NCBI GenBank assembly: GCA_964433615.1 | Contig: CAYSRZ010000001.1 | Span: 1,366 to 65,365 of the forward strand | Reading direction: 5' to 3' | DNA from: an uncultured Acidimicrobium sp. | Lineage (GTDB): Bacteria; Actinomycetota; Acidimicrobiia; Acidimicrobiales; Ilumatobacteraceae | DNA length: 64,000 bases | In this document: positions 1 to 64,000 of the stretch, one piece after another | How positions within the stretch are numbered: the first letter of the stretch is position 1 | Layout: every line of letters begins with the position of its first letter | Program-made: the position numbers and the translations under genes | The notes under the pieces: model-generated | What the model saw: the letters and a program-made list of their open reading frames with translations, nothing else | Told to the model about the DNA's origin: nothing | Database searches by the model: none

Positions 1-139
1 AGTCGTCGAATGTCTCGGAAGAGGCCACGACGCTCGACTCGAATTCAGGGCCGAGCGCGCAGGTCGATTCGGTCGAGCTCGTCGCGCCACATCCGACGAG
101 ACCACCAAGAACAATGATCGCTGCGCCGAGACGTCTCAC
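1..139 (-). CDS. Lipoprotein, N-terminal fragment (gene runs off the left edge)
   Basis: Reverse translation from GTG at 139 gives VRRLGAAIIVLGGLVGCGATSSTES..., a signal peptide with lipobox LVGC. The GTG overlaps the TGA of the upstream ABC gene (GTGA). Confidence 0.5.
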   Translation of the reverse strand, partial: MRRLGAAIIVLGGLVGCGATSSTESTCALGPEFESSVVASSETFDD

Positions 140-1914
140 GACGAAGTGGCGCTCAACCACGATGCATACATTCGCGCGTACGCGCCACCGCGAGCGACAA
201 GATCCTGGTGAGAACCCTGCTCGACGATTCGTCCATCTTCGAACATCATGACTCGGTCAGCCCGTGCTGCGGTGGAGAGACGATGTGCGACTGAAATCGT
301 TGTTCTACCCTGGGACACACGCTCGAATGTTCGCGCCATGCGAACCTCGGTCTCGGCGTCCACCGAACTCGTCGCTTCGTCGAGCACGAGAATCGACGGC
401 GAGGCGATGAATGCGCGAGCAAGTGCGACCAATTGCCGCTCGCCCGCCGACAGCGACGACCCTCGTTGACCTACGGGTGTGTCGATTCCCCTGTCCAGGG
501 AGGCGATCCAGTCAGACAGCGACAACTCCTCGAAGGTCTTCAGGACGTCCTGGCGCGAGGCTCCCGGATCGGCAAAGACAAGGTTTTCAGCGATTGTGGA
601 GGCAAAGAGGAACGGTTCTTGGGGCACGACGACGAGACGCGAGCGCAGGTCCGTGTTTGCCACCTTGCGAACGTCGACCCCACCAAGGGTGACGACGCCG
701 TCTTGGGGATCCGCGAGACGAGAGATCAACCGGGCAAGCGTCGTCTTCCCCGACCCTGATGGTCCGACGAAGGCAACGTGCTCCCCAGGTGCGATCTCGA
801 CGTTGACGTCGCGCAATACGAGCGCATCGTGATCGTCGCTCGAGCGGGACCGATACGAAAACGAGACGTTACGGACCGACACGCCCAGCTTTCCCGGAGG
901 AAGGGTGACTGGTCGAGTCGGTTCCGGTGGGCCAATGGGTGTGTCCAAGACCCCGATGACTCGTCGCAGACCAGCCACGGCGTTTTGCGTCTGGTCGATC
1001 GTCTCGGTGAACTCTGCTATCGGTTCCAAGAACCTGTAGGTCAAAAAGACGAAGCCGACGAGGGCGCCTGCGGTGATTCCACCGTCGGGTCCGAGCACGA
1101 CTCCAGCCCCGATCACAGAGGCCACGGTGAACGTTGCAAACACTTCCCCCGACGGGAACAAGAACGCACCGATCACACCCGCCCGAATGTTTGCCTTCGC
1201 ACGGGCGTAAATCCCGCGTCGTGATTTCTCCAGGAACTCCTCGGTCGCGCCGTAGGCCTGGATGGTCTCCACGCCCGCGAACATCTCCCCGACTTCGGCA
1301 AGCAAGTCCGCGTTACGTTCACGGCTCTTTGTGTGGGCGGCCACGAGATGTCGCTGAACGGTGCGCAGAACGATCACGAGTGGGGCCGACACGATGAAGG
1401 CGACCAACGCAAGACGCCAGTCGAACGCGACCATCACGATCGCCACGACCAGCATCTGGGAACCGTCCAACAAGAGCGCCAAGCCTCCCCAAGAAAAGAA
1501 CATCGTCAGGGTTTCGATGTCACTCGTCACACGGGACACGAGTGCGCCTCTCTTTTCCTCGTTATGGTCGGCGAGACTCAGTCGGTGAATGTGGTCGAAG
1601 AGTCGGACCCTGATCGCAAAGAGACCCCGTTCTGCACGAGTTCCAAGCCGTGCTGTGGCAAGGCGCAGCGTGAAGGACGACAACAACACGGATGCGAATC
1701 CGACCACACACAGTGTGGTGACGAACTCGACCCGCATCGTTCCATCGGTGAAACCGTTGTCGATGATCTGGCGCAACAGGATCGGTATGACGAGCCGAGA
1801 ACCCGTTCCGATGAACGCGAGCAGGACCGTCAGACCGAGCCCGCTACGCAAGTCGGGAGCGATGTTCACACCCTCGCGAATGACTCGCGTCGAAGTCGAC
1901 ATCGTGTCGCTCAC
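136..1914 (-). CDS. ABC exporter, fused permease/ATPase subunit (MsbA/multidrug type)
   Basis: 592 aa. N-terminal multi-TM domain, Walker A GPSGSGKTT, signature LSAGERQ, Walker B ILVLDEATS. Confidence 0.9.
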   Translation of the reverse strand: MSDTMSTSTRVIREGVNIAPDLRSGLGLTVLLAFIGTGSRLVIPILLRQIIDNGFTDGTMRVEFVTTLCVVGFASVLLSSFTLRLATARLGTRAERGLFAIRVRLFDHIHRLSLADHNEEKRGALVSRVTSDIETLTMFFSWGGLALLLDGSQMLVVAIVMVAFDWRLALVAFIVSAPLVIVLRTVQRHLVAAHTKSRERNADLLAEVGEMFAGVETIQAYGATEEFLEKSRRGIYARAKANIRAGVIGAFLFPSGEVFATFTVASVIGAGVVLGPDGGITAGALVGFVFLTYRFLEPIAEFTETIDQTQNAVAGLRRVIGVLDTPIGPPEPTRPVTLPPGKLGVSVRNVSFSYRSRSSDDHDALVLRDVNVEIAPGEHVAFVGPSGSGKTTLARLISRLADPQDGVVTLGGVDVRKVANTDLRSRLVVVPQEPFLFASTIAENLVFADPGASRQDVLKTFEELSLSDWIASLDRGIDTPVGQRGSSLSAGERQLVALARAFIASPSILVLDEATSSVDAETEVRMARTFERVSQGRTTISVAHRLSTAARADRVMMFEDGRIVEQGSHQDLVARGGAYARMYASWLSATSS

Positions 1915-3665
1915 GAGCCCTCCCTCGCCCGCCGGTCACTTTCGTAGGACTCGATCAGCGAACGGTAATCAGCAGAGGAAGCCAGGAGTTCTTCATGCGT
2001 GCCGTGTGCCCGAACTGAACCTTGGTCCATGTACACGACTCGGTCAGCGACGGCAACGGTCGACGGTCGTGACGCGACGATCACGCACGAAAGTCCCTCG
2101 ATCGCCTTGAGTCGACGAACGATGGTCTGCTCCGTCGTCGGGTCGAGCGCGCTCGTCGTGTCGTCGATGAGCAGCACTGGGGCGTTGCGATAGAGCGCAC
2201 GTGCTAGTGCCACACGCTGCCGTTGGCCGCCGCTGAGCGACACTCCCCGTTCACCGACCATCGTCTCGACTCCGTCGGGCAGATCGTCCACGAACGACAG
2301 GGCATCTGCGTCGAAGAGGGCGCGTCGCAGCCCGGACTCGTCTCGAGCGGCCCCGAGGCAGACGTTCGCTGCGATCGTTCCCGACAGGAGGAATGCTTCC
2401 TGGAAGACCATCGCGGGTTCACCTGCCGACCAGGTGACGGAGCCTGAGTTCGGCGACAGCAAACCGCCTGCGATGCGCAAGAGCGTCGACTTACCGGATC
2501 CCGTTCGACCGACGATGGCGACGATCTCCCCTCGAGCGACCTCCATCGAAACGCCGTCGACGACTGCCGCGGACGAACCGGGGAACGAAAACGTGCAGTC
2601 GCGGATCGTGAGCACACTCGACCCAGACTTCTGCCGATGTGGCGGGGTCGTCGGGTGGATCTGTTCGTCGAGTATTCCCGACACGCGTTTCCAACCGCTC
2701 GCGGAGTGTGGTACCTCGCTCAATACGTAGCCGATGATGCGGAGCGGAAAGATGAGCAACGTGAACAGATAGATGAAGCTCGACAACTCTCCGAGCGTCA
2801 TCGCGCCGGCGCCAACTCGATGGGCGCCGATCAGGATCAGGAGCACGTTGAACGAAGCTGGAACGAAGTCGAGCAACGCCTCGAAGGTGCTGCGTGCATA
2901 GACCGCACGAATCCGCGCATCGCGCAACCTCCCGGAGATCGTCGACAATCGTCGAGTTTCCCGTTCCTCAGCGCCGAACACCTTGACGACGAGGACGCCT
3001 TCGAAGCTCTCGTGGACCGCTTCGGATAGGGCCCCTAGCTCGTGCTGAGCCCGGTCGTAGAAGACGTCGATGCGTTTCTGGTAACCCACGTTCAACGCAA
3101 GTAGACACGGAATGAGGAGTAGCGCGACCAATCCCAGTGGAACATCGACGATGATCAGCCAGATGCTCGACGCCACGACGAGGACGACGACCGACGTGCT
3201 GAACGGAAGGGGTGCGAGAACCCCTACGGTTGCGTCGACGTCGACCCCGACCCGAGAAACGAGATCACCCGTCATCTGCTGACCATGCCATTGGGCCGGC
3301 TGGCCCATGACCTTGGTCGCAACGGCGTCCGAGATCTTCGCTGCCACGTTCCACTCCGTGACCCCGGCGAACGATCGGCGCACGACGACCCCGGCGGCCC
3401 TCGTGACACCGATACCGACGATCAGACTGCCGGCAATTACGTAACGAGAAGTCGGGAGCGACCCGTCCGAAAAGTAGGCGATGATGACGTTGTCGATGGT
3501 CCAGCCGACCGCAAAACTCGACGCAACCGTGCACAACGCATAGATCGCGGCCCCGGTGACGGCGATTGCGAACGTTGCTGGCTCGTGACGGACCAGGACC
3601 TTGAGGAGCGTCACTGCCTGACGAAGGCGAGAAGACGATTCCGTCGTCGTTGTGGTGGGGGTCAC
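1911..3665 (-). CDS. ABC exporter, fused permease/ATPase subunit (partner of 136-1914)
   Basis: 584 aa. TM domain, Walker A GRTGSGKST, signature LSGGQRQR, Walker B LLIDDTTSALD. 4-nt stop/start overlap with the downstream subunit. Confidence 0.9.
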   Translation of the reverse strand: MTPTTTTTESSSRLRQAVTLLKVLVRHEPATFAIAVTGAAIYALCTVASSFAVGWTIDNVIIAYFSDGSLPTSRYVIAGSLIVGIGVTRAAGVVVRRSFAGVTEWNVAAKISDAVATKVMGQPAQWHGQQMTGDLVSRVGVDVDATVGVLAPLPFSTSVVVLVVASSIWLIIVDVPLGLVALLLIPCLLALNVGYQKRIDVFYDRAQHELGALSEAVHESFEGVLVVKVFGAEERETRRLSTISGRLRDARIRAVYARSTFEALLDFVPASFNVLLILIGAHRVGAGAMTLGELSSFIYLFTLLIFPLRIIGYVLSEVPHSASGWKRVSGILDEQIHPTTPPHRQKSGSSVLTIRDCTFSFPGSSAAVVDGVSMEVARGEIVAIVGRTGSGKSTLLRIAGGLLSPNSGSVTWSAGEPAMVFQEAFLLSGTIAANVCLGAARDESGLRRALFDADALSFVDDLPDGVETMVGERGVSLSGGQRQRVALARALYRNAPVLLIDDTTSALDPTTEQTIVRRLKAIEGLSCVIVASRPSTVAVADRVVYMDQGSVRAHGTHEELLASSADYRSLIESYESDRRAREGS

Positions 3666-3713
3666 GTGACGAGTGTATTACTGCACCTCGAAGGCGTCGT
3701 TACACTCGCAGTC

Positions 3714-4235
3714 GTGTCAACGCGACAGACCATCGCACGAACGGCGATCGTGTTGGCGATCTTCCTCACCAGCGCAATGTGGTTGTATGCGTTCGTCTTT
3801 GCTTCTCGAGAAGCCGTGAACAAGATTGGGGACGCCATCTGGCAGGCACGGGCCGAGAGCCTGTGTGCACAGGCGCTATCTGATCGACTCGCGCTTGCCG
3901 ACTTTCGATTGATCGAAGATGCGGGCCCCGACGCCCTCGCAGAACGAGCCGACATCGTGGACAAGGCCACCGACATCGTGGAGGAAATGGTGCGTGCCAT
4001 CGCAGCTGAGCCTCCGACCGACGACAAGGGCCTCGCCTTGGTCCCCCAGTGGATTGCCGACTACGAGACGTACGTCCAGGATCGTCGCGACTACGCAGAT
4101 TTGCTGCGCAGTGGAATCAATGAACCCTTCAGCGAGACGATGATCGACGGACTGCCACTTTCCGAGAAGATCTCGACGTTTGCCGCGGACAACCTTGCAC
4201 CAAGCTGCAAACCGCCGATCGATCTATCGGTCTGA
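3714..4235 (+). CDS. Hypothetical membrane-anchored protein
   Basis: C-terminal part of ORF 3285-4235. One N-terminal TM helix (AIVLAIFLTSAMWLYAFVFA) followed by a soluble domain. The ORF upstream of about 3666 is antisense to the ABC gene. Start set at in-frame GTG 3714 (alternative GTG 3666). No family recognised. Confidence 0.45.
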   Translation: MSTRQTIARTAIVLAIFLTSAMWLYAFVFASREAVNKIGDAIWQARAESLCAQALSDRLALADFRLIEDAGPDALAERADIVDKATDIVEEMVRAIAAEPPTDDKGLALVPQWIADYETYVQDRRDYADLLRSGINEPFSETMIDGLPLSEKISTFAADNLAPSCKPPIDLSV

Positions 4236-4877
4236 GCCGGAGAGGAACTGCGAGCTCGGTCGCCACTTTCCGTCAGCGTCTCGGATACGAATGATTCGCG
4301 CAGGATTTCCCACAGCGACGCAGTAATCGGGTAGGTCCTTCGTTACGACACTGTGCGCCCCAACGGCGACGTGTCGTCCGATGGTCACTCCGGGAAGAAC
4401 CACGACCCCGTGACCGAGCCAAGAACCAGCTCCGATTCTCACCGCTCGCTCGGGCTGCGTCTGTTGCGAAATCGGTCGTGTTGGGTCCTCGTAGCCATGG
4501 TTCTGATCGGTGATGTAGACGTGGTGTCCGGTCCACACATCGTCTTCGATGACGATCGACAAATGTCCGACGATCCCACTCCCCCTGCCGATGAGGACGC
4601 GGTCCCCGATCGACACCACCGGGTCATTGAAGCAGATTTGTCCCGGCATCATGCCCGCCGACAACGCGACATGGGATCCGATCATCGTGTCTGACCCGAT
4701 GCGGATGTATTTCTCGCCGAAGATGGTCGTCTGGGGGAACAAGATGACGCTGCGCTCCCCGAAGGCACCAAATCGTTTGCCCTTGGGCGTCGAAGCCCCG
4801 ATCGCGCCGTATGCCTCGAGCCACGACCACACCCGAGGAGCCAAACGCTCCGACAGGCGGTGTGGAAGGAATCTCAC
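4224..4877 (-). CDS. Hexapeptide-repeat (left-handed beta-helix) acyl/acetyltransferase
   Basis: 217 aa with repeated [LIV]-G-x-x-x-x hexapeptides (IGSDTMIGSHVALSAG, IGDRVLIGRGSGIVGH, IGAGSWLGHGVVVLPGVTIG). Confidence 0.75.
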   Translation of the reverse strand: MRFLPHRLSERLAPRVWSWLEAYGAIGASTPKGKRFGAFGERSVILFPQTTIFGEKYIRIGSDTMIGSHVALSAGMMPGQICFNDPVVSIGDRVLIGRGSGIVGHLSIVIEDDVWTGHHVYITDQNHGYEDPTRPISQQTQPERAVRIGAGSWLGHGVVVLPGVTIGRHVAVGAHSVVTKDLPDYCVAVGNPARIIRIRDADGKWRPSSQFLSGSDR

Positions 4878-4906
4878 GCCAACGAATCTACCGTTAGCCT
4901 GATTTC

Positions 4907-5704
4907 GTGCGTCCGCGAGTCACCGCTCCCGTCGTTCGCTCGCGCAAGGGTGGCACCGTCCCACTGACGATGATCACCGCCTACGACGCGACCTTTGCCC
5001 GCATCGTCGACGAGTCCGGAGTCGACATGATCCTCGTTGGTGACTCGGTTGGCTCGGTGGTCCAAGGCGTCGGAACCACGATCCCCGTGACGATCGAAGA
5101 GATGGAATACCACGTTCGACTCGTTGCACGCGCGAACCCGAAGGCCCTCATTGTCGGCGACCTTCCCTTTGGTTCGTATCACGTCAATAGCGAGCAAGGT
5201 GTTCGCAGTGCGATCCAGCTGATCAAGGCTGGCGCATCGGCGGTCAAGCTCGAAGGTGGCAAGACGATGTACGACACGATCTCTGCAATCTGCCGAGTGG
5301 ACATTCCTGTGATGGGCCACATCGGTCTCACGCCTCAGAGCTACCACCGCATGGGAGGCCACAAGGTGCAGGGTCGCGACTTCGAGGGCCGCGATCGCAT
5401 CCTCGAGGACGCCAAGTCCGTTGAAGCAGCAGGTGCCTTTGCGGTCGTCATCGAAGGCGTACCCCGCGACCTCGCCGGTGAAGTCACGAAAACCGTCACC
5501 ATCCCCACGATTGGAATCGGGGCCGGTCCCGACACCGATGGCCAGGTCCTCGTCCTCCACGACATCCTCGGATTGAGTCCTCATCCGCCGTCATTTGCAC
5601 GCAGCTATGCGAACGTCGGACAGATCGCGCGCGATGCATGTCAGCAATTCGTCCGCTCGGTGCAGGATCGTTCCTGGCCCGACGACGCGCACTCTTTCGA
5701 TTGA
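4907..5704 (+). CDS. panB: 3-methyl-2-oxobutanoate hydroxymethyltransferase
   Basis: Close PanB match: ITAYDATFARIVDESGVDMILVGDSVG, DLPFGSY, VKLEGG, GHIGLTPQS, IPTIGIGAG. Confidence 0.9.
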   Translation: MRPRVTAPVVRSRKGGTVPLTMITAYDATFARIVDESGVDMILVGDSVGSVVQGVGTTIPVTIEEMEYHVRLVARANPKALIVGDLPFGSYHVNSEQGVRSAIQLIKAGASAVKLEGGKTMYDTISAICRVDIPVMGHIGLTPQSYHRMGGHKVQGRDFEGRDRILEDAKSVEAAGAFAVVIEGVPRDLAGEVTKTVTIPTIGIGAGPDTDGQVLVLHDILGLSPHPPSFARSYANVGQIARDACQQFVRSVQDRSWPDDAHSFD

Positions 5705-5706
5705 CG

Positions 5707-6561
5707 ATGCTGATCCTGGACTCAATCGAGGCCGCACGGGTCTGGAGGGCGAGCGTCAGACAGGACCATAGAGTCGGACTCGTTCCGACGATGGGTGCAC
5801 TCCACGCCGGGCATGGACGGTGCATCACATCCTGTTCCGCGACATGCGACGTGACCGTCGTGTCGATCTTCGTGAACCGCTCGCAATTCGGTGACCCGAA
5901 CGACTTCGACTCCTATCCGCGGACATGGAATGAGGACCTCACGCTCGCCCAACAGGCTGGTGCAGACGTCGTCTTTGCCCCCCGAGAAGCAGAGATGGCC
6001 CCGCTCATGGCCGCAAGCCCACGACACGCCGGCCCACTCGCCTCACTCTGGGAGGGACGCCATCGACCTGGCCACTTCGACGCTGTCGTCACTGTCGTGA
6101 ACCAGCTGTTTTCGGTCGTCAGGCCGAACCGCGCACGTTTCGGTGAAAAGGATCGCCAGCAACTCGCCGTGATCCGCACGTGGTCCACCATCGAATGGCC
6201 CTCCATCGTCATCGACGCAGAACCGACCGTCCGCGAAGCAGACGGCCTCGCCATGTCGAGTCGAAACGTGCGACTCACCCGCGCTGCGCGGGTCGAGGCA
6301 ACGACGCTGCATCGGGCACTCGACGCAATGCAGCAACGATTCGCCCTCGGTGAGCGGTCGACGAGAACGCTCCTCGACGCTGGTAGGTCGACCATTTCAC
6401 CCGTTTTCGAACTTGACTACCTCGCCGTCGTCGATCCCACGTCTTTCGACGAGGTTGATAGAGCGCAGAGCGGAACAGTCGCGATCGTTGCTGCGACCAT
6501 CGACGGTGTCAGACTCATCGACAACGTGTCCTTGGTGGAACCTTCGAAGTCAGCGACGTAG
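5707..6561 (+). CDS. panC: Pantoate--beta-alanine ligase
   Basis: VGLVPTMGALHAGH HIGH-type motif, SIFVNRSQF, MSSRN. ATG 5707 lies just after the panB stop; the longer ORF start at 5638 overlaps panB. Confidence 0.9.
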   Translation: MLILDSIEAARVWRASVRQDHRVGLVPTMGALHAGHGRCITSCSATCDVTVVSIFVNRSQFGDPNDFDSYPRTWNEDLTLAQQAGADVVFAPREAEMAPLMAASPRHAGPLASLWEGRHRPGHFDAVVTVVNQLFSVVRPNRARFGEKDRQQLAVIRTWSTIEWPSIVIDAEPTVREADGLAMSSRNVRLTRAARVEATTLHRALDAMQQRFALGERSTRTLLDAGRSTISPVFELDYLAVVDPTSFDEVDRAQSGTVAIVAATIDGVRLIDNVSLVEPSKSAT

Positions 6562-7989
6562 ATCATCGTCGGTCTGGGTCATGCGAAACCGAAAGGTGCG
6601 AATGTCGTCCCCCGACAGAATTCCGCTGCGCGCCAACGTCCGACCGTTCTGCCAGTTTGAGAGACCCAATTCGGGCTTGTCGAGGGCAAATTGCCCATCC
6701 ACCCACCTCGTGAAACCATCTCCAACGAAAGGCGCGTCCACGAGTTGCCATGCCCGGGCAAGGTCGTCGGGTTCACTGCTCACGATCGACACGATGAAAT
6801 GGGGCGAATAGGTGTTGCACAGCGTGATCCCCTCATCGAAGGATCGGGTGCGCACGAGGAACAGCTCAGGTGCGTCTTCCCACTCCCACTCAGTTGACAA
6901 ATCTTCGTGCCTGGCCAAACGGATCTCCATTCCCGTTCCACCTTCGAATTCGCTCATGTCCTGGGCGACGAGGTGCACCACGCACGGAGTCGATCTCGAC
7001 TCTGCAATTGAGCGGAACACGTCGACGATGACCTGCTTGGCGGCCACCCACGCCGTGTCCGGGACACAGACGACATTCACCGTGTTGCACACCTTGCGGT
7101 CAAGCGAGTGAAGCAACGTTGCATTCAGGCGGCGCGGATCGAAATGCTCTCCAAGGAGCATCCACGCCCCTCCCGTGCCGTGAAGGCTCACGGCGATACC
7201 GCTGGCTCGCGCCACTGAACCGAGGTCGCGCACTGCCTGGCCGCTCCCCCTCGCAACCGCGAGGGAAACACGTGCATCGTTGAACAGCGCCAACCCCGCG
7301 GAACGTTGCGCAGATTCGACGAGGACGACCGCATCCTCAGGCAGGCCATGTTCACGCAGTGCCGGATACAGGCAGGACTCGAGGATCGCCGATGCGGTTC
7401 TGAGTGCGTCCGAGCCGATGCGGAACACGCAGGAATTGCCAGACCGCAACACTCCTGCCGCATCCACGCAGACGTTCGGTCTGCCCTCAAACACGAATGC
7501 CACGACTCCGAGCGGACTCGCGAGCTTCTCGACCATCCAACCTTCGTGGACGATGGTGTCGACCACGTCCTCCTTGCGCACCGGCGACTGCGCCCACACC
7601 AACGCGCTGTCGATCATTCCTTGGCGCATCTTGTCGTCGACAACGAGTCTGCCGACCTGCTTGCCCGCTCGACGTGCGGCATCCACATCGGCATCGTTGG
7701 CCTCACGAACCTTCGCAAAAATCGTGTCGTCCGAAAGACGACGAGCAAACGCATGAAAGAACTTGGTGATTGCCTCGTCGGGCGTAGATCCGAGTTCGAC
7801 GAAGCCATGAACAGCTCGTGTGACTGCATCGCGGGTCAACGACACGACGTCGGGAGCGACAACTTCGACTCGTGTCGGCAGTTGGATGAACAATCCACCG
7901 TCCCTGAGTGATGACGCATCGGCCTCGGAGAGCACGTACACCGTGCCGTTGGTGACAATTCGGTCACCCGCCCGATAGTCAGCCGACAT
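6550..7989 (-). CDS. Gamma-glutamyl-phosphate reductase (ProA)-like aldehyde dehydrogenase with N-terminal extension
   Basis: 479 aa. ProA-like core: GVVAFVFEGRPNVCVDAAGVLRSGNSCVFRIGSDA, catalytic-Cys region DRKVCNTVN, NTYSPHFIVSIVS. About 60 extra N-terminal residues. No proB nearby. Confidence 0.7.
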   Translation of the reverse strand: MSADYRAGDRIVTNGTVYVLSEADASSLRDGGLFIQLPTRVEVVAPDVVSLTRDAVTRAVHGFVELGSTPDEAITKFFHAFARRLSDDTIFAKVREANDADVDAARRAGKQVGRLVVDDKMRQGMIDSALVWAQSPVRKEDVVDTIVHEGWMVEKLASPLGVVAFVFEGRPNVCVDAAGVLRSGNSCVFRIGSDALRTASAILESCLYPALREHGLPEDAVVLVESAQRSAGLALFNDARVSLAVARGSGQAVRDLGSVARASGIAVSLHGTGGAWMLLGEHFDPRRLNATLLHSLDRKVCNTVNVVCVPDTAWVAAKQVIVDVFRSIAESRSTPCVVHLVAQDMSEFEGGTGMEIRLARHEDLSTEWEWEDAPELFLVRTRSFDEGITLCNTYSPHFIVSIVSSEPDDLARAWQLVDAPFVGDGFTRWVDGQFALDKPELGLSNWQNGRTLARSGILSGDDIRTFRFRMTQTDDDLRR

Positions 7990-9070
7990 ATCCGACCTCC
8001 TCGAGTGTCACCCTGCGCCGTTGTGCAATTGAGATCTGCGAAGCAACGCCAACGGCGACTGAGCGAAGTCCGTCCTTCAGACTCGCGACCCCTGACGACT
8101 CCCCGCGCACGGCCGAGGCGAACGCGAGATGCTCACGGTACGAAGCGCCGTGATGCAAGCCCTCATGTGGGGCGACATGGCGGGCCAGGTGTTTCGTGAC
8201 ACCAGACGGGCCATCGGACCGAAGGCCGAGCGAGCACTCACCAGTGGGAATTCTTGCCTCCGCCTTGGCAACGTCACCGACGACGCTGATCACCTGTTCA
8301 TCTCGAGAACCTTCGGCGAACATGCTCAACTCCAGCATTCCTCTGCTGCCCCCTTCGAATTCCACGATGACGTACGCATTATCGAGGATGTCGGGGGTCC
8401 TCCCGTGGTATTGCTCGTCTTGATGATTGACGGCGTTCGCCGATGAGGCCATGACGGCGACGGGCTCAGCGCCAGTTATCTGGTGCATGACATCAAAGAA
8501 GTGGCAACACTTTTCGACGAGGGTTCCACCGGTGAACTCGTTGAATCGATTCCAATCGCCAACCTTCACGAGGAACGGAAATCGATGCTCGACGATGGAA
8601 ACCATGCGGACCGAACCGACGCCACCCGATCGCACGGTGTCGAGGAGCCACTCCGTGGGGGCCATGAAGCGGTACTCGAGTCCGACGCCCACGCACACAT
8701 GTGGCAATTTGCGGGCCTGCGAGATGAGCATCACACAGTCGTCGATAGTCGTCGCCAACGGCTTTTCGATCAGGAGGTTGAGCTCACGTTCCATCGCGGT
8801 TGTGGCAATGGAAGCATGGGTGAAGTTGGGCGTCGCAACAACCACCACGTTGGGGTTGGTGCGGTCCACGACCGCATCGAAGTCTTCGTCTATGACTACC
8901 TCGTCTCCGACGAACGATCGCACCAAGCGACGAGAACCCTCGTCAGTATCGACGACTCCAACGACCCGCGCTCCCGGTACGTGGGCGATGTTCGCGATGT
9001 GCTCCCGCCCCATCATCCCGGCTCCAACCACCACGTATCGAAGTGGCGCGACATCGGTCCGTTCGAGCAC
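7979..9070 (-). CDS. Gfo/Idh/MocA family NAD(P)-dependent oxidoreductase
   Basis: Rossmann start LRYVVVGAGMMGREH and EKPLA motif. Start set at GTG 9070 (ORF maximum 9142 overlaps the divergent gene). 11-nt overlap with the ProA-like gene. Confidence 0.8.
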   Translation of the reverse strand: MLERTDVAPLRYVVVGAGMMGREHIANIAHVPGARVVGVVDTDEGSRRLVRSFVGDEVVIDEDFDAVVDRTNPNVVVVATPNFTHASIATTAMERELNLLIEKPLATTIDDCVMLISQARKLPHVCVGVGLEYRFMAPTEWLLDTVRSGGVGSVRMVSIVEHRFPFLVKVGDWNRFNEFTGGTLVEKCCHFFDVMHQITGAEPVAVMASSANAVNHQDEQYHGRTPDILDNAYVIVEFEGGSRGMLELSMFAEGSRDEQVISVVGDVAKAEARIPTGECSLGLRSDGPSGVTKHLARHVAPHEGLHHGASYREHLAFASAVRGESSGVASLKDGLRSVAVGVASQISIAQRRRVTLEEVGYVG

Positions 9071-9087
9071 GAAAGTAGTGTATTGAC

Positions 9088-9804
9088 GTGCCCTCAAGCC
9101 CCGTCTATTTCCGACAACTCCTGTCGGGTCGCGACTTCGCACAAAACGACGGTCTCGCGGCGCAGATGGCGAACAACGTCTATCTGATCGGGGACATTGA
9201 GACCAAGCAGTGCCTCGTCGTCGACCCTGCTTACGCGACGCAGGAAATCTTGGACCTTGCCGGCGCCGACGGGATGAGCGTGGAGGGTGTCCTTGTGAGC
9301 CACTATCACGCAGACCACATAGGTGGCCACATGATGGGCCACACCATCGCAGGAATCGCCGAGCTGTTGAATGATTGCGACGTTCCCGTACACGTCAACG
9401 AACACGAGGTTCCATGGATCACCCGTACGACGGGTGTCACTTCCTCCCATCTCGTTGCGCATCGCGGGGGCGACACGATCCAGATCGGTTCGCTCACGAT
9501 CGATTTCGTGCACACCCCCGGCCACACGCCTGGCAGTCAGTGTTTTCACGTCCATGGTGCCCTGATTTCCGGGGACACACTTTTCCTCGACGGTTGCGGT
9601 CGGACGGACTTACCGGGCAGCGACCCGGAGCTCATGTATCACAGCTTGCGCACCATTGCATCGCTACCCGATGACACAGTCATCTTTCCTGGGCACCGAT
9701 ACTCGGAGCATCCATACGGTGACCTGCGAACGATCAAGGCCCACAACCACGTGTTCAGGCCCCAATCGATGGAGCAATGGATGCAGTGGTTCGGAGGAAA
9801 CTAG
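9088..9804 (+). CDS. MBL-fold metallo-hydrolase (glyoxalase II / persulfide dioxygenase-like)
   Basis: 238 aa. HYHADHIGG (HxHxDH) motif, then TPGHTPGS and a later GDTLF segment. Confidence 0.8.
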   Translation: MPSSPVYFRQLLSGRDFAQNDGLAAQMANNVYLIGDIETKQCLVVDPAYATQEILDLAGADGMSVEGVLVSHYHADHIGGHMMGHTIAGIAELLNDCDVPVHVNEHEVPWITRTTGVTSSHLVAHRGGDTIQIGSLTIDFVHTPGHTPGSQCFHVHGALISGDTLFLDGCGRTDLPGSDPELMYHSLRTIASLPDDTVIFPGHRYSEHPYGDLRTIKAHNHVFRPQSMEQWMQWFGGN

Positions 9805-10526
9805 ATCGCTGACACGAGCGTGCTGAGACCACTGATGCACAGCAGACCGAGCACGGCGAGCCGAAAACGATTTTCGTCGATGTGTCGGCGCACCCAGACG
9901 CCAACTGCGCTGCCTCCAAGGAGGCACGGAACGGACGCAGTCGAAAGGACGATCTCGTCCGCCGAGATCTTTCCTTGGATGGCAAAGATCGCCGCTGCAT
10001 AGACGCCGCTGAACACGAAGACCGTGTTCAGAGTTGCTCGAAACACTTCCGGCGCGACACGCCGGGACTGCAACACAAAAACGAGCGGCGGCCCATTCGT
10101 GGACGTGGCAGTGTTCAGCACTCCACTCACGAGACCGAATCCGTAGTCGAACCACGGGCCCTTCTTCGTCCCGTCGAATCCGCGTTGCAGGACGACGACT
10201 CCACACAGGATCGAGATACCGAGGACGAGCTTCAACCACCGTTCGTCGACCGTGAAGAGCACGAACGCACCGACGGGACCTCCGAGTACCGTGCAGGCGA
10301 GAAAGCGCTTCGTCAGCGTCGGATGAATGAATCGTCTTCCCTGGACCGAGTGCCCGAGGTTGCCCAACGTCCCGACGAGGGTTGCGACAATGACCGCCTG
10401 CTCCAGATCGAGACGCAACAGCAGGAAGGGAACCGTCAGCAGCGCGAAGCCGAAACCAGCGCTTGCCTGGACGAGGGATGTCGCCAGGATGACGACACAC
10501 ACCAAGACGACGTCCGCGACTTCCAC
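9801..10526 (-). CDS. TauE/SafE family (sulfite-exporter type) membrane permease
   Basis: Polytopic membrane protein with glycine-rich helices typical of TauE/SafE. GTG 10526 lies immediately after the aminotransferase stop at 10528. Confidence 0.7.
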   Translation of the reverse strand: MEVADVVLVCVVILATSLVQASAGFGFALLTVPFLLLRLDLEQAVIVATLVGTLGNLGHSVQGRRFIHPTLTKRFLACTVLGGPVGAFVLFTVDERWLKLVLGISILCGVVVLQRGFDGTKKGPWFDYGFGLVSGVLNTATSTNGPPLVFVLQSRRVAPEVFRATLNTVFVFSGVYAAAIFAIQGKISADEIVLSTASVPCLLGGSAVGVWVRRHIDENRFRLAVLGLLCISGLSTLVSAI

Positions 10527-10527
10527 C

Positions 10528-11841
10528 TCAGACGATCTTTTCGACGGCCTCAGCAAAAGCCGCGGTGTGCACGTCGACGTCGCCGTCTACGTGACTCGGA
10601 CACATCAGTGCCATGTTGTGGAACGGCGTCAGCAGTATTCCCCGATTGAGGGCGCTCAGATGGAAGTACTCCTCCAATTCGTGGTCGACCCGCGACGCCG
10701 CCTGAGCACCATCAGTCGGTGCATCGCTGAACCAATACTCCGCCCGACAACCGAGCTGCTGGACCGACCACGGCAACGTATGAGCTGCAATGACGTCTTG
10801 AACGCCATTCGCCCAACGGGTCGCGAGTGGGATTGTGTGTGCGAAGTGTTCTTCGAGCAGGGACGTCGTCAACGTCGCCTTCATGACGGCCATCGCGAGC
10901 GCACTTCCGCTGAGAGTCCCACCGACGCCGCCGACATCGATCGAATCACGGTCGAGCATCCGTTCGAGGCGATCTGCGACTGCGCTCGACATGCCATATG
11001 CGGCGACGGGCACCCCACCACCGATCGTCTTGCCGATGACGACGAAATCGGGATCGAGATTCCACAGCGACGTGCAACCTCCTGGCGAGGCGCAGATGGT
11101 GTGCGTTTCGTCGATCACAAGGAGCACTCCATATCGCCTCGTCAACTCGCGGACGCCGTGCAAATATCCAGGCTTGGGCAACACGATGCCGATGTTGGTG
11201 AGGGCCGGCTCCATTAGTACGCACGCCACGTCGCCCTGACTCAAGGCCTCCTCCATCGCGTCCAAGTCGTTGAACGCAACGGCCCTGGTCGTCACGGAAG
11301 GATCTACTTGTGGGCCGATGGCCCCCGGCCGGCTCACGGTCCGGCCAGCGTCGTCCAGCACGACGAGTGTCTCGTCGACCGTTCCGTGATAGCACCAGTC
11401 ATTGACGACGACTTTCGGACGATTCGTCATGAAGCGTGCAAAACGCAGCACGAACCGGTTCGCGTCGGTCGCGCTCAACGCGAACTGCCACTTCGGCACG
11501 CCGAAGCGACGGGAGAGATTCTCGGCAACGACGAGCGCATCGCCGCTCGGCAGCATCGAAGTGAGCCCGATGCGAGACTGGGACACGAGGGCCTCGGTCA
11601 CGGCGGTGGTCGAGTGCCCGACCATCGAGCCGGTGTCCCCGAGACAGAAATCGACGTACTCGTTCCCGTCAACGTCTCGGAAACGGCCCCCCTTCGCCTC
11701 CGAAATGAACAGGGGAAACGAACCGGCCCAGCGCGTCATCCATGGCATCGGGACACCCGAGACGAGATGCTCATGGGCCTTGGTTGCGAGCTCGCGCGAA
11801 CGTGGGTGCCGCGACTCGAACAAGGCCATCTCCTCGCGCAT
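10528..11841 (-). CDS. Class III PLP aminotransferase, glutamate-1-semialdehyde aminomutase (HemL)-like subgroup
   Basis: DFCLGDTGSMVGHS, LLVIDETHT, PLP-lysine context VVIGKTIGGGVPVAAYG. Start set at M43 of the ORF (alternative 11829). Confidence 0.85.
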   Translation of the reverse strand: MREEMALFESRHPRSRELATKAHEHLVSGVPMPWMTRWAGSFPLFISEAKGGRFRDVDGNEYVDFCLGDTGSMVGHSTTAVTEALVSQSRIGLTSMLPSGDALVVAENLSRRFGVPKWQFALSATDANRFVLRFARFMTNRPKVVVNDWCYHGTVDETLVVLDDAGRTVSRPGAIGPQVDPSVTTRAVAFNDLDAMEEALSQGDVACVLMEPALTNIGIVLPKPGYLHGVRELTRRYGVLLVIDETHTICASPGGCTSLWNLDPDFVVIGKTIGGGVPVAAYGMSSAVADRLERMLDRDSIDVGGVGGTLSGSALAMAVMKATLTTSLLEEHFAHTIPLATRWANGVQDVIAAHTLPWSVQQLGCRAEYWFSDAPTDGAQAASRVDHELEEYFHLSALNRGILLTPFHNMALMCPSHVDGDVDVHTAAFAEAVEKIV

Positions 11842-11921
11842 CGCGTCACCAAGATGTGCTCTCTTCACGTCCCCCAGTCTTGCCGACGACGGCCCGACGA
11901 GGTGCTCTCTAGACTGTCTCC

Positions 11922-13184
11922 GTGCCCATCGCCACCACGACGCCAGACGTGCGTATCTCGATGTCACGTCTCCGCGGTCGAATAGATGCCCTGGCGGCGA
12001 TCGGGGCGACGCAGGCCGGGGGCTCTTGTCGCCTCGCCCTCACCGATGAAGACCGCCAAGGACGTGACCTCGTCGTCAGTTGGATGTCGGATCTCGGAAT
12101 GGACGTGACGATCGATGCCATCGGCAACATCGTCGGTGTATGGAACGTTGGCGAGGGTCGCGCAGTGATGACCGGATCGCACATCGACACGGTGCGCACC
12201 GGTGGCATCTACGACGGAAACTACGGAGTCCTCGCTGGCCTCGAGGTCGTCGAGGCATGCCAGCAGGCGGGAATCATCCCGAAGCGGCCACTCGCCGTAG
12301 CCGTCTTCACCGACGAGGAGGGCGCTCGATTTGCTCCCGACATGCTGGGCTCCCTCGTCTATGTGGGCGGTCTGGGCCTTGAAGAGGCACTCGACATCCG
12401 CGCGATCGACGGGGCGCGACTCGGTGACGAACTCTCCAAGATCGGATACGCCGGGATGACGCCCTGCCCAGGAATCGCTCCACACGCCTTCGTCGAGTTG
12501 CACATCGAACAGGGTCCCGTGCTGGAGGCTCGCGGCATGAAGCTCGGAGCAGTCACGGGAGTCCAAGGAATCTCATGGCAGGAGGCGACGATCGTTGGAC
12601 AGTCGAACCATGCCGGGACGACCCCCATGGCGTTGCGTCGGGACCCTGTAGCCGCCGGTGCTGCACTCGCCGGTTTCCTTCGTGATCTCGCCCATCGATA
12701 CGGCGGCAATCAGGTGTGCACCGTCGGCAAGTTCGACGTCCACCCCAACCTCGTCAACGTCGTTGCCGCTCGAGTGCAGATGACACTCGACGTACGCAAC
12801 ACCGACGAGGATTTGCTCAAGCGAGCGGAAGCGGAGATCTCCGACTACGTACGCGAGATCGAAACGTCGTTCGGCGTAGACATCTCGCTTCGACCTCTGG
12901 CTCGATTCGAGCCGGTCGAATTCGATGCCGACGTAATCGAGCTCGTCGAACAGATCTGTCTCGGCGTCACGCCGCTGACGATGCGCATGCCAAGTGGTGC
13001 AGGTCACGACGCGCAAATGTTGGCTCGGGTCTGCCCGACTGCGATGATCTTCGTCCCAAGCCACGACGGAATCAGCCACAACCCCGCCGAGCACACAGAC
13101 GACGCCGATCTTGAAAATGGCGCGAACGTGCTGCTCAGAACGATGCTTGCGCTCGCCGACCATGACTTCGGAGTCCGCTCGTGA
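11922..13184 (+). CDS. M20-family Zn amidohydrolase (N-carbamoyl-L-amino acid / beta-ureidopropionase / allantoate amidohydrolase type)
   Basis: 420 aa. GSHIDTVRTGGIYDGNYGVLAGLEV, FTDEEG, ELHIEQGPVLE, GQSNHAGTTPM, PSGAGHDA. Confidence 0.85.
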   Translation: MPIATTTPDVRISMSRLRGRIDALAAIGATQAGGSCRLALTDEDRQGRDLVVSWMSDLGMDVTIDAIGNIVGVWNVGEGRAVMTGSHIDTVRTGGIYDGNYGVLAGLEVVEACQQAGIIPKRPLAVAVFTDEEGARFAPDMLGSLVYVGGLGLEEALDIRAIDGARLGDELSKIGYAGMTPCPGIAPHAFVELHIEQGPVLEARGMKLGAVTGVQGISWQEATIVGQSNHAGTTPMALRRDPVAAGAALAGFLRDLAHRYGGNQVCTVGKFDVHPNLVNVVAARVQMTLDVRNTDEDLLKRAEAEISDYVREIETSFGVDISLRPLARFEPVEFDADVIELVEQICLGVTPLTMRMPSGAGHDAQMLARVCPTAMIFVPSHDGISHNPAEHTDDADLENGANVLLRTMLALADHDFGVRS

Positions 13185-14128
13185 GTCGGACGCTACGCAT
13201 CGCGGCAGCGCAACTCGGCCCGATTCAACGAGCCGACGATCGCGCATCGGTCGTCACACGTTTGATCGCCCTGATGGACGACGCCAAGCGTCACGAGGTG
13301 GATCTCGTCGTCTACCCCGAACTCGCCCTCACGACGTTCTTTCCTCGTTGGTTCGTCGACGACATCACGGAAGCCGACCACTGGTACGAACGCGAGATGC
13401 CATCACCCGTCGTCGCACCGTTGTTCGATAGAGCACGCTCCTACGGCATTGGTTTTTGTCTCGGATACGCCGAACTGACACCCGAAGGCGAACGTTTCAA
13501 CACCCAGATCCTCGTCGAGCGCGACGGGTCGATCGTCGGCAAGTACCGCAAGGTGCATATTCCAGGTCACGAGCACCACGAGCCCGACAGACCGTTCCAA
13601 CACGCCGAACGGTATTACTTCACTCCGAGCACCGAAGGTTTCCCCGTGTGGTCCGCCTTCGGCGGAAGGGTCGGCATGATGATCTGCAACGATCGTCGTT
13701 GGCCCGAGTCATATCGCGTGATGGGGCTGCAGGGAGTCGAGATGATCCTCTGCGGATACAACACACCACTGCACTACGTACCGGACCCCACGCAAGATCC
13801 CCTGCAGGGATTCCACAACTCTCTCGTCATGCAGTCGGGCGCATATCAAAACGGAACGTTCGTGGTCGGCGTCGCCAAGGGTGGCGTCGAAGAAGGCGTC
13901 GACAGCCTCGCGGACAGCATGATCGTTGCGCCATCCGGTGAGATTTTGGCGAAGGCATCGACCTCGGGCGACGAGCTCGTCTGGGCGGACTGCAACCTCG
14001 ACTGGTGCTACCAGTACAAAGACACCCTCTTTGACTTCAACCGCTACAGGCGTCCAGAGCTCTACGGACGCATCTCGGGCCAACGTGGCGTCGATCCGGC
14101 GGACCGAGGACCGTTTAACAAACTGTAA
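13181..14128 (+). CDS. N-carbamoyl-D-amino-acid hydrolase-like (nitrilase superfamily)
   Basis: Very close to D-carbamoylase: VYPELALTTFFPRWF, GKYRKVHIPGH, catalytic Cys in ICNDRRWPE, GYNTP. GTGA overlap with the upstream gene. Confidence 0.9.
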   Translation: MSRTLRIAAAQLGPIQRADDRASVVTRLIALMDDAKRHEVDLVVYPELALTTFFPRWFVDDITEADHWYEREMPSPVVAPLFDRARSYGIGFCLGYAELTPEGERFNTQILVERDGSIVGKYRKVHIPGHEHHEPDRPFQHAERYYFTPSTEGFPVWSAFGGRVGMMICNDRRWPESYRVMGLQGVEMILCGYNTPLHYVPDPTQDPLQGFHNSLVMQSGAYQNGTFVVGVAKGGVEEGVDSLADSMIVAPSGEILAKASTSGDELVWADCNLDWCYQYKDTLFDFNRYRRPELYGRISGQRGVDPADRGPFNKL

Positions 14129-14159
14129 AAGCGTTTTCCTTGCCCTGTAAGGTGAAACC

Positions 14160-16754
14160 ATGTCGTTGGGGGCACACGAGGGGGTCGTCGGCTTTGTCGT
14201 GAACGGGACGCCCGTGTCCGTTCGCTCGTCCCATCCCCACCTCCTCGCCGCCTTGCGCGAGGAGCTCGACATCACCTCCCCGAAGGACGGCTGTTCCCCC
14301 AGCGGCCAGTGCGGCTGTTGCACGGTGCTCGTGAACGGCAAGGCCGTCGTGAGTTGTCAAACCCCACTCGACAAAGTCGACGGAGGAACCGTCACGACCC
14401 TCGAAGGCTTCGAGCCGTCGGTCCGTGAGTCGTTCGCCAACGCGTTCGCCGCATGTGGCGGCCTGCAGTGTGGATTTTGCATACCCGGAATCGTGGTGCG
14501 TGCACATGCGCAAATCGAAAAGAAGGGTGCGGATCTGACTCGGGCGGACATGGCCCGCCACCTCGGTGCACACCTGTGTCGATGCACGGGATATTCGAAA
14601 ATCCTCGACGCGATCGACTGCGTCGCCAAGTCGAGCATTCCCAGCCCGACCCCACTCGGCGGAGTTGGCAGTCGGTCCTCGAAAGTCGAGGCAGCCGCAC
14701 TCACCCTCGGTGACCGCGGGTACGTGGACGACATTCGGGTTCCGGGGATGCTCCATGGTGCACTCGTCTTCACTTCCCATGCCCGTGCCGACATCGTTTC
14801 GATCGACACGTCAAAGGCCCGTCGCGCACCCGGTGTCGTTGCGGTCTACACCGCCGAGGACGTACCGGGCGACCTCATGGTCGGCATCATCTACAAGGAC
14901 TGGCCAGTCATGATTCCCGTGGGGGGACGCACGTCCTATGCCGGTGACGTCCTCGCCATCGTCGTCGCCGAAACCAAAGATCAAGCACGTTCGGCCGTTG
15001 CCGACGTTGACGTCGAGTACGTCGTTCATCCCCCGCTCACCGATCCTGTCGTCGCCTTGCGATCGACAGAAACTGCGGTGTGGAAGACCGAATCCAACGT
15101 CTTGAGCACGAGCGCCTACCGCCGTGGCGACGTCGACGATGCCCTCACGAGGTGCGCCCACGTCGTGTCCGAACGGTTCACGACTCAACGGATCGAGCAC
15201 GCGTTTCTCGAACCCGAGTCGACCCTTGCGGTCTATGACGCCGAGACCGACCACCTCCACGTCTATTCGGGTGGTCAAGGGATCTGGGACGACCGCAACG
15301 ACATTGCCCGCGTCCTGGGCGTAGCCAACGACAAAGTCACCGTCGAACTGATCACCAACGGTGGCGCCTTCGGCGGCAAGGAGGACATGTCGAACCAGGC
15401 TCATGCCTCGCTCGCGGCATGGCTGTTGAAGCGTCCGGTCAAATGCACGCTGTCGCGAGAAGAGAGCTTCCGCATGCATGCCAAGCGCCACCCCATCGCC
15501 ATGGACTACGTCGCCGGATGCGACGACGAGGGACGACTCGTCGCACTCAAAGTTCGAGCGATTGGCGACAGTGGGGCGTATGCGAGCGTGGGCATGAAGG
15601 TTTTGGAGCGCATGGCGGGTCACGCAAGCGGCCCGTATCACGTGCCAAACATCGACGTCGAGGCCATTGCCGTGCGCACGAACAACCCGATCTGCGGAGC
15701 GTTCCGAGGATTCGGGGCCAACCAGGCGCAGTTTGCCATGGAGGGCGTGCTTGATCGGCTCGCAGAGAAGTGCGGCATCGACGGCTGGACCATCCGCTCG
15801 CGCAATGTGATCAAACCGGGCATGGTCTGGGGGCCGGGCCAGATCATGGACGATGGATGCCTCGGTGCAGAAGCATGCCTCGAGGCCGTGAAGGACTCCT
15901 ACTACGCGGCAAAGAACGAAGGCAGGGCCGTGGGCGTCGGTCTTGGCCTCAAGAACAGCGGTCTCGGTAACGGATTCAAGGAAATCACGAAAGCTGTCGT
16001 GCGACTCCGCTCTGACGGAGTGACCGAAGTTCGACACGGTTGGACGGAGATGGGTCAGGGAATCAACACGATCGCCGCACAGGTCGTGGTGCACGAGCTG
16101 GGTGTCGATCCGGATTCGATCGTCGTCATCGTCGACACGACACGCGAACTTGGACTGGGACAAACCACAGGCTCGCGAGGAACCCTGATGGGGGCTGGAG
16201 CGGTCAAGGATGCATGCGATACCGCAAAGGCGAACGGCCTGACCAAGGACGTCGACCACGTCGGCGAATATCGCGTCGACTGGACGACCAAGCTCGGCGA
16301 TCCCGGGGTGGAGCATCCGATCATTCACTCCACCTTCGGCTACGCCGCACAACTCGTCGTCATGGACCCCGAGACCCAGAAGATCGATCGCGTCGTTGCC
16401 GCTCATGACGTCGGTAGGGCCATGAATCCGCTGTTGTGCGAAGGCCAAATCGAAGGCAGCGTGCATATGGGTCTGGGTTACGCCTTGACCGAGGACTTTC
16501 CGTCCGATCCCGAAACGGGGTTTCCGACCTTTTCCACGCTGCGTCAACTCGGCATCATCAGAGCAAAGGACGTGCCTCCGATCGAGGTACGTCTCATTGA
16601 GTCGCCTCAGCCCAACGCGCCCTACGGCATCAAGGGCGTCGGCGAGATCGGACTCGTACCGACTGCAGGGGCAGTCGCCGCTGCGCTTCACGGATGCGAT
16701 GGTCGATGGCGCAACGCCCTTCCGATGAAGGACCGTGCGAGCGAGGAGGACTGA
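14160..16754 (+). CDS. Molybdenum hydroxylase with fused N-terminal 2x[2Fe-2S] domain (XdhD / aldehyde oxidoreductase architecture, no FAD domain)
   Basis: 864 aa. CSPSGQCGCC and CGFCIPG...CRCTGY iron-sulfur motifs, then GGAFGGKED, AFRGFGANQ and C-terminal GIKGVGE. Confidence 0.9.
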   Translation: MSLGAHEGVVGFVVNGTPVSVRSSHPHLLAALREELDITSPKDGCSPSGQCGCCTVLVNGKAVVSCQTPLDKVDGGTVTTLEGFEPSVRESFANAFAACGGLQCGFCIPGIVVRAHAQIEKKGADLTRADMARHLGAHLCRCTGYSKILDAIDCVAKSSIPSPTPLGGVGSRSSKVEAAALTLGDRGYVDDIRVPGMLHGALVFTSHARADIVSIDTSKARRAPGVVAVYTAEDVPGDLMVGIIYKDWPVMIPVGGRTSYAGDVLAIVVAETKDQARSAVADVDVEYVVHPPLTDPVVALRSTETAVWKTESNVLSTSAYRRGDVDDALTRCAHVVSERFTTQRIEHAFLEPESTLAVYDAETDHLHVYSGGQGIWDDRNDIARVLGVANDKVTVELITNGGAFGGKEDMSNQAHASLAAWLLKRPVKCTLSREESFRMHAKRHPIAMDYVAGCDDEGRLVALKVRAIGDSGAYASVGMKVLERMAGHASGPYHVPNIDVEAIAVRTNNPICGAFRGFGANQAQFAMEGVLDRLAEKCGIDGWTIRSRNVIKPGMVWGPGQIMDDGCLGAEACLEAVKDSYYAAKNEGRAVGVGLGLKNSGLGNGFKEITKAVVRLRSDGVTEVRHGWTEMGQGINTIAAQVVVHELGVDPDSIVVIVDTTRELGLGQTTGSRGTLMGAGAVKDACDTAKANGLTKDVDHVGEYRVDWTTKLGDPGVEHPIIHSTFGYAAQLVVMDPETQKIDRVVAAHDVGRAMNPLLCEGQIEGSVHMGLGYALTEDFPSDPETGFPTFSTLRQLGIIRAKDVPPIEVRLIESPQPNAPYGIKGVGEIGLVPTAGAVAAALHGCDGRWRNALPMKDRASEED

Positions 16755-16755
16755 C

Positions 16756-17826
16756 GTGTCAGACACGACTCCCGGATTCGTTTGTGCGCACCACCACCTC
16801 TACTCGACTCTCGCCCGCGGAATGCCCAGTCCCCCGCGCACACCTGCGGACTTCATCGGCGTGCTCGAACAGGTGTGGTGGAGGCTGGATGCCGCCCTCG
16901 ACGACGAGATGATCTACTGGAGCGCAAAAATGGGAGCGGTCGAGGCACTGATGGCGGGAACGACCTGCATCATCGATCACCACGAGTCACCGAACGCAAT
17001 CCCAGGGTCCCTCGCCCTCATCACGCAGGCGTGCCACGAAGTGGGAGTTCGGGTGAATGCAAGCTATGGCGTGACCGACAGGTGGAGCGACGAGGGAACG
17101 ATTCGACAGCGCGTGTCGCCGACTTCGACAATGACACGCGCAGCACGTCTGGGGCTCGAGGAGAACCGTCGACATCTCGCCTCGGGTGGTCGCGGGATGG
17201 TCGGTGTGCATGCGGCCTTCACGGCAAGCGACGACACACTTATCGCAGCGGCAGATCTCGCACGTGAATTCGGCGTCGGAGTTCACATTCACGTCGCCGA
17301 AGGACCCGACGACGCCGACGCCCATCAGCGTCTTGCACACATCGCGACGGACTCGTGGCTCATCGTGCACGGGGTACACCTGTCGTCACCCCTCAAAGGA
17401 ACGCTCGTTCACAATCCACGCTCCAACATGAACAACGCCGTCGGCTATGCGCGCCCCATGCGCCTCAAGATGCCCGTTGCGCTCGGGACAGACGGAATCG
17501 GTGCCGACATGCCAGAAGAGGCACGCGTGGCCTTCGCCAGATTGAGGGAATCTGACCTGACGGCAGGTGCAGACGTCGTCGGACGCTGGCTCGACACGAC
17601 CCAGGCCCTCTTCCCCGAGGCGAACCGCGACGTCGTGACGTGGAACTACGACGCCATGGATTCCGTCTGGCACCTCGCCTACACGCCAGGTACACGTCCC
17701 CACACGGTCGTCGTTGACGGCAAGACTGTGCTGGCTGATGGACGACCGACGCTCGTCGATCTCGACGAGGTCCGACACCACGCTTCACTGCACGCAACGA
17801 GACTCCACGAAAGGTTGGCAGCATGA
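16756..17826 (+). CDS. ssnA: SsnA-family amidohydrolase (N-terminally short)
   Basis: [61 protein letters not shown]. These match blocks I recall from E. coli SsnA. Start GTG 16756 (or 16735, overlapping the upstream gene). Confidence 0.85.
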
Positions 17827-18866
17827 CGCTCCCACGACAGGCACTCAATCCGGCGACGGGTCACGCTCGCATGGCCGTGTATCTGCAGGACGCTCATCCG
17901 ATACGCGAAGGGATGGAGATCGCCAAGTACGCCGAGGCCAAGGGCTTCGAAGCGGTATGGCAGGCCGAGAGCCGCCTCGTGCGCGAAGCGACCGTCCCGA
18001 TGGCGGCCTTTGCCTCGGTGACGACCACGCTCAAAGTGGGTTCGGGAGTCGTCGACTGCTGGAGCAGGAATCCGGCTCGACTGGCCGCGACGTTTTCCAC
18101 GCTCGACGACCTCGCACAAGATCGAGTCATCCTCGGCATCGGAGCGTGGTGGGATCCGCTCGCTCAGAAAGTCGGGATATCGCGAGCCAAGCCCCTTCGC
18201 GCAATGAGGGAGATCGTGCTCAACGTACGGGCGCTGTTGAACAACGAAAACGTCACTTTCCACGGCGAATTCGTCAATTTCGACGGCATCGAGCTCGATT
18301 ACGTCTATCAGGAACGCCGTGCCAAGAACGTTCCGATCTACATCGGAGCGACCGGCATGCAGATGATGGAGTTGACGGGTGAAATCGCGGACGGCGTCGT
18401 CCTCAACTACTTGGTGTCACCCGATTACAACACCACCGCGATCGAAGCCCTGCAGAAAGGTGCGGACAAGGCGGGAAGGAAACTCGACGACATCGACCGA
18501 CCCCAACTCGTCGTCTGCAGCGTGCACGAAGACCGACAGACCGCTCTCGACATGGCGCGTCAGATGGTCACGCAATACCTCGGTCAGCAGCCTCACATCA
18601 TGAAGGCCTCCGGAGTTCCACAGTCGCTATTGGACAAGGTCGGCGAAGAGCTCACCTGGCCGGCGACCCACGAGCAGGTCGTTGCGGCATCCCGGCACGT
18701 ACCGGACGAGATCGTCCAGATGTTGACGGCGAGTGGAACCCCGGCGGAGGCACGCAAACAGGTGCGCCATTACATCGACAACGGAGCGACCTGTCCGATC
18801 CTGTACCCGCTGGGCGACACCAAGGCGATGATCGATGCATTCGCCGGATGGGATGGGAACGCGTGA
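17823..18866 (+). CDS. Luciferase-like monooxygenase (LLM) class oxidoreductase, F420- or flavin-dependent
   Basis: 347 aa. TIM-barrel LLM pattern ([32 protein letters not shown]). ATGA overlap with ssnA. Confidence 0.8.
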
Positions 18867-19711
18867 GCGTCTCCACTCCCCGTCGTCTCCAGGACGCCCT
18901 TGCGTTTAGGCGTGACAACCCGGCCGCGCTGGTAATCACCGGTGGAACCGACCTCATGGTCGAGGTCAACTTCAACAGGCGAAAGCCCCAGGACGTCCTC
19001 TCCCTCGCACGGGTAGACGAACTCCGACACATCGACTCATCGTCGCCATCATCCGTACGAATCGGAGCGGCAGTGCCGTGGGCCGAGATGGAGCGAGGTC
19101 AGCTCGCTCGGCTCTTACCGGCACTCGCCGAAGCTGCTCGCACCGTCGGTTCTCCACAGATTCGTCAAGCCGGAACGCTGGGTGGCAACCTTGGAACCTG
19201 TTCCCCCGCCGGTGACGGCCTTCCCGTGTTGGGCGCCCTCGACGCATCGATCGTCCTCTCCTCGTTTGCCGGTGAGCGCTCCGTCCCGTTCTCGCAGTTC
19301 ATGATTGGTCCGAAGAAGAACGTCCTACGACCCGATGAACTGATCGTTGCAGTCGACGTTCCTCTCACCTCTGCGTGGCAGGGATATTCGAAGGTCGGCG
19401 TGCGCAACGCCATGGTCATCTCGGTGGCATCGGCGTGTGCGTCCCTCTCGCGCGACGGGAAGAGCTTCGCCGTCGCACTTGGGGCGGTCGGGCCGACGAT
19501 CATTCGGTGCACCGCGACCGAGTCTTGGCTGTCTGGTCTCGGATCAAGTGCCAAGGAATCCCTGTCCGACGCAACTGTTCGCAACGAACTCGGTGAACGG
19601 GCCGCCCAAGAGGCCCGACCAATCACCGACCATCGCTCAACTGCCGACTATCGGCGCCATGCCGTCTCGGTCATCGTCCGCAGACTCGCCGAAAGGGCCA
19701 TCCATGAATGA
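18863..19711 (+). CDS. FAD-binding subunit of a molybdenum hydroxylase (CoxM/XdhB/YgfM type)
   Basis: [28 protein letters not shown]-terminal [12 protein letters not shown] 18863 forms a GTGA overlap with the LLM stop. Confidence 0.85.
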
Positions 19712-20186
19712 GCACTACACGCTGCGGGTGAATGGCAGGGCATGTGAGGTGCGCGATTCCTGGGTGGGAGAGTCGCTCCTCTACGTGTTGCGCCAGCGTC
19801 TCGGCCTTCCGGGGACCAAGGGGGCATGTGAGCAAGGTGAATGCGGTTCGTGCACGGTACTCGTCGACGGAAATGCGGTGTGTTCGTGCCTCGTCATGGC
19901 TGCGACGTGCGTCGACACCGAGATCACGACGGTCGAGGGTCTCGGTAACGGCCAGGCGCTCACGGACGTCCAGCAGGCCTTCGTCGAGGCTGGTGGAGTG
20001 CAGTGCGGTTTCTGCACACCGGGTCTCATCGTTGCAGTCCACGACCTGCTCGAAGACAACCCCACGCCGACGTCGTCACAAGTCAAAGAAGCCCTCTCGG
20101 GCAACATCTGTCGCTGCACGGGGTACGGCCGCATCTTCGATGCAGTGCAGCTCGTGATCTCTCGACGCACCGGAGCCGCCCGATGA
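19704..20186 (+). CDS. [2Fe-2S]-binding small subunit of a molybdenum hydroxylase (CoxS/XdhC-iron-sulfur type)
   Basis: Starts [24 protein letters not shown] and CGFCTPG...CRCTGY motifs. The ORF upstream of 19704 overlaps the FAD subunit. Confidence 0.9.
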   Translation: MNEHYTLRVNGRACEVRDSWVGESLLYVLRQRLGLPGTKGACEQGECGSCTVLVDGNAVCSCLVMAATCVDTEITTVEGLGNGQALTDVQQAFVEAGGVQCGFCTPGLIVAVHDLLEDNPTPTSSQVKEALSGNICRCTGYGRIFDAVQLVISRRTGAAR

Positions 20187-22444
20187 CCACCTCGACGACC
20201 ACACGCACTCGTGACGTCCTTGGGACGAGCGCGCTGCGTCCCGACGGTGTGGCAAAGGTTCAGGGATCGTTCGAATTCTCCTCCGACGCCAACGATGACA
20301 ACATGGCCTGGGGTGCGACCCTTCGAAGCCCCCACCCCTACGCGCGCATCGTCTCGATTGACGTGTCCGGTGCTTATGCGATCGCCGGTGTGCACGCCGT
20401 CATCACCGCCACCGACGTGCCGGGTAAGGCGACGTACGGTCTCATCAGTTCCGATCAGCCTGTCTTTGCTTCGGACTACGTGCGATACATGGGTGAGCCA
20501 GTTGCGGCGGTGGCGGCGGACCATCCGGAGACCGCGCGCCGCGCGCTCCAGGCGATCCAGGTGACCTACGAAGTGCTTACACCCCTCACCGATCCGGAAG
20601 AGGCGATTGCCGGCACCCGTGCGCCCATCCATCCTCTCGGCAACATCCTGCGCGAGCAGCGAATCGTGCGGGGAGATCAGAACCTCATAGGAGAGGTCGT
20701 GGTCGAGGACACGTACGACATCGGAATGCAGGATCAGGCCTTCCTCGGACTCGAAGCGGCTCTCGCTCGTCCACTCGCCACGGGCGGAGTCGAGCTCATC
20801 GTTGCCACCCAATGGTTGCACGAGGACCGAAAGCAGATCGCCGACTGCCTCGCACTTGCAGAAGAGGACGTGTTCTTGACCCTCGGCGGCGTGGGTGGAG
20901 CGTTTGGCGCACGTGAGGACATCAGCCTCCAGGTGCACTGCTGCCTGCTTGCACTCACCATCGACCGACCGGTCAAGATGCAATACGGACGCGAAGAGTC
21001 CTTCTTCGGCCACGTCCATCGACATCCTGCAAGGATTTGGATGCGTCACCACGCCACCCGCGACGGCAAGATCCAGCGCATCGAGGCGCGGATGGTCTTC
21101 GACGGCGGCGCGTACACGAGCACGTCGCCAGCCGTGCTCATCAACGGCATCACGCACACCCAAGGCCCATACGCCTGCGACAACGCAACCGTCGAGGGTT
21201 TTGCCGTGCGTACGAACAATCCGCCATGTGGTGCAATGCGAGGTTTCGGCGTCGTCCAGGCTTGCTTTGCCCACGAGTCGCAGATGGACAAACTTGCCGA
21301 GGCCTGTGGTCTCTCCCCTGTCGAGATCCGATTGCGCAATGCAATGAAGACCGGTGATCCGCTGATCACCGGACAGCCCGTCGAGAGCGTCGCACCGGTC
21401 GAGCGCTGCATTCGAGAAACGGCCGCGATCGCCCTACCCGCGCCCCTCGACGGATCGGATCCCTTCAACCTTCCCGGCGGGTCCGGTCTCACGACCCGAG
21501 CGTCACACGTCGTTCGCGGAATCGGCTGGGGCGTGTCGATCAAGAACCTGATGTACAGCGAGGGTTTCGACGATTACGCGACGGCTCGCTGCATCTTGCG
21601 AGACGGTGTCGCCTATCTCAAGTTCGCAACCTCTGAGGTCGGACAGGGCTTCGTCACCCTGGCCCCACAAATCGCCCGAACCTTGCTCGGCGTCGACGAC
21701 GTCGTGCTCGAACCGATGGACACCGCCATTGGTTCGGCTGGCTCAACGTCGGCCTCCCGCCAAACGTGGATGAGCGGTGGCGCGGTGGATGGAGCGTGCC
21801 GCGTCGTTCGAGAACGCCTCTTCGAACACGTCGGAGCCACCCACGGTGTCGACCCTCTTCGCCTCGCCATCGACGGAACTGACGTCGTCGACCAATTCGG
21901 CACGCTTCGCGTACCCGTGGTGGATGCGACCAAAGGTGTCGAGTTCGCCCACACCTACGAGCATCATCATCGAAAGACCGAGGACTTGGACGAAAACGGA
22001 CAAGGAAATTGCCATGTCGCGTTCGCCTTCGTCGCCCATCGCGCAGTCGTCGATGTGGACGTCGAGCTTGGGCTCGTCAAGGTCGTCCAGATCGCTACAG
22101 CTCAGGACGTCGGCCAGGTACTCAACCCGCTCAGCGTCCTCGGACAGATCGAAGGCGGAATCGCACAGGGCTTGGGGCTGGCGATCATGGAAGAAATCGT
22201 GGTCGAGAACGGAATCGTGCGGAATCCGTCCTTCACCGACTACCTCCTGCCCACCACCTTGGACGCACCAGACGTCGTTGCGGTGACGATCGAAGAACCC
22301 GAGCCACAAGCCCCTCTCGGCGCAAAGGGCGTTGGTGAGCCGCCCTGTATATCCGTCACTCCGGCGATCGTGGCGGCCATTCGGGACGCGACGAAGCGTT
22401 CATTGACGCGGGTGCCCGTGAGGCCCTACGACATCTGCATCTGA
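20183..22444 (+). CDS. Molybdopterin-binding large subunit of a xanthine dehydrogenase-family hydroxylase
   Basis: Starts MTTSTTTRTRDVLGTS. GGVGGAFGARED, AMRGFG, C-terminal GAKGVGEPP. ATGA overlap with the small subunit. Confidence 0.9.
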   Translation: MTTSTTTRTRDVLGTSALRPDGVAKVQGSFEFSSDANDDNMAWGATLRSPHPYARIVSIDVSGAYAIAGVHAVITATDVPGKATYGLISSDQPVFASDYVRYMGEPVAAVAADHPETARRALQAIQVTYEVLTPLTDPEEAIAGTRAPIHPLGNILREQRIVRGDQNLIGEVVVEDTYDIGMQDQAFLGLEAALARPLATGGVELIVATQWLHEDRKQIADCLALAEEDVFLTLGGVGGAFGAREDISLQVHCCLLALTIDRPVKMQYGREESFFGHVHRHPARIWMRHHATRDGKIQRIEARMVFDGGAYTSTSPAVLINGITHTQGPYACDNATVEGFAVRTNNPPCGAMRGFGVVQACFAHESQMDKLAEACGLSPVEIRLRNAMKTGDPLITGQPVESVAPVERCIRETAAIALPAPLDGSDPFNLPGGSGLTTRASHVVRGIGWGVSIKNLMYSEGFDDYATARCILRDGVAYLKFATSEVGQGFVTLAPQIARTLLGVDDVVLEPMDTAIGSAGSTSASRQTWMSGGAVDGACRVVRERLFEHVGATHGVDPLRLAIDGTDVVDQFGTLRVPVVDATKGVEFAHTYEHHHRKTEDLDENGQGNCHVAFAFVAHRAVVDVDVELGLVKVVQIATAQDVGQVLNPLSVLGQIEGGIAQGLGLAIMEEIVVENGIVRNPSFTDYLLPTTLDAPDVVAVTIEEPEPQAPLGAKGVGEPPCISVTPAIVAAIRDATKRSLTRVPVRPYDICI

Positions 22445-23619
22445 ACGACGAGTGACCTCGTCGGAACGGTGCCTATTGCACCAATTGCATCGGCGACGAT
22501 CTCCTCTGGAGCTTCGAACGGGAAGTCGGAGAATTCGACATCGACGTCCGATCCTTTGAGCAATCGAACCGTCGACTTCTTTGCGCTCGCGTCGATGAGG
22601 GATACGACGACTCCGTCCCTCCCCGCCCTGCCCGTTCGACCCGAACGGTGGATGTAGTCCTTCACATCTTCGGGCAAGTCGTAGTGCACGACGAGCGGCA
22701 CGTCGTCGATGTGGATGCCGCGCGCCGCGACGTCTGTCGCCACCATCACCGTCGCCTGGCCCTTCTTGAACTGCTGGAGCGCCTTCTCGCGTTGTGCCTG
22801 TGACCGGTTTCCATGGATGACGCATGTCGCGACCCCGGCAGCATCGAGGTTCTTTGCGACCCTGTCGGAGCCGTGCTTCGTGCGGCAAAAGACGATCACC
22901 TTCTCATAGGAGTTTGCGAGCACCGTGAGTGCCTTCATCCGATCGTTTCGATCGACCACGTGGAACCTGTGCTCGACATCGCCACCGTCGTCGGGAACCT
23001 CCACCTCGTGGCGAACCGGGTCGCGCTGGAACTCATTGACCAACGACTTGATGTCGCCATCGAGGGTGGCCGAAAAGAGCAAGGTCTGGCGATCGGCTTT
23101 CGCCATTCGCATGATCTTCTTCACCGAAGGCAAAAAGCCCATGTCGGCCATGCGGTCAGCCTCGTCGATCACTGCAAGGTTGACGTCCTCGAGCGACACA
23201 GCTCTCCGCTCGATGAGGTCCTCGAGTCGCCCTGGCGTCGCCACGAGCACGGTCGCATTGCGTGCAAGTTTGACCTGGGGTCCGTAGGCCGCGCCGCCGT
23301 AGACGGCTGCGACGCGCACGGTGCTCCCTTGAATCAATTTTGCGATTTCACCCGCAACTTGGGACGCCAGCTCTCGGGTCGGCACGAGGACGAGTCCTTG
23401 GGGATGCCCGGGACGACATTTGCCGACCGCAGATGCCAACACGATGCCGAATGCAAGAGTCTTTCCGCTTCCAGTCGGCGCCTTGCCGCAGACGTCCTTG
23501 CCTGCGAGCGAATCGCGCAGAGTTGCCTCCTGGATGGGAAAGGGCGCCGTGATTCCCCGACTCTCTAGGTTCTTCACGATGTGGGCTGAGACGCCCAGAT
23601 CTTTCCAACTCGTGGTCAT
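22426..23619 (-). CDS. DEAD-box ATP-dependent RNA helicase
   Basis: FPIQ (Q motif), APTGSGKT, VIDEADRM, SAT, HRSGRTGRAG. Confidence 0.9.
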   Translation of the reverse strand: MTTSWKDLGVSAHIVKNLESRGITAPFPIQEATLRDSLAGKDVCGKAPTGSGKTLAFGIVLASAVGKCRPGHPQGLVLVPTRELASQVAGEIAKLIQGSTVRVAAVYGGAAYGPQVKLARNATVLVATPGRLEDLIERRAVSLEDVNLAVIDEADRMADMGFLPSVKKIMRMAKADRQTLLFSATLDGDIKSLVNEFQRDPVRHEVEVPDDGGDVEHRFHVVDRNDRMKALTVLANSYEKVIVFCRTKHGSDRVAKNLDAAGVATCVIHGNRSQAQREKALQQFKKGQATVMVATDVAARGIHIDDVPLVVHYDLPEDVKDYIHRSGRTGRAGRDGVVVSLIDASAKKSTVRLLKGSDVDVEFSDFPFEAPEEIVADAIGAIGTVPTRSLVVQMQMS

Positions 23620-23629
23620 TTCGCTCCGT

Positions 23630-24943
23630 TCAATCAGGAATACCTGATTGGCGACCGAGGACGCGATTCAGATACGCATTGGAGAACATGCCCGTCGGAT
23701 CGAGACGATCCCGGAGTTCTACAAACTTGTCAAATTCAGGATAGAGGCCGCGAAGGCTGGATTTGTCCTGAAAATGGATCTTTCCCCAGTGGGGACGACC
23801 CCCGTAGTCGACCATGATCTCCTCTACGGCACGAAAATATGGTTCGTAGTCCATTCCCCGATACATGTGAACCGCTACGTATGCGCTGTCTCGTCCGTAT
23901 GCAGTCGACAGCGGGATGTCGTCGGCCTTCACCGAGCGAACCTCGACGGGAAAGCTCACTCGAAAACCACGATCCTCGACCATCGCCCTGAGACGACCGA
24001 GTGCATCCGGGAGCACACCCAGCGGTATCGAATACTCCATCTCGCAGAAGCGTACGAACCGCTTGCTGGCAAAGATCTGGTGACTCGCGTCGATTCGCTC
24101 CTGACGTCCCTGCGACGGGAGGGCCGTCGCAAGCTTTGGAATCAACGAGGGAGCGATCTTGCCGACACGACAGACTGCTCCGAACGCGATGTTTTCCATC
24201 ACGATCTTGTTCCAAAACGTGCCGATGGGCTTGCGGGCAGTATGTGACGCGGTCGTTCGATTGTTCCGCTTGGTGAGCGCCCACTTCGTGTGCGGCACCC
24301 AATAGAACTCGAAGTGGTCGTTCTCTCTCGTGTACCGATCGAAATTCGCCTCAACGTCTGCGACCCTTTCCGGCTGCTCGACGGCGTGCAAGGTGAATGC
24401 TGGAACGACGCTCAACGTGACGTCCACAATCACGCCGAGTGCACCAAGCGACACCCTGCCCAACTGCCAGATACCAGGGTTCTGATCCTTTGAGCAGGTG
24501 AGCACATCGCCATTGGCGGTGACCAGGGTGAATGCCACGACTTGTGTGGCCAGACCACCGAGTTCAATACCCGTCCCATGGGTCGACGTCGAGAGCGCTC
24601 CGAGGATCGACTGATAGGTCACGTCGCCGAGGTTCGGCATCGCTAGACCGATCTCCGCAAGTAGCACGTTGAGCTCGGCGATGGTGGTTCCCGCACGCAC
24701 GGTCACCGTGAGACGCTCCGTATCAACGGCCACGATTCCCCGATGATGGCGAAGCGACACGACCATCTCTTCTGGTCGAGCGATGCCGGTGAAACTGTGT
24801 CCCGAGCCGACCACCTTCAGGCGCCGTCCGGACGCCTTCGCCTCACCGACAACCTTGACGACGTCTTCGGTCCTTCCGACCCGTTGTGATGCGACGAGTC
24901 CTCGAGCGACTTGGTTGCCTGCCCAGTTCCGCCACGTCGTCAT
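23630..24943 (-). CDS. FAD-linked L-gulono-1,4-lactone / D-arabinono-1,4-lactone oxidase-dehydrogenase family protein
   Basis: MTTWRNWAGNQ start, GSGHSF, C-terminal ALO-domain GGRPHWGK. ATG at M90 of the ORF gives a 4-nt overlap with the MFS stop. Confidence 0.85.
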   Translation of the reverse strand: MTTWRNWAGNQVARGLVASQRVGRTEDVVKVVGEAKASGRRLKVVGSGHSFTGIARPEEMVVSLRHHRGIVAVDTERLTVTVRAGTTIAELNVLLAEIGLAMPNLGDVTYQSILGALSTSTHGTGIELGGLATQVVAFTLVTANGDVLTCSKDQNPGIWQLGRVSLGALGVIVDVTLSVVPAFTLHAVEQPERVADVEANFDRYTRENDHFEFYWVPHTKWALTKRNNRTTASHTARKPIGTFWNKIVMENIAFGAVCRVGKIAPSLIPKLATALPSQGRQERIDASHQIFASKRFVRFCEMEYSIPLGVLPDALGRLRAMVEDRGFRVSFPVEVRSVKADDIPLSTAYGRDSAYVAVHMYRGMDYEPYFRAVEEIMVDYGGRPHWGKIHFQDKSSLRGLYPEFDKFVELRDRLDPTGMFSNAYLNRVLGRQSGIPD

Positions 24944-26175
24944 GCCGCAGATGCCTCGCGACCGGAGAGTGCATACACGAGCAACGATCCGGTGAGGAGC
25001 GCCCCGAGTACGGCGAGTGAGTTGTATCCGATTCCCTTGCGAATGAAGCCGCTGGAGAAACCTGCGATTCCTCCACAAAGGCTCATCACCAAGTCGGCAC
25101 TTCCCTGGACGCGAACTCGCGCGTCTGGCGGAATGCTCTCGGACAACAGGCCAGACCCACCAACCAGACCGAAATTCCAGCCGATGCCGAGCAGGAGCAA
25201 GCCAGGCCACAAAAGCGTCGGCGAGTCTCCGGCGAGGCTGGAGAAAGCGGAAGCGACGATCAGAACGACCGCGCCAACTTGGATTGTGCGGATGCGACCA
25301 AAGGAATCCGAGAAACGACCAATCAGCGGACTGAACGCGTACATGCCAGCGATGTGCAGCGACACGATAAATGCGCTCACGTCCTCGTGACCATGCAACT
25401 TGAGGTGCACTGGCGTCATCGTCATCACCGCGACCATCGTCATCTGCGACGCCGCCATCGCGACCAGACCGAGACGGGACTCCCTCGAATGGCGGAGCGG
25501 AACAGCAATGTCGGCAATCGACCGACTCGTCGAATCAGCAGCACCGAGTCGACCGGCGACCTCGAGCGGATCGGGACGGAGTCGGATCATCACATTCAAA
25601 AACGACGCGCTGAAAAACAGCCCGGAAAACACCCACGGTCCCGTGTAGAGGTTCCAGCCGAAGAGCGACTCACCAAGCGACTCTGCAGGCTTGATCAGGA
25701 TCGGCCCGAATACCGCTCCGAATGTCGACGCGAACAGCACGCGGCTCATGGCCGAGCCTCGATGTTCCGGTTCAGCGAGGTCCATCGCGGCATAGCGAGA
25801 CAGCAGATTCGAGGCCTGACCGTTGCCGAACATGAACAAGCCGAACAAAAAGATGGCGATATTTGAGGTTTCGACTCCGACGCCGGCAACAAGACCCCCA
25901 ACAAGTGCAAGTCCGTATCCGAGTGCCAACCCCTTGCGACGGCCGTTCATGTTCATGAATCGCGCGAGACTCTGGGCCATGAACGCGGTGCCGACGGTGA
26001 CCGTAGCTGTCGCCATGCCACCAAGAGGCGTTTCTTGTCCGAGAATGTCTTGGATGACGAAGGCTCCGACCGTCACGGCTGCCGAGAGCGCCGCCGAACC
26101 GACGATTTGGCCTGCGGTCAAGACGCGCAGGACCTTGCGCTGGATCAACGCCCTTTCCACGGAGTCGATCGTCAT
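24940..26175 (-). CDS. MFS transporter
   Basis: About 12 predicted TM helices. Start at M100 of the ORF gives a 4-nt overlap with the pyk stop. Confidence 0.8.
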   Translation of the reverse strand: MTIDSVERALIQRKVLRVLTAGQIVGSAALSAAVTVGAFVIQDILGQETPLGGMATATVTVGTAFMAQSLARFMNMNGRRKGLALGYGLALVGGLVAGVGVETSNIAIFLFGLFMFGNGQASNLLSRYAAMDLAEPEHRGSAMSRVLFASTFGAVFGPILIKPAESLGESLFGWNLYTGPWVFSGLFFSASFLNVMIRLRPDPLEVAGRLGAADSTSRSIADIAVPLRHSRESRLGLVAMAASQMTMVAVMTMTPVHLKLHGHEDVSAFIVSLHIAGMYAFSPLIGRFSDSFGRIRTIQVGAVVLIVASAFSSLAGDSPTLLWPGLLLLGIGWNFGLVGGSGLLSESIPPDARVRVQGSADLVMSLCGGIAGFSSGFIRKGIGYNSLAVLGALLTGSLLVYALSGREASAA

Positions 26176-27527
26176 GACTCTTGGTGCAACCACAGGGTGT
26201 CGGCATCTGAGCGAGGGTTGATTCGCGAAGCACACACGACGATTCGGTCGCCCGCAACGGTCAATCCGCGAGAGCGCGCTTCCTTCAGCGCTTCCGAAAT
26301 CGCCTTGTCGACGTCTGGCTCCCGATCCTTCACGAGCGGAACGACTCCCTTGACAAGCCTCATCTGACGAGCGACCTGCGACGATGGGGTGATCGAAATG
26401 ATGGGGCAACTGGGACGACACGACGACAGCAAACGTGCCGAATAACCGGTGTACGTGAGCGACACGATCCATTCAGCCCCAATCCGCTTCGCGAGTGCGG
26501 CCGCCGCGGCTGTCACCGCCGCTTCTTGGGGATGGGCGTCTGCAAACAGATTCGGCATCGACACATGACTCTCGGCCTCCTCGACAATCCGTGCCATCGC
26601 CTCGACGGCTCCGATGGGATCGTGGCCGATTGCCGTCTCCCCCGACAGCATCACCGCGTCGAACCCGTCGAGGACTGCGGTCGACACGTCCGCGACCTCG
26701 GCCCTCGTCGGTCTGGTCTTCGTCGTCATGGATTCAAGCATCTCCGTGGCACAGACGCTGACCTTGCCCGCGACTATCGACGAGCGAGCAATCGTGTGCT
26801 GGGCCGCCGGCACAGCGACGTATGACATCTCGACCCCCAAGTCCCCTCGCGCAGCCATTACGCCGTCTGCCGCGGACAGGATTTCTTCCAATCTCGACAA
26901 GGCCTGTGGTCGTTCGATCTTGGCGATGATCATCGGGTCCTCGCCAAGGATCGATCTCGCCACGTCGACGTCTCGGGCAGTCTGCACGAACGACAGAGCG
27001 ACAATATCGACGCCCAGTTCCCTCGCAAGAGTCATGTCGGCGCGGTCCTTGGCCGAAAACAGCTCACCACCGATTTGTGTGTCAGGAAGATTGACGCCCT
27101 TGTTTGACGTCAGTGTTCCGCCGCGAACGACGCGTACGACGACCCCGAGGTCGCTCACCGACTCGATGACGGCTTCGATCCTGCCATCATCGAGTAGGAG
27201 TCGATGACGAGGGGCGAGGTCACGCAGGCCACCACTCCCATGGAGGGTCTCCAGGCCGAGTTGATCAAATGAAAAGGCCGCCGTCGCGGCGGTAGAGAGC
27301 ACCATCTCCTGCCCCGCAAAACGCATCTTGGGACCCTGGACGTCGACGAGGATGCCGGCATCGTGGACCACCCGACGGATCCGCTCGATCTCTTCTTTCA
27401 GTCCCTCAGTCGACAGATGTGAGCAATTCAAGCGAAAGACGTCTGCACCGGCTGCGTGCAATGCCGAGACGGTGTCGTCCGCCCTCGTCGATGGACCCAA
27501 GGTGGCGATGATCTTGGTCTTGCGCAC
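26172..27527 (-). CDS. pyk: Pyruvate kinase
   Basis: KTKIIATLGPS, NCSHLS, MVARGDLGVE. The ORF N-terminus (to 27578) reads through the tRNA, so the start is set at GTG 27527 (or TTG 27533). Confidence 0.9.
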   Translation of the reverse strand: MRKTKIIATLGPSTRADDTVSALHAAGADVFRLNCSHLSTEGLKEEIERIRRVVHDAGILVDVQGPKMRFAGQEMVLSTAATAAFSFDQLGLETLHGSGGLRDLAPRHRLLLDDGRIEAVIESVSDLGVVVRVVRGGTLTSNKGVNLPDTQIGGELFSAKDRADMTLARELGVDIVALSFVQTARDVDVARSILGEDPMIIAKIERPQALSRLEEILSAADGVMAARGDLGVEMSYVAVPAAQHTIARSSIVAGKVSVCATEMLESMTTKTRPTRAEVADVSTAVLDGFDAVMLSGETAIGHDPIGAVEAMARIVEEAESHVSMPNLFADAHPQEAAVTAAAAALAKRIGAEWIVSLTYTGYSARLLSSCRPSCPIISITPSSQVARQMRLVKGVVPLVKDREPDVDKAISEALKEARSRGLTVAGDRIVVCASRINPRSDADTLWLHQES

Positions 27528-27548
27528 GTTCAAGTATCGCAGTTTCTC

Positions 27549-27635
27549 TGGTGTCGAAGGGGGGACTTGAACCCCCACGCCCTTTCGAGCGCCAGCCCCT
27601 CAAGCTGGTGCGTCTGCCAATTTCGCCACTTCGAC
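27549..27635 (-). tRNA. tRNA-Leu (anticodon GAG), encoded CCA
   Basis: Minus-strand sequence GTCGAAGTGGCGAAATTGGCAGACGCACCAGCTTGAGGGGCTGGCGCTCGAAAGGGCGTGGGGGTTCAAGTCCCCCCTTCGACACCA. It has a 7-bp acceptor stem, anticodon loop TTGAGGG, a long variable arm and a GTTCAAGT T-loop. Confidence 0.9.
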
Positions 27636-27659
27636 GTGGACTGTCATTCTACTTGCTGT

Positions 27660-27896
27660 TCAGGCGAGCAACATCCCGAGCGCAACCACCGTGAACATCC
27701 AGACGAGTGCGATGACCGTGGTGATCCGATTCAAGTTGCGCTCTGCGGCCGCAGAACCGAGCGCTGCCGATCCACCTCCGCCGAACATGTCGCTCAGACC
27801 GCCTCCTCGACCACTGTGAAGGAGCACTCCCACGACCAGCCCAACGAGGGACACGACGTTGACGACAAGCGTGACGGCAGTGATGAACGAACGCAT
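27660..27896 (-). CDS. secG: Preprotein translocase subunit SecG
   Basis: 78 aa from M19 of the ORF. Two TM helices flank the glycine-rich LHSGRGGGLSDMFGGGG loop. Confidence 0.85.
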   Translation of the reverse strand: MRSFITAVTLVVNVVSLVGLVVGVLLHSGRGGGLSDMFGGGGSAALGSAAAERNLNRITTVIALVWMFTVVALGMLLA

Positions 27897-27915
27897 GGCG
27901 ATCAGGATATCTGGG

Positions 27916-28884
27916 TCACTCTGGGAAATGGCATGCAACGCTTTGGCCATCCCCGTGCGGAGTCAACACTGGGGTCTCCTCGGCGCACTTGTCGGTGGCC
28001 TTCCAACAACGAGTACGGAAGCGACACCCACTCGGCGGATTCACCGGCGACGGCACGTCGCCTTCCAGCATGATCCGCTTGCGACTTCGCTCGACGGTTG
28101 GATTCGGCAATGGAACCGCCGACAGCAAGGCCTTGGTGTACGGATGCTTCGGGTTGGAATAGATCTGTTCCTTCTTGCCGATCTCGACGATCTTTCCGAG
28201 ATACATCACGGCCACCGAATGGGCGATGTGCCGCACGACCGACAAGTCGTGGGCAATGAAGATGTACGACATCCCCAGTCGCTCCTGGAGATCAGCAAAG
28301 AGGTTCACGACGCCAGCCTGGATGCTCACGTCCAATGCCGACACCGGCTCGTCCAGCACGATCAAGTCGGGATCGAGTGCAAGGGCGCGGGCGATACCGA
28401 TGCGCTGACGCTGTCCGCCCGAGAACTCGTGTGGAAATCGCTTCGCATGGTCGGGAGCCAGTCCCACCAAGTTCAACATCTCCTCGACGCGCGCATCGTG
28501 GTCTCCGGGGATTTCTTGCACCACGAGCGGCTCAGCGATCGATGCACCGACGGTCATCTTCGGATCGAGAGACGCGTATGGATCTTGAAAGACGATCTGC
28601 AAACGGCGTCGCAGGACCCTCATCTCTTCGAACGACAAGGTCGTGATGTCCTGCCCGTCGAAGACGATCGAGCCAGACGTCGGCTCCAGAAGTCCCATCA
28701 CGCACCGACCGACCGTCGTCTTTCCCGATCCGGACTCACCCACGATGCCGAGCGTCTCGCCCTTTGCCACGGTCAAGGACACGTCGGTGACGGCCTGCAC
28801 GACCCTCTTCGTGCGACGAATGCCCGAATTCGAACGCAACTCGAAGTTCTTGACCAGGTTCTCGACTCGCAGGAGATCAGCCAC
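27916..28884 (-). CDS. Peptide/nickel ABC importer ATP-binding protein (OppF/DppF type)
   Basis: [29 protein letters not shown] and a C-terminal Cys-rich oligopeptide domain. GTG 28884 overlaps the upstream stop by 8 nt. Confidence 0.85.
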
Positions 28885-29866
28885 GAGTGCCTCCCTTGCC
28901 CACCCCGACCGCAACGTCATCGGCGCGGATGCACGACGTCCAGGACGAGCCATGGGCCACCATTTCCGGCAGTGTCCCTTCACACTCAGGTCGAACGTGT
29001 GCACAGCGAGGAGCAAAGCCACATCCCGGAGGAGGAGCAAGCATGTTCGGTGGAAAACCGGTGATCGGGGTCAAACGCTTCTGCCCCTCGTGCGGAAGCG
29101 ATGCGAGAAGGCCTTGGGTGTACGGATGGGTCGGATGTGCAAAGAGTTCGTCGACCGTCGCACGCTCGACGTTGCGGCCCGCGTACAACACGTTGACTCG
29201 GTGTGCAACACGCGCGATGACGCCCAGGTCGTGCGTGATGAGCACGACGGCGGTTCCGAATCGCTCCTGGATTCGCTGGATGACCTCGAGAATCTGAGCC
29301 TGCACGGTCACGTCGAGAGCGGTAGTCGGTTCGTCAGCGATGAGGACCTTTGGATCGTTGGCAATCGCCATGGCGATGACGACGCGCTGGCGCATTCCGC
29401 CCGAGAACTCGTGCGGATACTGGTGGGCGCGATCCTCCGGCTGGGGAATGCCCACGATGTCCAGTAGCTCCACTGCCCTCTTCCATGCCTCCGTGTCGGT
29501 CGCGGTCGAGTGCGCTTGGATCATCTCCACGATCTGGTCACCGACTCGGTGAACAGGGTTCAACGCGGAGAGCGGATCCTGGAAGATCATCGCGAGCGAC
29601 TTGCCTCGCACGCTGCGAATCACCTTCTGTGAGGCTCCGATCAATTCCTGACCGTCGACGGTGACGGAACCAGTGATCCTCGCCTTGTGAGGAAGGAGAC
29701 CCATCGCTGCAAGGAACGTGACCGACTTGCCCGACCCCGATTCTCCGACGACGCCCATCAACTCGCCAGCCTCGACGTCCAAACTGACACCGCGGACCGC
29801 ACGCAGGTCGCCAAGCGGCGTCGGGAAAGTCACGTTCAGATCGCGAATGGAGAGAACCGACATCAT
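28877..29866 (-). CDS. Peptide/nickel ABC importer ATP-binding protein (OppD/DppD type)
   Basis: [28 protein letters not shown]. Confidence 0.9.
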
Positions 29867-30804
29867 TCGCCCCTATCCAAACGCGGGTCGGTCGCGTCAC
29901 GAAGTGCGTCTCCGATGAAATTGATGCACAGGGCGATGACGACGAGTGCCGTGCACGGAAAGACCGCAATCCACCAGTAACCGGTCTGGACGGCTCCCTT
30001 TGCCGCACCAACCAAAACTCCGAGCGAGGTCGATCCGTCACCTGCCTGCGGACCATACCCGAAGAACGCCAGCGTCGACTCTGCGATGATCGAGCCGACG
30101 ACGGAGAAGGTCAAGGCCACCATGATCGGACCCACCGAGTTGGGGAGCAGATGTCGCATGATGATGTATCGACGGGAAGCTCCAACGGCACGAGCCGCTT
30201 CGATGAATTCACGCTCCTTGAGCGCGAGGACCTGCCCGCGTACGACGCGCGCCACACCCATCCATCCGAACAGTGCGAGCAAGAACACGATGAACCGGAT
30301 TGAGCTCTTGTCCCCGATTATCGCGGTCAGCCATGACACCGCACCGATCGTGTTGCGCACGACCAGGAGCGCCACGAGGAACGGGAACGCGAGGAACAGG
30401 TCGGTCACGCGCATCACGATGTCGTCGAACCGGCCTCCACGGAATCCAGCTACCGCACCGATGACGCAGCCGAGAGCAACGGAAATGATGGCACTAAAGA
30501 AACCGATGACCAGCGATACGCGGATTCCGTAGATCAGTCGGCTGTACAGGTCACGTCCGATGTCGTCTGTTCCGAGCCAGGCGATCGACTGGGGTGGCAG
30601 GAATGTGTTCGGCGGCTTGCGAACGGATTGGTTCACGCCATAGCGGGCCGTGAGGGGCGACAACACGACGAAGAGCACGAGGATGGCGATGATGATCGTG
30701 CACACCACGGCAGCCTTGTGTGACACGAAGCGCTGGAACGCCATCCTGCGCGGCGAAATACTCTGCGGCTCAGTCAAGGCGGATCCTCGGATCGAGATAG
30801 GCAT
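29863..30804 (-). CDS. Peptide/nickel ABC importer permease (OppC/DppC type)
   Basis: BPD-transporter permease. The EAA-type loop has the sequence EFIEAARAVGAS. An alternative start at ATG 30744 would remove the 35-nt overlap with the upstream permease. Confidence 0.85.
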   Translation of the reverse strand: MPISIRGSALTEPQSISPRRMAFQRFVSHKAAVVCTIIIAILVLFVVLSPLTARYGVNQSVRKPPNTFLPPQSIAWLGTDDIGRDLYSRLIYGIRVSLVIGFFSAIISVALGCVIGAVAGFRGGRFDDIVMRVTDLFLAFPFLVALLVVRNTIGAVSWLTAIIGDKSSIRFIVFLLALFGWMGVARVVRGQVLALKEREFIEAARAVGASRRYIIMRHLLPNSVGPIMVALTFSVVGSIIAESTLAFFGYGPQAGDGSTSLGVLVGAAKGAVQTGYWWIAVFPCTALVVIALCINFIGDALRDATDPRLDRGE

Positions 30805-31744
30805 ACGAGACGTCAGCCAAGAGGTTGAAGACGAGCACCGACGCCACGACCAGCACCATCCATGGCATCAAGAGCGGGAAGTCGCCCTGGTCGAAGGCCC
30901 TCAGGAAGTACCTGCCCATGCCCGGGTAGTCGAAGATGTTCTCCGTGATGATGAGGCCACCGATGATCGACCCGACGTCGATTGCGGCGATGGTCACGAC
31001 CGGGATGAGCGCGTTGCGCACACCGTGGCGGAACAGGACCCTGCGCTCACTGATCCCCTTAGAGCGGGCGGTTCGCATGTAGTCGCTGTTCAGGACGTCG
31101 AGGAGCGATGAGCGCATGTAGCGGCTATAGGTCGCGATCACTTGAATTGCCACGACGATCGTCGGCAACGCCATGTGCTTGAGCATGAGCAACGGGTCGA
31201 AGCCCGTGTGACCGGGCGGATAAACGCCGGACGTTGGAAACAGACTGGATCCGAACCAACGGGTCCAATACACGGCGAACAGCAGCTGCAACAGGATCGC
31301 AGAGATGTACGGCGGCACGGAGATTCCGACGAAGGCCGCGGTGTTCACCGTGACGTCGCGCTTGCCACCAGGCTTGAGAGCCGCGAAGATCCCGACGAAG
31401 AGGCCGATGCTGATGCCCACGAGGCTGGCGAGCGTCCCCAGACGAATCGTGTTGGCCATTGCGTCTTTCAGCGCAGGGAACACCTCCCTGCTGCCCTTGA
31501 TCGATCGCGGCCAGTTGAACGTGACGAAGTTCTTGAGCCAATTGAGATAACCGAGTACGTAATTGTCGGACAAGCCGTTCAGCTCCTTGTACTGCTGGAG
31601 CTTGGCTCGGGTCGCGCGGGGATTGATGCGCTTGTAACTTTCGAGAGGATCGGTGCCCAGACGGAGGGCCATGTAGACGAGGAAGGTCACGAGGAGCAGC
31701 GTGGGGATCGCCCACACCAATCGCCGCGCTACGAAGCGCAACAT
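30770..31744 (-). CDS. Peptide/nickel ABC importer permease (OppB/DppB type)
   Basis: MLRFVARRLVWAIPTLLLVTFLVY start, DYMRTARSKGISE loop. GGGGGAG Shine-Dalgarno just upstream of ATG 31744. Confidence 0.9.
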   Translation of the reverse strand: MLRFVARRLVWAIPTLLLVTFLVYMALRLGTDPLESYKRINPRATRAKLQQYKELNGLSDNYVLGYLNWLKNFVTFNWPRSIKGSREVFPALKDAMANTIRLGTLASLVGISIGLFVGIFAALKPGGKRDVTVNTAAFVGISVPPYISAILLQLLFAVYWTRWFGSSLFPTSGVYPPGHTGFDPLLMLKHMALPTIVVAIQVIATYSRYMRSSLLDVLNSDYMRTARSKGISERRVLFRHGVRNALIPVVTIAAIDVGSIIGGLIITENIFDYPGMGRYFLRAFDQGDFPLLMPWMVLVVASVLVFNLLADVSYAYLDPRIRLD

Positions 31745-31900
31745 CCGTCTCCCCCGATCACGAGAACTCCCCCAACTCTTCTATTGTTCCGCGCCTACAA
31801 GACGCAAACACTTGCCATTTGCGCAGACGGTGCGCGAGCGATGTCTTGCGACACCACCCGCGCACCGTACGTGCGTACTACTGAATTACCCAGCGTGGGT

Positions 31901-33622
31901 CTAGAGCACCTCGACCGTTGCTTCGCCGGCCAACAAGTTGGTCACGACGTAGCGTCCGTCATTGGTGGTCGCATACGCGCCCGGCATGAGCGGGAATGCG
32001 GTCGTCCACACCATCCACGAGGAGTTTGCACACTCGGTGATGGGGTTCAGACACTCTGGCCACTGCTCAGCACCGATGACAACCTTGCCGTCACCATCAA
32101 CGTCAGTCCACTGGTGGAAGTTGATGAACGCGGTGTAGTTGTTCAGCTCGGCATCGAGCGGACCGCCGACCTTGTCCGTGCGCCAGAAGCCCGACTTCGG
32201 GAACTGGAACAACGGCAGGAGGACGTGATCCTGGGCCATCAGCTGGAGGACCTGCTTGATGTTCGCTGCGCGAACGGCCGGATCGACCTCGACATCAGAG
32301 GCGTGGAGCAAGTCCGAAGCTTCGGGATTGCACCAACCCTGGGTGTTCTGGCCGACGTTGCCGTTGGCCTCGGTCGGGATCAGGTCACAGGCGAACGACG
32401 AGGTCAGGTACGCAGGATCCGGCGGTGCGGTCGAGATGTACATGGCCATGTCGTAGTCGAGGGCTGGGAGCCGCTGCTGGAAGTAGCAAGCCGCGTCACA
32501 GTTGTCTGCGACCACGTTGAATCCGGCTGCCTGCAGCAACGGAATCAAGAATGCCTGCGTGTTCTCGCGACGGGTGTTGCCCGTGTTGATGATCCAACGG
32601 ATCTTCGGTGCTTCAGCACCATCCTTGGCCCAGAAGCCTTCGGCGTTCTTCTCCCAACCTGCGTCCTCGAGGAGCTTGGCGGCACCTTCTGGGTCGTAGG
32701 AATTGGCGAACTCGTCACCGTTGCAGTACTCGCCCGGCACGATCGGACCACACTGCAGGAGCGTTGCGCTCGCTGCGATGGGGATGTAGATCTGCTGGAA
32801 GACCGCATCACGGTCGATCGACTTGGAGAATGCCTCGCGGAAGGTGTCGTCAGCGAACGGACCGCACTTCTGGTTGAAGTAGAAGGCCTCGTAGTCGCCA
32901 CCGAACTGAACCGAAGAGGAAATGTTGTCCTGGGCTACTGCTTCTTCGATGCCGCCGTAGTACTGCGGGTAGATGAAGTCGACTTCGCCAGCCTTGATCG
33001 ATGCGATCTCGGTGTCGCTGTCTGCCTTTGGCACCATGACAACCTTCTCAGCCACAGCCTTGTCGTCACCCCAGTAGTTCTCGTTCGGGACGAACACTGA
33101 CTGCTCTGGGCTCCACGACTGGAGCTTCATCGCGCGACCCGAGAACGGAATCATGTCGGCGAAGTCGCCGGAGACGTCTGCGGTGTTCTCCACTGCAGCA
33201 GCCTTCAACAACGAACCGAACAGACCCTTCCACGGTGCGTACACAGACTTGAACGTGACGACGACCTGCTTGTCGCTCGTTCCAGCCTCGATGCTCGTGA
33301 TCTGGTCGTAGCCGCTGGTCGAGATCGAACCTGGTGTGTTCAAGCTCGCATCCCACGTGGCCTTGAAGTCGGCAACGGTGATCGGCGAACCATCGTCCCA
33401 CACCGCAGCTTCTGCGATGTCGTACGTCACCTTCATGCCATTGCTGGTTGATTCTGGCTTGGCGTAGTCATAGGAGCGAGTCGCACAAGCATCGAGGCTC
33501 GTGTAGTCGCCGCCATCACTGGCGCCTTCGCCCTCGTCGTCACCGCCACCGCAGGCCGCCACAACCAGTGACAACGCCGCGAAGCCAGCAACAACTCGAG
33601 CGAGTTTGTTGGTTTTCTTCAC
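31901..33622 (-). CDS. ABC importer substrate-binding lipoprotein, family 5 (peptide/nickel)
   Basis: GTG 33622 is preceded by GGGGAGG with 6-nt spacing. Signal peptide with lipobox VVAACGG. Large family-5 SBP body. Confidence 0.85.
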   Translation of the reverse strand: MKKTNKLARVVAGFAALSLVVAACGGGDDEGEGASDGGDYTSLDACATRSYDYAKPESTSNGMKVTYDIAEAAVWDDGSPITVADFKATWDASLNTPGSISTSGYDQITSIEAGTSDKQVVVTFKSVYAPWKGLFGSLLKAAAVENTADVSGDFADMIPFSGRAMKLQSWSPEQSVFVPNENYWGDDKAVAEKVVMVPKADSDTEIASIKAGEVDFIYPQYYGGIEEAVAQDNISSSVQFGGDYEAFYFNQKCGPFADDTFREAFSKSIDRDAVFQQIYIPIAASATLLQCGPIVPGEYCNGDEFANSYDPEGAAKLLEDAGWEKNAEGFWAKDGAEAPKIRWIINTGNTRRENTQAFLIPLLQAAGFNVVADNCDAACYFQQRLPALDYDMAMYISTAPPDPAYLTSSFACDLIPTEANGNVGQNTQGWCNPEASDLLHASDVEVDPAVRAANIKQVLQLMAQDHVLLPLFQFPKSGFWRTDKVGGPLDAELNNYTAFINFHQWTDVDGDGKVVIGAEQWPECLNPITECANSSWMVWTTAFPLMPGAYATTNDGRYVVTNLLAGEATVEVL

Positions 33623-33660
33623 TCTCGACCTCCCCGTCGAATAGGTGGGGGCGAACCCCC

Positions 33661-33687
33661 AAAAGTGTGTGGACATCGGGTCCACAC
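33661..33687 (-). terminator. Intrinsic-terminator-like hairpin downstream of tpiA
   Basis: Minus-strand RNA GUGUGGAC-CCGAU-GUCCACAC (perfect 8-bp stem, 33687-33667) followed by ACUUUU (33666-33661). A second GGGGG-UUCG-CCCCC hairpin follows at 33660-33647. Confidence 0.4.
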
Positions 33688-33745
33688 GTGTGACCAAAGG
33701 CTACCAGTCCCCCGTCACACGCTCGCGTGGAGTCTTAGCGCTAAA

Positions 33746-34528
33746 TCAGTGCGTTCGGTACTGGACGATCCGTGCGAACTCGGCTGGTTCGAGACTCGCG
33801 CCGCCCACCAATGCCCCGTCGATGTCGGGTTGGGCCATGATCTCTGCGATGTTCGAGGCCTTGACGCTCCCGCCATATTGCAATCGCACGGCCTGTGCGG
33901 CCTTGACACCGACGAGTGAAGAAACTTCCGCACGAATCGCCCCGATCACCGCCTGTGCGTCACCCGACGAGGCGGTCATGCCGGTACCGATCGCCCAGAT
34001 CGGCTCGTAGGCGATCACCATCGACGCGACGGCATCAGCCGTCCTACCGTTCAGCGCGGCACGCAACTGACCGAGCACCTTGTCGGCGGTTCGACCCGAC
34101 TGGCGCTCCTCGAGGGTCTCTCCCACGCACAGAATTGGGGTCATCTTGTGCTTCAGGATCGAGGTGATCTTTTGTGCCACTTGCTCGTCGGTCTCACCGA
34201 ACAACTCGCGTCGCTCGCTGTGGCCAACGATGACGTAGCGCACTGCGAGCTTCGAGAGGAACACTGGACTGACCTCCCCCGTGAAAGCACCCTTGTCCTC
34301 CCAGTGACAATGCTGCGCGCCAAGTTCGATCTTCATCTCGTCGGCATCGAGGATCGTTTGGATGCTACGGATGTCGGTGAATGGCGGATGGATCGTCACG
34401 TCGACGGCGGCGTAGTCATCCTTCGTCAACAGGTAAGCAAGCTTCTGCACGGTCTGGATTGCCTCGAAGTGGTTGAGGTTCATCTTCCAGTTGCCGCTGA
34501 TGATCGGCCTACGCAGTTGGTCAGACAC
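33746..34528 (-). CDS. tpiA: Triose-phosphate isomerase
   Basis: SGNWKMN, VGHSERR, IAYEPIWAIGTG. Confidence 0.95.
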   Translation of the reverse strand: MSDQLRRPIISGNWKMNLNHFEAIQTVQKLAYLLTKDDYAAVDVTIHPPFTDIRSIQTILDADEMKIELGAQHCHWEDKGAFTGEVSPVFLSKLAVRYVIVGHSERRELFGETDEQVAQKITSILKHKMTPILCVGETLEERQSGRTADKVLGQLRAALNGRTADAVASMVIAYEPIWAIGTGMTASSGDAQAVIGAIRAEVSSLVGVKAAQAVRLQYGGSVKASNIAEIMAQPDIDGALVGGASLEPAEFARIVQYRTH

Positions 34529-35633
34529 GTGGTGCCCCTCTCAGTGCAGCGAGACCCGGCAAGTCGCCGAGCTCCAGATATTCGAGTGACGCCCCGCCGC
34601 CAGTCGAGACGTGATCGACGTCGTCCTCGCGACCGAACTGGGCGAGCGCAGCGGCACTGTCACCGCCACCAACCACGGTGTACGCCTTGGTGTCCGCGAC
34701 AGCGTCCGCGACGGTGCGGGTGCCGTGGACGAATCGTGGATCCTCGAACATGCCCATCGGACCGTTCCAGAACACGCTTCGTGCATCCATGATCAAGTCC
34801 GTGAACGCCGCGGCCGTACCCGGACCGATGTCGAGTCCCTTCGCGCCGTCGGGAAGGCGCACCCCGAAGGTCGCAACCGTTCCGTCGGCGCCCAGCCCGA
34901 CGAGGTCTTCGGGCAAATGAATCGGCACAGGCCCGGCGAGAAGCTTCTTGCAGTTGTCGATTTGATCTCTCTCACACAGAGAGTCCCCGACCGGGTAGCC
35001 CTGTGCGGCGAGGAAAGTGAAACACATGCCGCCGCCGATGAGGAACGCGTCCACGCGCGTCGACAATGCTTCGATCACCCCGAGCTTGTCGCTCACCTTG
35101 GACCCACCGAGCACCGCAAGGAACGGGCGCTTCGGGTTGTCGCGCAGCGCACCGAGGACTTCCACTTCCTTGTGTAGCAATCGTCCCGCAGCCGACGGCA
35201 ACCTGCTCGGCGGTCCGACGATCGATGCGTGCGCGCGATGTGCGGCCCCGAATGCGTCGTTGACGTACAGGTCGATTCCCTGTATCAACTGATCGACGAA
35301 CGCCGGATCGTTGCCCTCCTCGCCGGGGTGAAAACGGAGGTTCTCGAGCAGCTCGACTCCCGGCGCGAGCTCCGCCAAGATCCTGCGCACCGGTGCCATT
35401 GAGTACTTCGGGTTCGCCTGGCCCTTCGGCCGACCAAGGTGGCTCGCGCACACCACCTGGGCTCCACGAGACGTCAGATACTCGATCGTGGGCAGTGCCG
35501 CCCTGATGCGAAAATCGTCGGTGACGACCCGAGCGTCATCCGGACCCGACATCGGGACGTTGAAGTCGGTGCGCACGAGGACACGGCGTCCAGCAACCTC
35601 TCCGAGGTCTTCGAGCGAGGGAACCGACGCCAC
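34521..35633 (-). CDS. pgk: Phosphoglycerate kinase
   Basis: RVLVRTDFNVP, SHLGRPKG, LENLRFH, GGGDSAAA, STGGGASLE. 370 aa, somewhat shorter than usual. Confidence 0.9.
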   Translation of the reverse strand: MASVPSLEDLGEVAGRRVLVRTDFNVPMSGPDDARVVTDDFRIRAALPTIEYLTSRGAQVVCASHLGRPKGQANPKYSMAPVRRILAELAPGVELLENLRFHPGEEGNDPAFVDQLIQGIDLYVNDAFGAAHRAHASIVGPPSRLPSAAGRLLHKEVEVLGALRDNPKRPFLAVLGGSKVSDKLGVIEALSTRVDAFLIGGGMCFTFLAAQGYPVGDSLCERDQIDNCKKLLAGPVPIHLPEDLVGLGADGTVATFGVRLPDGAKGLDIGPGTAAAFTDLIMDARSVFWNGPMGMFEDPRFVHGTRTVADAVADTKAYTVVGGGDSAAALAQFGREDDVDHVSTGGGASLEYLELGDLPGLAALRGAPRV

Positions 35634-35637
35634 GTGT

Positions 35638-36663
35638 TCAGCGAGTCGCGCGACCGATGAGCGTGGCCAGGTCGACCAAGCGGTTCGAGTAGCCCCACTC
35701 GTTGTCGTACCAGCCGAGCACCTTGACCAGGCTTCCCATGCTCATCGTCAACTCGCTGTCAAAGACGCAACTGTGGGGATTCGTGACGATGTCGCTGGAG
35801 ACGATCGGCGCGTCGGTGTATTCGAGAATCCCCTTCAACTTCCCGCCGGCGGCGGACTTGAACGCCGCGTTGATCTCGTCCTTGGTTGCAGGCTTCTTGA
35901 GCGTGGCGACGAAGTCCGTGATCGAACCCGTCGGCACCGGCACACGCAGCGACGTTCCGTCGAGCCGACCTTTCATCGCCTCCAAGACGAGGCTCGTCGC
36001 TCGTGCTGCGCCCGTGCCGGTCGGCGTGATGTTGATCGCCGCACCTCGAGCGCGACGCAGGTCGCTGTGCGGACCGTCCACCAACTGTTGGTCTCCCGTG
36101 TAGGCGTGCACGGTCGTCATCAAACCCTGGTCTATGCCAAACGCGTCGTCGAGGACCTTGACCATCGGCACGAAGCAATTCGTCGTGCAACTCGCATTCG
36201 ACACGACCTTGTGGACCTTTGGATCGAAGGATTCGTGATTCACTCCGTAGACGAACGTGGCGTCCGCTCCGTTCGACGGTGCCGACACGATCACATGTGG
36301 CGCCCCGGCCTCGAGGTGGGCGGCGGCCTTGTCTCGGTCGGTGAAGAAACCGGTCGACTCGATGACAAGGTCGACTCCGAGGCTCGACCACGGCAGCTCC
36401 TTCGGATCACGCTTTTGCAGAACCGTGATCGTCTTGCCGTCGATGGAGATGCCGTCGTCGGTGGCCGCGATCGTGTTCGGAAGGATCCCGAGAACAGAGT
36501 CGTACTTCAACAGGTGTGCCATCGTCTTCAAGGACCCCAGGTCGTTGACCGCCACGATCTCGATGGGTGCCCCCGAGGCCTGGACGGCGCGGAAGAAGTT
36601 GCGTCCGATGCGTCCGAAGCCGTTGATGCCGACGCGAATGGGTGTGTTGCTCATGGCGCCCAA
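35638..36663 (-). CDS. gap: Type I glyceraldehyde-3-phosphate dehydrogenase
   Basis: INGFGRIGRN, SNASCTTNC, WYDNEWGYS. Alternative start at 36654. Confidence 0.95.
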   Translation of the reverse strand: MGAMSNTPIRVGINGFGRIGRNFFRAVQASGAPIEIVAVNDLGSLKTMAHLLKYDSVLGILPNTIAATDDGISIDGKTITVLQKRDPKELPWSSLGVDLVIESTGFFTDRDKAAAHLEAGAPHVIVSAPSNGADATFVYGVNHESFDPKVHKVVSNASCTTNCFVPMVKVLDDAFGIDQGLMTTVHAYTGDQQLVDGPHSDLRRARGAAINITPTGTGAARATSLVLEAMKGRLDGTSLRVPVPTGSITDFVATLKKPATKDEINAAFKSAAGGKLKGILEYTDAPIVSSDIVTNPHSCVFDSELTMSMGSLVKVLGWYDNEWGYSNRLVDLATLIGRATR

Positions 36664-36694
36664 CGCTAGTCGGCGGACAGAAAGGGTCGAAAAA

Positions 36695-37552
36695 CTACGA
36701 GCGGTGGACGTCGCGATGGGTGACGCGGGGCCGGTAGCCGCTGTTGGTCAACCAACGGGACAATTCTTCGGCGACTGCGACCGAGCGGTGACGGCCTCCC
36801 GTGCACCCGACGGCGACCGTCAAGTAACTCTTGCCTTCCTCACGAAACGCGGGAAGGAGCATCTCCAGCATCGATTCGACCTGAGTGACGAATGACGCAG
36901 CCAACTGCGAGTCGAGCACGTAGGAACGGACCTCCTCGTCGAGTCCGGTCTTTTGTCGCAACTCGTCGATCCAGTGAGGATTGGGCAGGAAGCGAACGTC
37001 GAACACGAAGTCGACGTCGAGCGGGATGCCGTGCTTGTACCCGAAGGACATCACCGACAACTGCAGCACCTCGCGTCCCTCGGAGTCCCAGAACAACTCG
37101 ACGATCTGGTTCTTCAGCTGGTGCACGGTGAGCGACGTGGTGTCGATGACGAGGTCTGCCGCGGCCTTCACGGGCTCCAGCAGGTGACGTTCCCGTTCGA
37201 TCGATCGCTCCACGTTCTCCCCGTCGAGCGCCATCGGATGGCGACGCTTGGACGCCCCGTAGCGACGGATTAGCTCTGGGGTCGCGGCGTCCATGTACAA
37301 GATGCGGACACGGTTGCCGGCAATGCGCAATCGCTCGACACTTCCGATCGCATCGTTCTGGTGCGATGCGACGCCGACGACGAGGGCGAGCCGATTCTGT
37401 GGCGCGCTGGCGGTCTCGGACAATTCCACCACCTTGTCGATGAGCGACACCGGCAGGTTGTCGACGACGAACCAACCGAGGTCCTCGAGGTCGTCGGCGG
37501 CCTGCGAGCGACCCGCGCCCGAGAGGCCCGCGATCACGAGGATGTCGGCCAT
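36695..37552 (-). CDS. rapZ: RNase adapter / nucleotide-binding protein RapZ (YvcJ)
   Basis: GLSGAGRS P-loop, DVRFLPNPHW, CTGGRHRSV. Start at M18 of the ORF. Confidence 0.9.
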   Translation of the reverse strand: MADILVIAGLSGAGRSQAADDLEDLGWFVVDNLPVSLIDKVVELSETASAPQNRLALVVGVASHQNDAIGSVERLRIAGNRVRILYMDAATPELIRRYGASKRRHPMALDGENVERSIERERHLLEPVKAAADLVIDTTSLTVHQLKNQIVELFWDSEGREVLQLSVMSFGYKHGIPLDVDFVFDVRFLPNPHWIDELRQKTGLDEEVRSYVLDSQLAASFVTQVESMLEMLLPAFREEGKSYLTVAVGCTGGRHRSVAVAEELSRWLTNSGYRPRVTHRDVHRS

Positions 37553-37562
37553 GACCCAGACG

Positions 37563-39419
37563 CTAGCGATGCAGCGCGTCGTAGACGCGTTGGCCCACTT
37601 CATCGGGCAACCAGCTGACCGCCTGGAGATCCTCCAACGTGGCCTTCTTCACCGCCGCGAGGGAACCGAAGTGTGCGAGGAGTTTTTCGCGACGGGCGGG
37701 CCCGAGTCCTGCGATCCCCTCGAGACCCGACGCCACCATGCGTTTGCCGCGCAACTTGCGGTGGTAGGAGTTGGCGAAGCGGTGTGCTTCGTCGCGGATC
37801 CGCTGGAGCATGAAGAGTGCCTCACTGCCTCGTTCGATCGCCACGGCATCCTCCCGACCGGGCACGAAGACTTCTTCCAGACGCTTCGCAAGCGCGGCGA
37901 CGGGGATCACGTCTTGTAGTCCGAGTTCGTGGACGACGTCGACGGCCACCGCCAACTGGCCCTTGCCCCCGTCCACCACGATCAACTGTGGCGGATACGA
38001 AAAACGTCGTGGCTTGTCCGACTCTTCTTGCGGTCGGTCACGTTCGGCCAAGTAGGCGGACAATCGTCTGTGCAGGACCTCGCGCATCGCCGCATAGTCG
38101 TCGTTGCCGATCCCGGATTTGATCCGAAAGTGGCGGTATTCGCGAGGCGACGGCATGCCGTCCTCCAGCACCACCATCGACCCCACGTAGTCGGTCCCCT
38201 GGAGGTGTGCCATGTCGTAGCACTCGATGCGCAGCGGTGCCTCGGGAAGCTCGAGCAGGCTCTGCAGCTCCTGGAGCGCCTTGCTTCGACTGTTGTAGTC
38301 ACGCGATCGCTTCATCCGATGGCGCTTCAGCTCGTCGACCGCATTACCGACCACGAGTTCCATGAACTCGCGCTTGTCGCCCCTCTTGACCGGGCGCACC
38401 TCGACGTTGGTTCCCCGGCTTGATCGCAACCATTCCTCGAGCACTGCGAGGTCTTGGACGTCACATGAGGTGACGATGAGCGGTGGGATGCCAAGGGCGG
38501 GAGGTTCGGCGTAGGTGTTCTCGATGATGCGATGCATCATCGACTCTCCTGACAACTCCTCCACCTTGTCCACGATGTACCCATTCCGACCGACGACCCT
38601 GCCGCGGCGCACGTAGAAGTGCTGGACGGAGGCCTCAAGATCGTCCTCGGCGAGACCGATGGCGTCGAACGATTCGGTCGAGTCGCCCACCATCTGCTGG
38701 CGCTCGAGGACCCGCTGGATCGCACCCAGTCGGTCCCTCACTCGGGCCGCCTTTTCGTAGTCGAGCGACTCGGATGCTCGTCTCATCTCTTCGCTCAACT
38801 CTCCGACGACCTCGTCACTGCCGCCGTCGAGGAATCGCAGGAGTCCTTCCACCTGTCGGTCGTAGTCGACCCTGTTCACCGCATTGACGCAAGGACCTGA
38901 ACACTTCTCGATGTGAAAGAGCAGACACGGCCGACCGAGACGCTGATGTTGGACGTACTTCGTGTCGGAACACGTCCGAACGGGGAACGTGCGAACGAGT
39001 TCGTCGAGGGTGTCTCGAATCGCCCATGCATGGGCGAACGGACCGTAGTACTTGGTCCCCTGACGCTTGCGCCCCCTCATCACCGTCGCCCTCGGCCACT
39101 CGTCTCCGACCGTGACGGCGAGGAACGGATAGCTCTTGTCGTCGCGCAAGCGGACGTTGAAGCGCGGGCGATGCTCCTTGATCAAGTTGTACTCGAGCAT
39201 CAATGCTTCGAGCTCGTTGCGCACCTCGATCCACTCGACCGAGGATGCCGCCGCAACCATTGCGGCCGTCCGCGGATGCTGAGTGGTCGGATCGACGAAA
39301 TACGACGAGACCCGTGAGCGCAGGTTCTTGGCCTTGCCGACGTAGATCACTCTGCCGTGTGAGTCCTTGAACTGATACGAGCCCGGCCCGTCGGGTATCG
39401 CGTGTGGTGCCCGATCCAT
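37563..39419 (-). CDS. uvrC: Excinuclease ABC subunit C
   Basis: GIY-YIG region GSYQFKDSHGRVIYVGKAKNLRSRV, UvrBC domain, C-terminal HhH. ATG 39419 overlaps the uvrA stop by 1 nt. Confidence 0.9.
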   Translation of the reverse strand: MDRAPHAIPDGPGSYQFKDSHGRVIYVGKAKNLRSRVSSYFVDPTTQHPRTAAMVAAASSVEWIEVRNELEALMLEYNLIKEHRPRFNVRLRDDKSYPFLAVTVGDEWPRATVMRGRKRQGTKYYGPFAHAWAIRDTLDELVRTFPVRTCSDTKYVQHQRLGRPCLLFHIEKCSGPCVNAVNRVDYDRQVEGLLRFLDGGSDEVVGELSEEMRRASESLDYEKAARVRDRLGAIQRVLERQQMVGDSTESFDAIGLAEDDLEASVQHFYVRRGRVVGRNGYIVDKVEELSGESMMHRIIENTYAEPPALGIPPLIVTSCDVQDLAVLEEWLRSSRGTNVEVRPVKRGDKREFMELVVGNAVDELKRHRMKRSRDYNSRSKALQELQSLLELPEAPLRIECYDMAHLQGTDYVGSMVVLEDGMPSPREYRHFRIKSGIGNDDYAAMREVLHRRLSAYLAERDRPQEESDKPRRFSYPPQLIVVDGGKGQLAVAVDVVHELGLQDVIPVAALAKRLEEVFVPGREDAVAIERGSEALFMLQRIRDEAHRFANSYHRKLRGKRMVASGLEGIAGLGPARREKLLAHFGSLAAVKKATLEDLQAVSWLPDEVGQRVYDALHR

Positions 39420-42352
39420 CACTTCGAGAGCAACGGCTTGAGGAATCGTCCGGTGTAGCTTGCCTTCACCTTTGCCACGTCCTCGGGCGTTCCCTCGGCG
39501 ACGACCTGTCCGCCGCCGTCGCCACCCTCCGGGCCGAGGTCGATGATCCAATCCGCGGTCTTGATCACGTCCAAGTTGTGCTCGATGACGAGGACCGTGT
39601 TGCCTTGGTCGACGAGTCGCGAGAGCACGACGAGGAGTCGTCGCACGTCCTCGAAGTGCAGTCCCGTCGTCGGCTCGTCCAGGAGATAGATGGTGTGACC
39701 GGTTCCTCGTTTGGCGAGCTCCGAGGCGAGTTTCACGCGCTGTGCCTCTCCGCCCGAGAGGGTTGGAGCACTCTGGCCGAGTCGTACGTAGCCGAGGCCG
39801 ACGTCGACCAGCGTCTGCATGTGCCGCGCTATGCGTGGCTGGTTGGCGAAGAACCCGACCGCCTCTTCGATCGGCATGTTCAACACGTCAGAGATGTTCT
39901 TGCCCTTGAACGTCACGTCGAGCGTGTCGCGGTTGTAACGAGCACCCTTGCACACCTCACACGGCACGTACACGTCGGGAAGGAAGTGCATCTCGATCTT
40001 GATCGTGCCGTCGCCGGAACAGGCCTCGCATCGGCCACCCGGGACGTTGAAACTGAAACGACCAGGCTGATAGCCGCGCACCTTGGCCTCGGGGGTGTTG
40101 GAGAACAGCTTGCGAATGTCGTCGAACACCCCCGTGTACGTCGCCGGATTCGAACGCGGTGTGCGACCGATCGGCGACTGGTCCATGTCGATGACCTTGT
40201 CCAACTTGCCGACGCCGTCGACGGCCGTGTGGCGTCCGGGCGCGTCCTTGGACTTGTAGATCTTCTGCATCAGCGACGGAAGCAAGATGTCGCGAATCAG
40301 CGTGCTCTTTCCACTCCCCGACACTCCGGTGACGGCGACGAAACACCCGAGTGGAACCTTGACCGTGAGGTTCTTCAGATTGTGTTCGCGCGCTCCACGA
40401 ATCGTCAACCAATCCGAACCGGTGGTCCGTCGCGAGGCGGGAACAGAGATGGACTTCTTGCGCGCGAGATACTGGCCGGTCATCGACGTCGCCACCTTGA
40501 GCACGCCGTCGACCGGACCGGAATACACGATCTCGCCCCCGTGTTCACCGGCTCCGGGGCCGATGTCGACGAGCCAGTCGCTCGCACGAATCGTGTCCTC
40601 GTCGTGCTCGACGACCAAGACCGTGTTGCCGAGGTCGCGGAGCCGCACGAGAGTCTCGATCAGTCGGTGGTTGTCGCGTTGGTGCAGACCGATCGACGGC
40701 TCGTCGAGCACGTACAGCGTTCCGACGAGACCCGACCCGATCTGACTCGCCAGCCGAATGCGCTGGGCCTCGCCCCCGGCGAGCGTCGCTGCCGCACGAG
40801 ACAGCGTGAGGTATTCGAGGCCGACGTCGAGGAGGAAGCCGAGGCGCGCGTTGATCTCCTTGACGACGCGTTCGGCGATCATCTGGTCGCGGTCGGACAA
40901 CGTGAGACGCGCGAGGAACTCTGCGGAGCGACCGATCGACATGTCGCAGACCTCGCTCAGACTCGCGCCGTTCACCTTGACCGCCAGTGACGATGGCTTC
41001 AGGCGAGCGCCTTTGCACGCTCTGCACGGCACTTCACGCATGTATGACTCGAACTGCTCGCGCGAAAAGTCGCTCTCTGCACTTTCGTGTCGACGCTTGA
41101 TCCACGGAACGACACCCTCATAGGCCGTCGAGTACTCGCGGGTTCGACCGTAGCGGTTGCGGTACTTCACGAGCACGCTGTCGCCCGCACCGTTCATGAC
41201 GATGTTGCGATGCTTCTCGGAAAGCTTCGACCACTTGCGATCCATGTCGATTTCGAACTCGTCAGCGACGGCTTCCAACATGCGCGTGAAGTACTGGGTG
41301 TGTGCCGAGCGCCAGGGTGCGATGGCACCCTCGTTCAACGAAAGTTCCGGATCCGGCACCACGAGGTCGGGGTCGACTTCGAAGCGAGTCCCGAGTCCGA
41401 GACAGGTCTCACATGCACCGAATGGTGAGTTGAAGGAAAAGTTGCGCGGTGCGAGCTCCTCGAAACTCAACCCGCACTTCGGACACGCAAGGTGCTGACT
41501 GAAGGTGATCACCTCGCCACCCTGCGCCTGGTCCTGTCCCATGATCTCGATCTCGGCGACGCCTTCAGCGAGCTTCAGCGCGGTCTCCAAGCTGTCCGTG
41601 AGTCGCCTCGAGATTCCCGCCTTCTTCACGAGACGATCGATGATGATCTCGATGGTGTGCTGCTCGTAGCGAGCGAGCTTGGCGTCGCGCTTCAGGAAGT
41701 CCTGGATGTCGACGGTCTCGCCGTCGATCTTGGCGCGCGTGAATCCCTGGCCGAGCAAGTCACCGAGCAGGGTCTCGTATTCACCCTTGCGGGCACGAAC
41801 GACCGGCGCGAGCACTTGGAATCGAATTCCCTCGTCGAGCTCCAAGATGCGATCGACGATCTGCTGGGGTGTCTGACGCTGCAGCTTGGTCCCGTCCTTC
41901 CAACAGTGCTGCACGCCGATGCGCGCCCACAGCAGACGGAGATAGTCGTAGACCTCGGTGATCGTGCCGACGGTCGAACGTGGGTTACGGGAAGCGGTCT
42001 TCTGGTCGATCGAGATCGCCGGCGACAGGCCCTCGATCACGTCGACGTCCGGCTTGTCCATCTGGCCCAGGAACTGACGGGCATAGGCGCTCAAACTCTC
42101 GACGTATCGCCGTTGTCCCTCTGCATAGATGGTGTCGAAGGCAAGGCTGCTCTTGCCCGAACCCGACAAACCCGTCAGCGTGACGAGCTTGTTGCGCGGA
42201 ATCTCCACGCTCACGTTCTTCAGGTTGTGTTCCCTTGCACCACGCACCGAGATGACGTCGTCGTGGCGAACGGCCGTCTTCGACCGCGACGTGGATGCGG
42301 CCTTCGGGCTGGCCTTCGAGGAAGGCGAGGCGTTTCGGGGTCGGGATGCCAC
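39419..42352 (-). CDS. uvrA: Excinuclease ABC subunit A
   Basis: 977 aa. Two ABC modules ([18 protein letters not shown]), zinc-finger Cys pairs, LSGGEAQR twice. Confidence 0.95.
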
Positions 42353-42372
42353 GGACAGACACTACCCAGCGT

Positions 42373-44393
<2,021 letters not shown>

Positions 44394-44397
<4 letters not shown>

Positions 44398-45017
44398 GAG
44401 CGGATCGGCTCTCCCGCACGTGGGCCAGCAGGAGGCAACGACGTCGCCCACGCGAGTGCCGCGTCGACCTGGGCGACGAGCGATTCGAAGGACCCCGAGT
44501 TGTCGATGACTCGGTCGGCGATCGCACGTCGCGTCTCGCGCGATGCCTGCTTTCCCATTCGGGCCCGAACGTCGGCCTCGACCATCGAGCGCTGCGTGGT
44601 GAGGCGCTGCACGGCGATCTCCGGCTCGATGTCGACGACGATCACGCCAGACAGGTCACGACGGGGATATTCGGCGAGAAGCGGCATGTCGAGCACTACG
44701 ACTCCATCGACGTTCCTGTGTTCGTCGATGCGACGCATGATGCCCTCATTGATCAACGGCAGCATGATCGCATTCAGCGCGGCGAGCTCGTCGGCGTCGT
44801 TGAAGACGATGCCCGCGAGTCGCACTCGATCGAGCACGCCTTGCGACACCGCGTCGGGGAACCGCGAGGCCAATGGCGCAATGGCCGGCCCGTGGGGAAC
44901 CTGCAGGTCACGCGCGATCTGGTCGCCGTCGATGATCACGCAGCCGCGTTCGTGCAGCAGACGCGACACCGTGGACTTACCGGAGCCGATGCCACCGGTG
45001 AGACCGACAAGGATCAC
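44394..45017 (-). CDS. coaE: Dephospho-CoA kinase
   Basis: [16 protein letters not shown]-loop. 207 aa, single domain. Confidence 0.9.
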
Positions 45018-45061
45018 GTTGAGCCAACCAATCTTCGGGAACGATGTCCCCGACGTTGCGC

Positions 45062-46354
45062 CTACTCGCTCGGAGTCGAAGACTCTGCGGTGCCGGCGTT
45101 GTCGAAGTACTCGGACCAGGCTGCTTCGCGTGCGCTGTCATCGCCCCCGCCAACCCAGTTGCCCTGCTCGTCGACCTGGAACTGGCCGCGGTACTCCTCG
45201 GCCAACTCGCCACCCTCAGCGGCTTGCTTGATCGACAGACTGATGCGACGACGCGCGAGGTCGAGATCGATGATCTTGACCCACAGCTCTTCCGCCGGCG
45301 TGACGACCTGCTCGGGTGCCTCGACGTGGTGTGCCGACATCTCGGAGATGTGCACGAGACCCTCGATGCCGTCGCCAACCTGGACGAAGGCACCGAATGG
45401 CACGAGCTTGGTGACGCGACCGTAGACGAGCTGACCGACCTGGTGACCGTTGGCGAATTCCTGCCACGGATCCTGCTGGGTCGCCTTCAGCGAGAGGCTG
45501 ATGCGCTCGCGCTCCATGTCGACCTCGAGGACCTTGACGGTGACCTCGTCGCCGATGTTGACGACTGCGGTCGGGTTGTCGACGTGCTTCCACGACAACT
45601 CGGAGACGTGGATGAGACCATCCATGCCGCCGAGATCGACGAATGCGCCGAACGCAACGACGCTGGAGATGCGACCCTTGCGGACCTCGCCGACCTTCAG
45701 GTTCGTGAGGAACTCGTCACGGGCTCCACGCTGGTTCTGCTCGAGCAGGGTGCGACGCGACAACACCACGTTGTTGCGGTTGCGGTCCAATTCGAGGATC
45801 TTTGCCGTGATGCGCTGGCCGATGTACGGCGCAAGGTCGCGCACGCGGCGCAGTTCGACGAGGGATGCGGGGAGGAATCCACGCAGGCCGATGTCGACGA
45901 TGAGACCGCCCTTGACGACCTCGATGACGAGGCCTTCGACGGTGCCGTCTGCGGCCTTGACCTTCTCGATGTCTCCCCACGCGCGCTCGTACTGTGCGCG
46001 CTTCTTCGACAACAGGAGACGACCTTCCTTGTCCTCGAGCGTGAGCACGAGTGTCTCGATCTTCTCGCCGAGCTTGACGATCTCGTTCGGATCGACGTCG
46101 TTGCGAATGCTCAACTCACGGGACAGGATCACGCCTTCGGTCTTGTAACCGATCTCGACGAGGACTTCGTCGCGGGTGATGCGAACGACGGTTCCGGTGA
46201 CCAGTTGGCCTTCCTTCAGTTCCACCATCGTGTTGCCGATCGCTTCTGCGAATGGCTGGGTGAGGTCTCGTTCGACGACTTGACGGGGGGTGTAGTTGCC
46301 GTCTTTGTCGAAGGTGCCCATCGGTGGGCTTTGCATGGTCTGAAGGTCGGACAT
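45062..46354 (-). CDS. rpsA: 30S ribosomal protein S1
   Basis: Four S1 repeats (GTVVRI..., GLVIEV..., GRISSV..., GRVTKLVPFGAFV). Start set at ATG 46354 (ORF maximum 46387). Confidence 0.9.
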   Translation of the reverse strand: MSDLQTMQSPPMGTFDKDGNYTPRQVVERDLTQPFAEAIGNTMVELKEGQLVTGTVVRITRDEVLVEIGYKTEGVILSRELSIRNDVDPNEIVKLGEKIETLVLTLEDKEGRLLLSKKRAQYERAWGDIEKVKAADGTVEGLVIEVVKGGLIVDIGLRGFLPASLVELRRVRDLAPYIGQRITAKILELDRNRNNVVLSRRTLLEQNQRGARDEFLTNLKVGEVRKGRISSVVAFGAFVDLGGMDGLIHVSELSWKHVDNPTAVVNIGDEVTVKVLEVDMERERISLSLKATQQDPWQEFANGHQVGQLVYGRVTKLVPFGAFVQVGDGIEGLVHISEMSAHHVEAPEQVVTPAEELWVKIIDLDLARRRISLSIKQAAEGGELAEEYRGQFQVDEQGNWVGGGDDSAREAAWSEYFDNAGTAESSTPSE

Positions 46355-46441
46355 GGGATTCTTTCGGTGGATACGGATCGGTGACACGTTCGACCCGAGG
46401 GCCTCACGCGGTCCTACCGGCGGCAGGACAGGGATTTCACG

Positions 46442-47197
46442 CTACCAGCGGGTCGACTCGCGGCGTTCGGCGACGACGAGGAACTCGGGCATGTCCAGGC
46501 TGGGAGGACTGGGGCCATAGGCGCCCGGTTCGACCCCGTAGATCGACCTCACTGAAAAGCCCGATCGCCCGAGGACGAGGCGCAGTTCTCGGGGTGTGTA
46601 GCAGCCCGTCCACAACGACACCGCTTTCGAAACCCCCGCGGTGTTCTTCACCTCCGTGGATTCGTGACTGACTCCGCGGGCCACGTCGAAGGTGGCCGCC
46701 TCGTGGTGGCGGACGGAGAAATAGGCATTGAATGCACTCAGGGCGAGGAGGCCACCCGGGCGAACGACCGAGGCGATCGACTCGAGCACCGCCCCGTCGT
46801 CGGCGTCATCGACCATGACGCCGAAGGCCCCCTGACACAGGCAAATGGCGACGTCGAAGTTCGCGCCGACTGCATTCATCTGTTCCCTGCTGCGTGCATC
46901 GACGACCTCGAACGTGGCATCCGAGAGCCCCTCCTTCTCGGCGGATGCACGAGCGATGTCGATGAACCTCTCGCTCACGTCAACGCCGACGACTCGGTGC
47001 CCGCGACGAGCCAACTCGAGTGCATGACGCCCCGGCCCACACCCCACGTCGAGAATTGAACTGGCGCTCGTCATCGCCAGTTCCGATCTCAGAAAGTCGA
47101 TCTCTTGTGTCGTTCCCTTCGTGAACGAATAGCGCAGGTACGCCTCGCCCATGTGGTCGGCGAGTTCTTCGAACCAGTGACCTTGGTCGTTCTCCAT
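46442..47197 (-). CDS. Class I SAM-dependent methyltransferase
   Basis: ILDVGCGPGRHALELARRGHRVVGVD motif I. Start at M42 of the ORF, 4 nt after the polA stop. Confidence 0.8.
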   Translation of the reverse strand: MENDQGHWFEELADHMGEAYLRYSFTKGTTQEIDFLRSELAMTSASSILDVGCGPGRHALELARRGHRVVGVDVSERFIDIARASAEKEGLSDATFEVVDARSREQMNAVGANFDVAICLCQGAFGVMVDDADDGAVLESIASVVRPGGLLALSAFNAYFSVRHHEAATFDVARGVSHESTEVKNTAGVSKAVSLWTGCYTPRELRLVLGRSGFSVRSIYGVEPGAYGPSPPSLDMPEFLVVAERRESTRW

Positions 47198-47201
47198 TGC
47201 C

Positions 47202-49883
47202 TCAGGCCTTCGCCGATGCCCACGTGTTGCCCCACGCTGAGTTGATCTCGAGCGGAACTCTGAGCGACGCGGCGTCTCGCATGGACCCGAGCACGATCGA
47301 CTCGACCTCGGTCGCCGCACCCTTCGGTGACTCCACGATCACTTCGTCGTGCACCTGGAGTACGAGACGAGCGGGCGACCCGGCATCGCGGAGTCGACGA
47401 TCGATGGACACGAGGGCGATCTTGAACACGTCGGCCGCAAGGCCCTGGATGGCGGCGTTCATCGCCTGGCGTTCGCCGATCTGTCGGATGCGAAAGTTCG
47501 GATTGTTCAGTTCGGGGATGAATCGACGACGCCCGAAGAGGGTCACCGTGTAGCCGCGCTCCTTGGCCTCGCCGACGGCTGAGTCCATGTAGGCCTTCAC
47601 GTTGGGAAACGCGGCGAAGTAGGCGTCGAGAATCTCCGCTGCTTCCTCGACCGCGATGCCGAGCCGTTGACTGAGTCCATAGGCCTCCATGCCATAGGCG
47701 AGCCCATAGGACACCATCTTGGCCTTCGATCGCATCTCCCCCGTCACCTTCGATGGCGCGACCGAAAACACGCGGGAAGCCGTGCTCGTGTGGATGTCTT
47801 CGCCCTTGGTGAATGCCTCGATGAGGCCCGGATCGTTCGCCAGGTGTGCGATGCATCGCAGCTCGATCTGGTTGTAGTCGGCGACCAGGAACTGCATCCC
47901 CTTGCTCGGCACGAATGCAGTACGGAACACCTTGCCTTCCTCGCTTCGTACGGGAATGTTGTGCAGGTTCGGGTTCTCGCTGCTCAAGCGACCGGTCCGA
48001 GCGACCATTTGGTTGAAGGTCGCATGGATGCGTCCGTCCGTGGCGACGACCTCGCGCAGTCCGGTTCCGTAGGTGCCACGCAGCTTGTCCATCTCGCGGA
48101 ACTCCATCAGCGCGTCGATGAACTCCGGCCACTGATCGCGGATCTTTTCGAGGGTTGCCGCATCGGTGCTGAAGCCGGTCTTCGTCTTCTTTCCAGGCTG
48201 CAGTTTGCGCTCTTCGAACAGGATCACACGCAACTGGGCGGGTGAATTGATGTTGAACTCCTTGCCCGCCAACTCGTGGAGCTTCGAAGTGAGCTCGGCG
48301 ACGCGTCCCTCGAGATGGGCGGCGATCGAGTCCAACGCTCCGCGGTCGACGGCGATGCCCACGTGCTCCATGCGCGCCAGCACTCCCACCAGTGGCATCT
48401 CCACGTCCAGAGCCAGTCTCTCCATGTGCTGTGCGACGAGACCCTCGCGCAACCGGGTGGCGACGCGAGCCACCCCCAATGCCTCGGTGCACGCAACCTT
48501 CGACACGTCGACCGTCGGGGCATCGAAGCTCAACTGATCGCTCGGAGAGTCGGTTCCGACCTCGAGCGTCACGCCGAGCTGTGACTCGACCAGCGCCGCG
48601 ACGCTTCGCTCACCGTCGGCAGGATCGAGGAGGTACCCGGCTATCGCGACGTCGAACGTCGCGGGAAGGTTCGACACCTCATGCGACAGCATCCATCGAA
48701 AGACCCTCTTCGCATCATGGGTGACGAGGAGCGATGACGTCGACAGCAGTCGTGCCACGGCGGCCGCGTTGCGTTCATCGACGTCGATCCACGACACCGC
48801 ACCAGTCGAGTCGTCGGTCACGATCGCCACTCCCAGCGGATCGCTCCCCGCACACGATCCGCCTCGCCACCCAGCGACGACACTTACGGTGCCGGAACAC
48901 GAAACCTCGTCGATCGACGTGGCTGAAACCTTCGGGACGAAAGATGCGTCTGGCGCAAAACCGTTTGGTGCATCGGAGCTCGTGTTCGACGCGGGCGTGG
49001 CCTCATCGTCGACGAAGGACCCAAAGGCGTCCTTGATGCGCGGCAACATGTTCTTGAACTCCAACGTCGAAAACATGTTCGCGACGCGGGCGAGATCCGG
49101 ACGTGGAACGAACGAGTCGTAGTCCACCTCGATCGGAACGTCGCGTCGTAGCACCATCAGGCGTGCATTTCGCCTGACGCGCTCGGCGTGTTCGATGATC
49201 GCGGCTTTCAACTTCGGCGTCTGGTCGTCGGCGGCCGCGATGATCGCCTCGAGCGTTCCGTACGTGGCGAGCAACTTCGCCGCCGTCTTTTCTCCGACAC
49301 CAGGAAGACCGTCGAGGTTGTCGCTCGGGTCGCCGCGCAACGCCGCATAGTCGACGTACTGGCGTGGAGTGACTCCCGTGCGCTCCACGATGCCAGCTTC
49401 GTCGTAGAGCGCATAGTCGCTCACTCCGCGCTTGTTGTACAGCACACGAACGTGCGGGTCGTGGACGAGTTGGTAACTGTCACGATCTCCCGTCACGATG
49501 ACCACGTCGTTTCCGTCGCGTTCGCATCGATCGACGATCGTGGCGATCAGGTCGTCCCCTTCGAACCCGGCCATGTCGAGCGTCGCCACGCCGAGGAGCG
49601 ACAACAGCTCGCGAATGATGTCGAGCTGCTGGTACAAGATGTCGGGCTGCTTCTCGCGCTGCGCCTTGTATTCGGGTGCGGCCTCGTGTCGGAACGTGGG
49701 CTCCTTGCGATCGAACACGACCACGATCCCGTCCGGTCGCTGCTCCTTGACGAGAGTCGCGAGCATCGAGGTGAAGCCGTACACCGCATTGGTCACCTGA
49801 CCCGACGAGGTCGTCATGTCAGTCGGGAGGGCAAAGAACGCACGGTAAGACAGCGAGTTCCCGTCGAGCGCCAGCAGTTTCAT
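47202..49883 (-). CDS. polA: DNA polymerase I
   Basis: 5-prime nuclease domain (LLALDGNSLSYRAFFA), polymerase motifs ADYNQIELR and QVHDEVIV. ATG 49883 is preceded by GGAGG. Confidence 0.95.
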   Translation of the reverse strand: MKLLALDGNSLSYRAFFALPTDMTTSSGQVTNAVYGFTSMLATLVKEQRPDGIVVVFDRKEPTFRHEAAPEYKAQREKQPDILYQQLDIIRELLSLLGVATLDMAGFEGDDLIATIVDRCERDGNDVVIVTGDRDSYQLVHDPHVRVLYNKRGVSDYALYDEAGIVERTGVTPRQYVDYAALRGDPSDNLDGLPGVGEKTAAKLLATYGTLEAIIAAADDQTPKLKAAIIEHAERVRRNARLMVLRRDVPIEVDYDSFVPRPDLARVANMFSTLEFKNMLPRIKDAFGSFVDDEATPASNTSSDAPNGFAPDASFVPKVSATSIDEVSCSGTVSVVAGWRGGSCAGSDPLGVAIVTDDSTGAVSWIDVDERNAAAVARLLSTSSLLVTHDAKRVFRWMLSHEVSNLPATFDVAIAGYLLDPADGERSVAALVESQLGVTLEVGTDSPSDQLSFDAPTVDVSKVACTEALGVARVATRLREGLVAQHMERLALDVEMPLVGVLARMEHVGIAVDRGALDSIAAHLEGRVAELTSKLHELAGKEFNINSPAQLRVILFEERKLQPGKKTKTGFSTDAATLEKIRDQWPEFIDALMEFREMDKLRGTYGTGLREVVATDGRIHATFNQMVARTGRLSSENPNLHNIPVRSEEGKVFRTAFVPSKGMQFLVADYNQIELRCIAHLANDPGLIEAFTKGEDIHTSTASRVFSVAPSKVTGEMRSKAKMVSYGLAYGMEAYGLSQRLGIAVEEAAEILDAYFAAFPNVKAYMDSAVGEAKERGYTVTLFGRRRFIPELNNPNFRIRQIGERQAMNAAIQGLAADVFKIALVSIDRRLRDAGSPARLVLQVHDEVIVESPKGAATEVESIVLGSMRDAASLRVPLEINSAWGNTWASAKA

Positions 49884-49922
49884 CGATCCTCCACCGCGCC
49901 CCACGCTAATCGCGCAGGACGT

Positions 49923-50513
49923 TCAGCTCTGTGGCGTGATCGATCGGTCGAGGATGCCCTCGGCGACCTGCTTCATGCGCAAGCGACGACCCATCGCCGT
50001 CTTTTGGATGAAGTCGAATGCGTCCTGTTCGCTCATCTTGTGTTCGTCGATGAGCACGCCCTTGGCGCGATCGAGCAACTTGCGCAACTCGAGCTGCTGG
50101 CCAAGTTGGTCTCGCTCGCCCTCGAGTGCCTTCATCTCGGCAAAGCGACCGATGGCAAGTTCGATGGCTGGAACCAGGTCGGTCTTCTGGAACGGCTTCA
50201 CGAGATACGCGAGTGCTCCTGCGTCCCTCGCCTGCTCGATCACCTGTCGCTGACTGAATGCGGTCAACATCACTACGGGGCACAGACGCTCAGCCGACAC
50301 GATGCGGGCTGCCTCGAGGCCGTCCATGCCGGGCATCTTGATGTCGAAGAGTGCGACGTCGGGTCGATGCTCGCGAACCAGATCGACCGCGTGGTCTCCA
50401 CGTCCCGTATCCGCAACGACGAGGTAGCCCTCTTCGGCGAGGGTCTCCACGAGATCCAACCGAATGATCGCCTCGTCTTCGGCGACGACGATGCGAACGC
50501 TCTCACCCGCCAC
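49923..50513 (-). CDS. pdtaR: ANTAR-domain response regulator (PdtaR type)
   Basis: REC domain (RIVVAEDEAIIR, FDIKMPGMDG, MLTAF) plus ANTAR (LLDRAKGVLIDEHKMSEQDAFDFIQKTAMGRRLRMKQVA). GTG 50513 overlaps the upstream stop by 1 nt. Confidence 0.9.
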   Translation of the reverse strand: MAGESVRIVVAEDEAIIRLDLVETLAEEGYLVVADTGRGDHAVDLVREHRPDVALFDIKMPGMDGLEAARIVSAERLCPVVMLTAFSQRQVIEQARDAGALAYLVKPFQKTDLVPAIELAIGRFAEMKALEGERDQLGQQLELRKLLDRAKGVLIDEHKMSEQDAFDFIQKTAMGRRLRMKQVAEGILDRSITPQS

Positions 50514-50836
50514 TACGAGCCGCGCTTCTTCGACAGCGCATCCAAGAGCTCGTCCTGACGTCGCTCGAGATCGTCGATGGCCGAGACCAACTCGTCGCGG
50601 CGACGACGCACGAAGTCGAGGTGGCGTGCGGCGTCGCGGTGTTCGTGCGCTGCGAGAGCGGTCTCGGAGACGAGTGCACGGATCTCCTTGTCGCTTGCAT
50701 CGTCGGAGAAGTGCTGAAGCTGCTCGTTGTACACCGTCAACTCGGAACGCAGGTCGGTGAGAGACTTGGACACGACGCGTAGGCGCCGTTCGACGAGTCG
50801 GGTGCCAAACACATCGGTAACTGTAGGAGTGACCAT
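50513..50836 (-). CDS. Small coiled-coil hypothetical protein
   Basis: 107 aa from ATG 50836. Heptad-like charged sequence (LTDLRSELTVYNEQLQHF...DELVSAIDDLERRQDELLDAL). The ORF N-terminus upstream of this start is the tRNA. The start is uncertain because it lies 1 nt after the tRNA CCA. Confidence 0.5.
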   Translation of the reverse strand: MVTPTVTDVFGTRLVERRLRVVSKSLTDLRSELTVYNEQLQHFSDDASDKEIRALVSETALAAHEHRDAARHLDFVRRRRDELVSAIDDLERRQDELLDALSKKRGS

Positions 50837-50837
50837 C

Positions 50838-50923
50838 TGGTGCCCGAGGTGGGACTTGAACCCACACGCCCTTTCGAACAACGGATTTTGAGTCCGTCGC
50901 GTCTGCCATTCCGCCACTCGGGC
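50838..50923 (-). tRNA. tRNA-Leu (anticodon CAA), encoded CCA
   Basis: Minus-strand sequence GCCCGAGTGGCGGAATGGCAGACGCGACGGACTCAAAATCCGTTGTTCGAAAGGGCGTGTGGGTTCAAGTCCCACCTCGGGCACCA. It has a 7-bp acceptor stem, anticodon loop CTCAAAA, a long variable arm and a GTTCAAGT T-loop. Confidence 0.9.
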
Positions 50924-51000
50924 ATGAGTATCGGACCAAATCGGCAACAGCCGAGCGATGTATCGTACCGACCCGATCGGGGACCTACGCTGTGTTGGTC

Positions 51001-52188
51001 ATGTTGGCCTTCACCTTCCCAGGGCAGGGTTCGCAACGCCCGGGCATGGGTCGGCCGTGGGTCGATCACGAAAGTTGGGAACTCGTCGCCGAGGCCTCCG
51101 ACGTCGCCGGTCGCGACGTGGCGCGCCTGCTCCTCGACGCCGACGCCGAGGAACTGAAGGACACCCGCAACGCCCAACTCACCACCTTCGTCTCCTCGCT
51201 CATGGTGCTTGACGCCGTGGAGCGACTGGGCATCGAGCCGACCTTCTGTGCAGGTCACAGCCTCGGGGAATACACGGCGCTCACGGCGACGGGAGCACTC
51301 GGCTTCGACGACGGGGTTCGCCTCGTGAGCGAACGCTCGGCCGCGATGCACGAGGCCGGGCTTGCCTCACCAGGCACGATGGCGGCCGTCCTCGGCCTCG
51401 ATGACGAGGACGTGGAAGTCGCCTGTCGGCGCGCGGACGCAGACGTCTGGGTCGCCAACTTCAACGCCCCTGGCCAGGTCGTCATCGCGGGATCACCCGA
51501 CGGTGTCTCCGCTGCCGCCGAACACGCCAAGGAACTCGGCGCAAAGCGTGTCATGTCGCTCGCGGTCTCCGGCGCCTTTCACACCCCGTACATGACGTCG
51601 GCGCGTGATCGGCTGCGTGATGCGATTGCCGCGGCCCGCCCCCGCGACACCGAAGTTCCCGTCGTGTCGAACGTCGACGCCAGAGCCCATGCCACGGGAG
51701 AGGAATGGTCGTCGCTGTTGTCCGCCCAGTTGTCCTCTCCGGTGCGATGGAAGCATTGCCTCCTCGAGTTGTCGCAGCTCGGAGTCACGGGATTCATCGA
51801 ACTCGGGCCGGGCGGCGTCCTCACCGGAATGGTCAAGCGCACCCTCGAAGAGTCACGCAACATCAGCGTCGCGACCCCCGACGACCTCGACAAGTTGATC
51901 GATTGGCTCGACACTTTCGACCATGCGGCGACGATTCCAGAGACCGCCAGACACGAAGGCGAACATCTCTTTGCCGTCGAGCGCCTCGTCGTGTCGCCGG
52001 CAGCGGGTGTGTTCACGCGCCTCACCGGTCTGTCGAGCAACGCCATCGTCGAGGTCGGCGCCGTGCTCGGCCACGTCGGCGACGTCGAGGTCAGGTCGCC
52101 CTTCGCGGGGAAGTTGCAGAACTTCATCGCCGTCGATGGCGAACGGCTCACCGCTCATCAACCGGTCGCCTGGCTGCGTAGTCGTTAG
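51001..52188 (+). CDS. fabD: Malonyl-CoA:ACP transacylase with about 90-aa C-terminal barrel-sandwich (biotinyl/lipoyl-like) extension
   Basis: FPGQGSQRPGMG, active-site GHSLGEYTA, SGAFHTP. The extra C-terminal domain begins around residue 305. Confidence 0.85.
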   Translation: MLAFTFPGQGSQRPGMGRPWVDHESWELVAEASDVAGRDVARLLLDADAEELKDTRNAQLTTFVSSLMVLDAVERLGIEPTFCAGHSLGEYTALTATGALGFDDGVRLVSERSAAMHEAGLASPGTMAAVLGLDDEDVEVACRRADADVWVANFNAPGQVVIAGSPDGVSAAAEHAKELGAKRVMSLAVSGAFHTPYMTSARDRLRDAIAAARPRDTEVPVVSNVDARAHATGEEWSSLLSAQLSSPVRWKHCLLELSQLGVTGFIELGPGGVLTGMVKRTLEESRNISVATPDDLDKLIDWLDTFDHAATIPETARHEGEHLFAVERLVVSPAAGVFTRLTGLSSNAIVEVGAVLGHVGDVEVRSPFAGKLQNFIAVDGERLTAHQPVAWLRSR

Positions 52189-52198
52189 GGTTCAGACG

Positions 52199-53176
52199 AT
52201 GCCGACGATCCCCTCCCACTCCCGTGGCGCTCGCTTCACCGGCTGGGGAATCGCACTTCCGGAACGAGTCGTGACGAACGACGAGCTGTCCGCGACCATG
52301 GAGACCTCGGACGAATGGATCAGAGAGCGCACGGGAATCCATCGTCGCCACGTCGGTGGATCAACGGCATCGCTCAGCGTGGCCAGTGCCCGAATCGCGA
52401 TGGAGATGGCGGGCGTTGACGCGTCGCAGATCGACGCACTCGTCCTTGCCACGACCACGCCCGATCGTCAGGTGCCGGCAACCTCGGCTTCCGTTCAACG
52501 CGAGCTCGGACTTTCCTGCGGTGCCTTCGACATCAACGCGGCGTGCTCGGGCTTCGTCTATGCCCTCGCTGTCGCCCATGGCTTGATCGCGATCGGTTCA
52601 CAGAAGGTGCTCCTCATCGGCACCGACACCCTGTCGCGCATCACCGACTGGACCGACCGGAACACGGCGGTCTTGTTTGCCGACGGCTCGGGCGCGGCGG
52701 TCCTCGAGGCAGTCGACGGGCCCGGTCAACTCCTCGCCTGGGACCTCGACGCCGACGGCCACGCCGAGGAACTGCTGTACGCCGAGATCGGCGGCAACAT
52801 CCAGATGGATGGCAAGGAGGTGTTCAGGCGCGCGGTTCGCATCATGGTCGACTCCGCCCAGAAGTCACTCGCCATCGCGGGCGTGAGCGCCGACGACATC
52901 GCCCTCGTCGTACCGCACCAGGCCAACACCCGCATCATCGAAGCCGCGTGCGACCGTCTCGGAATCCCCATGGAGCGAACCGCCGTCGTGTTGCACGAAA
53001 CCGGCAACACGTCGTCTGCGTCCATACCGCTCGCGCTCTTCGATGCCGCCGATGGTGGAGCGATGAGTGGTCGCACCCTCAAGGATGGTGATCTCGTCCT
53101 GCTCGTCGGATTCGGCGCCGGCATGACCGCGGCGAGTGCGATCATCCGCTGGACCACCAAGGAGAACCGGCCATGA
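52199..53176 (+). CDS. fabH: 3-oxoacyl-ACP synthase III
   Basis: NDELSATMETSDEWIRERTGI, active-site AACSGFVYAL, PHQAN, GNTSSASIP. Start at M93 of the ORF. Confidence 0.9.
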   Translation: MPTIPSHSRGARFTGWGIALPERVVTNDELSATMETSDEWIRERTGIHRRHVGGSTASLSVASARIAMEMAGVDASQIDALVLATTTPDRQVPATSASVQRELGLSCGAFDINAACSGFVYALAVAHGLIAIGSQKVLLIGTDTLSRITDWTDRNTAVLFADGSGAAVLEAVDGPGQLLAWDLDADGHAEELLYAEIGGNIQMDGKEVFRRAVRIMVDSAQKSLAIAGVSADDIALVVPHQANTRIIEAACDRLGIPMERTAVVLHETGNTSSASIPLALFDAADGGAMSGRTLKDGDLVLLVGFGAGMTAASAIIRWTTKENRP

Positions 53177-53886
53177 CCACGACACCACGCACCGTCCTCG
53201 TCACCGGCGGATCGAAGGGCATCGGCCTCGCCACCGCTCGTGCCTTTGCCGCCCTCGGCGACAACGTCGCGGTCACCTACAACTCCTCGCCACCGCCGGA
53301 CGACGTCTTCGCCGTCAAGTGCGACGTCACGAACCAAGCGGAAGTCGACGCGATGTTTTCCGCCGTCGAGGAAAAGTTCGGCCCGGTCGGCGTCCTCGTG
53401 TCGAATGCCGGCATCACGCGAGACGGTCTCATCCTGCGGATGGCCGAGGCAGACTTCGCCGACGTCGTCGATGCGAACCTGACGGCCGCCTACCGAGTGT
53501 GCAAGCGTGCGGCACAGGGAATGATCCGCGCGCGTGCCGGACGCATCGTGCTCGTCTCGAGCGTCGTCGCGATGCTGGGGTCCGCAGGTCAAGCCAACTA
53601 TGCCGCCTCGAAAGCCGGACTCATCGGCCTCGCACGTTCGTTGGCTCGCGAGCTCGGTTCGCGCAACGTGACCGTGAACGTCGTCGCACCCGGACCGGTG
53701 GACACCGACATGACGGCCGTCCTCGGCGACAAGCGAATGGAAGAACTTCGCGCCGCGGTGCCGCTGGGTCGCACCGCAACCCCACAAGAGATCGCAGACG
53801 TCATCGCCTTCCTCGCGGGTCCGTCCGCCGGCTACATCACCGGTGCCGTGATTCCCGTCGACGGCGGCCTTGGCATGGGCCACTAG
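53173..53886 (+). CDS. fabG: 3-oxoacyl-ACP reductase (SDR)
   Basis: TGGSKGIGLA, NAGI, YAASKAG. ATGA overlap with fabH. Confidence 0.9.
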   Translation: MTTTPRTVLVTGGSKGIGLATARAFAALGDNVAVTYNSSPPPDDVFAVKCDVTNQAEVDAMFSAVEEKFGPVGVLVSNAGITRDGLILRMAEADFADVVDANLTAAYRVCKRAAQGMIRARAGRIVLVSSVVAMLGSAGQANYAASKAGLIGLARSLARELGSRNVTVNVVAPGPVDTDMTAVLGDKRMEELRAAVPLGRTATPQEIADVIAFLAGPSAGYITGAVIPVDGGLGMGH

Positions 53887-53967
53887 CAAGACCGCGAGGA
53901 CACGGCGCACTACAATCGAGACGTGCTCGCAGTCGGGCACCCCATCGCACAACCCCAAGGAGACACC

Positions 53968-54207
53968 GTGAGCCAGGAACTGTTCGACCGATTCAAGAAG
54001 TGCGCCGTCGACGTGTTGTCCGTGGATGCAGCCAAGATCGTGCCCGAGGCCAAGTTTGGTGACGACCTCGACGCCGACAGCTTGGACCTCGTCGAACTCG
54101 TGATGGCACTCGAGGAGGAATTCGGCATCGAGGTTCCCGAGAGCGATCTCGAGGGCGTCGACACCGTCGGCAAGGCCTTCGCCCTCGTCACCTCAAAAGT
54201 CAAGTAG
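53968..54207 (+). CDS. acpP: Acyl carrier protein
   Basis: DLDADSLDLVELVMALEEEFG (phosphopantetheine Ser in DSLD). GTG 53968 is preceded by AAGGAGA. Confidence 0.9.
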   Translation: MSQELFDRFKKCAVDVLSVDAAKIVPEAKFGDDLDADSLDLVELVMALEEEFGIEVPESDLEGVDTVGKAFALVTSKVK

Positions 54208-54219
54208 TCGACCGAGCGC

Positions 54220-55404
54220 ATGCGGGGCGCAGGTCATCGCGTCGCGATCACCGGGTACGGCGTCGTCGCGCCGTGCGGGATCGGCAAGGAGTCGTTCTGG
54301 AACGGGCTGCTCGGTCCCGGATTCTCCGGTGCGCGTTCGATCGAGATCGCGGACTGGGATCCGTCTCCGTATTTCGACTCCCCGAAGGATGCTCGCCGTA
54401 GCGACCGTTGCGAACAGTTCGCGCTCGCCGCAGCCCACGAAGCGCTGACGCAATCGGGTTCGCTGCCCTACGACCACACGCGCATCGGCACGATCTTTGG
54501 CACGGGCATCGGAGGTCTGCGCACCCTCGAAGAGCAGGTGATCGTCCGAGTCGAAAAGGGCGAACGACGAGTGTCGCCGTTCCTCGTCCCGATGATGATG
54601 TCGAACGCCTCGGGAGCGGCGATCTCGATGCGCTACGGACTCCAAGGGCCGGCCGAGACCATCTGCACCGCATGCGCCGCATCCACGCATGCGATCGGAG
54701 CAGCTGCCCGCCAGATCGCCTGGGGCTCGTGCGACGCAGTCGTGACCGGTGGGGCCGAGTCTGCGGCGACGATCACCGCGCTCGCAGGTTTCGCCAACAT
54801 GACCGCACTGTCCAGCACACTCGTCAGCAAACCGTTCGACGCGACCCGCGACGGATTCATCATGGGCGAAGGAGCGGCGGTGTTCGTCCTCGAGCGCTAC
54901 GACCTTGCGGTCCGACGAGGTGCCACGATCCTCGCCGAGATCGTCGGCGCGGCGAGCAACGCCGATGCACACCACATCACCGCACCGTCACCAGGTGGCG
55001 CAGGCGCCGTGCGCTGCATGCAACTCGCACTCGACGATGCCGGCCTCGCACCATCGGACATCGCGCAGATCAACGCCCATGGAACCTCAACGCCACTCAA
55101 CGATGCTGCGGAGTCGGAGGCGATCGCCACGCTGTTCGGCAAGTCCGGACCGCCGGTCGTGTCGATCAAGGGTGTCACTGGACACCCGCTCGGAGCTGCT
55201 GGCGCACTCGAGGCGGCGGCTGTGCTCCTCAGCATGGAAAAGCGTCTCATCCCGCCGACGCGCGGGACCACGCAGGTCGACCCCACGATGTCGATCGACG
55301 TGGTGATCGACGATCCCCGTCCGTGGACCCCGGGACCGACCATTTCCAACAATTTCGGCTTCGGTGGTCACAACGGCTCGGTGATCATCGCACCGGCGAA
55401 CTGA
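54220..55404 (+). CDS. fabF: 3-oxoacyl-ACP synthase II
   Basis: Active-site CTACAAS, HGTSTP, GHPLGAAG, NNFGFGGHN. Confidence 0.9.
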   Translation: MRGAGHRVAITGYGVVAPCGIGKESFWNGLLGPGFSGARSIEIADWDPSPYFDSPKDARRSDRCEQFALAAAHEALTQSGSLPYDHTRIGTIFGTGIGGLRTLEEQVIVRVEKGERRVSPFLVPMMMSNASGAAISMRYGLQGPAETICTACAASTHAIGAAARQIAWGSCDAVVTGGAESAATITALAGFANMTALSSTLVSKPFDATRDGFIMGEGAAVFVLERYDLAVRRGATILAEIVGAASNADAHHITAPSPGGAGAVRCMQLALDDAGLAPSDIAQINAHGTSTPLNDAAESEAIATLFGKSGPPVVSIKGVTGHPLGAAGALEAAAVLLSMEKRLIPPTRGTTQVDPTMSIDVVIDDPRPWTPGPTISNNFGFGGHNGSVIIAPAN

Positions 55405-55407
55405 TTT

Positions 55408-55836
55408 TCAGGCGTCGACGACGACGAAGAGCAACTCACATTCGCACGCAACGTCGCCGTTCACGTAGACACGGCCCGAGCCCTTGCCCGCGCGTGCCGA
55501 CATCTTGCCCATCGTCGCTTCGACGGTGAGCACGTCGCCCGGGACCGCCTGACGACGAAATCGTGCGCCGTCGAGCCCTCCGAAGAGCGGAAGCTTTCCT
55601 GCATATCGTTCGTCGGCAAGGATCGCGACGGCACCCGTCTGGGCGATCGACTCACACATCAGGACCCCAGGAAGCGTCGGTCGGCCAGGAAAATGTCCGG
55701 CAAAGAACCACTCCTCGCCCGTGAGCGTCCACGTCGTGCGCGCCGACACTCCCGGCACCAACTCGACGATCTCGTCGACGAACAGAAACGGAGCCCGATG
55801 CGGCAACAGGTCAGTCGGCTTGGGAAGCGAGGTCAC
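55408..55836 (-). CDS. fabZ: 3-hydroxyacyl-ACP dehydratase
   Basis: LLPHRAPFLFVDEI, FFAGHFPGRPTLPGVLMCESIAQ. GTG 55836 forms a GTGA overlap with the bcp stop. Confidence 0.85.
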   Translation of the reverse strand: MTSLPKPTDLLPHRAPFLFVDEIVELVPGVSARTTWTLTGEEWFFAGHFPGRPTLPGVLMCESIAQTGAVAILADERYAGKLPLFGGLDGARFRRQAVPGDVLTVEATMGKMSARAGKGSGRVYVNGDVACECELLFVVVDA

Positions 55837-56285
55837 TTGCCGAGGGCTTCCAAGAGCCGAAGTGGGGTGTCCTTCGGAGAGATCTTGTACCAGGCGTGCA
55901 GGATCACGCCGTTCGAATCGATGAGGAACGCCGATCGCTCGATTCCCATGTACTCGCGACCGTACATCGACTTCTTCTTCCACACCTTGTACGCCTTGGC
56001 CGCCACGTGGTCCTCGTCGGCGAGCAAGGGAAAACCGAGACCGTATTTGTCGTCGAACTTCTTCTGCTTGGCCGGCGAGTCCGGGCTGATGCCAACGATG
56101 GCCGTGCGACCAACGTCGCCCGCGATGTCACGCAATAGACACGATTGCTGTGTGCACCCCGGGGTGTCGGCTTTGGGATAGAAGTAGACGAGGACCTTCT
56201 TCTTGCCGAACGTTGCGAGGGTGGTCCGCTTGCCGTTCTGGTCGACGAGGTCGATCTTGGGAGCCTTCATCCCCGCCTTCAGCAT
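55833..56285 (-). CDS. bcp: Thiol peroxidase / peroxiredoxin Bcp
   Basis: VLVYFYPKADTPGCTQQSC peroxidatic-Cys motif. 150 aa. Confidence 0.9.
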   Translation of the reverse strand: MLKAGMKAPKIDLVDQNGKRTTLATFGKKKVLVYFYPKADTPGCTQQSCLLRDIAGDVGRTAIVGISPDSPAKQKKFDDKYGLGFPLLADEDHVAAKAYKVWKKKSMYGREYMGIERSAFLIDSNGVILHAWYKISPKDTPLRLLEALGK

Positions 56286-56294
56286 GCGACGAAT

Positions 56295-57080
56295 CTAGTT
56301 CGTCGAGTGGGCGAGATCGAGGGCGTTGCGCACTTCGGCGACATACTCTCCCACCGCGTCTGGCCCCGACTCGAGCATGCGTCGCATCACCGACGCTCCC
56401 TGGATCACTCCGTCGGCGACCTTGGTTGCCTCGACGGCCTGCTGTGCGTTGGACACACCGACGCCGACGAGAACGGGCAGGTCGGTGAGAGCCTTCAGCC
56501 TGCCCGCGAGCGCCACGGCAGTCGACGCGAGTTCGTCGCGTTCACCCGTGACGCCCAGGAGCCCGACGGCGTAGACGAAGCCTCGTGTTCGTGCGATGAT
56601 CTTCGGCAGTCGCGCATCCGGCGCGGTCGGAGCCGCGAGCATGACCGTCTCGATTCCCGACGCGTCGGCAGCTGCGCACCACGGACCGGACTCCTCGAGA
56701 GGCAGATCCGGAACGATTGCCGCAACGACTCCGGAGTCGCGCAACATGTTCGCGAAGCGCTCGTGTCCCGCGCTGTGCACGGTGTTGTAGTAGCACATCA
56801 CCGCGATCGGAACGTCGACGTCCACAGTGCGCAACTCCTGCAGGATCGACACCGGAGTCGCCCCGGCACGCAGAGCGGTCTCGGAGGCAAGTTGGATGAC
56901 CGGCCCATCCATCACCGGATCGGAAAACGGCAGACCCACCTCGATCGCGTCGGCACCCATCGCCGCAGCGACACGGATCGCATCGATCCACCCGGGCAAT
57001 CCACCGGTGACGTACGGGACGAGGATCTTGCGACCGCTCTCGCGACGAGCGCGAAGATGTCCTTCGAGTCGTGCGGTCAC
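56295..57080 (-). CDS. trpA: Tryptophan synthase alpha chain
   Basis: [29 protein letters not shown] 57080 forms a GTGA overlap with the trpB stop. Confidence 0.9.
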
Positions 57081-58282
57081 AGTCGAGGACCGAGGATGTC
57101 CATCATCTGGGCGACGTCTTTGTCGCCACGTCCCGAGAGGTTCATGAGCACCGTCTGACCCTGCATCTTCGGGGCTTCTCGCGAGATCCATGCGACGGCG
57201 TGCGCGCACTCGAGGGCGGGAATGATCCCTTCCGTGCGCGACAGCAACTGGAAGCCTTCGATGACCTCTTCGTCGGTCACGCTCGGATACTCCGCGCGAC
57301 CGATCGAGGCGAGGTGGGAGTGCTCGGGTCCCACTCCGGGATAGTCGAGACCAGCACTGATCGAATGGGCCTCCTGCACCTGGCCGTACTCGTCTTGCAT
57401 CAAATAGGAGCGCATGCCGTGCACGACTCCCGGAACTCCTCGACCCGCGGCTGCACCGCCGGCGGGCTCGACTCCGATCAGACGCGACTTGGCGTCGACG
57501 AAACCGGAGAAGATGCCGATCGCGTTGCTGCCGCCACCGACGCATGCAACGACGACGTCCGGATCGTCACCGTTCAGGATCTCCCTGCACTGCACTCGAG
57601 CCTCGTCACCGATCACCGATTGGAAGGTGCGCACCATCCACGGATACGGGTGCGGACCCATGACCGAGCCGATCGCGTAGTACGTCGTCTCGACCGATGC
57701 GACCCAGTCGCGCATCGCCTCGTTGACTGCGTCCTTGAGCGTCTTGCTGCCCGACATCGCCGGAACCACCTCGGCGCCCAACAGGCGCATGCGAAAGACG
57801 TTGAGGGCCTGGCGCTTGACGTCCACCTCACCCATGTACACCTTGCATTCGAGACCGAGGAGGGCCGCAGCAGTGGCGGAGGCGACGCCGTGTTGGCCTG
57901 CTCCGGTTTCGGCGACGATCCGCTTCTTTCCCATCCGCTTGGCGAGCAGCACCTGGCCGAGCACGTTGTTGATCTTGTGTGAGCCGGTGTGGTTCAGGTC
58001 TTCTCGCTTCAGCAGGAGGCGGATGCCGAGCTGTGCTCCAAGGTTGTGGCACTCGGTGATGATCGACGGGCGCCCGACGTAGTCGCGCAGCAAGTCGTTC
58101 AATTCCGTTCTGAAGAGCGAGTCCGCCCAGGCATCGGTGAAGGCCTCTTCGAGCTCCATGCACGCCGGCACCAACGTCTCGGGCACGAAGCGTCCGCCGA
58201 ACTCGCCGAAACGGCCGTCGATGGGGTTCTGCAGCACGAACTCAGGGTATCGGTGCGACACGGCCCGAGCGCTGTCGAGCAC
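57077..58282 (-). CDS. trpB: Tryptophan synthase beta chain
   Basis: [38 protein letters not shown]. Start GTG 58282, just after the trpF stop. Confidence 0.9.
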
Positions 58283-58284
58283 GG

Positions 58285-58914
58285 TCAGTCGATGAGGTCG
58301 TCGCCGATCTCGGCTTGGGCGTCGCGGGCGTTGACGATGAACTGTCGGAGCTTGACGGCGTCTTTTACTCCCGGGGCCTTTTCCACCCCACTCGCCACGT
58401 CCACACCCCATGGCCGACGCGACACGATCGCCTCACGGACGTTGTCACCATTCAAGCCGCCAGACAGCATCACCCTGAGACCGCGAGGGAGCTCGTCCAA
58501 CAGCGTCCAGTCGAACCGCTCGCCGGATCCCGGTCGCGCATTGTCGACGAGCACGACGTCGGTTCCGTAGTCGTCTGCGCGACGTGCAGCATCGGACCCT
58601 GCCACGACCGCCTTGATCGCAAAGCGCACCTCGTGGGCCACCTCGCGGACCGCTGCCACGGGTTCGTTCCCGTGCAGCTGCACCCCCTTCAGACGCGCAC
58701 TGCGTGCGATCTCGAGGACGCGCTTGGGATGTTCGTCGCGGAACACCCCGACCGTCACGACGTCGGACGGCAGACGCTTCACGATGTCGAGGGCCTTCGT
58801 CGGGGCGATCTGGCGCGGCGACGGGGCGAAGATGAAACCGATCGCGTCGGCTCCGAGGGCGACGGCAAGCAAGGCGTCCTCCTCGCTCGTGATCCCGCAG
58901 ATCTTGATGAACAC
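58285..58914 (-). CDS. trpF: Phosphoribosylanthranilate isomerase
   Basis: [37 protein letters not shown]. Confidence 0.9.
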
Positions 58915-58954
58915 GAACCAACCGTAGTCCTGAGCTCAGACGAAGAGGCGCGAG

Positions 58955-59731
58955 TCAGCGAACTCGAAGCGCTTCGAGAGCCTCGCGTGGGGACGACGCG
59001 GTGACCAGGGACTCCCCGACGAGCACTGCGTCGTATCCGGCGTCGCGCAACGAGCGAGCGTCACCCGGTCCCCGTACGCCCGACTCCGCGACCTTGACCA
59101 CGTCCGGCGGAATCGACCTCGCGGTGCGCACGGCTCGCTCGTGGTCGACTTCGAACGTGACGAGGTCGCGCTGGTTCACCCCGATCAGATCGGCTCCGAG
59201 CTCCACCGCCAACTCCACTTCCCTCTCGTCGTGGGTCTCAACGAGCACGTCGATGCCGACGAGGCGTGCGACGTCGATCATCTCTGTCATTTCGGATCGA
59301 CTCAGCACCGCCGCGATCAGAAGCACGCAATCTGCGCCCATCAGTCTCGCGTCCACGACGTCGTTCAGGCTCACGGTGAAGTCCTTGCGGATGACCGGCA
59401 ACCCACAGCGCTCACTCACTACCTGGAGATCCTCCACCGATCCCCCGAACGACTCGGAGTCGGTGAGCACCGAGACGCACCGCGCACCACCAGCGACGTA
59501 GTCGTCGACGAGCGAGTCGATTGAACGATTCCCGAGGAGGTCGCCTTTCGACGGAGACCTCCGCTTGACCTCGGCGATCACCGCGAGCCGATGGCGCGAC
59601 TCCTCGGCGAGGGCCTGACGGAAACCTCGTGTCGGACCGAGCGCTGCGCAACGAGCGACGAGACCTGACGTCTCACGGTCGTCTCTGGACGCGGTCCGTC
59701 GGTGTCGGGCGACGATCGCATCCAGGTACAT
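58955..59731 (-). CDS. trpC: Indole-3-glycerol-phosphate synthase
   Basis: IAEVKRRSPSKG, IRKDF, VLLIAA, IGVNQRDL. ATG at M100 of the ORF, 2 nt after the upstream stop. Confidence 0.9.
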   Translation of the reverse strand: MYLDAIVARHRRTASRDDRETSGLVARCAALGPTRGFRQALAEESRHRLAVIAEVKRRSPSKGDLLGNRSIDSLVDDYVAGGARCVSVLTDSESFGGSVEDLQVVSERCGLPVIRKDFTVSLNDVVDARLMGADCVLLIAAVLSRSEMTEMIDVARLVGIDVLVETHDEREVELAVELGADLIGVNQRDLVTFEVDHERAVRTARSIPPDVVKVAESGVRGPGDARSLRDAGYDAVLVGESLVTASSPREALEALRVR

Positions 59732-59733
59732 GA

Positions 59734-60039
59734 CTAGATCCCTTTGCCACCTCGCGGTGCGAGGAACGAGAACTCCGGCCCGCCATCCAGCATCGGTGCG
59801 AGCGACATCGAAAACGCCTTGAACGCATCGGTCGACATGTGTGCCTCGAATGCCTTCTGGTCTGCGTAGACCTCGTAGAACCACACCACGTTTTCGTTCG
59901 CAGCATCGTGGTGGTACGCATACATCAGCGTTCCAGGCTCGCCCTCGGCGGTCGCCAGACCCGGCGCCACTGCGGCGTCGAAGTCGCTCCTCGACCCTGG
60001 CTTCAACGTCAGTTTGACCGCTACGCACACCTTGCTCAT
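59734..60039 (-). CDS. Antibiotic-biosynthesis-monooxygenase (ABM, ferredoxin-like) domain protein
   Basis: 101 aa. ATG 60039 is preceded by AAGGAGA. WFYEVYADQKAFEAH is typical of ABM domains. Confidence 0.7.
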   Translation of the reverse strand: MSKVCVAVKLTLKPGSRSDFDAAVAPGLATAEGEPGTLMYAYHHDAANENVVWFYEVYADQKAFEAHMSTDAFKAFSMSLAPMLDGGPEFSFLAPRGGKGI

Positions 60040-60067
60040 GATGCTCTCCTTGGTTGCTTTCGTGGAC

Positions 60068-61375
60068 CTAGAACCCGAGTCGACGGGCGATTTCTGCCTC
60101 CAGCGCATCGATGCGTACGCGCTCCTGGGCCGTCGAGTCTCGGTCGCGAATCGTCACCGAGGAATCCTCGAGCGTGTCGAAGTCGACCGTCACGCACAGC
60201 GGGGTGCCGATCTCGTCCTGGCGTCGATAGCGGCGACCGATCGCCTGCGTCTCGTCGTATTCGCACATGTATCGCTTGGACAATTTCGTGAAGATCTCTT
60301 TGGCCACAGGCGACAGCGTGTCTTTCTTCGACAGCGGCAGGACGGCGACTTGGTACGGCGCCAGTCGTGGGTGGAGACGCAACACGGTGCGGGTCTCGTC
60401 GTTGACCACGTCTTCGTCGTAGGCGGCGAGGAGGAACGCGGCCATCGTGCGGTTCGCTCCTGCCGCCGGCTCGACGACGTACGGCACGTATCGCTCGTTC
60501 GTCGTCTGGTCGAAATACTCAAGTCGCTGCTTGGAGAACTCCGCGTGTCGCTTGAGGTCGAAGTCCGTGCGCTGGGCGATGCCTTCGAGCTCACCCCATC
60601 CCCACGGGAAGCGGAACTCGATGTCGCTCGTTCCCGCCGAGTAGTGGGACAACTCGTCGGACTCGTGGGCACGGATGCGCAACATGTCGGCAGGGATGCC
60701 GTGGTCGACGTACCACTGGAAACGAGCCTCGCACCAGTAGGAATACCATTTCGGACCATCGGAGGGCGGGACGAAGAACTCCATCTCCATCTGCTCGAAC
60801 TCACGCGTGCGAAAGATGAAGTTGCCTGGGGTGATCTCGTTGCGGAAGCTCTTGCCGACCTGTGCGATTCCGAACGGCGGCTTCTTACGCGAGGTCTGCA
60901 GCACGTTGGCGAAGTTGACGAACATCCCCTGGGCGGTCTCCGGACGCATGTAGACGTCGGCCCCCTCGCCTTCGACGGGTCCTGCGTGAGTCTTGAACAT
61001 CAAGTTGAACGCCCGCGCCTCGGTGAAGGTGCAGCCCTTCTTCGACTGCGGACAGTCCCGATCCTCGAGCTGGTCCTCGCGGAAACGACGCTTGCACACG
61101 GTGCAGTCCACGAGTGGATCGCTGAAGTTGGCCAGGTGACCACTCGCCTCGAACACCTGTGGTGGGCCGAGGATTGCCGCATCGATCAACACCGTGTCGT
61201 CTCGCTCCTGGACCATCGCGCGCACCCAGGCGTCCTTCACGTTGCGCAGCATGAGTGATCCGAGCGGGCCGTAGTCGTAGGACGAGCGGAAACCGCCGTA
61301 GATCTCGGCGCTCGGGTAGACGAACCCGCGACGCTTGCACAGATTGACGATCTGGTCGAGGTCCGTTGCGGGCAT
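60068..61375 (-). CDS. glyQS: Glycine--tRNA ligase (dimeric class II type)
   Basis: LCKRRGFVYPSAEIYGG, FRNEITPG, class II motifs, C-terminal anticodon-binding domain. Confidence 0.9.
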   Translation of the reverse strand: MPATDLDQIVNLCKRRGFVYPSAEIYGGFRSSYDYGPLGSLMLRNVKDAWVRAMVQERDDTVLIDAAILGPPQVFEASGHLANFSDPLVDCTVCKRRFREDQLEDRDCPQSKKGCTFTEARAFNLMFKTHAGPVEGEGADVYMRPETAQGMFVNFANVLQTSRKKPPFGIAQVGKSFRNEITPGNFIFRTREFEQMEMEFFVPPSDGPKWYSYWCEARFQWYVDHGIPADMLRIRAHESDELSHYSAGTSDIEFRFPWGWGELEGIAQRTDFDLKRHAEFSKQRLEYFDQTTNERYVPYVVEPAAGANRTMAAFLLAAYDEDVVNDETRTVLRLHPRLAPYQVAVLPLSKKDTLSPVAKEIFTKLSKRYMCEYDETQAIGRRYRRQDEIGTPLCVTVDFDTLEDSSVTIRDRDSTAQERVRIDALEAEIARRLGF

Positions 61376-61396
61376 CGGACCAGTCTACGACGGCCC

Positions 61397-62116
61397 CTAT
61401 GGGCGATGCTCGAACATTGCGTTGCTGCGAAGTCGTCTTTCGTTGTGGAACTCCATGGCGCGCGAGGCGAGCCCGGTCACCTCGGACGTGGCCGACGACT
61501 CTGCGACCTGCAACGCAGCGACCAGTTGTCCTCCGAGAATCTGGCGCAACAGCCCGAGAGCCGACGGGGAGATCGACGGACCCGTTCGACAGGAGGAGCA
61601 CTGCACTCCTCCGTTGGCCACGTCGAAGGCGACGATGTCGCCTCCGGAACCGCACCCGATGCATTTTTCGACCTGCGGGGCAAGTCCCTCCGAGGCGAGC
61701 AACTTCCAATAGAACGCGGCGACGAGCACCGGGGACGGACTCTGTGCGAGCGTCGAGACCGCGCCGACCAGCATGCGGTAGATCTCCGGGCACGCCTCAC
61801 GGTCAGCAGACATGTGATCGGCGCCCTCCAGCAACGCCATCCCTGAGGTCAACACGTCGAGATCCGCACGCAGTTCTGGATGGGCCGAGACGAGTTCGAC
61901 TTGGGACACGACGTCGAGGTCCCGTCCCTTGTGCAGCAGGACGTCGACGTGGTTGAGCGGCTCGAGTCGTGCACCGATCTTCGACGTGGTCTTGCGCACG
62001 CCCTTGGCGACCGCGCGCACCTTGCCGTGGTGCTCGGTGAGCAACACGACGATGCGATCCGCCTCGCCAAGTTTGTAGGTTCGAAGCACGATCGCCCGAT
62101 CCCGGTAGTTCGTCAC
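61397..62116 (-). CDS. recO: DNA repair protein RecO
   Basis: AIVLRTYKLGEADRIV OB-fold start, Cys4 zinc site (CIGCGS...CSSC). Confidence 0.9.
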   Translation of the reverse strand: MTNYRDRAIVLRTYKLGEADRIVVLLTEHHGKVRAVAKGVRKTTSKIGARLEPLNHVDVLLHKGRDLDVVSQVELVSAHPELRADLDVLTSGMALLEGADHMSADREACPEIYRMLVGAVSTLAQSPSPVLVAAFYWKLLASEGLAPQVEKCIGCGSGGDIVAFDVANGGVQCSSCRTGPSISPSALGLLRQILGGQLVAALQVAESSATSEVTGLASRAMEFHNERRLRSNAMFEHRP

Positions 62117-62715
62117 GAGTCGATTCCTCCGAAACGACGCTCACGGCGCTCGAAATCGTCGACCGCCATCTCCACGTGCTCTGCGTTGAATTCGCTCCAC
62201 GGGACGTTGAGGAACACGAGCTCGCTGTAGCCGAGTTCCCACACGAGCGACGGAGGAAGTCGGGTCGGATCTCCGAAGATGATCACGAGGTCTGGATCGT
62301 CGAGCGCAGGATTGAGGATGGCGTTCTTCAACTCCTGTTCGTCGAAGTCGGGACTCGACAAGGAGTTCACCGCGTTGACGATGCGGTCGCGGCCGTCCGC
62401 GCACGTGTCGACGATCACGACGACGCCCCGTCGACTGACGTGCCAGACACGGTCCCCGCGACGCGTCCCGAAGAGCGCGTCGATCAGCCTGCCGATCAGG
62501 GCTTCGCGGTCATGCGTCGACGATGAACCAGACGTCGGACAGATGGTGATCCATCGGGCACCCATCGCCGCGACGCTGTCCACGACCGCGTCGATCTGTC
62601 GTGACCACTGTGCGGCGTCCGTTGAGCACCACTCCTCGAGGGTGCCACCACACACGACGACGTGCGACATCGCGTGCGAACCAGACGTTGGTCGAGAGAT
62701 TTCGCCGGTCGCCAT
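62113..62715 (-). CDS. Degenerate cis-prenyltransferase (UppS-fold) paralog lacking catalytic motifs but retaining the C-terminal RXG tail
   Basis: Last 200 aa of ORF 62113-63564; the rest is antisense to uppS. PDLVIIFGDPTRLPPSLVWELGYSELVF, VPWSEF and FERRERRFGG align to UppS regions IV-V and the tail. MDGNxRWA is replaced by VVCGGTLEEWCS, and FSTENW by ICPTSGSS. Confidence 0.7.
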   Translation of the reverse strand: MATGEISRPTSGSHAMSHVVVCGGTLEEWCSTDAAQWSRQIDAVVDSVAAMGARWITICPTSGSSSTHDREALIGRLIDALFGTRRGDRVWHVSRRGVVVIVDTCADGRDRIVNAVNSLSSPDFDEQELKNAILNPALDDPDLVIIFGDPTRLPPSLVWELGYSELVFLNVPWSEFNAEHVEMAVDDFERRERRFGGIDS

Positions 62716-62757
62716 TCGTCCATTGTCGCACGCCCGCTCGGTAGTGTTGCCGACATC

Positions 62758-63453
62758 ATGAGCGTCATTGATCCACGCCCGAGCGGTGTGCACGTGGCGT
62801 GCATCATGGACGGCAACGGTCGTTGGGCTCGCCGTCGTGGCCTGCCAAGAACCGAGGGCCACACCGCAGGCGAAGAAAACCTCGCCGAGGTCGTTCGCCA
62901 CGCTGCCCGGCGCAACGTCGGTTGGCTCACCGTGTTCGGCTTCAGCACCGAGAACTGGATTCGTCCACGGGCCGAGGTTCGCCACATCCTGTCGCTGCAC
63001 AAGAAACTGTTCGGACGTCTTGAGGAGTTGAACGAAAACAACGTGCGGGTGCGCTGGATCGGTCGTCCGTTCGACGAGCCTGAGGCCAAGACGCCAAGCG
63101 TCGTCCAGCGCGCCATCCGCCAGGCCATCGAAGACACGGCGCACAACACCGGCATGGTGCTGACCGTGGCGTTCGACTACGGCAGCCGAGCAGAAATCCT
63201 GCGCGCGGCACAGCGCGCGAAGAAGCTTCGTTCGGTCGTCGGGCCGACAGACATCGACCGGGAGATGTACCTTCCCGACCTGCCGAAGGTGGACCTCTTG
63301 GTGCGAACTTCCGGTGAGTCGCGGATCTCGAACTTCCTGCTCTGGCAGATCCCCGAATCGCGGATCTATTTCACCGAGCGCACCTGGCCTGATTTCGATG
63401 CATCCGAGTTCGACGCCGCGCTCGCGCTGCTCGATCGCTCGACCAACCCATGA
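62758..63453 (+). CDS. uppS: Isoprenyl (undecaprenyl/decaprenyl) diphosphate synthase, cis-prenyltransferase, C-terminally short
   Basis: VACIMDGNGRWARRRGLPR, FGFSTENW, DYGSRAEI, LLVRTSGESRISNFLLWQ, WPDF. The protein ends ...ALALLDRSTNP with no RRFGG tail. Confidence 0.9.
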   Translation: MSVIDPRPSGVHVACIMDGNGRWARRRGLPRTEGHTAGEENLAEVVRHAARRNVGWLTVFGFSTENWIRPRAEVRHILSLHKKLFGRLEELNENNVRVRWIGRPFDEPEAKTPSVVQRAIRQAIEDTAHNTGMVLTVAFDYGSRAEILRAAQRAKKLRSVVGPTDIDREMYLPDLPKVDLLVRTSGESRISNFLLWQIPESRIYFTERTWPDFDASEFDAALALLDRSTNP

Positions 63454-64000
63454 CCACGTTGTCGGTCGACGACCTCCTCGACGCCACAGTCGCATCGCTC
63501 GAGCATGCAGAGTCACGACCCGGACAGGCGACGATGGCACGCGAGATCGCCTCGTCGATCGCAACCGGCCGCCATCTCATCGCCCAAGCCGGCACGGGCA
63601 CGGGCAAGTCACTCGGATACCTCGTCCCCGTGGCCATGTCGGAAAAACGCACGATCGTTGCCACCTACACGAAGGCTCTCCAGGACCAACTGGCCCGATT
63701 CGACCTCCCACTCATTGCGTCAGTGGTGCGCGAGGAACTTGGTCGCGAGCTGAGCTACTGCGTCTTGAAGGGACGCAGCAACTACGTCTGTCTGCAGCGT
63801 GTCGACGAACTCACCGAGAGATCCTCTCGTGAACTGGACCTCGACCGTGCATCGTCCAACGCGATGAAAAAGATCATTTCCTGGTCCGCCACGACCACGA
63901 CCGGAGACGTCGGGGACATCGATTGGCCGATTTCAGATGACACCTGGAAGCAGGTTTCGGTGACGAGCGACGAGTGCCCGGGCGCCCGCAAGTGCCCACG
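63450..64000 (+). CDS. dinG: DinG-family ATP-dependent DNA helicase, N-terminal fragment (runs off the right edge)
   Basis: My translation from ATG 63450 (ATGA overlap with uppS): MTTLSVDDLL...HLIAQAGTGTGKSLGYLVP (Walker A), then Cys-containing segments (SYCVLKGRSNYVCLQ, SDECPGARKCP) typical of the Fe-S domain. The frame stays open to the window end. Confidence 0.8.
   Translation, partial: MTTLSVDDLLDATVASLEHAESRPGQATMAREIASSIATGRHLIAQAGTGTGKSLGYLVPVAMSEKRTIVATYTKALQDQLARFDLPLIASVVREELGRELSYCVLKGRSNYVCLQRVDELTERSSRELDLDRASSNAMKKIISWSATTTTGDVGDIDWPISDDTWKQVSVTSDECPGARKCP

Follow-up and report, generated by a model that had tools for sequence, protein, structure and literature searches.

A block of eight genes on the same strand, g1 to g8, was found between positions 11922 and 22444 of the window, by which we mean the entire stretch of 64,000 nucleotides of DNA that was analyzed. 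These genes and the adjoining features are listed in Table 1. All eight are real and intact, and the matches to Pfam and NCBIfam families are full-length, in agreement with the packed same-strand block described in the original prediction; the family named there for each of the eight genes was also correct. The gene junctions from g1 to g8 are, in order, -4, +31, +1, -4, -19, -8, and -4 nt, and no terminator-like site was found on the + strand within the block. The neighbor on the 5'-side is a divergent aminotransferase gene (u1), and the neighbor on the 3'-side is a convergent gene for a DEAD-box helicase. The start of g4 was assigned to the GTG at 16756, which is preceded by the ribosome-binding site GAGGAGG, rather than to a rejected candidate at 16735. 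A mechanical ORF at 19732-20157 was rejected for g7 since it is in the wrong frame.

Table 1. Genes and other features at the locus, with positions numbered from the first nucleotide of the window.
Feature	Position	Strand	Description
u1	10528..11868	-	class-III (PLP) aminotransferase, divergent
intergenic region	11869..11921	.	conserved 12-mer and inverted partner; possible operator or leader
g1	11922-13184	+	M20 hydantoinase/carbamoylase-family amidase
g2	13181-14128	+	CN-hydrolase D-carbamoylase
g3	14160-16754	+	2Fe-2S and Mo hydroxylase, fused
g4	16756-17826	+	SsnA-like amidohydrolase, short form, 356 aa
g5	17823-18866	+	LLM oxidoreductase
g6	18848-19711	+	FAD-binding subunit of a three-subunit xanthine-dehydrogenase-family enzyme
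g7	19704-20186	+	2Fe-2S subunit, partner of g6/g8
g8	20183-22444	+	Mo subunit, ATG start

The last three genes are proposed to encode a PucD-type xanthine dehydrogenase that would make urate from hypoxanthine or xanthine. The score of g8 against TIGR03196 (pucD) is 824.2 bits, above the cutoff of 783.65. The best NCBIfam matches of g7 and g6 are pucE (162 bits) and XdhB (168 bits), which are under the respective cutoffs of 254 and 310. The g7 protein is 48% identical to XdhC from E. coli, and g6 matches the Pfam families FAD_binding_5 and CO_deh_flav_C. The FAD subunit had been read as YgfM-like; however, g6 is only 27% identical to YgfM (E 1e-9) and aligns far better with XdhB (E 5e-32), as expected for an ordinary XdhB-type subunit of g7-g8. 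The residues of both Mo subunits were compared with those of XOR, a check that had been proposed earlier, and the equivalents of E802 and E1261 are kept in g3 and in g8. There is an Asn in g8 at the position of R880, where E. coli XdhA likewise has no Arg.

The fused Mo enzyme g3 aligns end-to-end with TIGR03311 (residues 12-860 with positions 3-845 of 848) at 830.4 bits, which lies 0.05 bit below the cutoff of 830.45. The second-best family is pucD, at 449 bits. With g3 at the threshold of TIGR03311 and g8 above that of pucD, the two Mo enzymes come from two different families. The g3 protein has no FAD domain, and its identity to XdhD from E. coli, which belongs to TIGR03313 instead, is only 24%. 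We propose that g3 is an enzyme of the XdhAC or 2,8-dioxopurine dehydrogenase (DOPDH) type that most likely runs opposite to hydroxylation, taking the C6 oxygen off urate. The two successive ring hydroxylations of the original prediction are thus probably wrong, since g6-g8 would be the hydroxylase that makes urate and g3 is most likely reductive. According to the preprint of Liu et al. (2025), F1009V and A1078T/S are the sole active-site differences between bovine XOR and DOPDH. In g3 the equivalents of E802, R880, F914, and E1261 are retained and Thr is found at the A1078 position, with Phe at the F1009 position where DOPDH has Val. The A1078 position is a weak marker for DOPDH because g8 also has a Ser there. 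The characterized XdhD from E. coli has Gln and Asn at the positions where g3 has Glu and Arg. Because the residues of g3, XdhD, and DOPDH disagree, the C6 regiochemistry is not defined by the active-site residues.

The gene g5 is probably for an F420-dependent, Mer-like LLM oxidoreductase. The protein scored 222 bits against Pfam Bac_luciferase, its top 16 NCBIfam matches are all F420-dependent families (none at cutoff), and the nine solved structures that it matches best are F420 enzymes without exception, with Mer (1z69) at the top with 133 bits. We propose that g5 serves as the 2,8-dioxopurine reductase in place of YgfK/UacX. F420-type LLM proteins that adjoin SsnA in Chloroflexota have been proposed as the reductase on bioinformatic grounds only (Li et al. 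2025, PMC12507026). No gene for the biosynthesis or reduction of F420 was found within the window.

The best families for g4 are the SsnA families NF005540 (242 bits) and TIGR03314 (235 bits; cutoff 455.5), both at about half of the family cutoffs, and the next family, 8-oxoguanine deaminase, reached only 94 bits. The protein is 33% identical to residues 56-440 of E. coli SsnA and is without about 50 residues at the N-terminus, a shortness that is a trait of the family. The metal ligands (HxH, HxHxxE, His, and Asp) and the motifs WWRLD and RSNMNNxVGY are invariant between the two proteins. We propose that g4 opens the pyrimidine ring of dihydro-2,8-dioxopurine. The survey of SsnA by Li et al. 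was based on IPR017700/TIGR03314, and from the score of g4 the short SsnA of the Acidimicrobiia was probably outside of it.

The two remaining proteins are carbamoylases. The g1 protein scored 386.7 against TIGR01879 (cutoff 204) and 419 against NF006771 (cutoff 399), and its closest solved structures are an L-carbamoylase (3n5f) and an N-carbamoyl-beta-alanine amidohydrolase (8c46). Its proposed function, like that of YgeY, is cleavage of the 3-(beta)-ureido group. The g2 protein matches Pfam CN_hydrolase (165 bits) and, at full length, the solved D-carbamoylases 8i99 (E 2e-112, 378 bits) and 1fo6/1erz (about 340 bits). We propose that g2, an N-carbamoyl-D-amino-acid hydrolase of the nitrilase superfamily, takes the part of YgeW/UacY and cleaves the 2-(alpha)-ureido group. 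This homology is consistent with the D (R) ureido intermediates that have been proposed and with UacY from C. difficile, which resembles D-aminoacylase.

Among the larger ORFs of the window, the scans found no uricase, allantoinase, dihydropyrimidinase, or XdhC-type gene and no nearby regulator, as had been claimed; the one regulator-like gene, for an ANTAR response regulator, lies about 28 kb away. Homologs of hydantoinase (HyuA), diaminopropionate lyase (YgeX), YgfK, YgeW, and YqeA are also absent from the window. Without a hydantoinase or lyase homolog there, one ring-opening step and the last step of the route are unaccounted for.

The gene neighborhood was compared across 81 genome loci, nearly all of which are labeled as Acidimicrobiia or unclassified Actinomycetota. 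This comparison, which had also been suggested, found the gene order to be retained across many genomes of Acidimicrobiia (Ilumatobacteraceae). In 35 related loci, the sequence extends for 5.5 kb or more to either side of the SsnA-like gene, and 16 of these have g1, g2, g3, a reductase, and g6-g8 all present, so the arrangement is not due to chance. The g3 gene occurs together with a reductase in 37 of 48 evaluable loci and without one in none. Four loci (L053, L070, L075, and L083) have no LLM gene; a YgfK-like protein ("mini-YgfK"; TIGR03315, 434 bits) adjoins the SsnA gene and is 35-46% identical to residues 1-408 of E. coli YgfK, followed by a C-terminal 4Fe-4S. In the g4 tree, where three of the four could be placed, they are dispersed among the LLM-type loci, which suggests that one reductase displaced the other at the same step. 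Three further genes are found at L049: one of D-hydantoinase type, one for a diaminopropionate ammonia-lyase (NF006058, 336 versus a cutoff of 276), and one for an 8-oxoguanine deaminase (603 versus a cutoff of 532), which is a urate-making enzyme. The lyase is also added in L079 and the deaminase in L084 and L086. Genes for a Bmp/PnrA-type ABC transporter are found in L066, L075, L083, and L084, and the selenium-cofactor maturation gene yqeB is found in L086. A clade of about nine loci without g3 and g5 still keeps g1, g2, g4, and g6-g8, and this is unexplained unless g3 and g5 have moved elsewhere. The variant is present in at least 589 species-level genomes, almost all of them Acidimicrobiia.

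The block is probably a purine-to-C3 catabolic operon whose route is a variant form of reductive uric-acid degradation (the 2,8-dioxopurine pathway), a model in which all of the chemistry is derived from homology and synteny. Hypoxanthine or xanthine would be oxidized to urate by g6-g7-g8, and g3 would remove the C6 oxygen to give 2,8-dioxopurine. Hydride would then be passed from F420H2 to the pyrimidine ring by g5, a job done by the Fe-S flavoenzymes YgfK in E. coli and UacX in C. difficile, and the dihydro-2,8-dioxopurine would be hydrolyzed by g4 to a ureidomethyl-hydantoin. An enzyme from outside the window would open the hydantoin ring, giving 2,3-diureidopropionate, and hydrolytic loss of the 2-ureido (g2) and 3-ureido (g1) groups would yield 2,3-diaminopropionate, CO2, and NH3. 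An unlinked ammonia-lyase, or possibly u1, would then consume the diaminopropionate. Relative to the gut version, a deazaflavin-dependent reductase would replace the Fe-S flavoprotein, and plain hydrolases would replace the ATP-yielding carbamoyltransferase/carbamate kinase pair. Both exchanges would suit an aerobic host, as this freshwater member of the Acidimicrobiia likely is. Published surveys confine the pathway to anaerobes and host-associated habitats, and this counts against the model here.

The likeness to the ygfK-ssnA-ygfM-xdhD locus of E. coli in the original prediction was well founded, and a purine-type N-heterocycle route that ends with decarbamoylations is supported. The E. coli locus is not poorly defined, as had been stated. 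Two studies from 2025 (PMC12507026; bioRxiv 10.1101/2025.04.24.650524) have solved it as reductive uric-acid degradation via 2,8-dioxopurine, an oxygen-independent pathway of E. coli and clostridia (gut anaerobes). The block therefore belongs to a described type of pathway, contrary to the earlier statement, which still holds for the exact combination of genes; the ground for refutation named in the original prediction, an already characterized pathway, applies only in part. The F420-type version from the Acidimicrobiia is undescribed.

In an oxidative route along the lines of the original prediction, both Mo enzymes successively hydroxylate some other N-heterocycle (for example nicotinate, pterin/lumazine compounds, or substituted pyrimidines), the LLM enzyme acts on the hydroxylated ring as a reductase or monooxygenase, the SsnA-like enzyme opens the ring, and the carbamoylases finish. 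The large subunit of nicotinate dehydrogenase is indeed the best solved match of g8 (274 bits) and the third-best of g3 (253 bits), the active site of g3 is fully that of an XOR-like hydroxylase, the host is likely aerobic, and the published pathway is said to be limited to anaerobes. We nevertheless consider this route unlikely. The Mo subunits score above (g8) or at (g3) the cutoffs of purine enzymes, and DOPDH itself clusters beside the nicotinate dehydrogenases (Liu et al. 2025 preprint). The deaminase, lyase, YgfK-like, and Bmp-type ABC genes of the related loci fit a route from urate to diaminopropionate, and none of them fits nicotinate or pterins.

Instead of supporting growth on bulk urate, the same enzymes could serve mainly to clear oxidized purines (8-oxoguanine, 8-oxopurines, and 2,8-dioxopurine) that arise by nucleotide damage or come from scavenged DNA, in which case g3 could act oxidatively and convert 2,8-dioxopurine into urate. 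In favor of this, the hosts are planktonic oligotrophs, the DOPDH reaction can be reversed in vitro, and three loci have a gene for 8-oxoguanine deaminase linked to the cluster. An oxidative g3 would leave urate without a consumer in the cluster and g5/g4 without a substrate, and the linked xanthine dehydrogenase and transporter genes point to general purine catabolism, which makes clearance as the main function quite improbable. Least probable, and to us rather remote, is a reductive pyrimidine/hydantoin module beside an unrelated xanthine dehydrogenase. The LLM enzyme would be an analogue of dihydropyrimidine dehydrogenase, the SsnA-like enzyme of dihydropyrimidinase, and a carbamoylase would be the beta-ureidopropionase, with u1 taking the beta-alanine. 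The chemistry does parallel that of PydA/PydB/PydC, as stressed by Li et al. 2025, g1 resembles N-carbamoyl-beta-alanine amidohydrolase, and a class-III aminotransferase gene adjoins the block. However, one carbamoylase would suffice and the alpha-specific D-carbamoylase would be superfluous, g4 is from the SsnA family and not a dihydropyrimidinase, and neither g3, never seen without the reductase, nor the lyase and deaminase of the related loci would be explained.

For the reductive uric-acid model, the closest known system is the ygeW-ygeX-ygeY-hyuA-yqeA ... ygfK-ssnA-ygfM-xdhD cluster of E. coli (PMC12507026). The two share an SsnA-type ring-opening amidohydrolase, a Mo enzyme to which an FeS domain is fused, a xanthine dehydrogenase nearby, and a reaction logic in which dehydroxylation and reduction are followed by ring opening and by the cleavage of two ureido groups. 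The window differs in having no YgfM-type partner, HyuA, or YgeX, an LLM protein in place of YgfK, a D-carbamoylase in place of YgeW/YqeA, and, with no YgeY ortholog, a g1 from another M20 subfamily. The clostridial set consists of XdhAC (DOPDH), YgfK/UacX, SsnA, HyuA, YgeW/UacY, YgeY, and YgeX (Liu et al. 2025 preprint; Li et al. 2025). By description, the DOPDH-type FeS-Mo fusion of C. sporogenes and C. difficile is about 850 aa without a FAD subunit, like g3, and C. sporogenes pairs XdhABC with XdhAC as the window pairs g6-g8 with g3. 2-Ureido cleavage in C. difficile is hydrolytic rather than phosphorolytic, as is proposed here, but the hydrolase is an amidohydrolase-fold homolog of D-aminoacylase and not a nitrilase-fold D-carbamoylase. 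The window also differs from the clostridia in having an LLM reductase instead of an Fe-S flavoenzyme, a short SsnA, and a freshwater host from the Acidimicrobiia instead of gut Bacillota.

In the SsnA clusters of Chloroflexota (Li et al. 2025, Fig. 3c, Discussion), a PF00296 "luciferase-family" LLM likewise replaces YgfK/UacX, with the same proposed role of 2,8-dioxopurine reductase as g5. That case concerns another phylum, and the pair of carbamoylases and the linkage to a xanthine dehydrogenase are not described there. The g2 protein is closely homologous to the D-carbamoylase from the "hydantoinase process" of Agrobacterium/Pseudomonas, and the ureidomethyl-hydantoin intermediate is a 5-substituted hydantoin as in that process, but neither a hydantoinase nor a racemase is present in the window, and g2 lies within a purine operon. 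Relative to PucABCDE of Bacillus subtilis, g8 passes the PucD cutoff, g6 and g7 (best matches XdhB and PucE) remain sub-equivalog, and the PucA/PucB (XdhC, MobA-like) maturation genes are absent. The xanthine dehydrogenase of the window would be coupled to a reductive downstream route, unlike the uricase-based route that accompanies PucABCDE.

The aminotransferase u1 matches Pfam Aminotran_3 and NF005453 "transaminase" (626 bits, cutoff 425), with a probable start at 11868 or 11841. It adjoins g1 in 24 of the 81 related loci, all with the Ilumatobacteraceae-type synteny, and it is a candidate accessory gene only, possibly for the disposal of the diamino-acid end product. A scan of the intergenic region for the sigma-70 consensus gave no match, and the matches over the whole region did not exceed the shuffled expectation. 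Directly 5' of the start of g1, the 12-mer CTCTCTAGACTG (11905-11916) is kept in the window and in three related loci (L008-L010). Its inverted partner, CAGTCT, is found at 11875-11880, and the intergenic region can form a hairpin of -12.4 kcal/mol; the two elements may constitute an operator or leader.

The eight genes designated g1 to g8, all on the + strand of the window within positions 11922–22444, were each found to be full-length by comparison with Pfam and NCBIfam. The successive junctions from g1 to g8 are −4, +31, +1, −4, −19, −8, and −4 nt, and no terminator-like site was found on the + strand inside the block. Promoter and terminator scans of the window returned no more sites than shuffled sequence, and an Rfam scan of the whole window identified only two tRNAs, with no riboswitch for purines or any other ligand. 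A divergent class-III aminotransferase gene lies upstream of the operon and a convergent DEAD-box helicase gene lies downstream. The other larger open reading frames of the 64-kb window have housekeeping functions (for example, pyk, an opp/dpp-type ABC system, tpi-pgk-gap, uvrABC, polA, rpsA, fab genes, and trpBC). A search of these larger reading frames for a uricase, an allantoinase, a hydantoinase, an XdhC-type factor, an F420 gene, or a regulator close to the operon was negative. The eight genes of the original prediction, and its missing uricase, allantoinase, XdhC, and regulator, were thus borne out by the Pfam/NCBIfam and larger-ORF scans.

Positions of the operon genes and other features in the window, and of selected genes in related loci (L numbers; 81 loci around an SsnA-like gene were compared)
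Source	Feature	Position	Strand	Assignment
Window	g1	11922-13184	+	M20 amidase, hydantoinase/carbamoylase family; TIGR01879 386.7 bits, cut-off 204
Window	g2	13181-14128	+	CN-hydrolase
Window	g3	14160-16754	+	Fused 2Fe-2S and molybdopterin protein
Window	g4	start GTG 16756	+	SsnA-like amidohydrolase, 356 aa
Window	g5	17823-18866	+	Luciferase-like oxidoreductase (LLM)
Window	g6	18848-19711	+	FAD subunit
Window	g7	19704-20186	+	2Fe-2S subunit
Window	g8	start ATG 20183, end 22444	+	Mo subunit
Window	Gene pair	6550-9142	-	479-aa protein, then GFO/IDH/MocA oxidoreductase
Window	MBL-fold gene	9088-9804	+	GloB/persulfide-dioxygenase-like hydrolase
Window	TauE/SafE gene	9801-10556	-	Sulfite exporter
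Window	Aminotransferase	10528-11868		Class III
Window	Gene pair	23630-26472	-	FAD oxidase, then MFS transporter
Window	tRNA	27552-27635	-
Window	tRNA	50841-50923	-
Window	Mechanical ORF	49923-50939		ANTAR response regulator
L083	mini-YgfK	11051-12841
L075	mini-YgfK	8758-10542	-
L070	mini-YgfK	from 4415
L053	mini-YgfK	11074-12749
L086	YqeB and XdhC-family genes	14572-16252	-
L007	Deaminase-fold gene	4550-5125	-

The chemistry of the ygfK-ssnA-ygfM-xdhD locus of E. coli, which had been described in the original prediction as poorly defined, was solved in 2025 by two groups (Li et al., PMC12507026; Liu et al., bioRxiv 10.1101/2025.04.24.650524), and a commentary on this work is available (PMC12990295). 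In the published pathway, urate is reduced to 2,8-dioxopurine ("yanthine") by XdhD-YgfM in E. coli or by a fused, FAD-less, selenium-dependent XdhAC (2,8-dioxopurine dehydrogenase, DOPDH) in C. sporogenes, and the ring is reduced by YgfK, or by UacX in C. difficile. SsnA then opens the pyrimidine ring to form ureidomethyl-hydantoin, and HyuA opens the hydantoin to 2,3-diureidopropionate. The two ureido groups are removed by YgeW/YqeA (or the hydrolase UacY) and YgeY, and the 2,3-diaminopropionate is converted to pyruvate by YgeX (PMC12507026; bioRxiv 10.1101/2025.04.24.650524).

We tentatively propose that aerobic planktonic Acidimicrobiia of lakes, rivers, soil, and the sea, represented by hundreds of species-level genomes, degrade urate without an O2-dependent uricase. 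A F420H2-dependent LLM resembling methylene-H4MPT reductase (Mer) would function as the 2,8-dioxopurine reductase, hydrolytic D- and beta-carbamoylases would replace the ATP-yielding carbamoyltransferase, and opening of the hydantoin would fall either to an enzyme other than HyuA or to the short SsnA. The enzyme encoded by g6-g8 would oxidize hypoxanthine and xanthine to urate, and g3, which lacks a dedicated FAD partner, would reduce urate to 2,8-dioxopurine. The hydride delivered from F420H2 to the pyrimidine ring by g5 would create the CH2 group later found in ureidomethyl-hydantoin, in a reaction akin to the reduction of the iminium carbon on the pterin by Mer. Hydrolytic ring opening would be catalyzed by g4 and the hydantoin would be opened by an enzyme encoded outside of the window. 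The 2-ureido and 3-ureido groups would be hydrolyzed by g2 and g1, respectively, and the diaminopropionate would be the substrate for an unlinked lyase or perhaps for the divergent aminotransferase. We infer all of these steps from homology and synteny. The gut pathway makes use of an Fe-S flavoprotein reductase and an ATP-conserving carbamoyltransferase/carbamate kinase pair, whereas the window contains a putative deazaflavin-dependent hydride transferase and simple hydrolases. The Ilumatobacteraceae are probably aerobic, and these replacements all run in the one direction that is expected in aerobic heterotrophs.

The g3 protein aligns end to end with TIGR03311 ("selenium-dependent xanthine dehydrogenase", 848 aa) with a score of 830.4 bits, 0.05 bit short of the cut-off of 830.45. 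The scores with pucD and with TIGR03313, the family of E. coli XdhD, are 449 and 163 bits, respectively, and the identity to E. coli XdhD is only 24%. The architecture and size of g3 match those of XdhAC from C. sporogenes, in which the Mo domains occupy residues 307–839. Relative to rat xanthine dehydrogenase (XDH), residues E408, R484, F518, F606, and E829 of g3 are equivalent to E802, R880, F914, F1009, and E1261 (xanthine oxidoreductase, XOR, numbering); at positions 802 and 880, the Glu and Arg of g3 are replaced by Gln and Asn in E. coli XdhD. The only active-site differences reported between DOPDH and bovine XOR are F1009V and A1078T/S (Liu et al., bioRxiv 10.1101/2025.04.24.650524). 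The residue of g3 at the A1078 position is Thr670, as in DOPDH, and at the F1009 position it is Phe606, which departs from the DOPDH pattern in a loop where the alignment is uncertain. Ser is also found at the A1078 position of g8, and this marker is weak. The active site of g3 is thus predicted to be compatible with a purine substrate without being decisive for one, and the markers of C6 regiochemistry are ambiguous. The substrate-orienting "Glu606" of E. coli XdhD was dropped as a marker on g3 because this region aligns with gaps at 24% identity.

The g8 protein scores 824.2 bits with TIGR03196 (the PucD equivalog), above the cut-off of 783.65. It retains the equivalents of E802 and E1261 and has Asn at the R880 position; the Arg is likewise missing from E. 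coli XdhA. The matches of g6 to XdhB (168 bits; cut-off 310) and of g7 to pucE (162 bits; cut-off 254) are below threshold, and both proteins have the correct domain architecture. Together, g6, g7, and g8 are predicted to be an ordinary three-subunit XDH-type enzyme. C. sporogenes similarly has both XdhABC and XdhAC, as the window has g6-g8 and g3. In L086, from an Acidimicrobiia MAG, genes for YqeB (TIGR03309, 294 bits; cut-off 220), which functions in selenium-dependent Mo-cofactor maturation, and for an XdhC-family protein are located ~7–8 kb downstream of the g4 homologue. These genes are a hint that selenium dependence of the fused Mo enzyme may not be confined to anaerobes.

The GTG start codon of g4 is preceded by a strong ribosome-binding site (GAGGAGG). 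The best family for the protein is SsnA, with scores of 235.1 bits for TIGR03314 (cut-off 455.5) and 242.2 bits for NF005540 (cut-off 444), both below threshold and ~150 bits ahead of the next family at 94 bits. The alignment begins at position 58 of the SsnA profile, so that the first ~57 positions are missing. The identity to E. coli SsnA is 33%, and g4 has all of the metal and catalytic residues of that enzyme. In an alignment of E. coli SsnA with six short forms, no variation was seen in HxH, HxHxxE, His205, H219-N220, D246, WWRLD, RSNMNNxVGY, or LGTDGIG. More than 7,600 homologues of g4 were found in the protein database at E ≤ 1e-20, and the best 120 of these are all 335–377 aa in length. 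Because of this uniformity the short form is a family trait rather than a truncation, and a truncated pseudogene was rejected on the same grounds together with the ribosome-binding site at 16756.

The top 16 NCBIfam matches of g5 are all F420-dependent LLM families, none of which passes its cut-off (Mer, 176 bits; cut-off 276), and its nine highest-ranking matches among solved structures are likewise F420 enzymes, with Mer leading. The 2,8-dioxopurine reductases of the reference pathway are YgfK (TIGR03315) and UacX (PF01180); no homologue of YgfK was found in the window at E below 1e-5, and the LLM (PF00296) fills that position. Genes for F420 biosynthesis (fbiA-D/cofGH) or F420 reduction (Fgd/Fno) were not found among the larger reading frames of the 64-kb window. 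The LLM is absent from L053, L070, L075, and L083, and a "mini-YgfK" (TIGR03315, 434 bits; 35–46% identity) takes its place beside the SsnA gene. This protein of ~596 aa consists of YgfK residues ~1–405 joined to the 4Fe-4S dicluster of the C terminus; the NAD(P)H/FAD module that lies between them in YgfK is missing. Three of the mini-YgfK loci could be positioned in a tree of g4, in which they are interspersed with the LLM-type loci; this would be the pattern expected if LLM and YgfK share one job. Li et al. (PMC12507026) described, by bioinformatics only, SsnA neighborhoods of Chloroflexota that have no YgfK or UacX and instead contain a "luciferase family" putative F420-dependent enzyme. 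Purines are not mentioned in a 2021 review of F420.

The g2 protein is a close full-length homologue of the solved N-carbamoyl-D-amino-acid hydrolases (E 2e-112) and is a plausible analogue for cleaving the 2-ureido group. Its identity as a D-carbamoylase fits the D (R) configuration proposed for the intermediates and the D-aminoacylase-like UacY. The M20 enzyme g1 resembles L-carbamoylases and N-carbamoyl-beta-alanine amidohydrolase, and could plausibly act on the 3-ureido group; its subfamily is that of the carbamoylases and allantoate amidohydrolases, with no similarity to YgeY detectable by tblastn (E 1e-5). Homologues of YgeW and YqeA are not present in the window. A HyuA-type hydantoinase had no tblastn match in the window and was found in 1 of the 81 related loci, L049, as a 294-aa fragment (39% identity to HyuA; TIGR02033, 305 bits). 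YgeX is also absent from the window, and a diaminopropionate ammonia-lyase gene directly follows the LLM in L049 and L079 (NF006058, 336 and 332 bits; cut-off 276). The hydantoinase and the diaminopropionate lyase missing from the window are concrete and testable gaps.

Identical copies of the g3 protein are encoded on contigs from freshwater metagenomes, in an unchanged gene order. Relatives of g4 were confirmed at no fewer than 589 places in a scan of one genome per species; the best 80 of these are almost all labeled as Acidimicrobiia (Ilumatobacteraceae, Acidimicrobiales, and Microthrixaceae) or unclassified Actinomycetota, and the closest among the matches listed is 81% identical. The 81 related loci were searched with the window proteins by tblastn, on which the presence and absence calls rest; mechanical ORF calling in the high-GC loci produced some opposite-strand artifacts. 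The full g1-g8 order recurs widely among these loci. In the more distant ones the g6-g8 unit is upstream on either strand, and g1/g2-g3-g4-g5 remain together. All parts are present in 16 of the 35 loci that have at least 5.5 kb on both sides. For the 48 loci in which both neighbors of g4 could be judged, 36 contain g3 and LLM, 1 contains g3 and a YgfK-like protein, 5 contain a reductase without a nearby g3, and 6 contain neither; g3 without a reductase was found in none of the 48.

The gene order of L049 (Microthrixaceae) is a D-hydantoinase type (cut by the end of the locus), g6 g7 g8, g1 g2 g3 g4 g5, diaminopropionate ammonia-lyase, and 8-oxoguanine deaminase, a urate-producing enzyme (603 bits; cut-off 532). 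L049 is close to a complete pathway locus. An 8-oxoguanine deaminase is also found in L084 and L086, and genes for a Bmp/PnrA-type ABC transporter are found in L066, L075, L083, and L084. These added genes define both ends of the route, with purines and urate entering and diaminopropionate leaving. In one clade of about nine loci (L023, L024, L026, L036, L037, L039, L042, L045, and L046), g1-g2-g4-g6-g7-g8 are contiguous without g3 and g5. Either the two genes have been relocated in these genomes or the substrate of the SsnA-like enzyme is a different one in this clade. An interpretation of the joint absence as repeated co-loss was withdrawn, as the g4 tree places nearly all cases in one clade; the absence is mostly a single event and therefore only weak evidence. 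In L007, a 4.68-Mb Acidimicrobiia contig, a small gene of the cytidine/deoxycytidylate-deaminase fold lies between the XDH genes and g1. It could be a small-type guanine deaminase, with only a weak TadA-like match (48 bits).

The two Mo enzymes were taken in the original prediction to indicate the double hydroxylation of another heterocycle. We consider this unlikely, as both Mo subunits score with purine families, and an 8-oxoguanine deaminase, a diaminopropionate lyase, and a YgfK-like protein are linked to the genes in related loci. The genes could also form a module for pyrimidines or hydantoins that adjoins an unrelated XDH. Such an arrangement is very improbable, since it leaves g3, the second alpha-specific carbamoylase, and the lyase unexplained. 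A role mainly in the clearance of oxidized purines would employ identical enzymes and differ in physiology alone; we judge it to be quite unlikely.

The reductive urate pathway, our preferred reading, is of a known type, and the exchange of LLM for YgfK has been flagged once, in Chloroflexota and without experiment (Li et al., PMC12507026). In the searchable literature we found no description of the short SsnA family, the pairing of a D-carbamoylase with an M20 carbamoylase, the fusion to an XDH operon of the PucD type, the mini-YgfK as an alternate, or the wide occurrence in free-living Acidimicrobiia. The pathway, solved only in 2025, has been presented as a trait of anaerobes that is enriched in animal guts (PMC12507026; bioRxiv 10.1101/2025.04.24.650524). 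To be counted in the published MAG survey, a genome had to contain 4 of 7 C. sporogenes proteins by BLAST, and host-associated Bacillota were enriched for the genes. This criterion would probably miss genomes with the Acidimicrobiia variant, because 5 of the 7 query enzymes have no passing counterpart here. The comparisons, all made at the level of sequence, suggest that a rebuilt reductive urate pathway is common in free-living Acidimicrobiia. The operon is a challenge to the "anaerobes only" framing and g5 is a candidate F420-dependent 2,8-dioxopurine reductase; this is not a new kind of system. If the proposal is true, F420 would acquire its first function in the catabolism of purines, and the pathway could no longer be regarded as limited to anaerobes and guts. 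The operon also points to an uncounted route by which purine nitrogen is recycled in lakes. Should the LLM be the 2,8-dioxopurine reductase, a simpler, Fe-S-free reductase would be available for engineered urate-lowering probiotics, which are the stated goal of both 2025 papers (PMC12507026; bioRxiv 10.1101/2025.04.24.650524).

Several additional features surround the operon. The 12-mer CTCTCTAGACTG at 11905–11916, 6 nt 5' of the g1 start, is kept in the three closest aligned genomes (L008–L010) and forms an inverted repeat with CAGTCT (11875–11880), with a predicted hairpin of −12.4 kcal/mol. Within the region 11856–11921, GTGCTCTCT is present twice, at 11856 and 11902. These motifs may constitute an operator or a leader of the divergent promoter region. 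The MBL-fold and TauE/SafE genes overlap tail to tail and resemble a pair for sulfur detoxification. Their synteny with the operon is kept in 29 related loci, and they are missing from distant loci that retain the core. The MBL-fold gene was rejected as the missing hydantoinase on the basis of its GloB/persulfide-dioxygenase type, its TauE partner, and this absence. The 479-aa protein has weak similarity to ProA/aldehyde dehydrogenases (122 bits; cut-off 289), and many Ilumatobacteraceae loci have conserved it, together with the GFO/IDH/MocA gene that follows, upstream of the operon. Just past the convergent helicase are an FAD oxidase of the D-arabinono-1,4-lactone/gulonolactone-oxidase family and an MFS transporter, whose synteny is kept in 19 and 9 loci, respectively. 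The second of the two tRNA genes overlaps the N-terminal extension of the mechanical ANTAR response-regulator ORF, and the true start of this gene must therefore be further downstream.

Follow-up and report, generated by a model that had tools for sequence, protein, structure and literature searches.

Organization of the locus

The window, that is the whole stretch of 64,000 nucleotides analysed here, contains two homologues of the cis-prenyltransferase family PF01255 and no others. These are the product of uppS, referred to below as U, and a shorter paralog, P, encoded divergently from it and next to recO. The features of the region are:

61397–62116, minus strand: recO, encoding RecO_N and RecO_C domains (TIGR00613, 130 bits)
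62113–62715, minus strand: P, non-catalytic cis-prenyltransferase paralog of 200 aa, proposed RXG-donating accessory subunit
62125–62148, minus strand: codons of the P tail R190–G197 (RRERRFGG), containing the RXG motif R194-F195-G196, read directly from the sequence
62716–62757, no strand: region of 42 bp between the divergent start codons of P and U
62758–63453, plus strand: uppS, encoding U, predicted catalytic cis-prenyltransferase subunit of 231 aa, retaining the full set of catalytic residues but lacking the RXG tail
63450–63453, plus strand: ATGA overlap, the stop codon of U (TGA) lying inside the start (ATG) of a downstream helicase gene

The sequence-only reading of this DNA had described a 200-residue paralog 42 bp away from uppS on the opposite strand, and the interval between the two start codons is exactly of that length. 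A consensus sigma-70 scan of this divergent region gave no promoter and is uninformative in itself; the promoters would differ in type or be located within the coding sequences. At the other end of P, its stop codon overlaps the GTG start codon of recO (GTGA at 62113–62116). The coupling of P with recO proposed earlier holds for this overlap, but it looks more like a gene order inherited from an uppS–recO arrangement than like a functional link.

Distribution of conserved motifs between U and P

U belongs to the family by its scores of 221 bits against PF01255 (cut-off 27; E 1.6e-65) and 205 bits against the uppS entry TIGR00055 (cut-off 109.55). The PF01255 match extends over profile positions 1–209 of 219, only the last ~10 positions being missing. 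Numbered as in E. coli UPPS, as throughout the motif comparison, U of the window has D26, R30, R39, H43, S71, N74, R77, R194, R200 and S202, which are found likewise in 77/77 relatives. Residues D26, G27, G29, R30, R39, H43, F70, S71, E73, N74, W75, R77, R194, E198, R200 and S202 are invariant across the 77 U sequences, so that 16 of the 17 tabulated catalytic residues are kept in every one of them, and N28 in 76. This bears out the claim that U has every catalytic block. The further claim that it stops short of the RXG tail is equally correct: the C-terminus reads ...ALALLDRSTNP followed by the stop codon, and the C-terminal RXG of homodimeric UPPS (R242-F243-G244 in E. coli) is absent, positions 243 and 244 being unoccupied in 77/77 sequences.

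The opposite pattern is observed in P, which ends in FERRERRFGGIDS followed by the stop codon. It matches PF01255 with 54.5 bits (cut-off 27; E 1.6e-14) at profile positions 116–219 only, and its TIGR00055 score of 36.8 bits is under the cut-off of 109.55. Among the 77 members, D26 is replaced by G and R30 by E, Q or D; deletions have removed R39, R77 and E81, N74 is lost or replaced, R194 becomes V, I or L, and S202 becomes P. None retains D26, R39, N74, R77, R194 or S202, and P therefore lacks the catalytic residues of the cis-IPPS/UPPS family. On the other hand, Y211, E213, R239, R241, R242 and G244 are invariant across the 77 P sequences, and 20 of the 27 invariant residues lie within the last 65, i.e. 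in the C-terminal half and the tail. Within the tail, R191, R193, R194, F195 and G196 of P are invariant in alignment A1; in alignment A3 the same is true of R191, R193, R194 and G196, with F195 nearly so. The AF2 model of the P monomer (pLDDT 89.3) has a full-length UPPS fold, and its top Foldseek matches are bacterial UPPS. When gene pairs from the same genomes are compared, the RXG tail is present in 0/77 U and 77/77 P sequences. The reciprocal motif loss that had been noted is thus confirmed when the proteins are aligned to E. coli UPPS and the family HMM, P having lost the catalytic regions while keeping the C-terminal half with its RRFGG tail.

The missing tail of U might have resulted from a frameshift or from a stop codon that is read through, and both were ruled out. 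The stop codon overlaps the next gene, whose product begins MTTLSVDD... and contains AGTGTGKS, and whose counterparts in related loci have DEAD and Helicase_C_2 domains. This ATGA overlap leaves no room for a tail, so the truncation is not a frameshift; the 4-bp overlap is repeated in the called gene coordinates of two related loci, L083 and L087. No RRFGG-like peptide was found downstream of U in any of the three frames. Finally, the same 231-aa sequence is found, identical, on 77 contigs (NCBI, JGI, Logan, ENA), which excludes a sequencing error as the source of the stop codon.

Conservation, selection and origin of the gene pair

We inspected 80 species-representative loci from Ilumatobacteraceae, a family that includes the abundant freshwater acIV actinobacteria, and from relatives, searching their 6–10 kb flanks, like the 64-kb window, for PF01255 genes. 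Both genes are complete in 76 of these related species-level genomes, and all 76 combine a tail-less UppS with a tail-bearing P, as had been anticipated for relatives. Such recurrence takes the motif pattern far beyond chance. A catalytic subunit without RXG and a non-catalytic homologue with a C-terminal RXG, co-occurring across genomes, are among the features of heteromeric cis-prenyltransferases. P is followed by recO in 80/80 loci, and the full order, with U divergent from P and P followed by recO, is found in 76 of the 80. Three of the exceptions (L019, L021 and L047) are probably cut by a contig end, and in the fourth (L020) uppS lies ~2 kb away. The adjacent divergent pair also occurs in the more distant L081 and L083, as well as in L087; L083 carries the P protein of Ilumatobacter coccineus (BAN02735.1). 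A larger count of 597 relatives from a genome scan was rejected as a number of P-bearing genomes, because the pattern used, WEL[AG]Y[SAG]E[LI]V, picks up canonical Acidimicrobiales UppS as well.

P is under strong purifying selection, its dN/dS of 0.055 equalling that of U (0.055) and lying close to that of recO (0.049). Its mean pairwise identity is 0.43 vs. 0.69 for U (r = 0.82), so that P evolves faster; this fits the known heteromers, whose accessory subunit is less conserved than the catalytic one.

Concerning the origin of P, its profile recovers E. coli UPPS with an E-value of 7e-21 and NUS1 with 3e-7 to 2e-5, which does not support orthology with NgBR/Nus1 (archaeal accessory subunits lay outside the comparison). 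P and canonical Acidimicrobiales UppS have in common Q208E and an RRDRR[F/Y]GG tail, they group together in a neighbour-joining tree, and the canonical gene lies upstream of recO, in the same spot as P. NgBR falls inside the degenerate clade of this tree, a placement that was rejected as evidence of orthology and treated as long-branch attraction because the profile scores disagree with it. P thus appears to descend from a recO-linked Acidimicrobiales uppS and not from NgBR/Nus1, and by the evidence of these sequences the U/P pair arose within Acidimicrobiales, an affinity suggestive of a convergent origin in bacteria.

Other Acidimicrobiales carry a further family of degenerate paralogs, P2, with no catalytic partner within 10 kb, and adjacency is therefore not universal. 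GCA_035547695.1 is one of the genomes with P2. Being less degenerate and located at the same locus, this sister family may represent a related or intermediate stage. When metagenomes were scanned with the P2 alignment, the matches were nearly all canonical full-length UppS, and they gave no information on a P2 partner.

A predicted two-subunit cis-prenyltransferase

We consider it likely that U and P constitute a heteromeric cis-prenyltransferase making a polyprenyl diphosphate lipid carrier, in which P supplies the RXG tail in trans. The motif pattern and how well it is conserved, the order of the genes, the selection acting on P, its fold and the affinities by sequence are observations; heterodimer formation, insertion of the tail in trans, dependence of activity on P and the obligate nature of the heteromer are predictions. 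In known cis-prenyltransferases the C-terminal half is the dimer interface, and the RXG tail crosses this interface both in homodimeric UPPS and in human DHDDS/NgBR, where the two substrate sites of DHDDS are built by the tail of NgBR. On its own, DHDDS is poorly active, its homodimers keeping a low activity, and E. coli UPPS carrying G244A does not support growth in a yeast complementation assay. In the proposed enzyme the sole functional active site would reside on U, with the Mg2+ ligand Asp26 and the FPP- and IPP-binding residues; what U lacks is the part that, in homodimeric UPPS and DHDDS/NgBR, completes the diphosphate-binding sites of the partner. P, devoid of catalytic residues, keeps the UPPS fold together with the C-terminal half and an RRFGG tail; it would pair with U and place this tail in the active site of U. 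The invariant Tyr211 and Glu213 of P agree with such a scheme, since both positions drift in U, where they would face the dead site of P. Glu213 of E. coli UPPS presumably has a role in IPP binding; nothing on its role was found in the literature searched.

It is unlikely, in our view, that U is active alone as a tail-less homodimer, perhaps with Lys or Arg 213 replacing the tail arginine, and that P serves in some other non-catalytic role (scaffold, other partner). A basic residue at this position, found in 55 of 77 U sequences, might in principle make up for the loss in a U homodimer, but the variability of the position (K34, R21, H7, A7, others) looks like relaxed constraint, not like a new function. 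By analogy with the low residual activity of DHDDS homodimers a tail-less U homodimer may also retain some activity, and the P2 paralogs do exist without an adjacent catalytic gene; yet the strongest conservation of P falls exactly on the RXG tail and the interface half, and the loss of the tail in U coincides with its retention in P in 77/77 pairs. A further cis-prenyltransferase with a tail, encoded beyond the 64-kb window and the 6–10 kb flanks searched, might make P or the absence of a tail from U irrelevant.

We attach a still lower probability to a regulatory P, which would titrate U into less active heterodimers and so tune carrier-lipid synthesis instead of enabling it. Inactive paralogs often act as regulators, and the 42-bp control region common to the divergent genes would permit their coordinated expression. 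An inhibitor, however, has no need of an invariant RRFGG tail or of Y211 and E213, and a source of RXG for U would still be required. A P that works as an enzyme in its own right, through an unconventional active site and independently of U, e.g. as a non-canonical prenyltransferase, is very improbable. Chemistry does vary among members of PF01255, as in MM_0014 and in cyclolavandulyl diphosphate synthase (each a weak PDB match), but D26, the entire GNGR P-loop, R39, the FSxENW block, R77, R194 and S202 are all gone, so that no residue remains as a ligand for Mg2+ or either diphosphate. The idea that U is truncated by an error in sequencing or assembly, or that P is a decaying pseudogene, is refuted by the identity of U on the 77 contigs, by the absence of a tail from every frame and the helicase-gene overlap also seen in relatives, by the pattern in 76 genomes and by the dN/dS of P, and no point was found in its favour.

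The proposed heteromer of U and P resembles DHDDS/NgBR (NUS1) and yeast Rer2 or Srt1 with Nus1, in which an RXG-less catalytic subunit is likewise combined with a non-catalytic homologue that supplies the RXG. The resemblance of NgBR/Nus1 to cis-prenyltransferases is mainly in the C-terminal half, as in P, and position 213 shows a matching asymmetry, with Cys in DHDDS against Glu in NgBR and K/R/H/A in U against Glu in P. Unlike NgBR, P has no N-terminal membrane domain, and its tail is of the bacterial RRFGG type whereas that of NgBR is RLG; unlike DHDDS, U has no C-terminal helix-turn-helix extension and simply stops. The organism being a bacterium, the product of U/P is presumably destined for cell-envelope synthesis, while that of DHDDS/NgBR serves N-glycosylation in the ER. 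The parallel with DHDDS/NgBR drawn by the sequence-only reading is thus one of predicted function and not of orthology, P being closer in sequence to bacterial, specifically Acidimicrobiales, UppS than to NUS1.

Similar in architecture are the prokaryotic, soluble, two-component systems of archaea, MaUPPS-A/B of Methanosarcina (MM_1083/MM_0618) and Af1219/Af0707 of Archaeoglobus. These pair a UPPS-like subunit without RXG with an NgBR-like subunit without transmembrane segments, the RXG glycine of the latter being needed for activity. The archaeal systems are regarded as relatives of the accessory lineage of eukaryotes, whereas the U/P pair arose within Acidimicrobiales by the evidence given above. 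Homodimeric UPPS (E. coli, M. luteus, M. tuberculosis Rv2361c, T. fusca) has the fold and all catalytic residues in common with U, and the fold, C-terminal half and RRFGG tail in common with P; each of its chains carries an active site and a tail serving the partner, functions that U/P would distribute over two chains. Two different subunits are also required for chain elongation by bacterial medium-chain trans-prenyltransferases (hexaprenyl and heptaprenyl diphosphate synthases), which differ from U/P in their unrelated fold and opposite stereochemistry. Their small subunit is not known to be a degenerate copy donating a tail to the active site.

All bacterial cis-prenyltransferases characterised so far are homomeric according to a 2026 review, the heteromeric design having been demonstrated only in eukaryotes and some archaea and being treated as their trait in reviews up to 2026. 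No heteromeric bacterial enzyme was reported in the literature searched, in agreement with the earlier statement on this point; its restriction of archaeal heteromers to methanogens has to be widened, since Archaeoglobus has one too. The U/P pair seems to be a real, bacterial variant of the known two-subunit design. The ancestral recO-linked Acidimicrobiales uppS would have given rise to P, making the design a bacterial reinvention of the eukaryotic/archaeal one. On balance we favour the view that bacteria independently invented an obligate two-subunit cis-prenyltransferase, the recO-linked uppS of Ilumatobacteraceae having decayed to a tail donor while a second, more divergent copy lost its tail and became dependent on it.

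If true, this would put an end to the textbook division of the family into bacterial homodimers and archaeal or eukaryotic heteromers. An independently evolved bacterial heteromer would stand as a clear example of convergent subfunctionalisation, with one protein acting as the enzyme and the other as its inactive partner. It would also provide a simple, soluble bacterial model, free of a membrane anchor, for the disease enzyme DHDDS/NgBR and for activation by RXG in trans, which in humans is disrupted by the NUS1 mutation R290H. As one P member comes from a cultured strain, Ilumatobacter coccineus YM16-304, the prediction of a heteromer is directly testable.

In the databases P is labelled 'undecaprenyl diphosphate synthase', a label that overstates the enzyme content of these genomes.

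The divergent gene pair and its residues

The window holds two genes that match the cis-prenyltransferase profile PF01255, with no further PF01255 homologue within its 64 kb. These are uppS, encoding the putative catalytic subunit U, and the gene of the non-catalytic paralog P, which adjoins recO:

61397-62116, minus strand, recO, GTG start
62113-62715, minus strand, paralog P, PF01255 gene, 200 aa
62758-63453, plus strand, uppS (U), PF01255 gene, 231 aa

As the sequence-only reading had described, the U and P genes are divergent with 42 bp between their start codons (62716-62757), and the recO GTG start and the P stop codon overlap as GTGA. PF01255 matches U over positions 1-209 of 219 (E 1.6e-65) and P over positions 116-219 only (E 1.6e-14); U passes the uppS equivalog TIGR00055 whereas P fails it. 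The proposed lack of the C-terminal RXG tail in U is borne out by the end of this match and by the end of the ORF at ...ALALLDRSTNP. The absence of the tail is genuine, since no RRFGG-like peptide is encoded downstream of U in any of the three frames, the TGA of U lies within the ATG of the next gene (ATGA, 63450-63453) and the identical 231-aa sequence is found on 77 contigs from four sources; the frameshift that had been considered at this end is thereby excluded.

Scanning the 42-bp divergent region for consensus sigma-70 sites gave no promoter. Two hexamers can be made out by eye, GACAAT ending 6 nt ahead of the ATG of P and TAGTGT ending 10 nt ahead of that of U, and back-to-back promoters giving leaderless transcripts are possible.

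The reciprocal motif loss first read from the window was confirmed for all 77 U/P pairs, the two members of each pair coming from one genome, in an alignment that also included E. coli UPPS and the human proteins DHDDS and NgBR (both human sequences being identical to the PDB chains): U keeps the catalytic residues and has lost the tail, P the reverse.

Residues of U and P in 77 pairs (E. coli UPPS numbering)
D26, Mg2+ ligand and catalysis: U, D 77/77; P, G 77/77
R30, FPP diphosphate: U, R 77/77; P, E, Q or D
R39, R77, E81, FPP site and nearby: U, conserved 77/77; P, R39 and E81 deleted 77/77, R77 deleted 73/77
N74, catalytic base: U, N 77/77; P, A, G, S, V and others
R194, IPP diphosphate: U, R 77/77; P, V, I or L
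S202, IPP binding: U, S 77/77; P, P 77/77
Y211, interface strand: U, G, S, A, N and others; P, Y 77/77
E213, interface strand: U, K34, R21, H7, A7 and others, never E; P, E 77/77
R242, G244, RXG tail: U, G244 and F243 absent 77/77, R242 column gapped 63/77, never R; P, present 77/77

U is also invariant at G27, G29, H43, F70, S71, E73, W75, E198 and R200 (n = 77), with N28 in 76 of 77; D190, W207, R239 and R241 are kept in every P. The Y211/E213 region corresponds to U residues 198-200 (about 63349-63357, plus strand) and P residues 163-165 (about 62221-62229, minus strand). In E. coli UPPS, E213 is reportedly important for IPP binding. The asymmetry between U and P at position 213 is paralleled by Cys in human DHDDS and Glu in NgBR. 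In the human structure, polar networks that span the interface connect the DHDDS active site with the RXG tail and with NgBR R259, a neighbour of position 213. The alignment suggests that, like the RXG tail, Y211 and E213 may work across the dimer interface; their pattern fits trans-acting residues that would be kept opposite a live site and drift opposite a dead one.

Conservation of the pair and functionality of P

The P family comprises 190-200-aa proteins from Ilumatobacteraceae and Acidimicrobiia genomes, labelled in the databases 'undecaprenyl diphosphate synthase (family protein)'; one member, P0200 (BAN02735.1 / WP_015441982.1), belongs to the cultured Ilumatobacter coccineus YM16-304. 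The 597 relatives returned by the scan include canonical UppS with the same search pattern, and our claims rest on inspected loci, of which the best 80 were taken from one-genome-per-species contigs and their six-frame ORFs classified by phmmer. The order uppS(-) <-> P(+) -> recO(+) is present in 76 of the 80; three exceptions (L019, L021, L047) are probably cut at the contig end and in L020 uppS lies about 2 kb off. All complete uppS of these loci stop about 10-15 residues past WPDF, and all P end in an RXG tail (RRFGG 72/80, RRFGS 3, RRFGN 1, RRYGG 1). The co-occurrence of tail-less UppS and paralog expected in relatives extends to three more distant loci, L081 (39% identity), L083 (holding the I. 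coccineus protein) and L087, with the order helicase-U <-> P -> recO and again a U without C-terminal tail.

In the window, the helicase gene (63450-64000, plus strand) starts at the U stop codon within the ATGA overlap. The gene downstream of U in relatives carries DEAD and Helicase_C_2 domains (L081 2070-3875, L083 3346-5244, L087 839-2719), and in L083 and L087 the called coordinates overlap by 4 bp, as in the window. Several public MAGs with the Acidimicrobiia U/P locus (L008, L012, L019-L021, L035, L038, L039 and others) bear unexpected titles (Bifidobacterium breve, Ferrithrix thermotolerans DSM 19514, Acidimicrobium ferrooxidans DSM 10331, Acidobacteria bacterium), which look mislabelled because gene order and sequence are near-identical to those of Ilumatobacteraceae MAGs.

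By all available measures, namely dN/dS, invariant positions, divergence pattern, confident fold and structural matches to UPPS, P is a functional protein. Measured against L087, the closest relative (93% identity), dN/dS comes to 0.055 for both P and U and to 0.049 for recO, leaving out a region of L087 uppS (about 3380-3440, minus strand) with an ambiguous base (X) and an apparent frameshift within the DGNGRW block, a defect that probably reflects the low assembly quality of this 4.8-kb contig. Twenty of the 27 invariant P positions lie within the last 65 residues. Divergence is faster in P than in U (mean pairwise identities of 0.43 and 0.69), as it also is in eukaryotic accessory subunits, and the two distance sets are correlated (r = 0.82). 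The AlphaFold2 model of P (64 homologues; pLDDT 89.3, pTM 0.84) confines disorder to the N-terminus and the tail tip, and its closest PDB structures are bacterial UPPS (TM about 0.6-0.66). UniRef/JGI list P0200 and many other members of the P family as 'Ditrans,polycis-undecaprenyl-diphosphate synthase' or 'undecaprenyl diphosphate synthase', which would be over-annotation given the loss of catalytic residues.

A predicted heteromer and its alternatives

An inactive subunit that donates the RXG motif is an established part of heteromeric cis-prenyltransferases from animals, fungi, plants and Paramecium as well as from the archaea Methanosarcina and Archaeoglobus. The earlier statement that heteromeric forms are reported only from eukaryotes and some methanogens stands as regards bacteria, no bacterial report having been found in the literature searched, but must be widened to Archaeoglobus. 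A 2026 review describes every characterised bacterial cis-prenyltransferase as homomeric. The U/P pair has the sequence-level features that define the heteromeric DHDDS/NgBR type, whereas P does not behave as an orthologue of NgBR/Nus1, its profile finding E. coli UPPS at E 7e-21 and human NUS1 at 3e-7 to 2e-5 only.

As far as sequence analysis reaches, the sequence-only reading is upheld: U and P probably form a heteromer in which P would supply the tail, a putative new bacterial form of a known heteromeric design. The main rival, in which U without tail but with intact catalytic residues would be self-sufficient and P have another role, we judge unlikely. It is less probable still that P is inhibitory, and very improbable that P, with its catalytic residues lost, has an enzymatic activity of its own; an artefact can be given practically no weight in view of the 77 contigs and the three tail-less frames. 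The U/P design is common in freshwater Acidimicrobiia, and the I. coccineus proteins make the predicted heteromer directly testable.

Origin of P and a second degenerate family

Canonical full-length UppS of other Acidimicrobiales (e.g. P0471) contain DGNGRW, FSTENW, RTSGE.RISNFLLWELAYSELVF and RRDRRYGG, in the gene order uppS, small membrane ORF, recO, radical SAM gene, glyS; relative to recO, this uppS occupies the position of P in the window. Q208E ('WE') and the RRDRR[F/Y]GG tail are common to P and these proteins. Identity to P0471 is 46% for U and 29% for P; U shares 39% with E. coli UPPS and just 19% with P. A crude neighbour-joining tree places P with the canonical Acidimicrobiales UppS and U apart, with other bacterial UPPS. 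Tentatively, catalysis may have passed to a second cis-prenyltransferase lineage, whereupon the resident recO-linked uppS became the accessory subunit. The P system is likely convergent with, rather than inherited from, the archaeal/eukaryotic one, in a comparison that covered bacterial UPPS and, among accessory subunits, human NUS1 only.

At E <= 1e-30, an exhaustive profile search gave 67 cluster representatives. Its weaker matches include a distinct set of 200-263-aa proteins, here P2, with the motifs HVAWVAGG, LGVRWLTVQ, TGGDRRVPDLLLWEVAYSELVFLD and RRDRRYGG (P0389, P0399, P0403 and P0398 in alignment A4). D26 and the FSxENW block are missing from them, as from P, and the tail is kept; in other Acidimicrobiales genomes they stand in the uppS position upstream of recO. 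The P2 family may have undergone the same process as P independently, or may stand at an intermediate stage of it. No catalytic cis-prenyltransferase was found within 10 kb of P2, so adjacency of the U-P type is not universal, which is a caution. A metagenome scan with the P2 alignment yielded almost exclusively canonical full-length UppS and pointed to no partner of P2.

P2 genes and small ORFs upstream of recO
L084: P2 6001-6702; small ORF 6699-6959
L085: P2 6001-6792; small ORF 6789-7094
L086: small ORF 6723-6998
L168: P2 10001-10651; small ORF 10648-10953
L169: P2 10001-10645; small ORF 10642-11013

The small ORF (86-123 aa) between uppS or P2 and recO in these other Acidimicrobiales has no Pfam match; its L084-L086 translations are hydrophobic at the N-terminus and rich in Pro and Gly in the tail. 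At every listed locus its coordinates overlap both neighbours by 4 bp, and the window lacks it, P and recO there overlapping each other directly. In L085, a similar helicase (3536-5920) and P2 are immediate divergent neighbours, U being absent from between them; U may therefore have been inserted at the helicase-paralog position or lost there.
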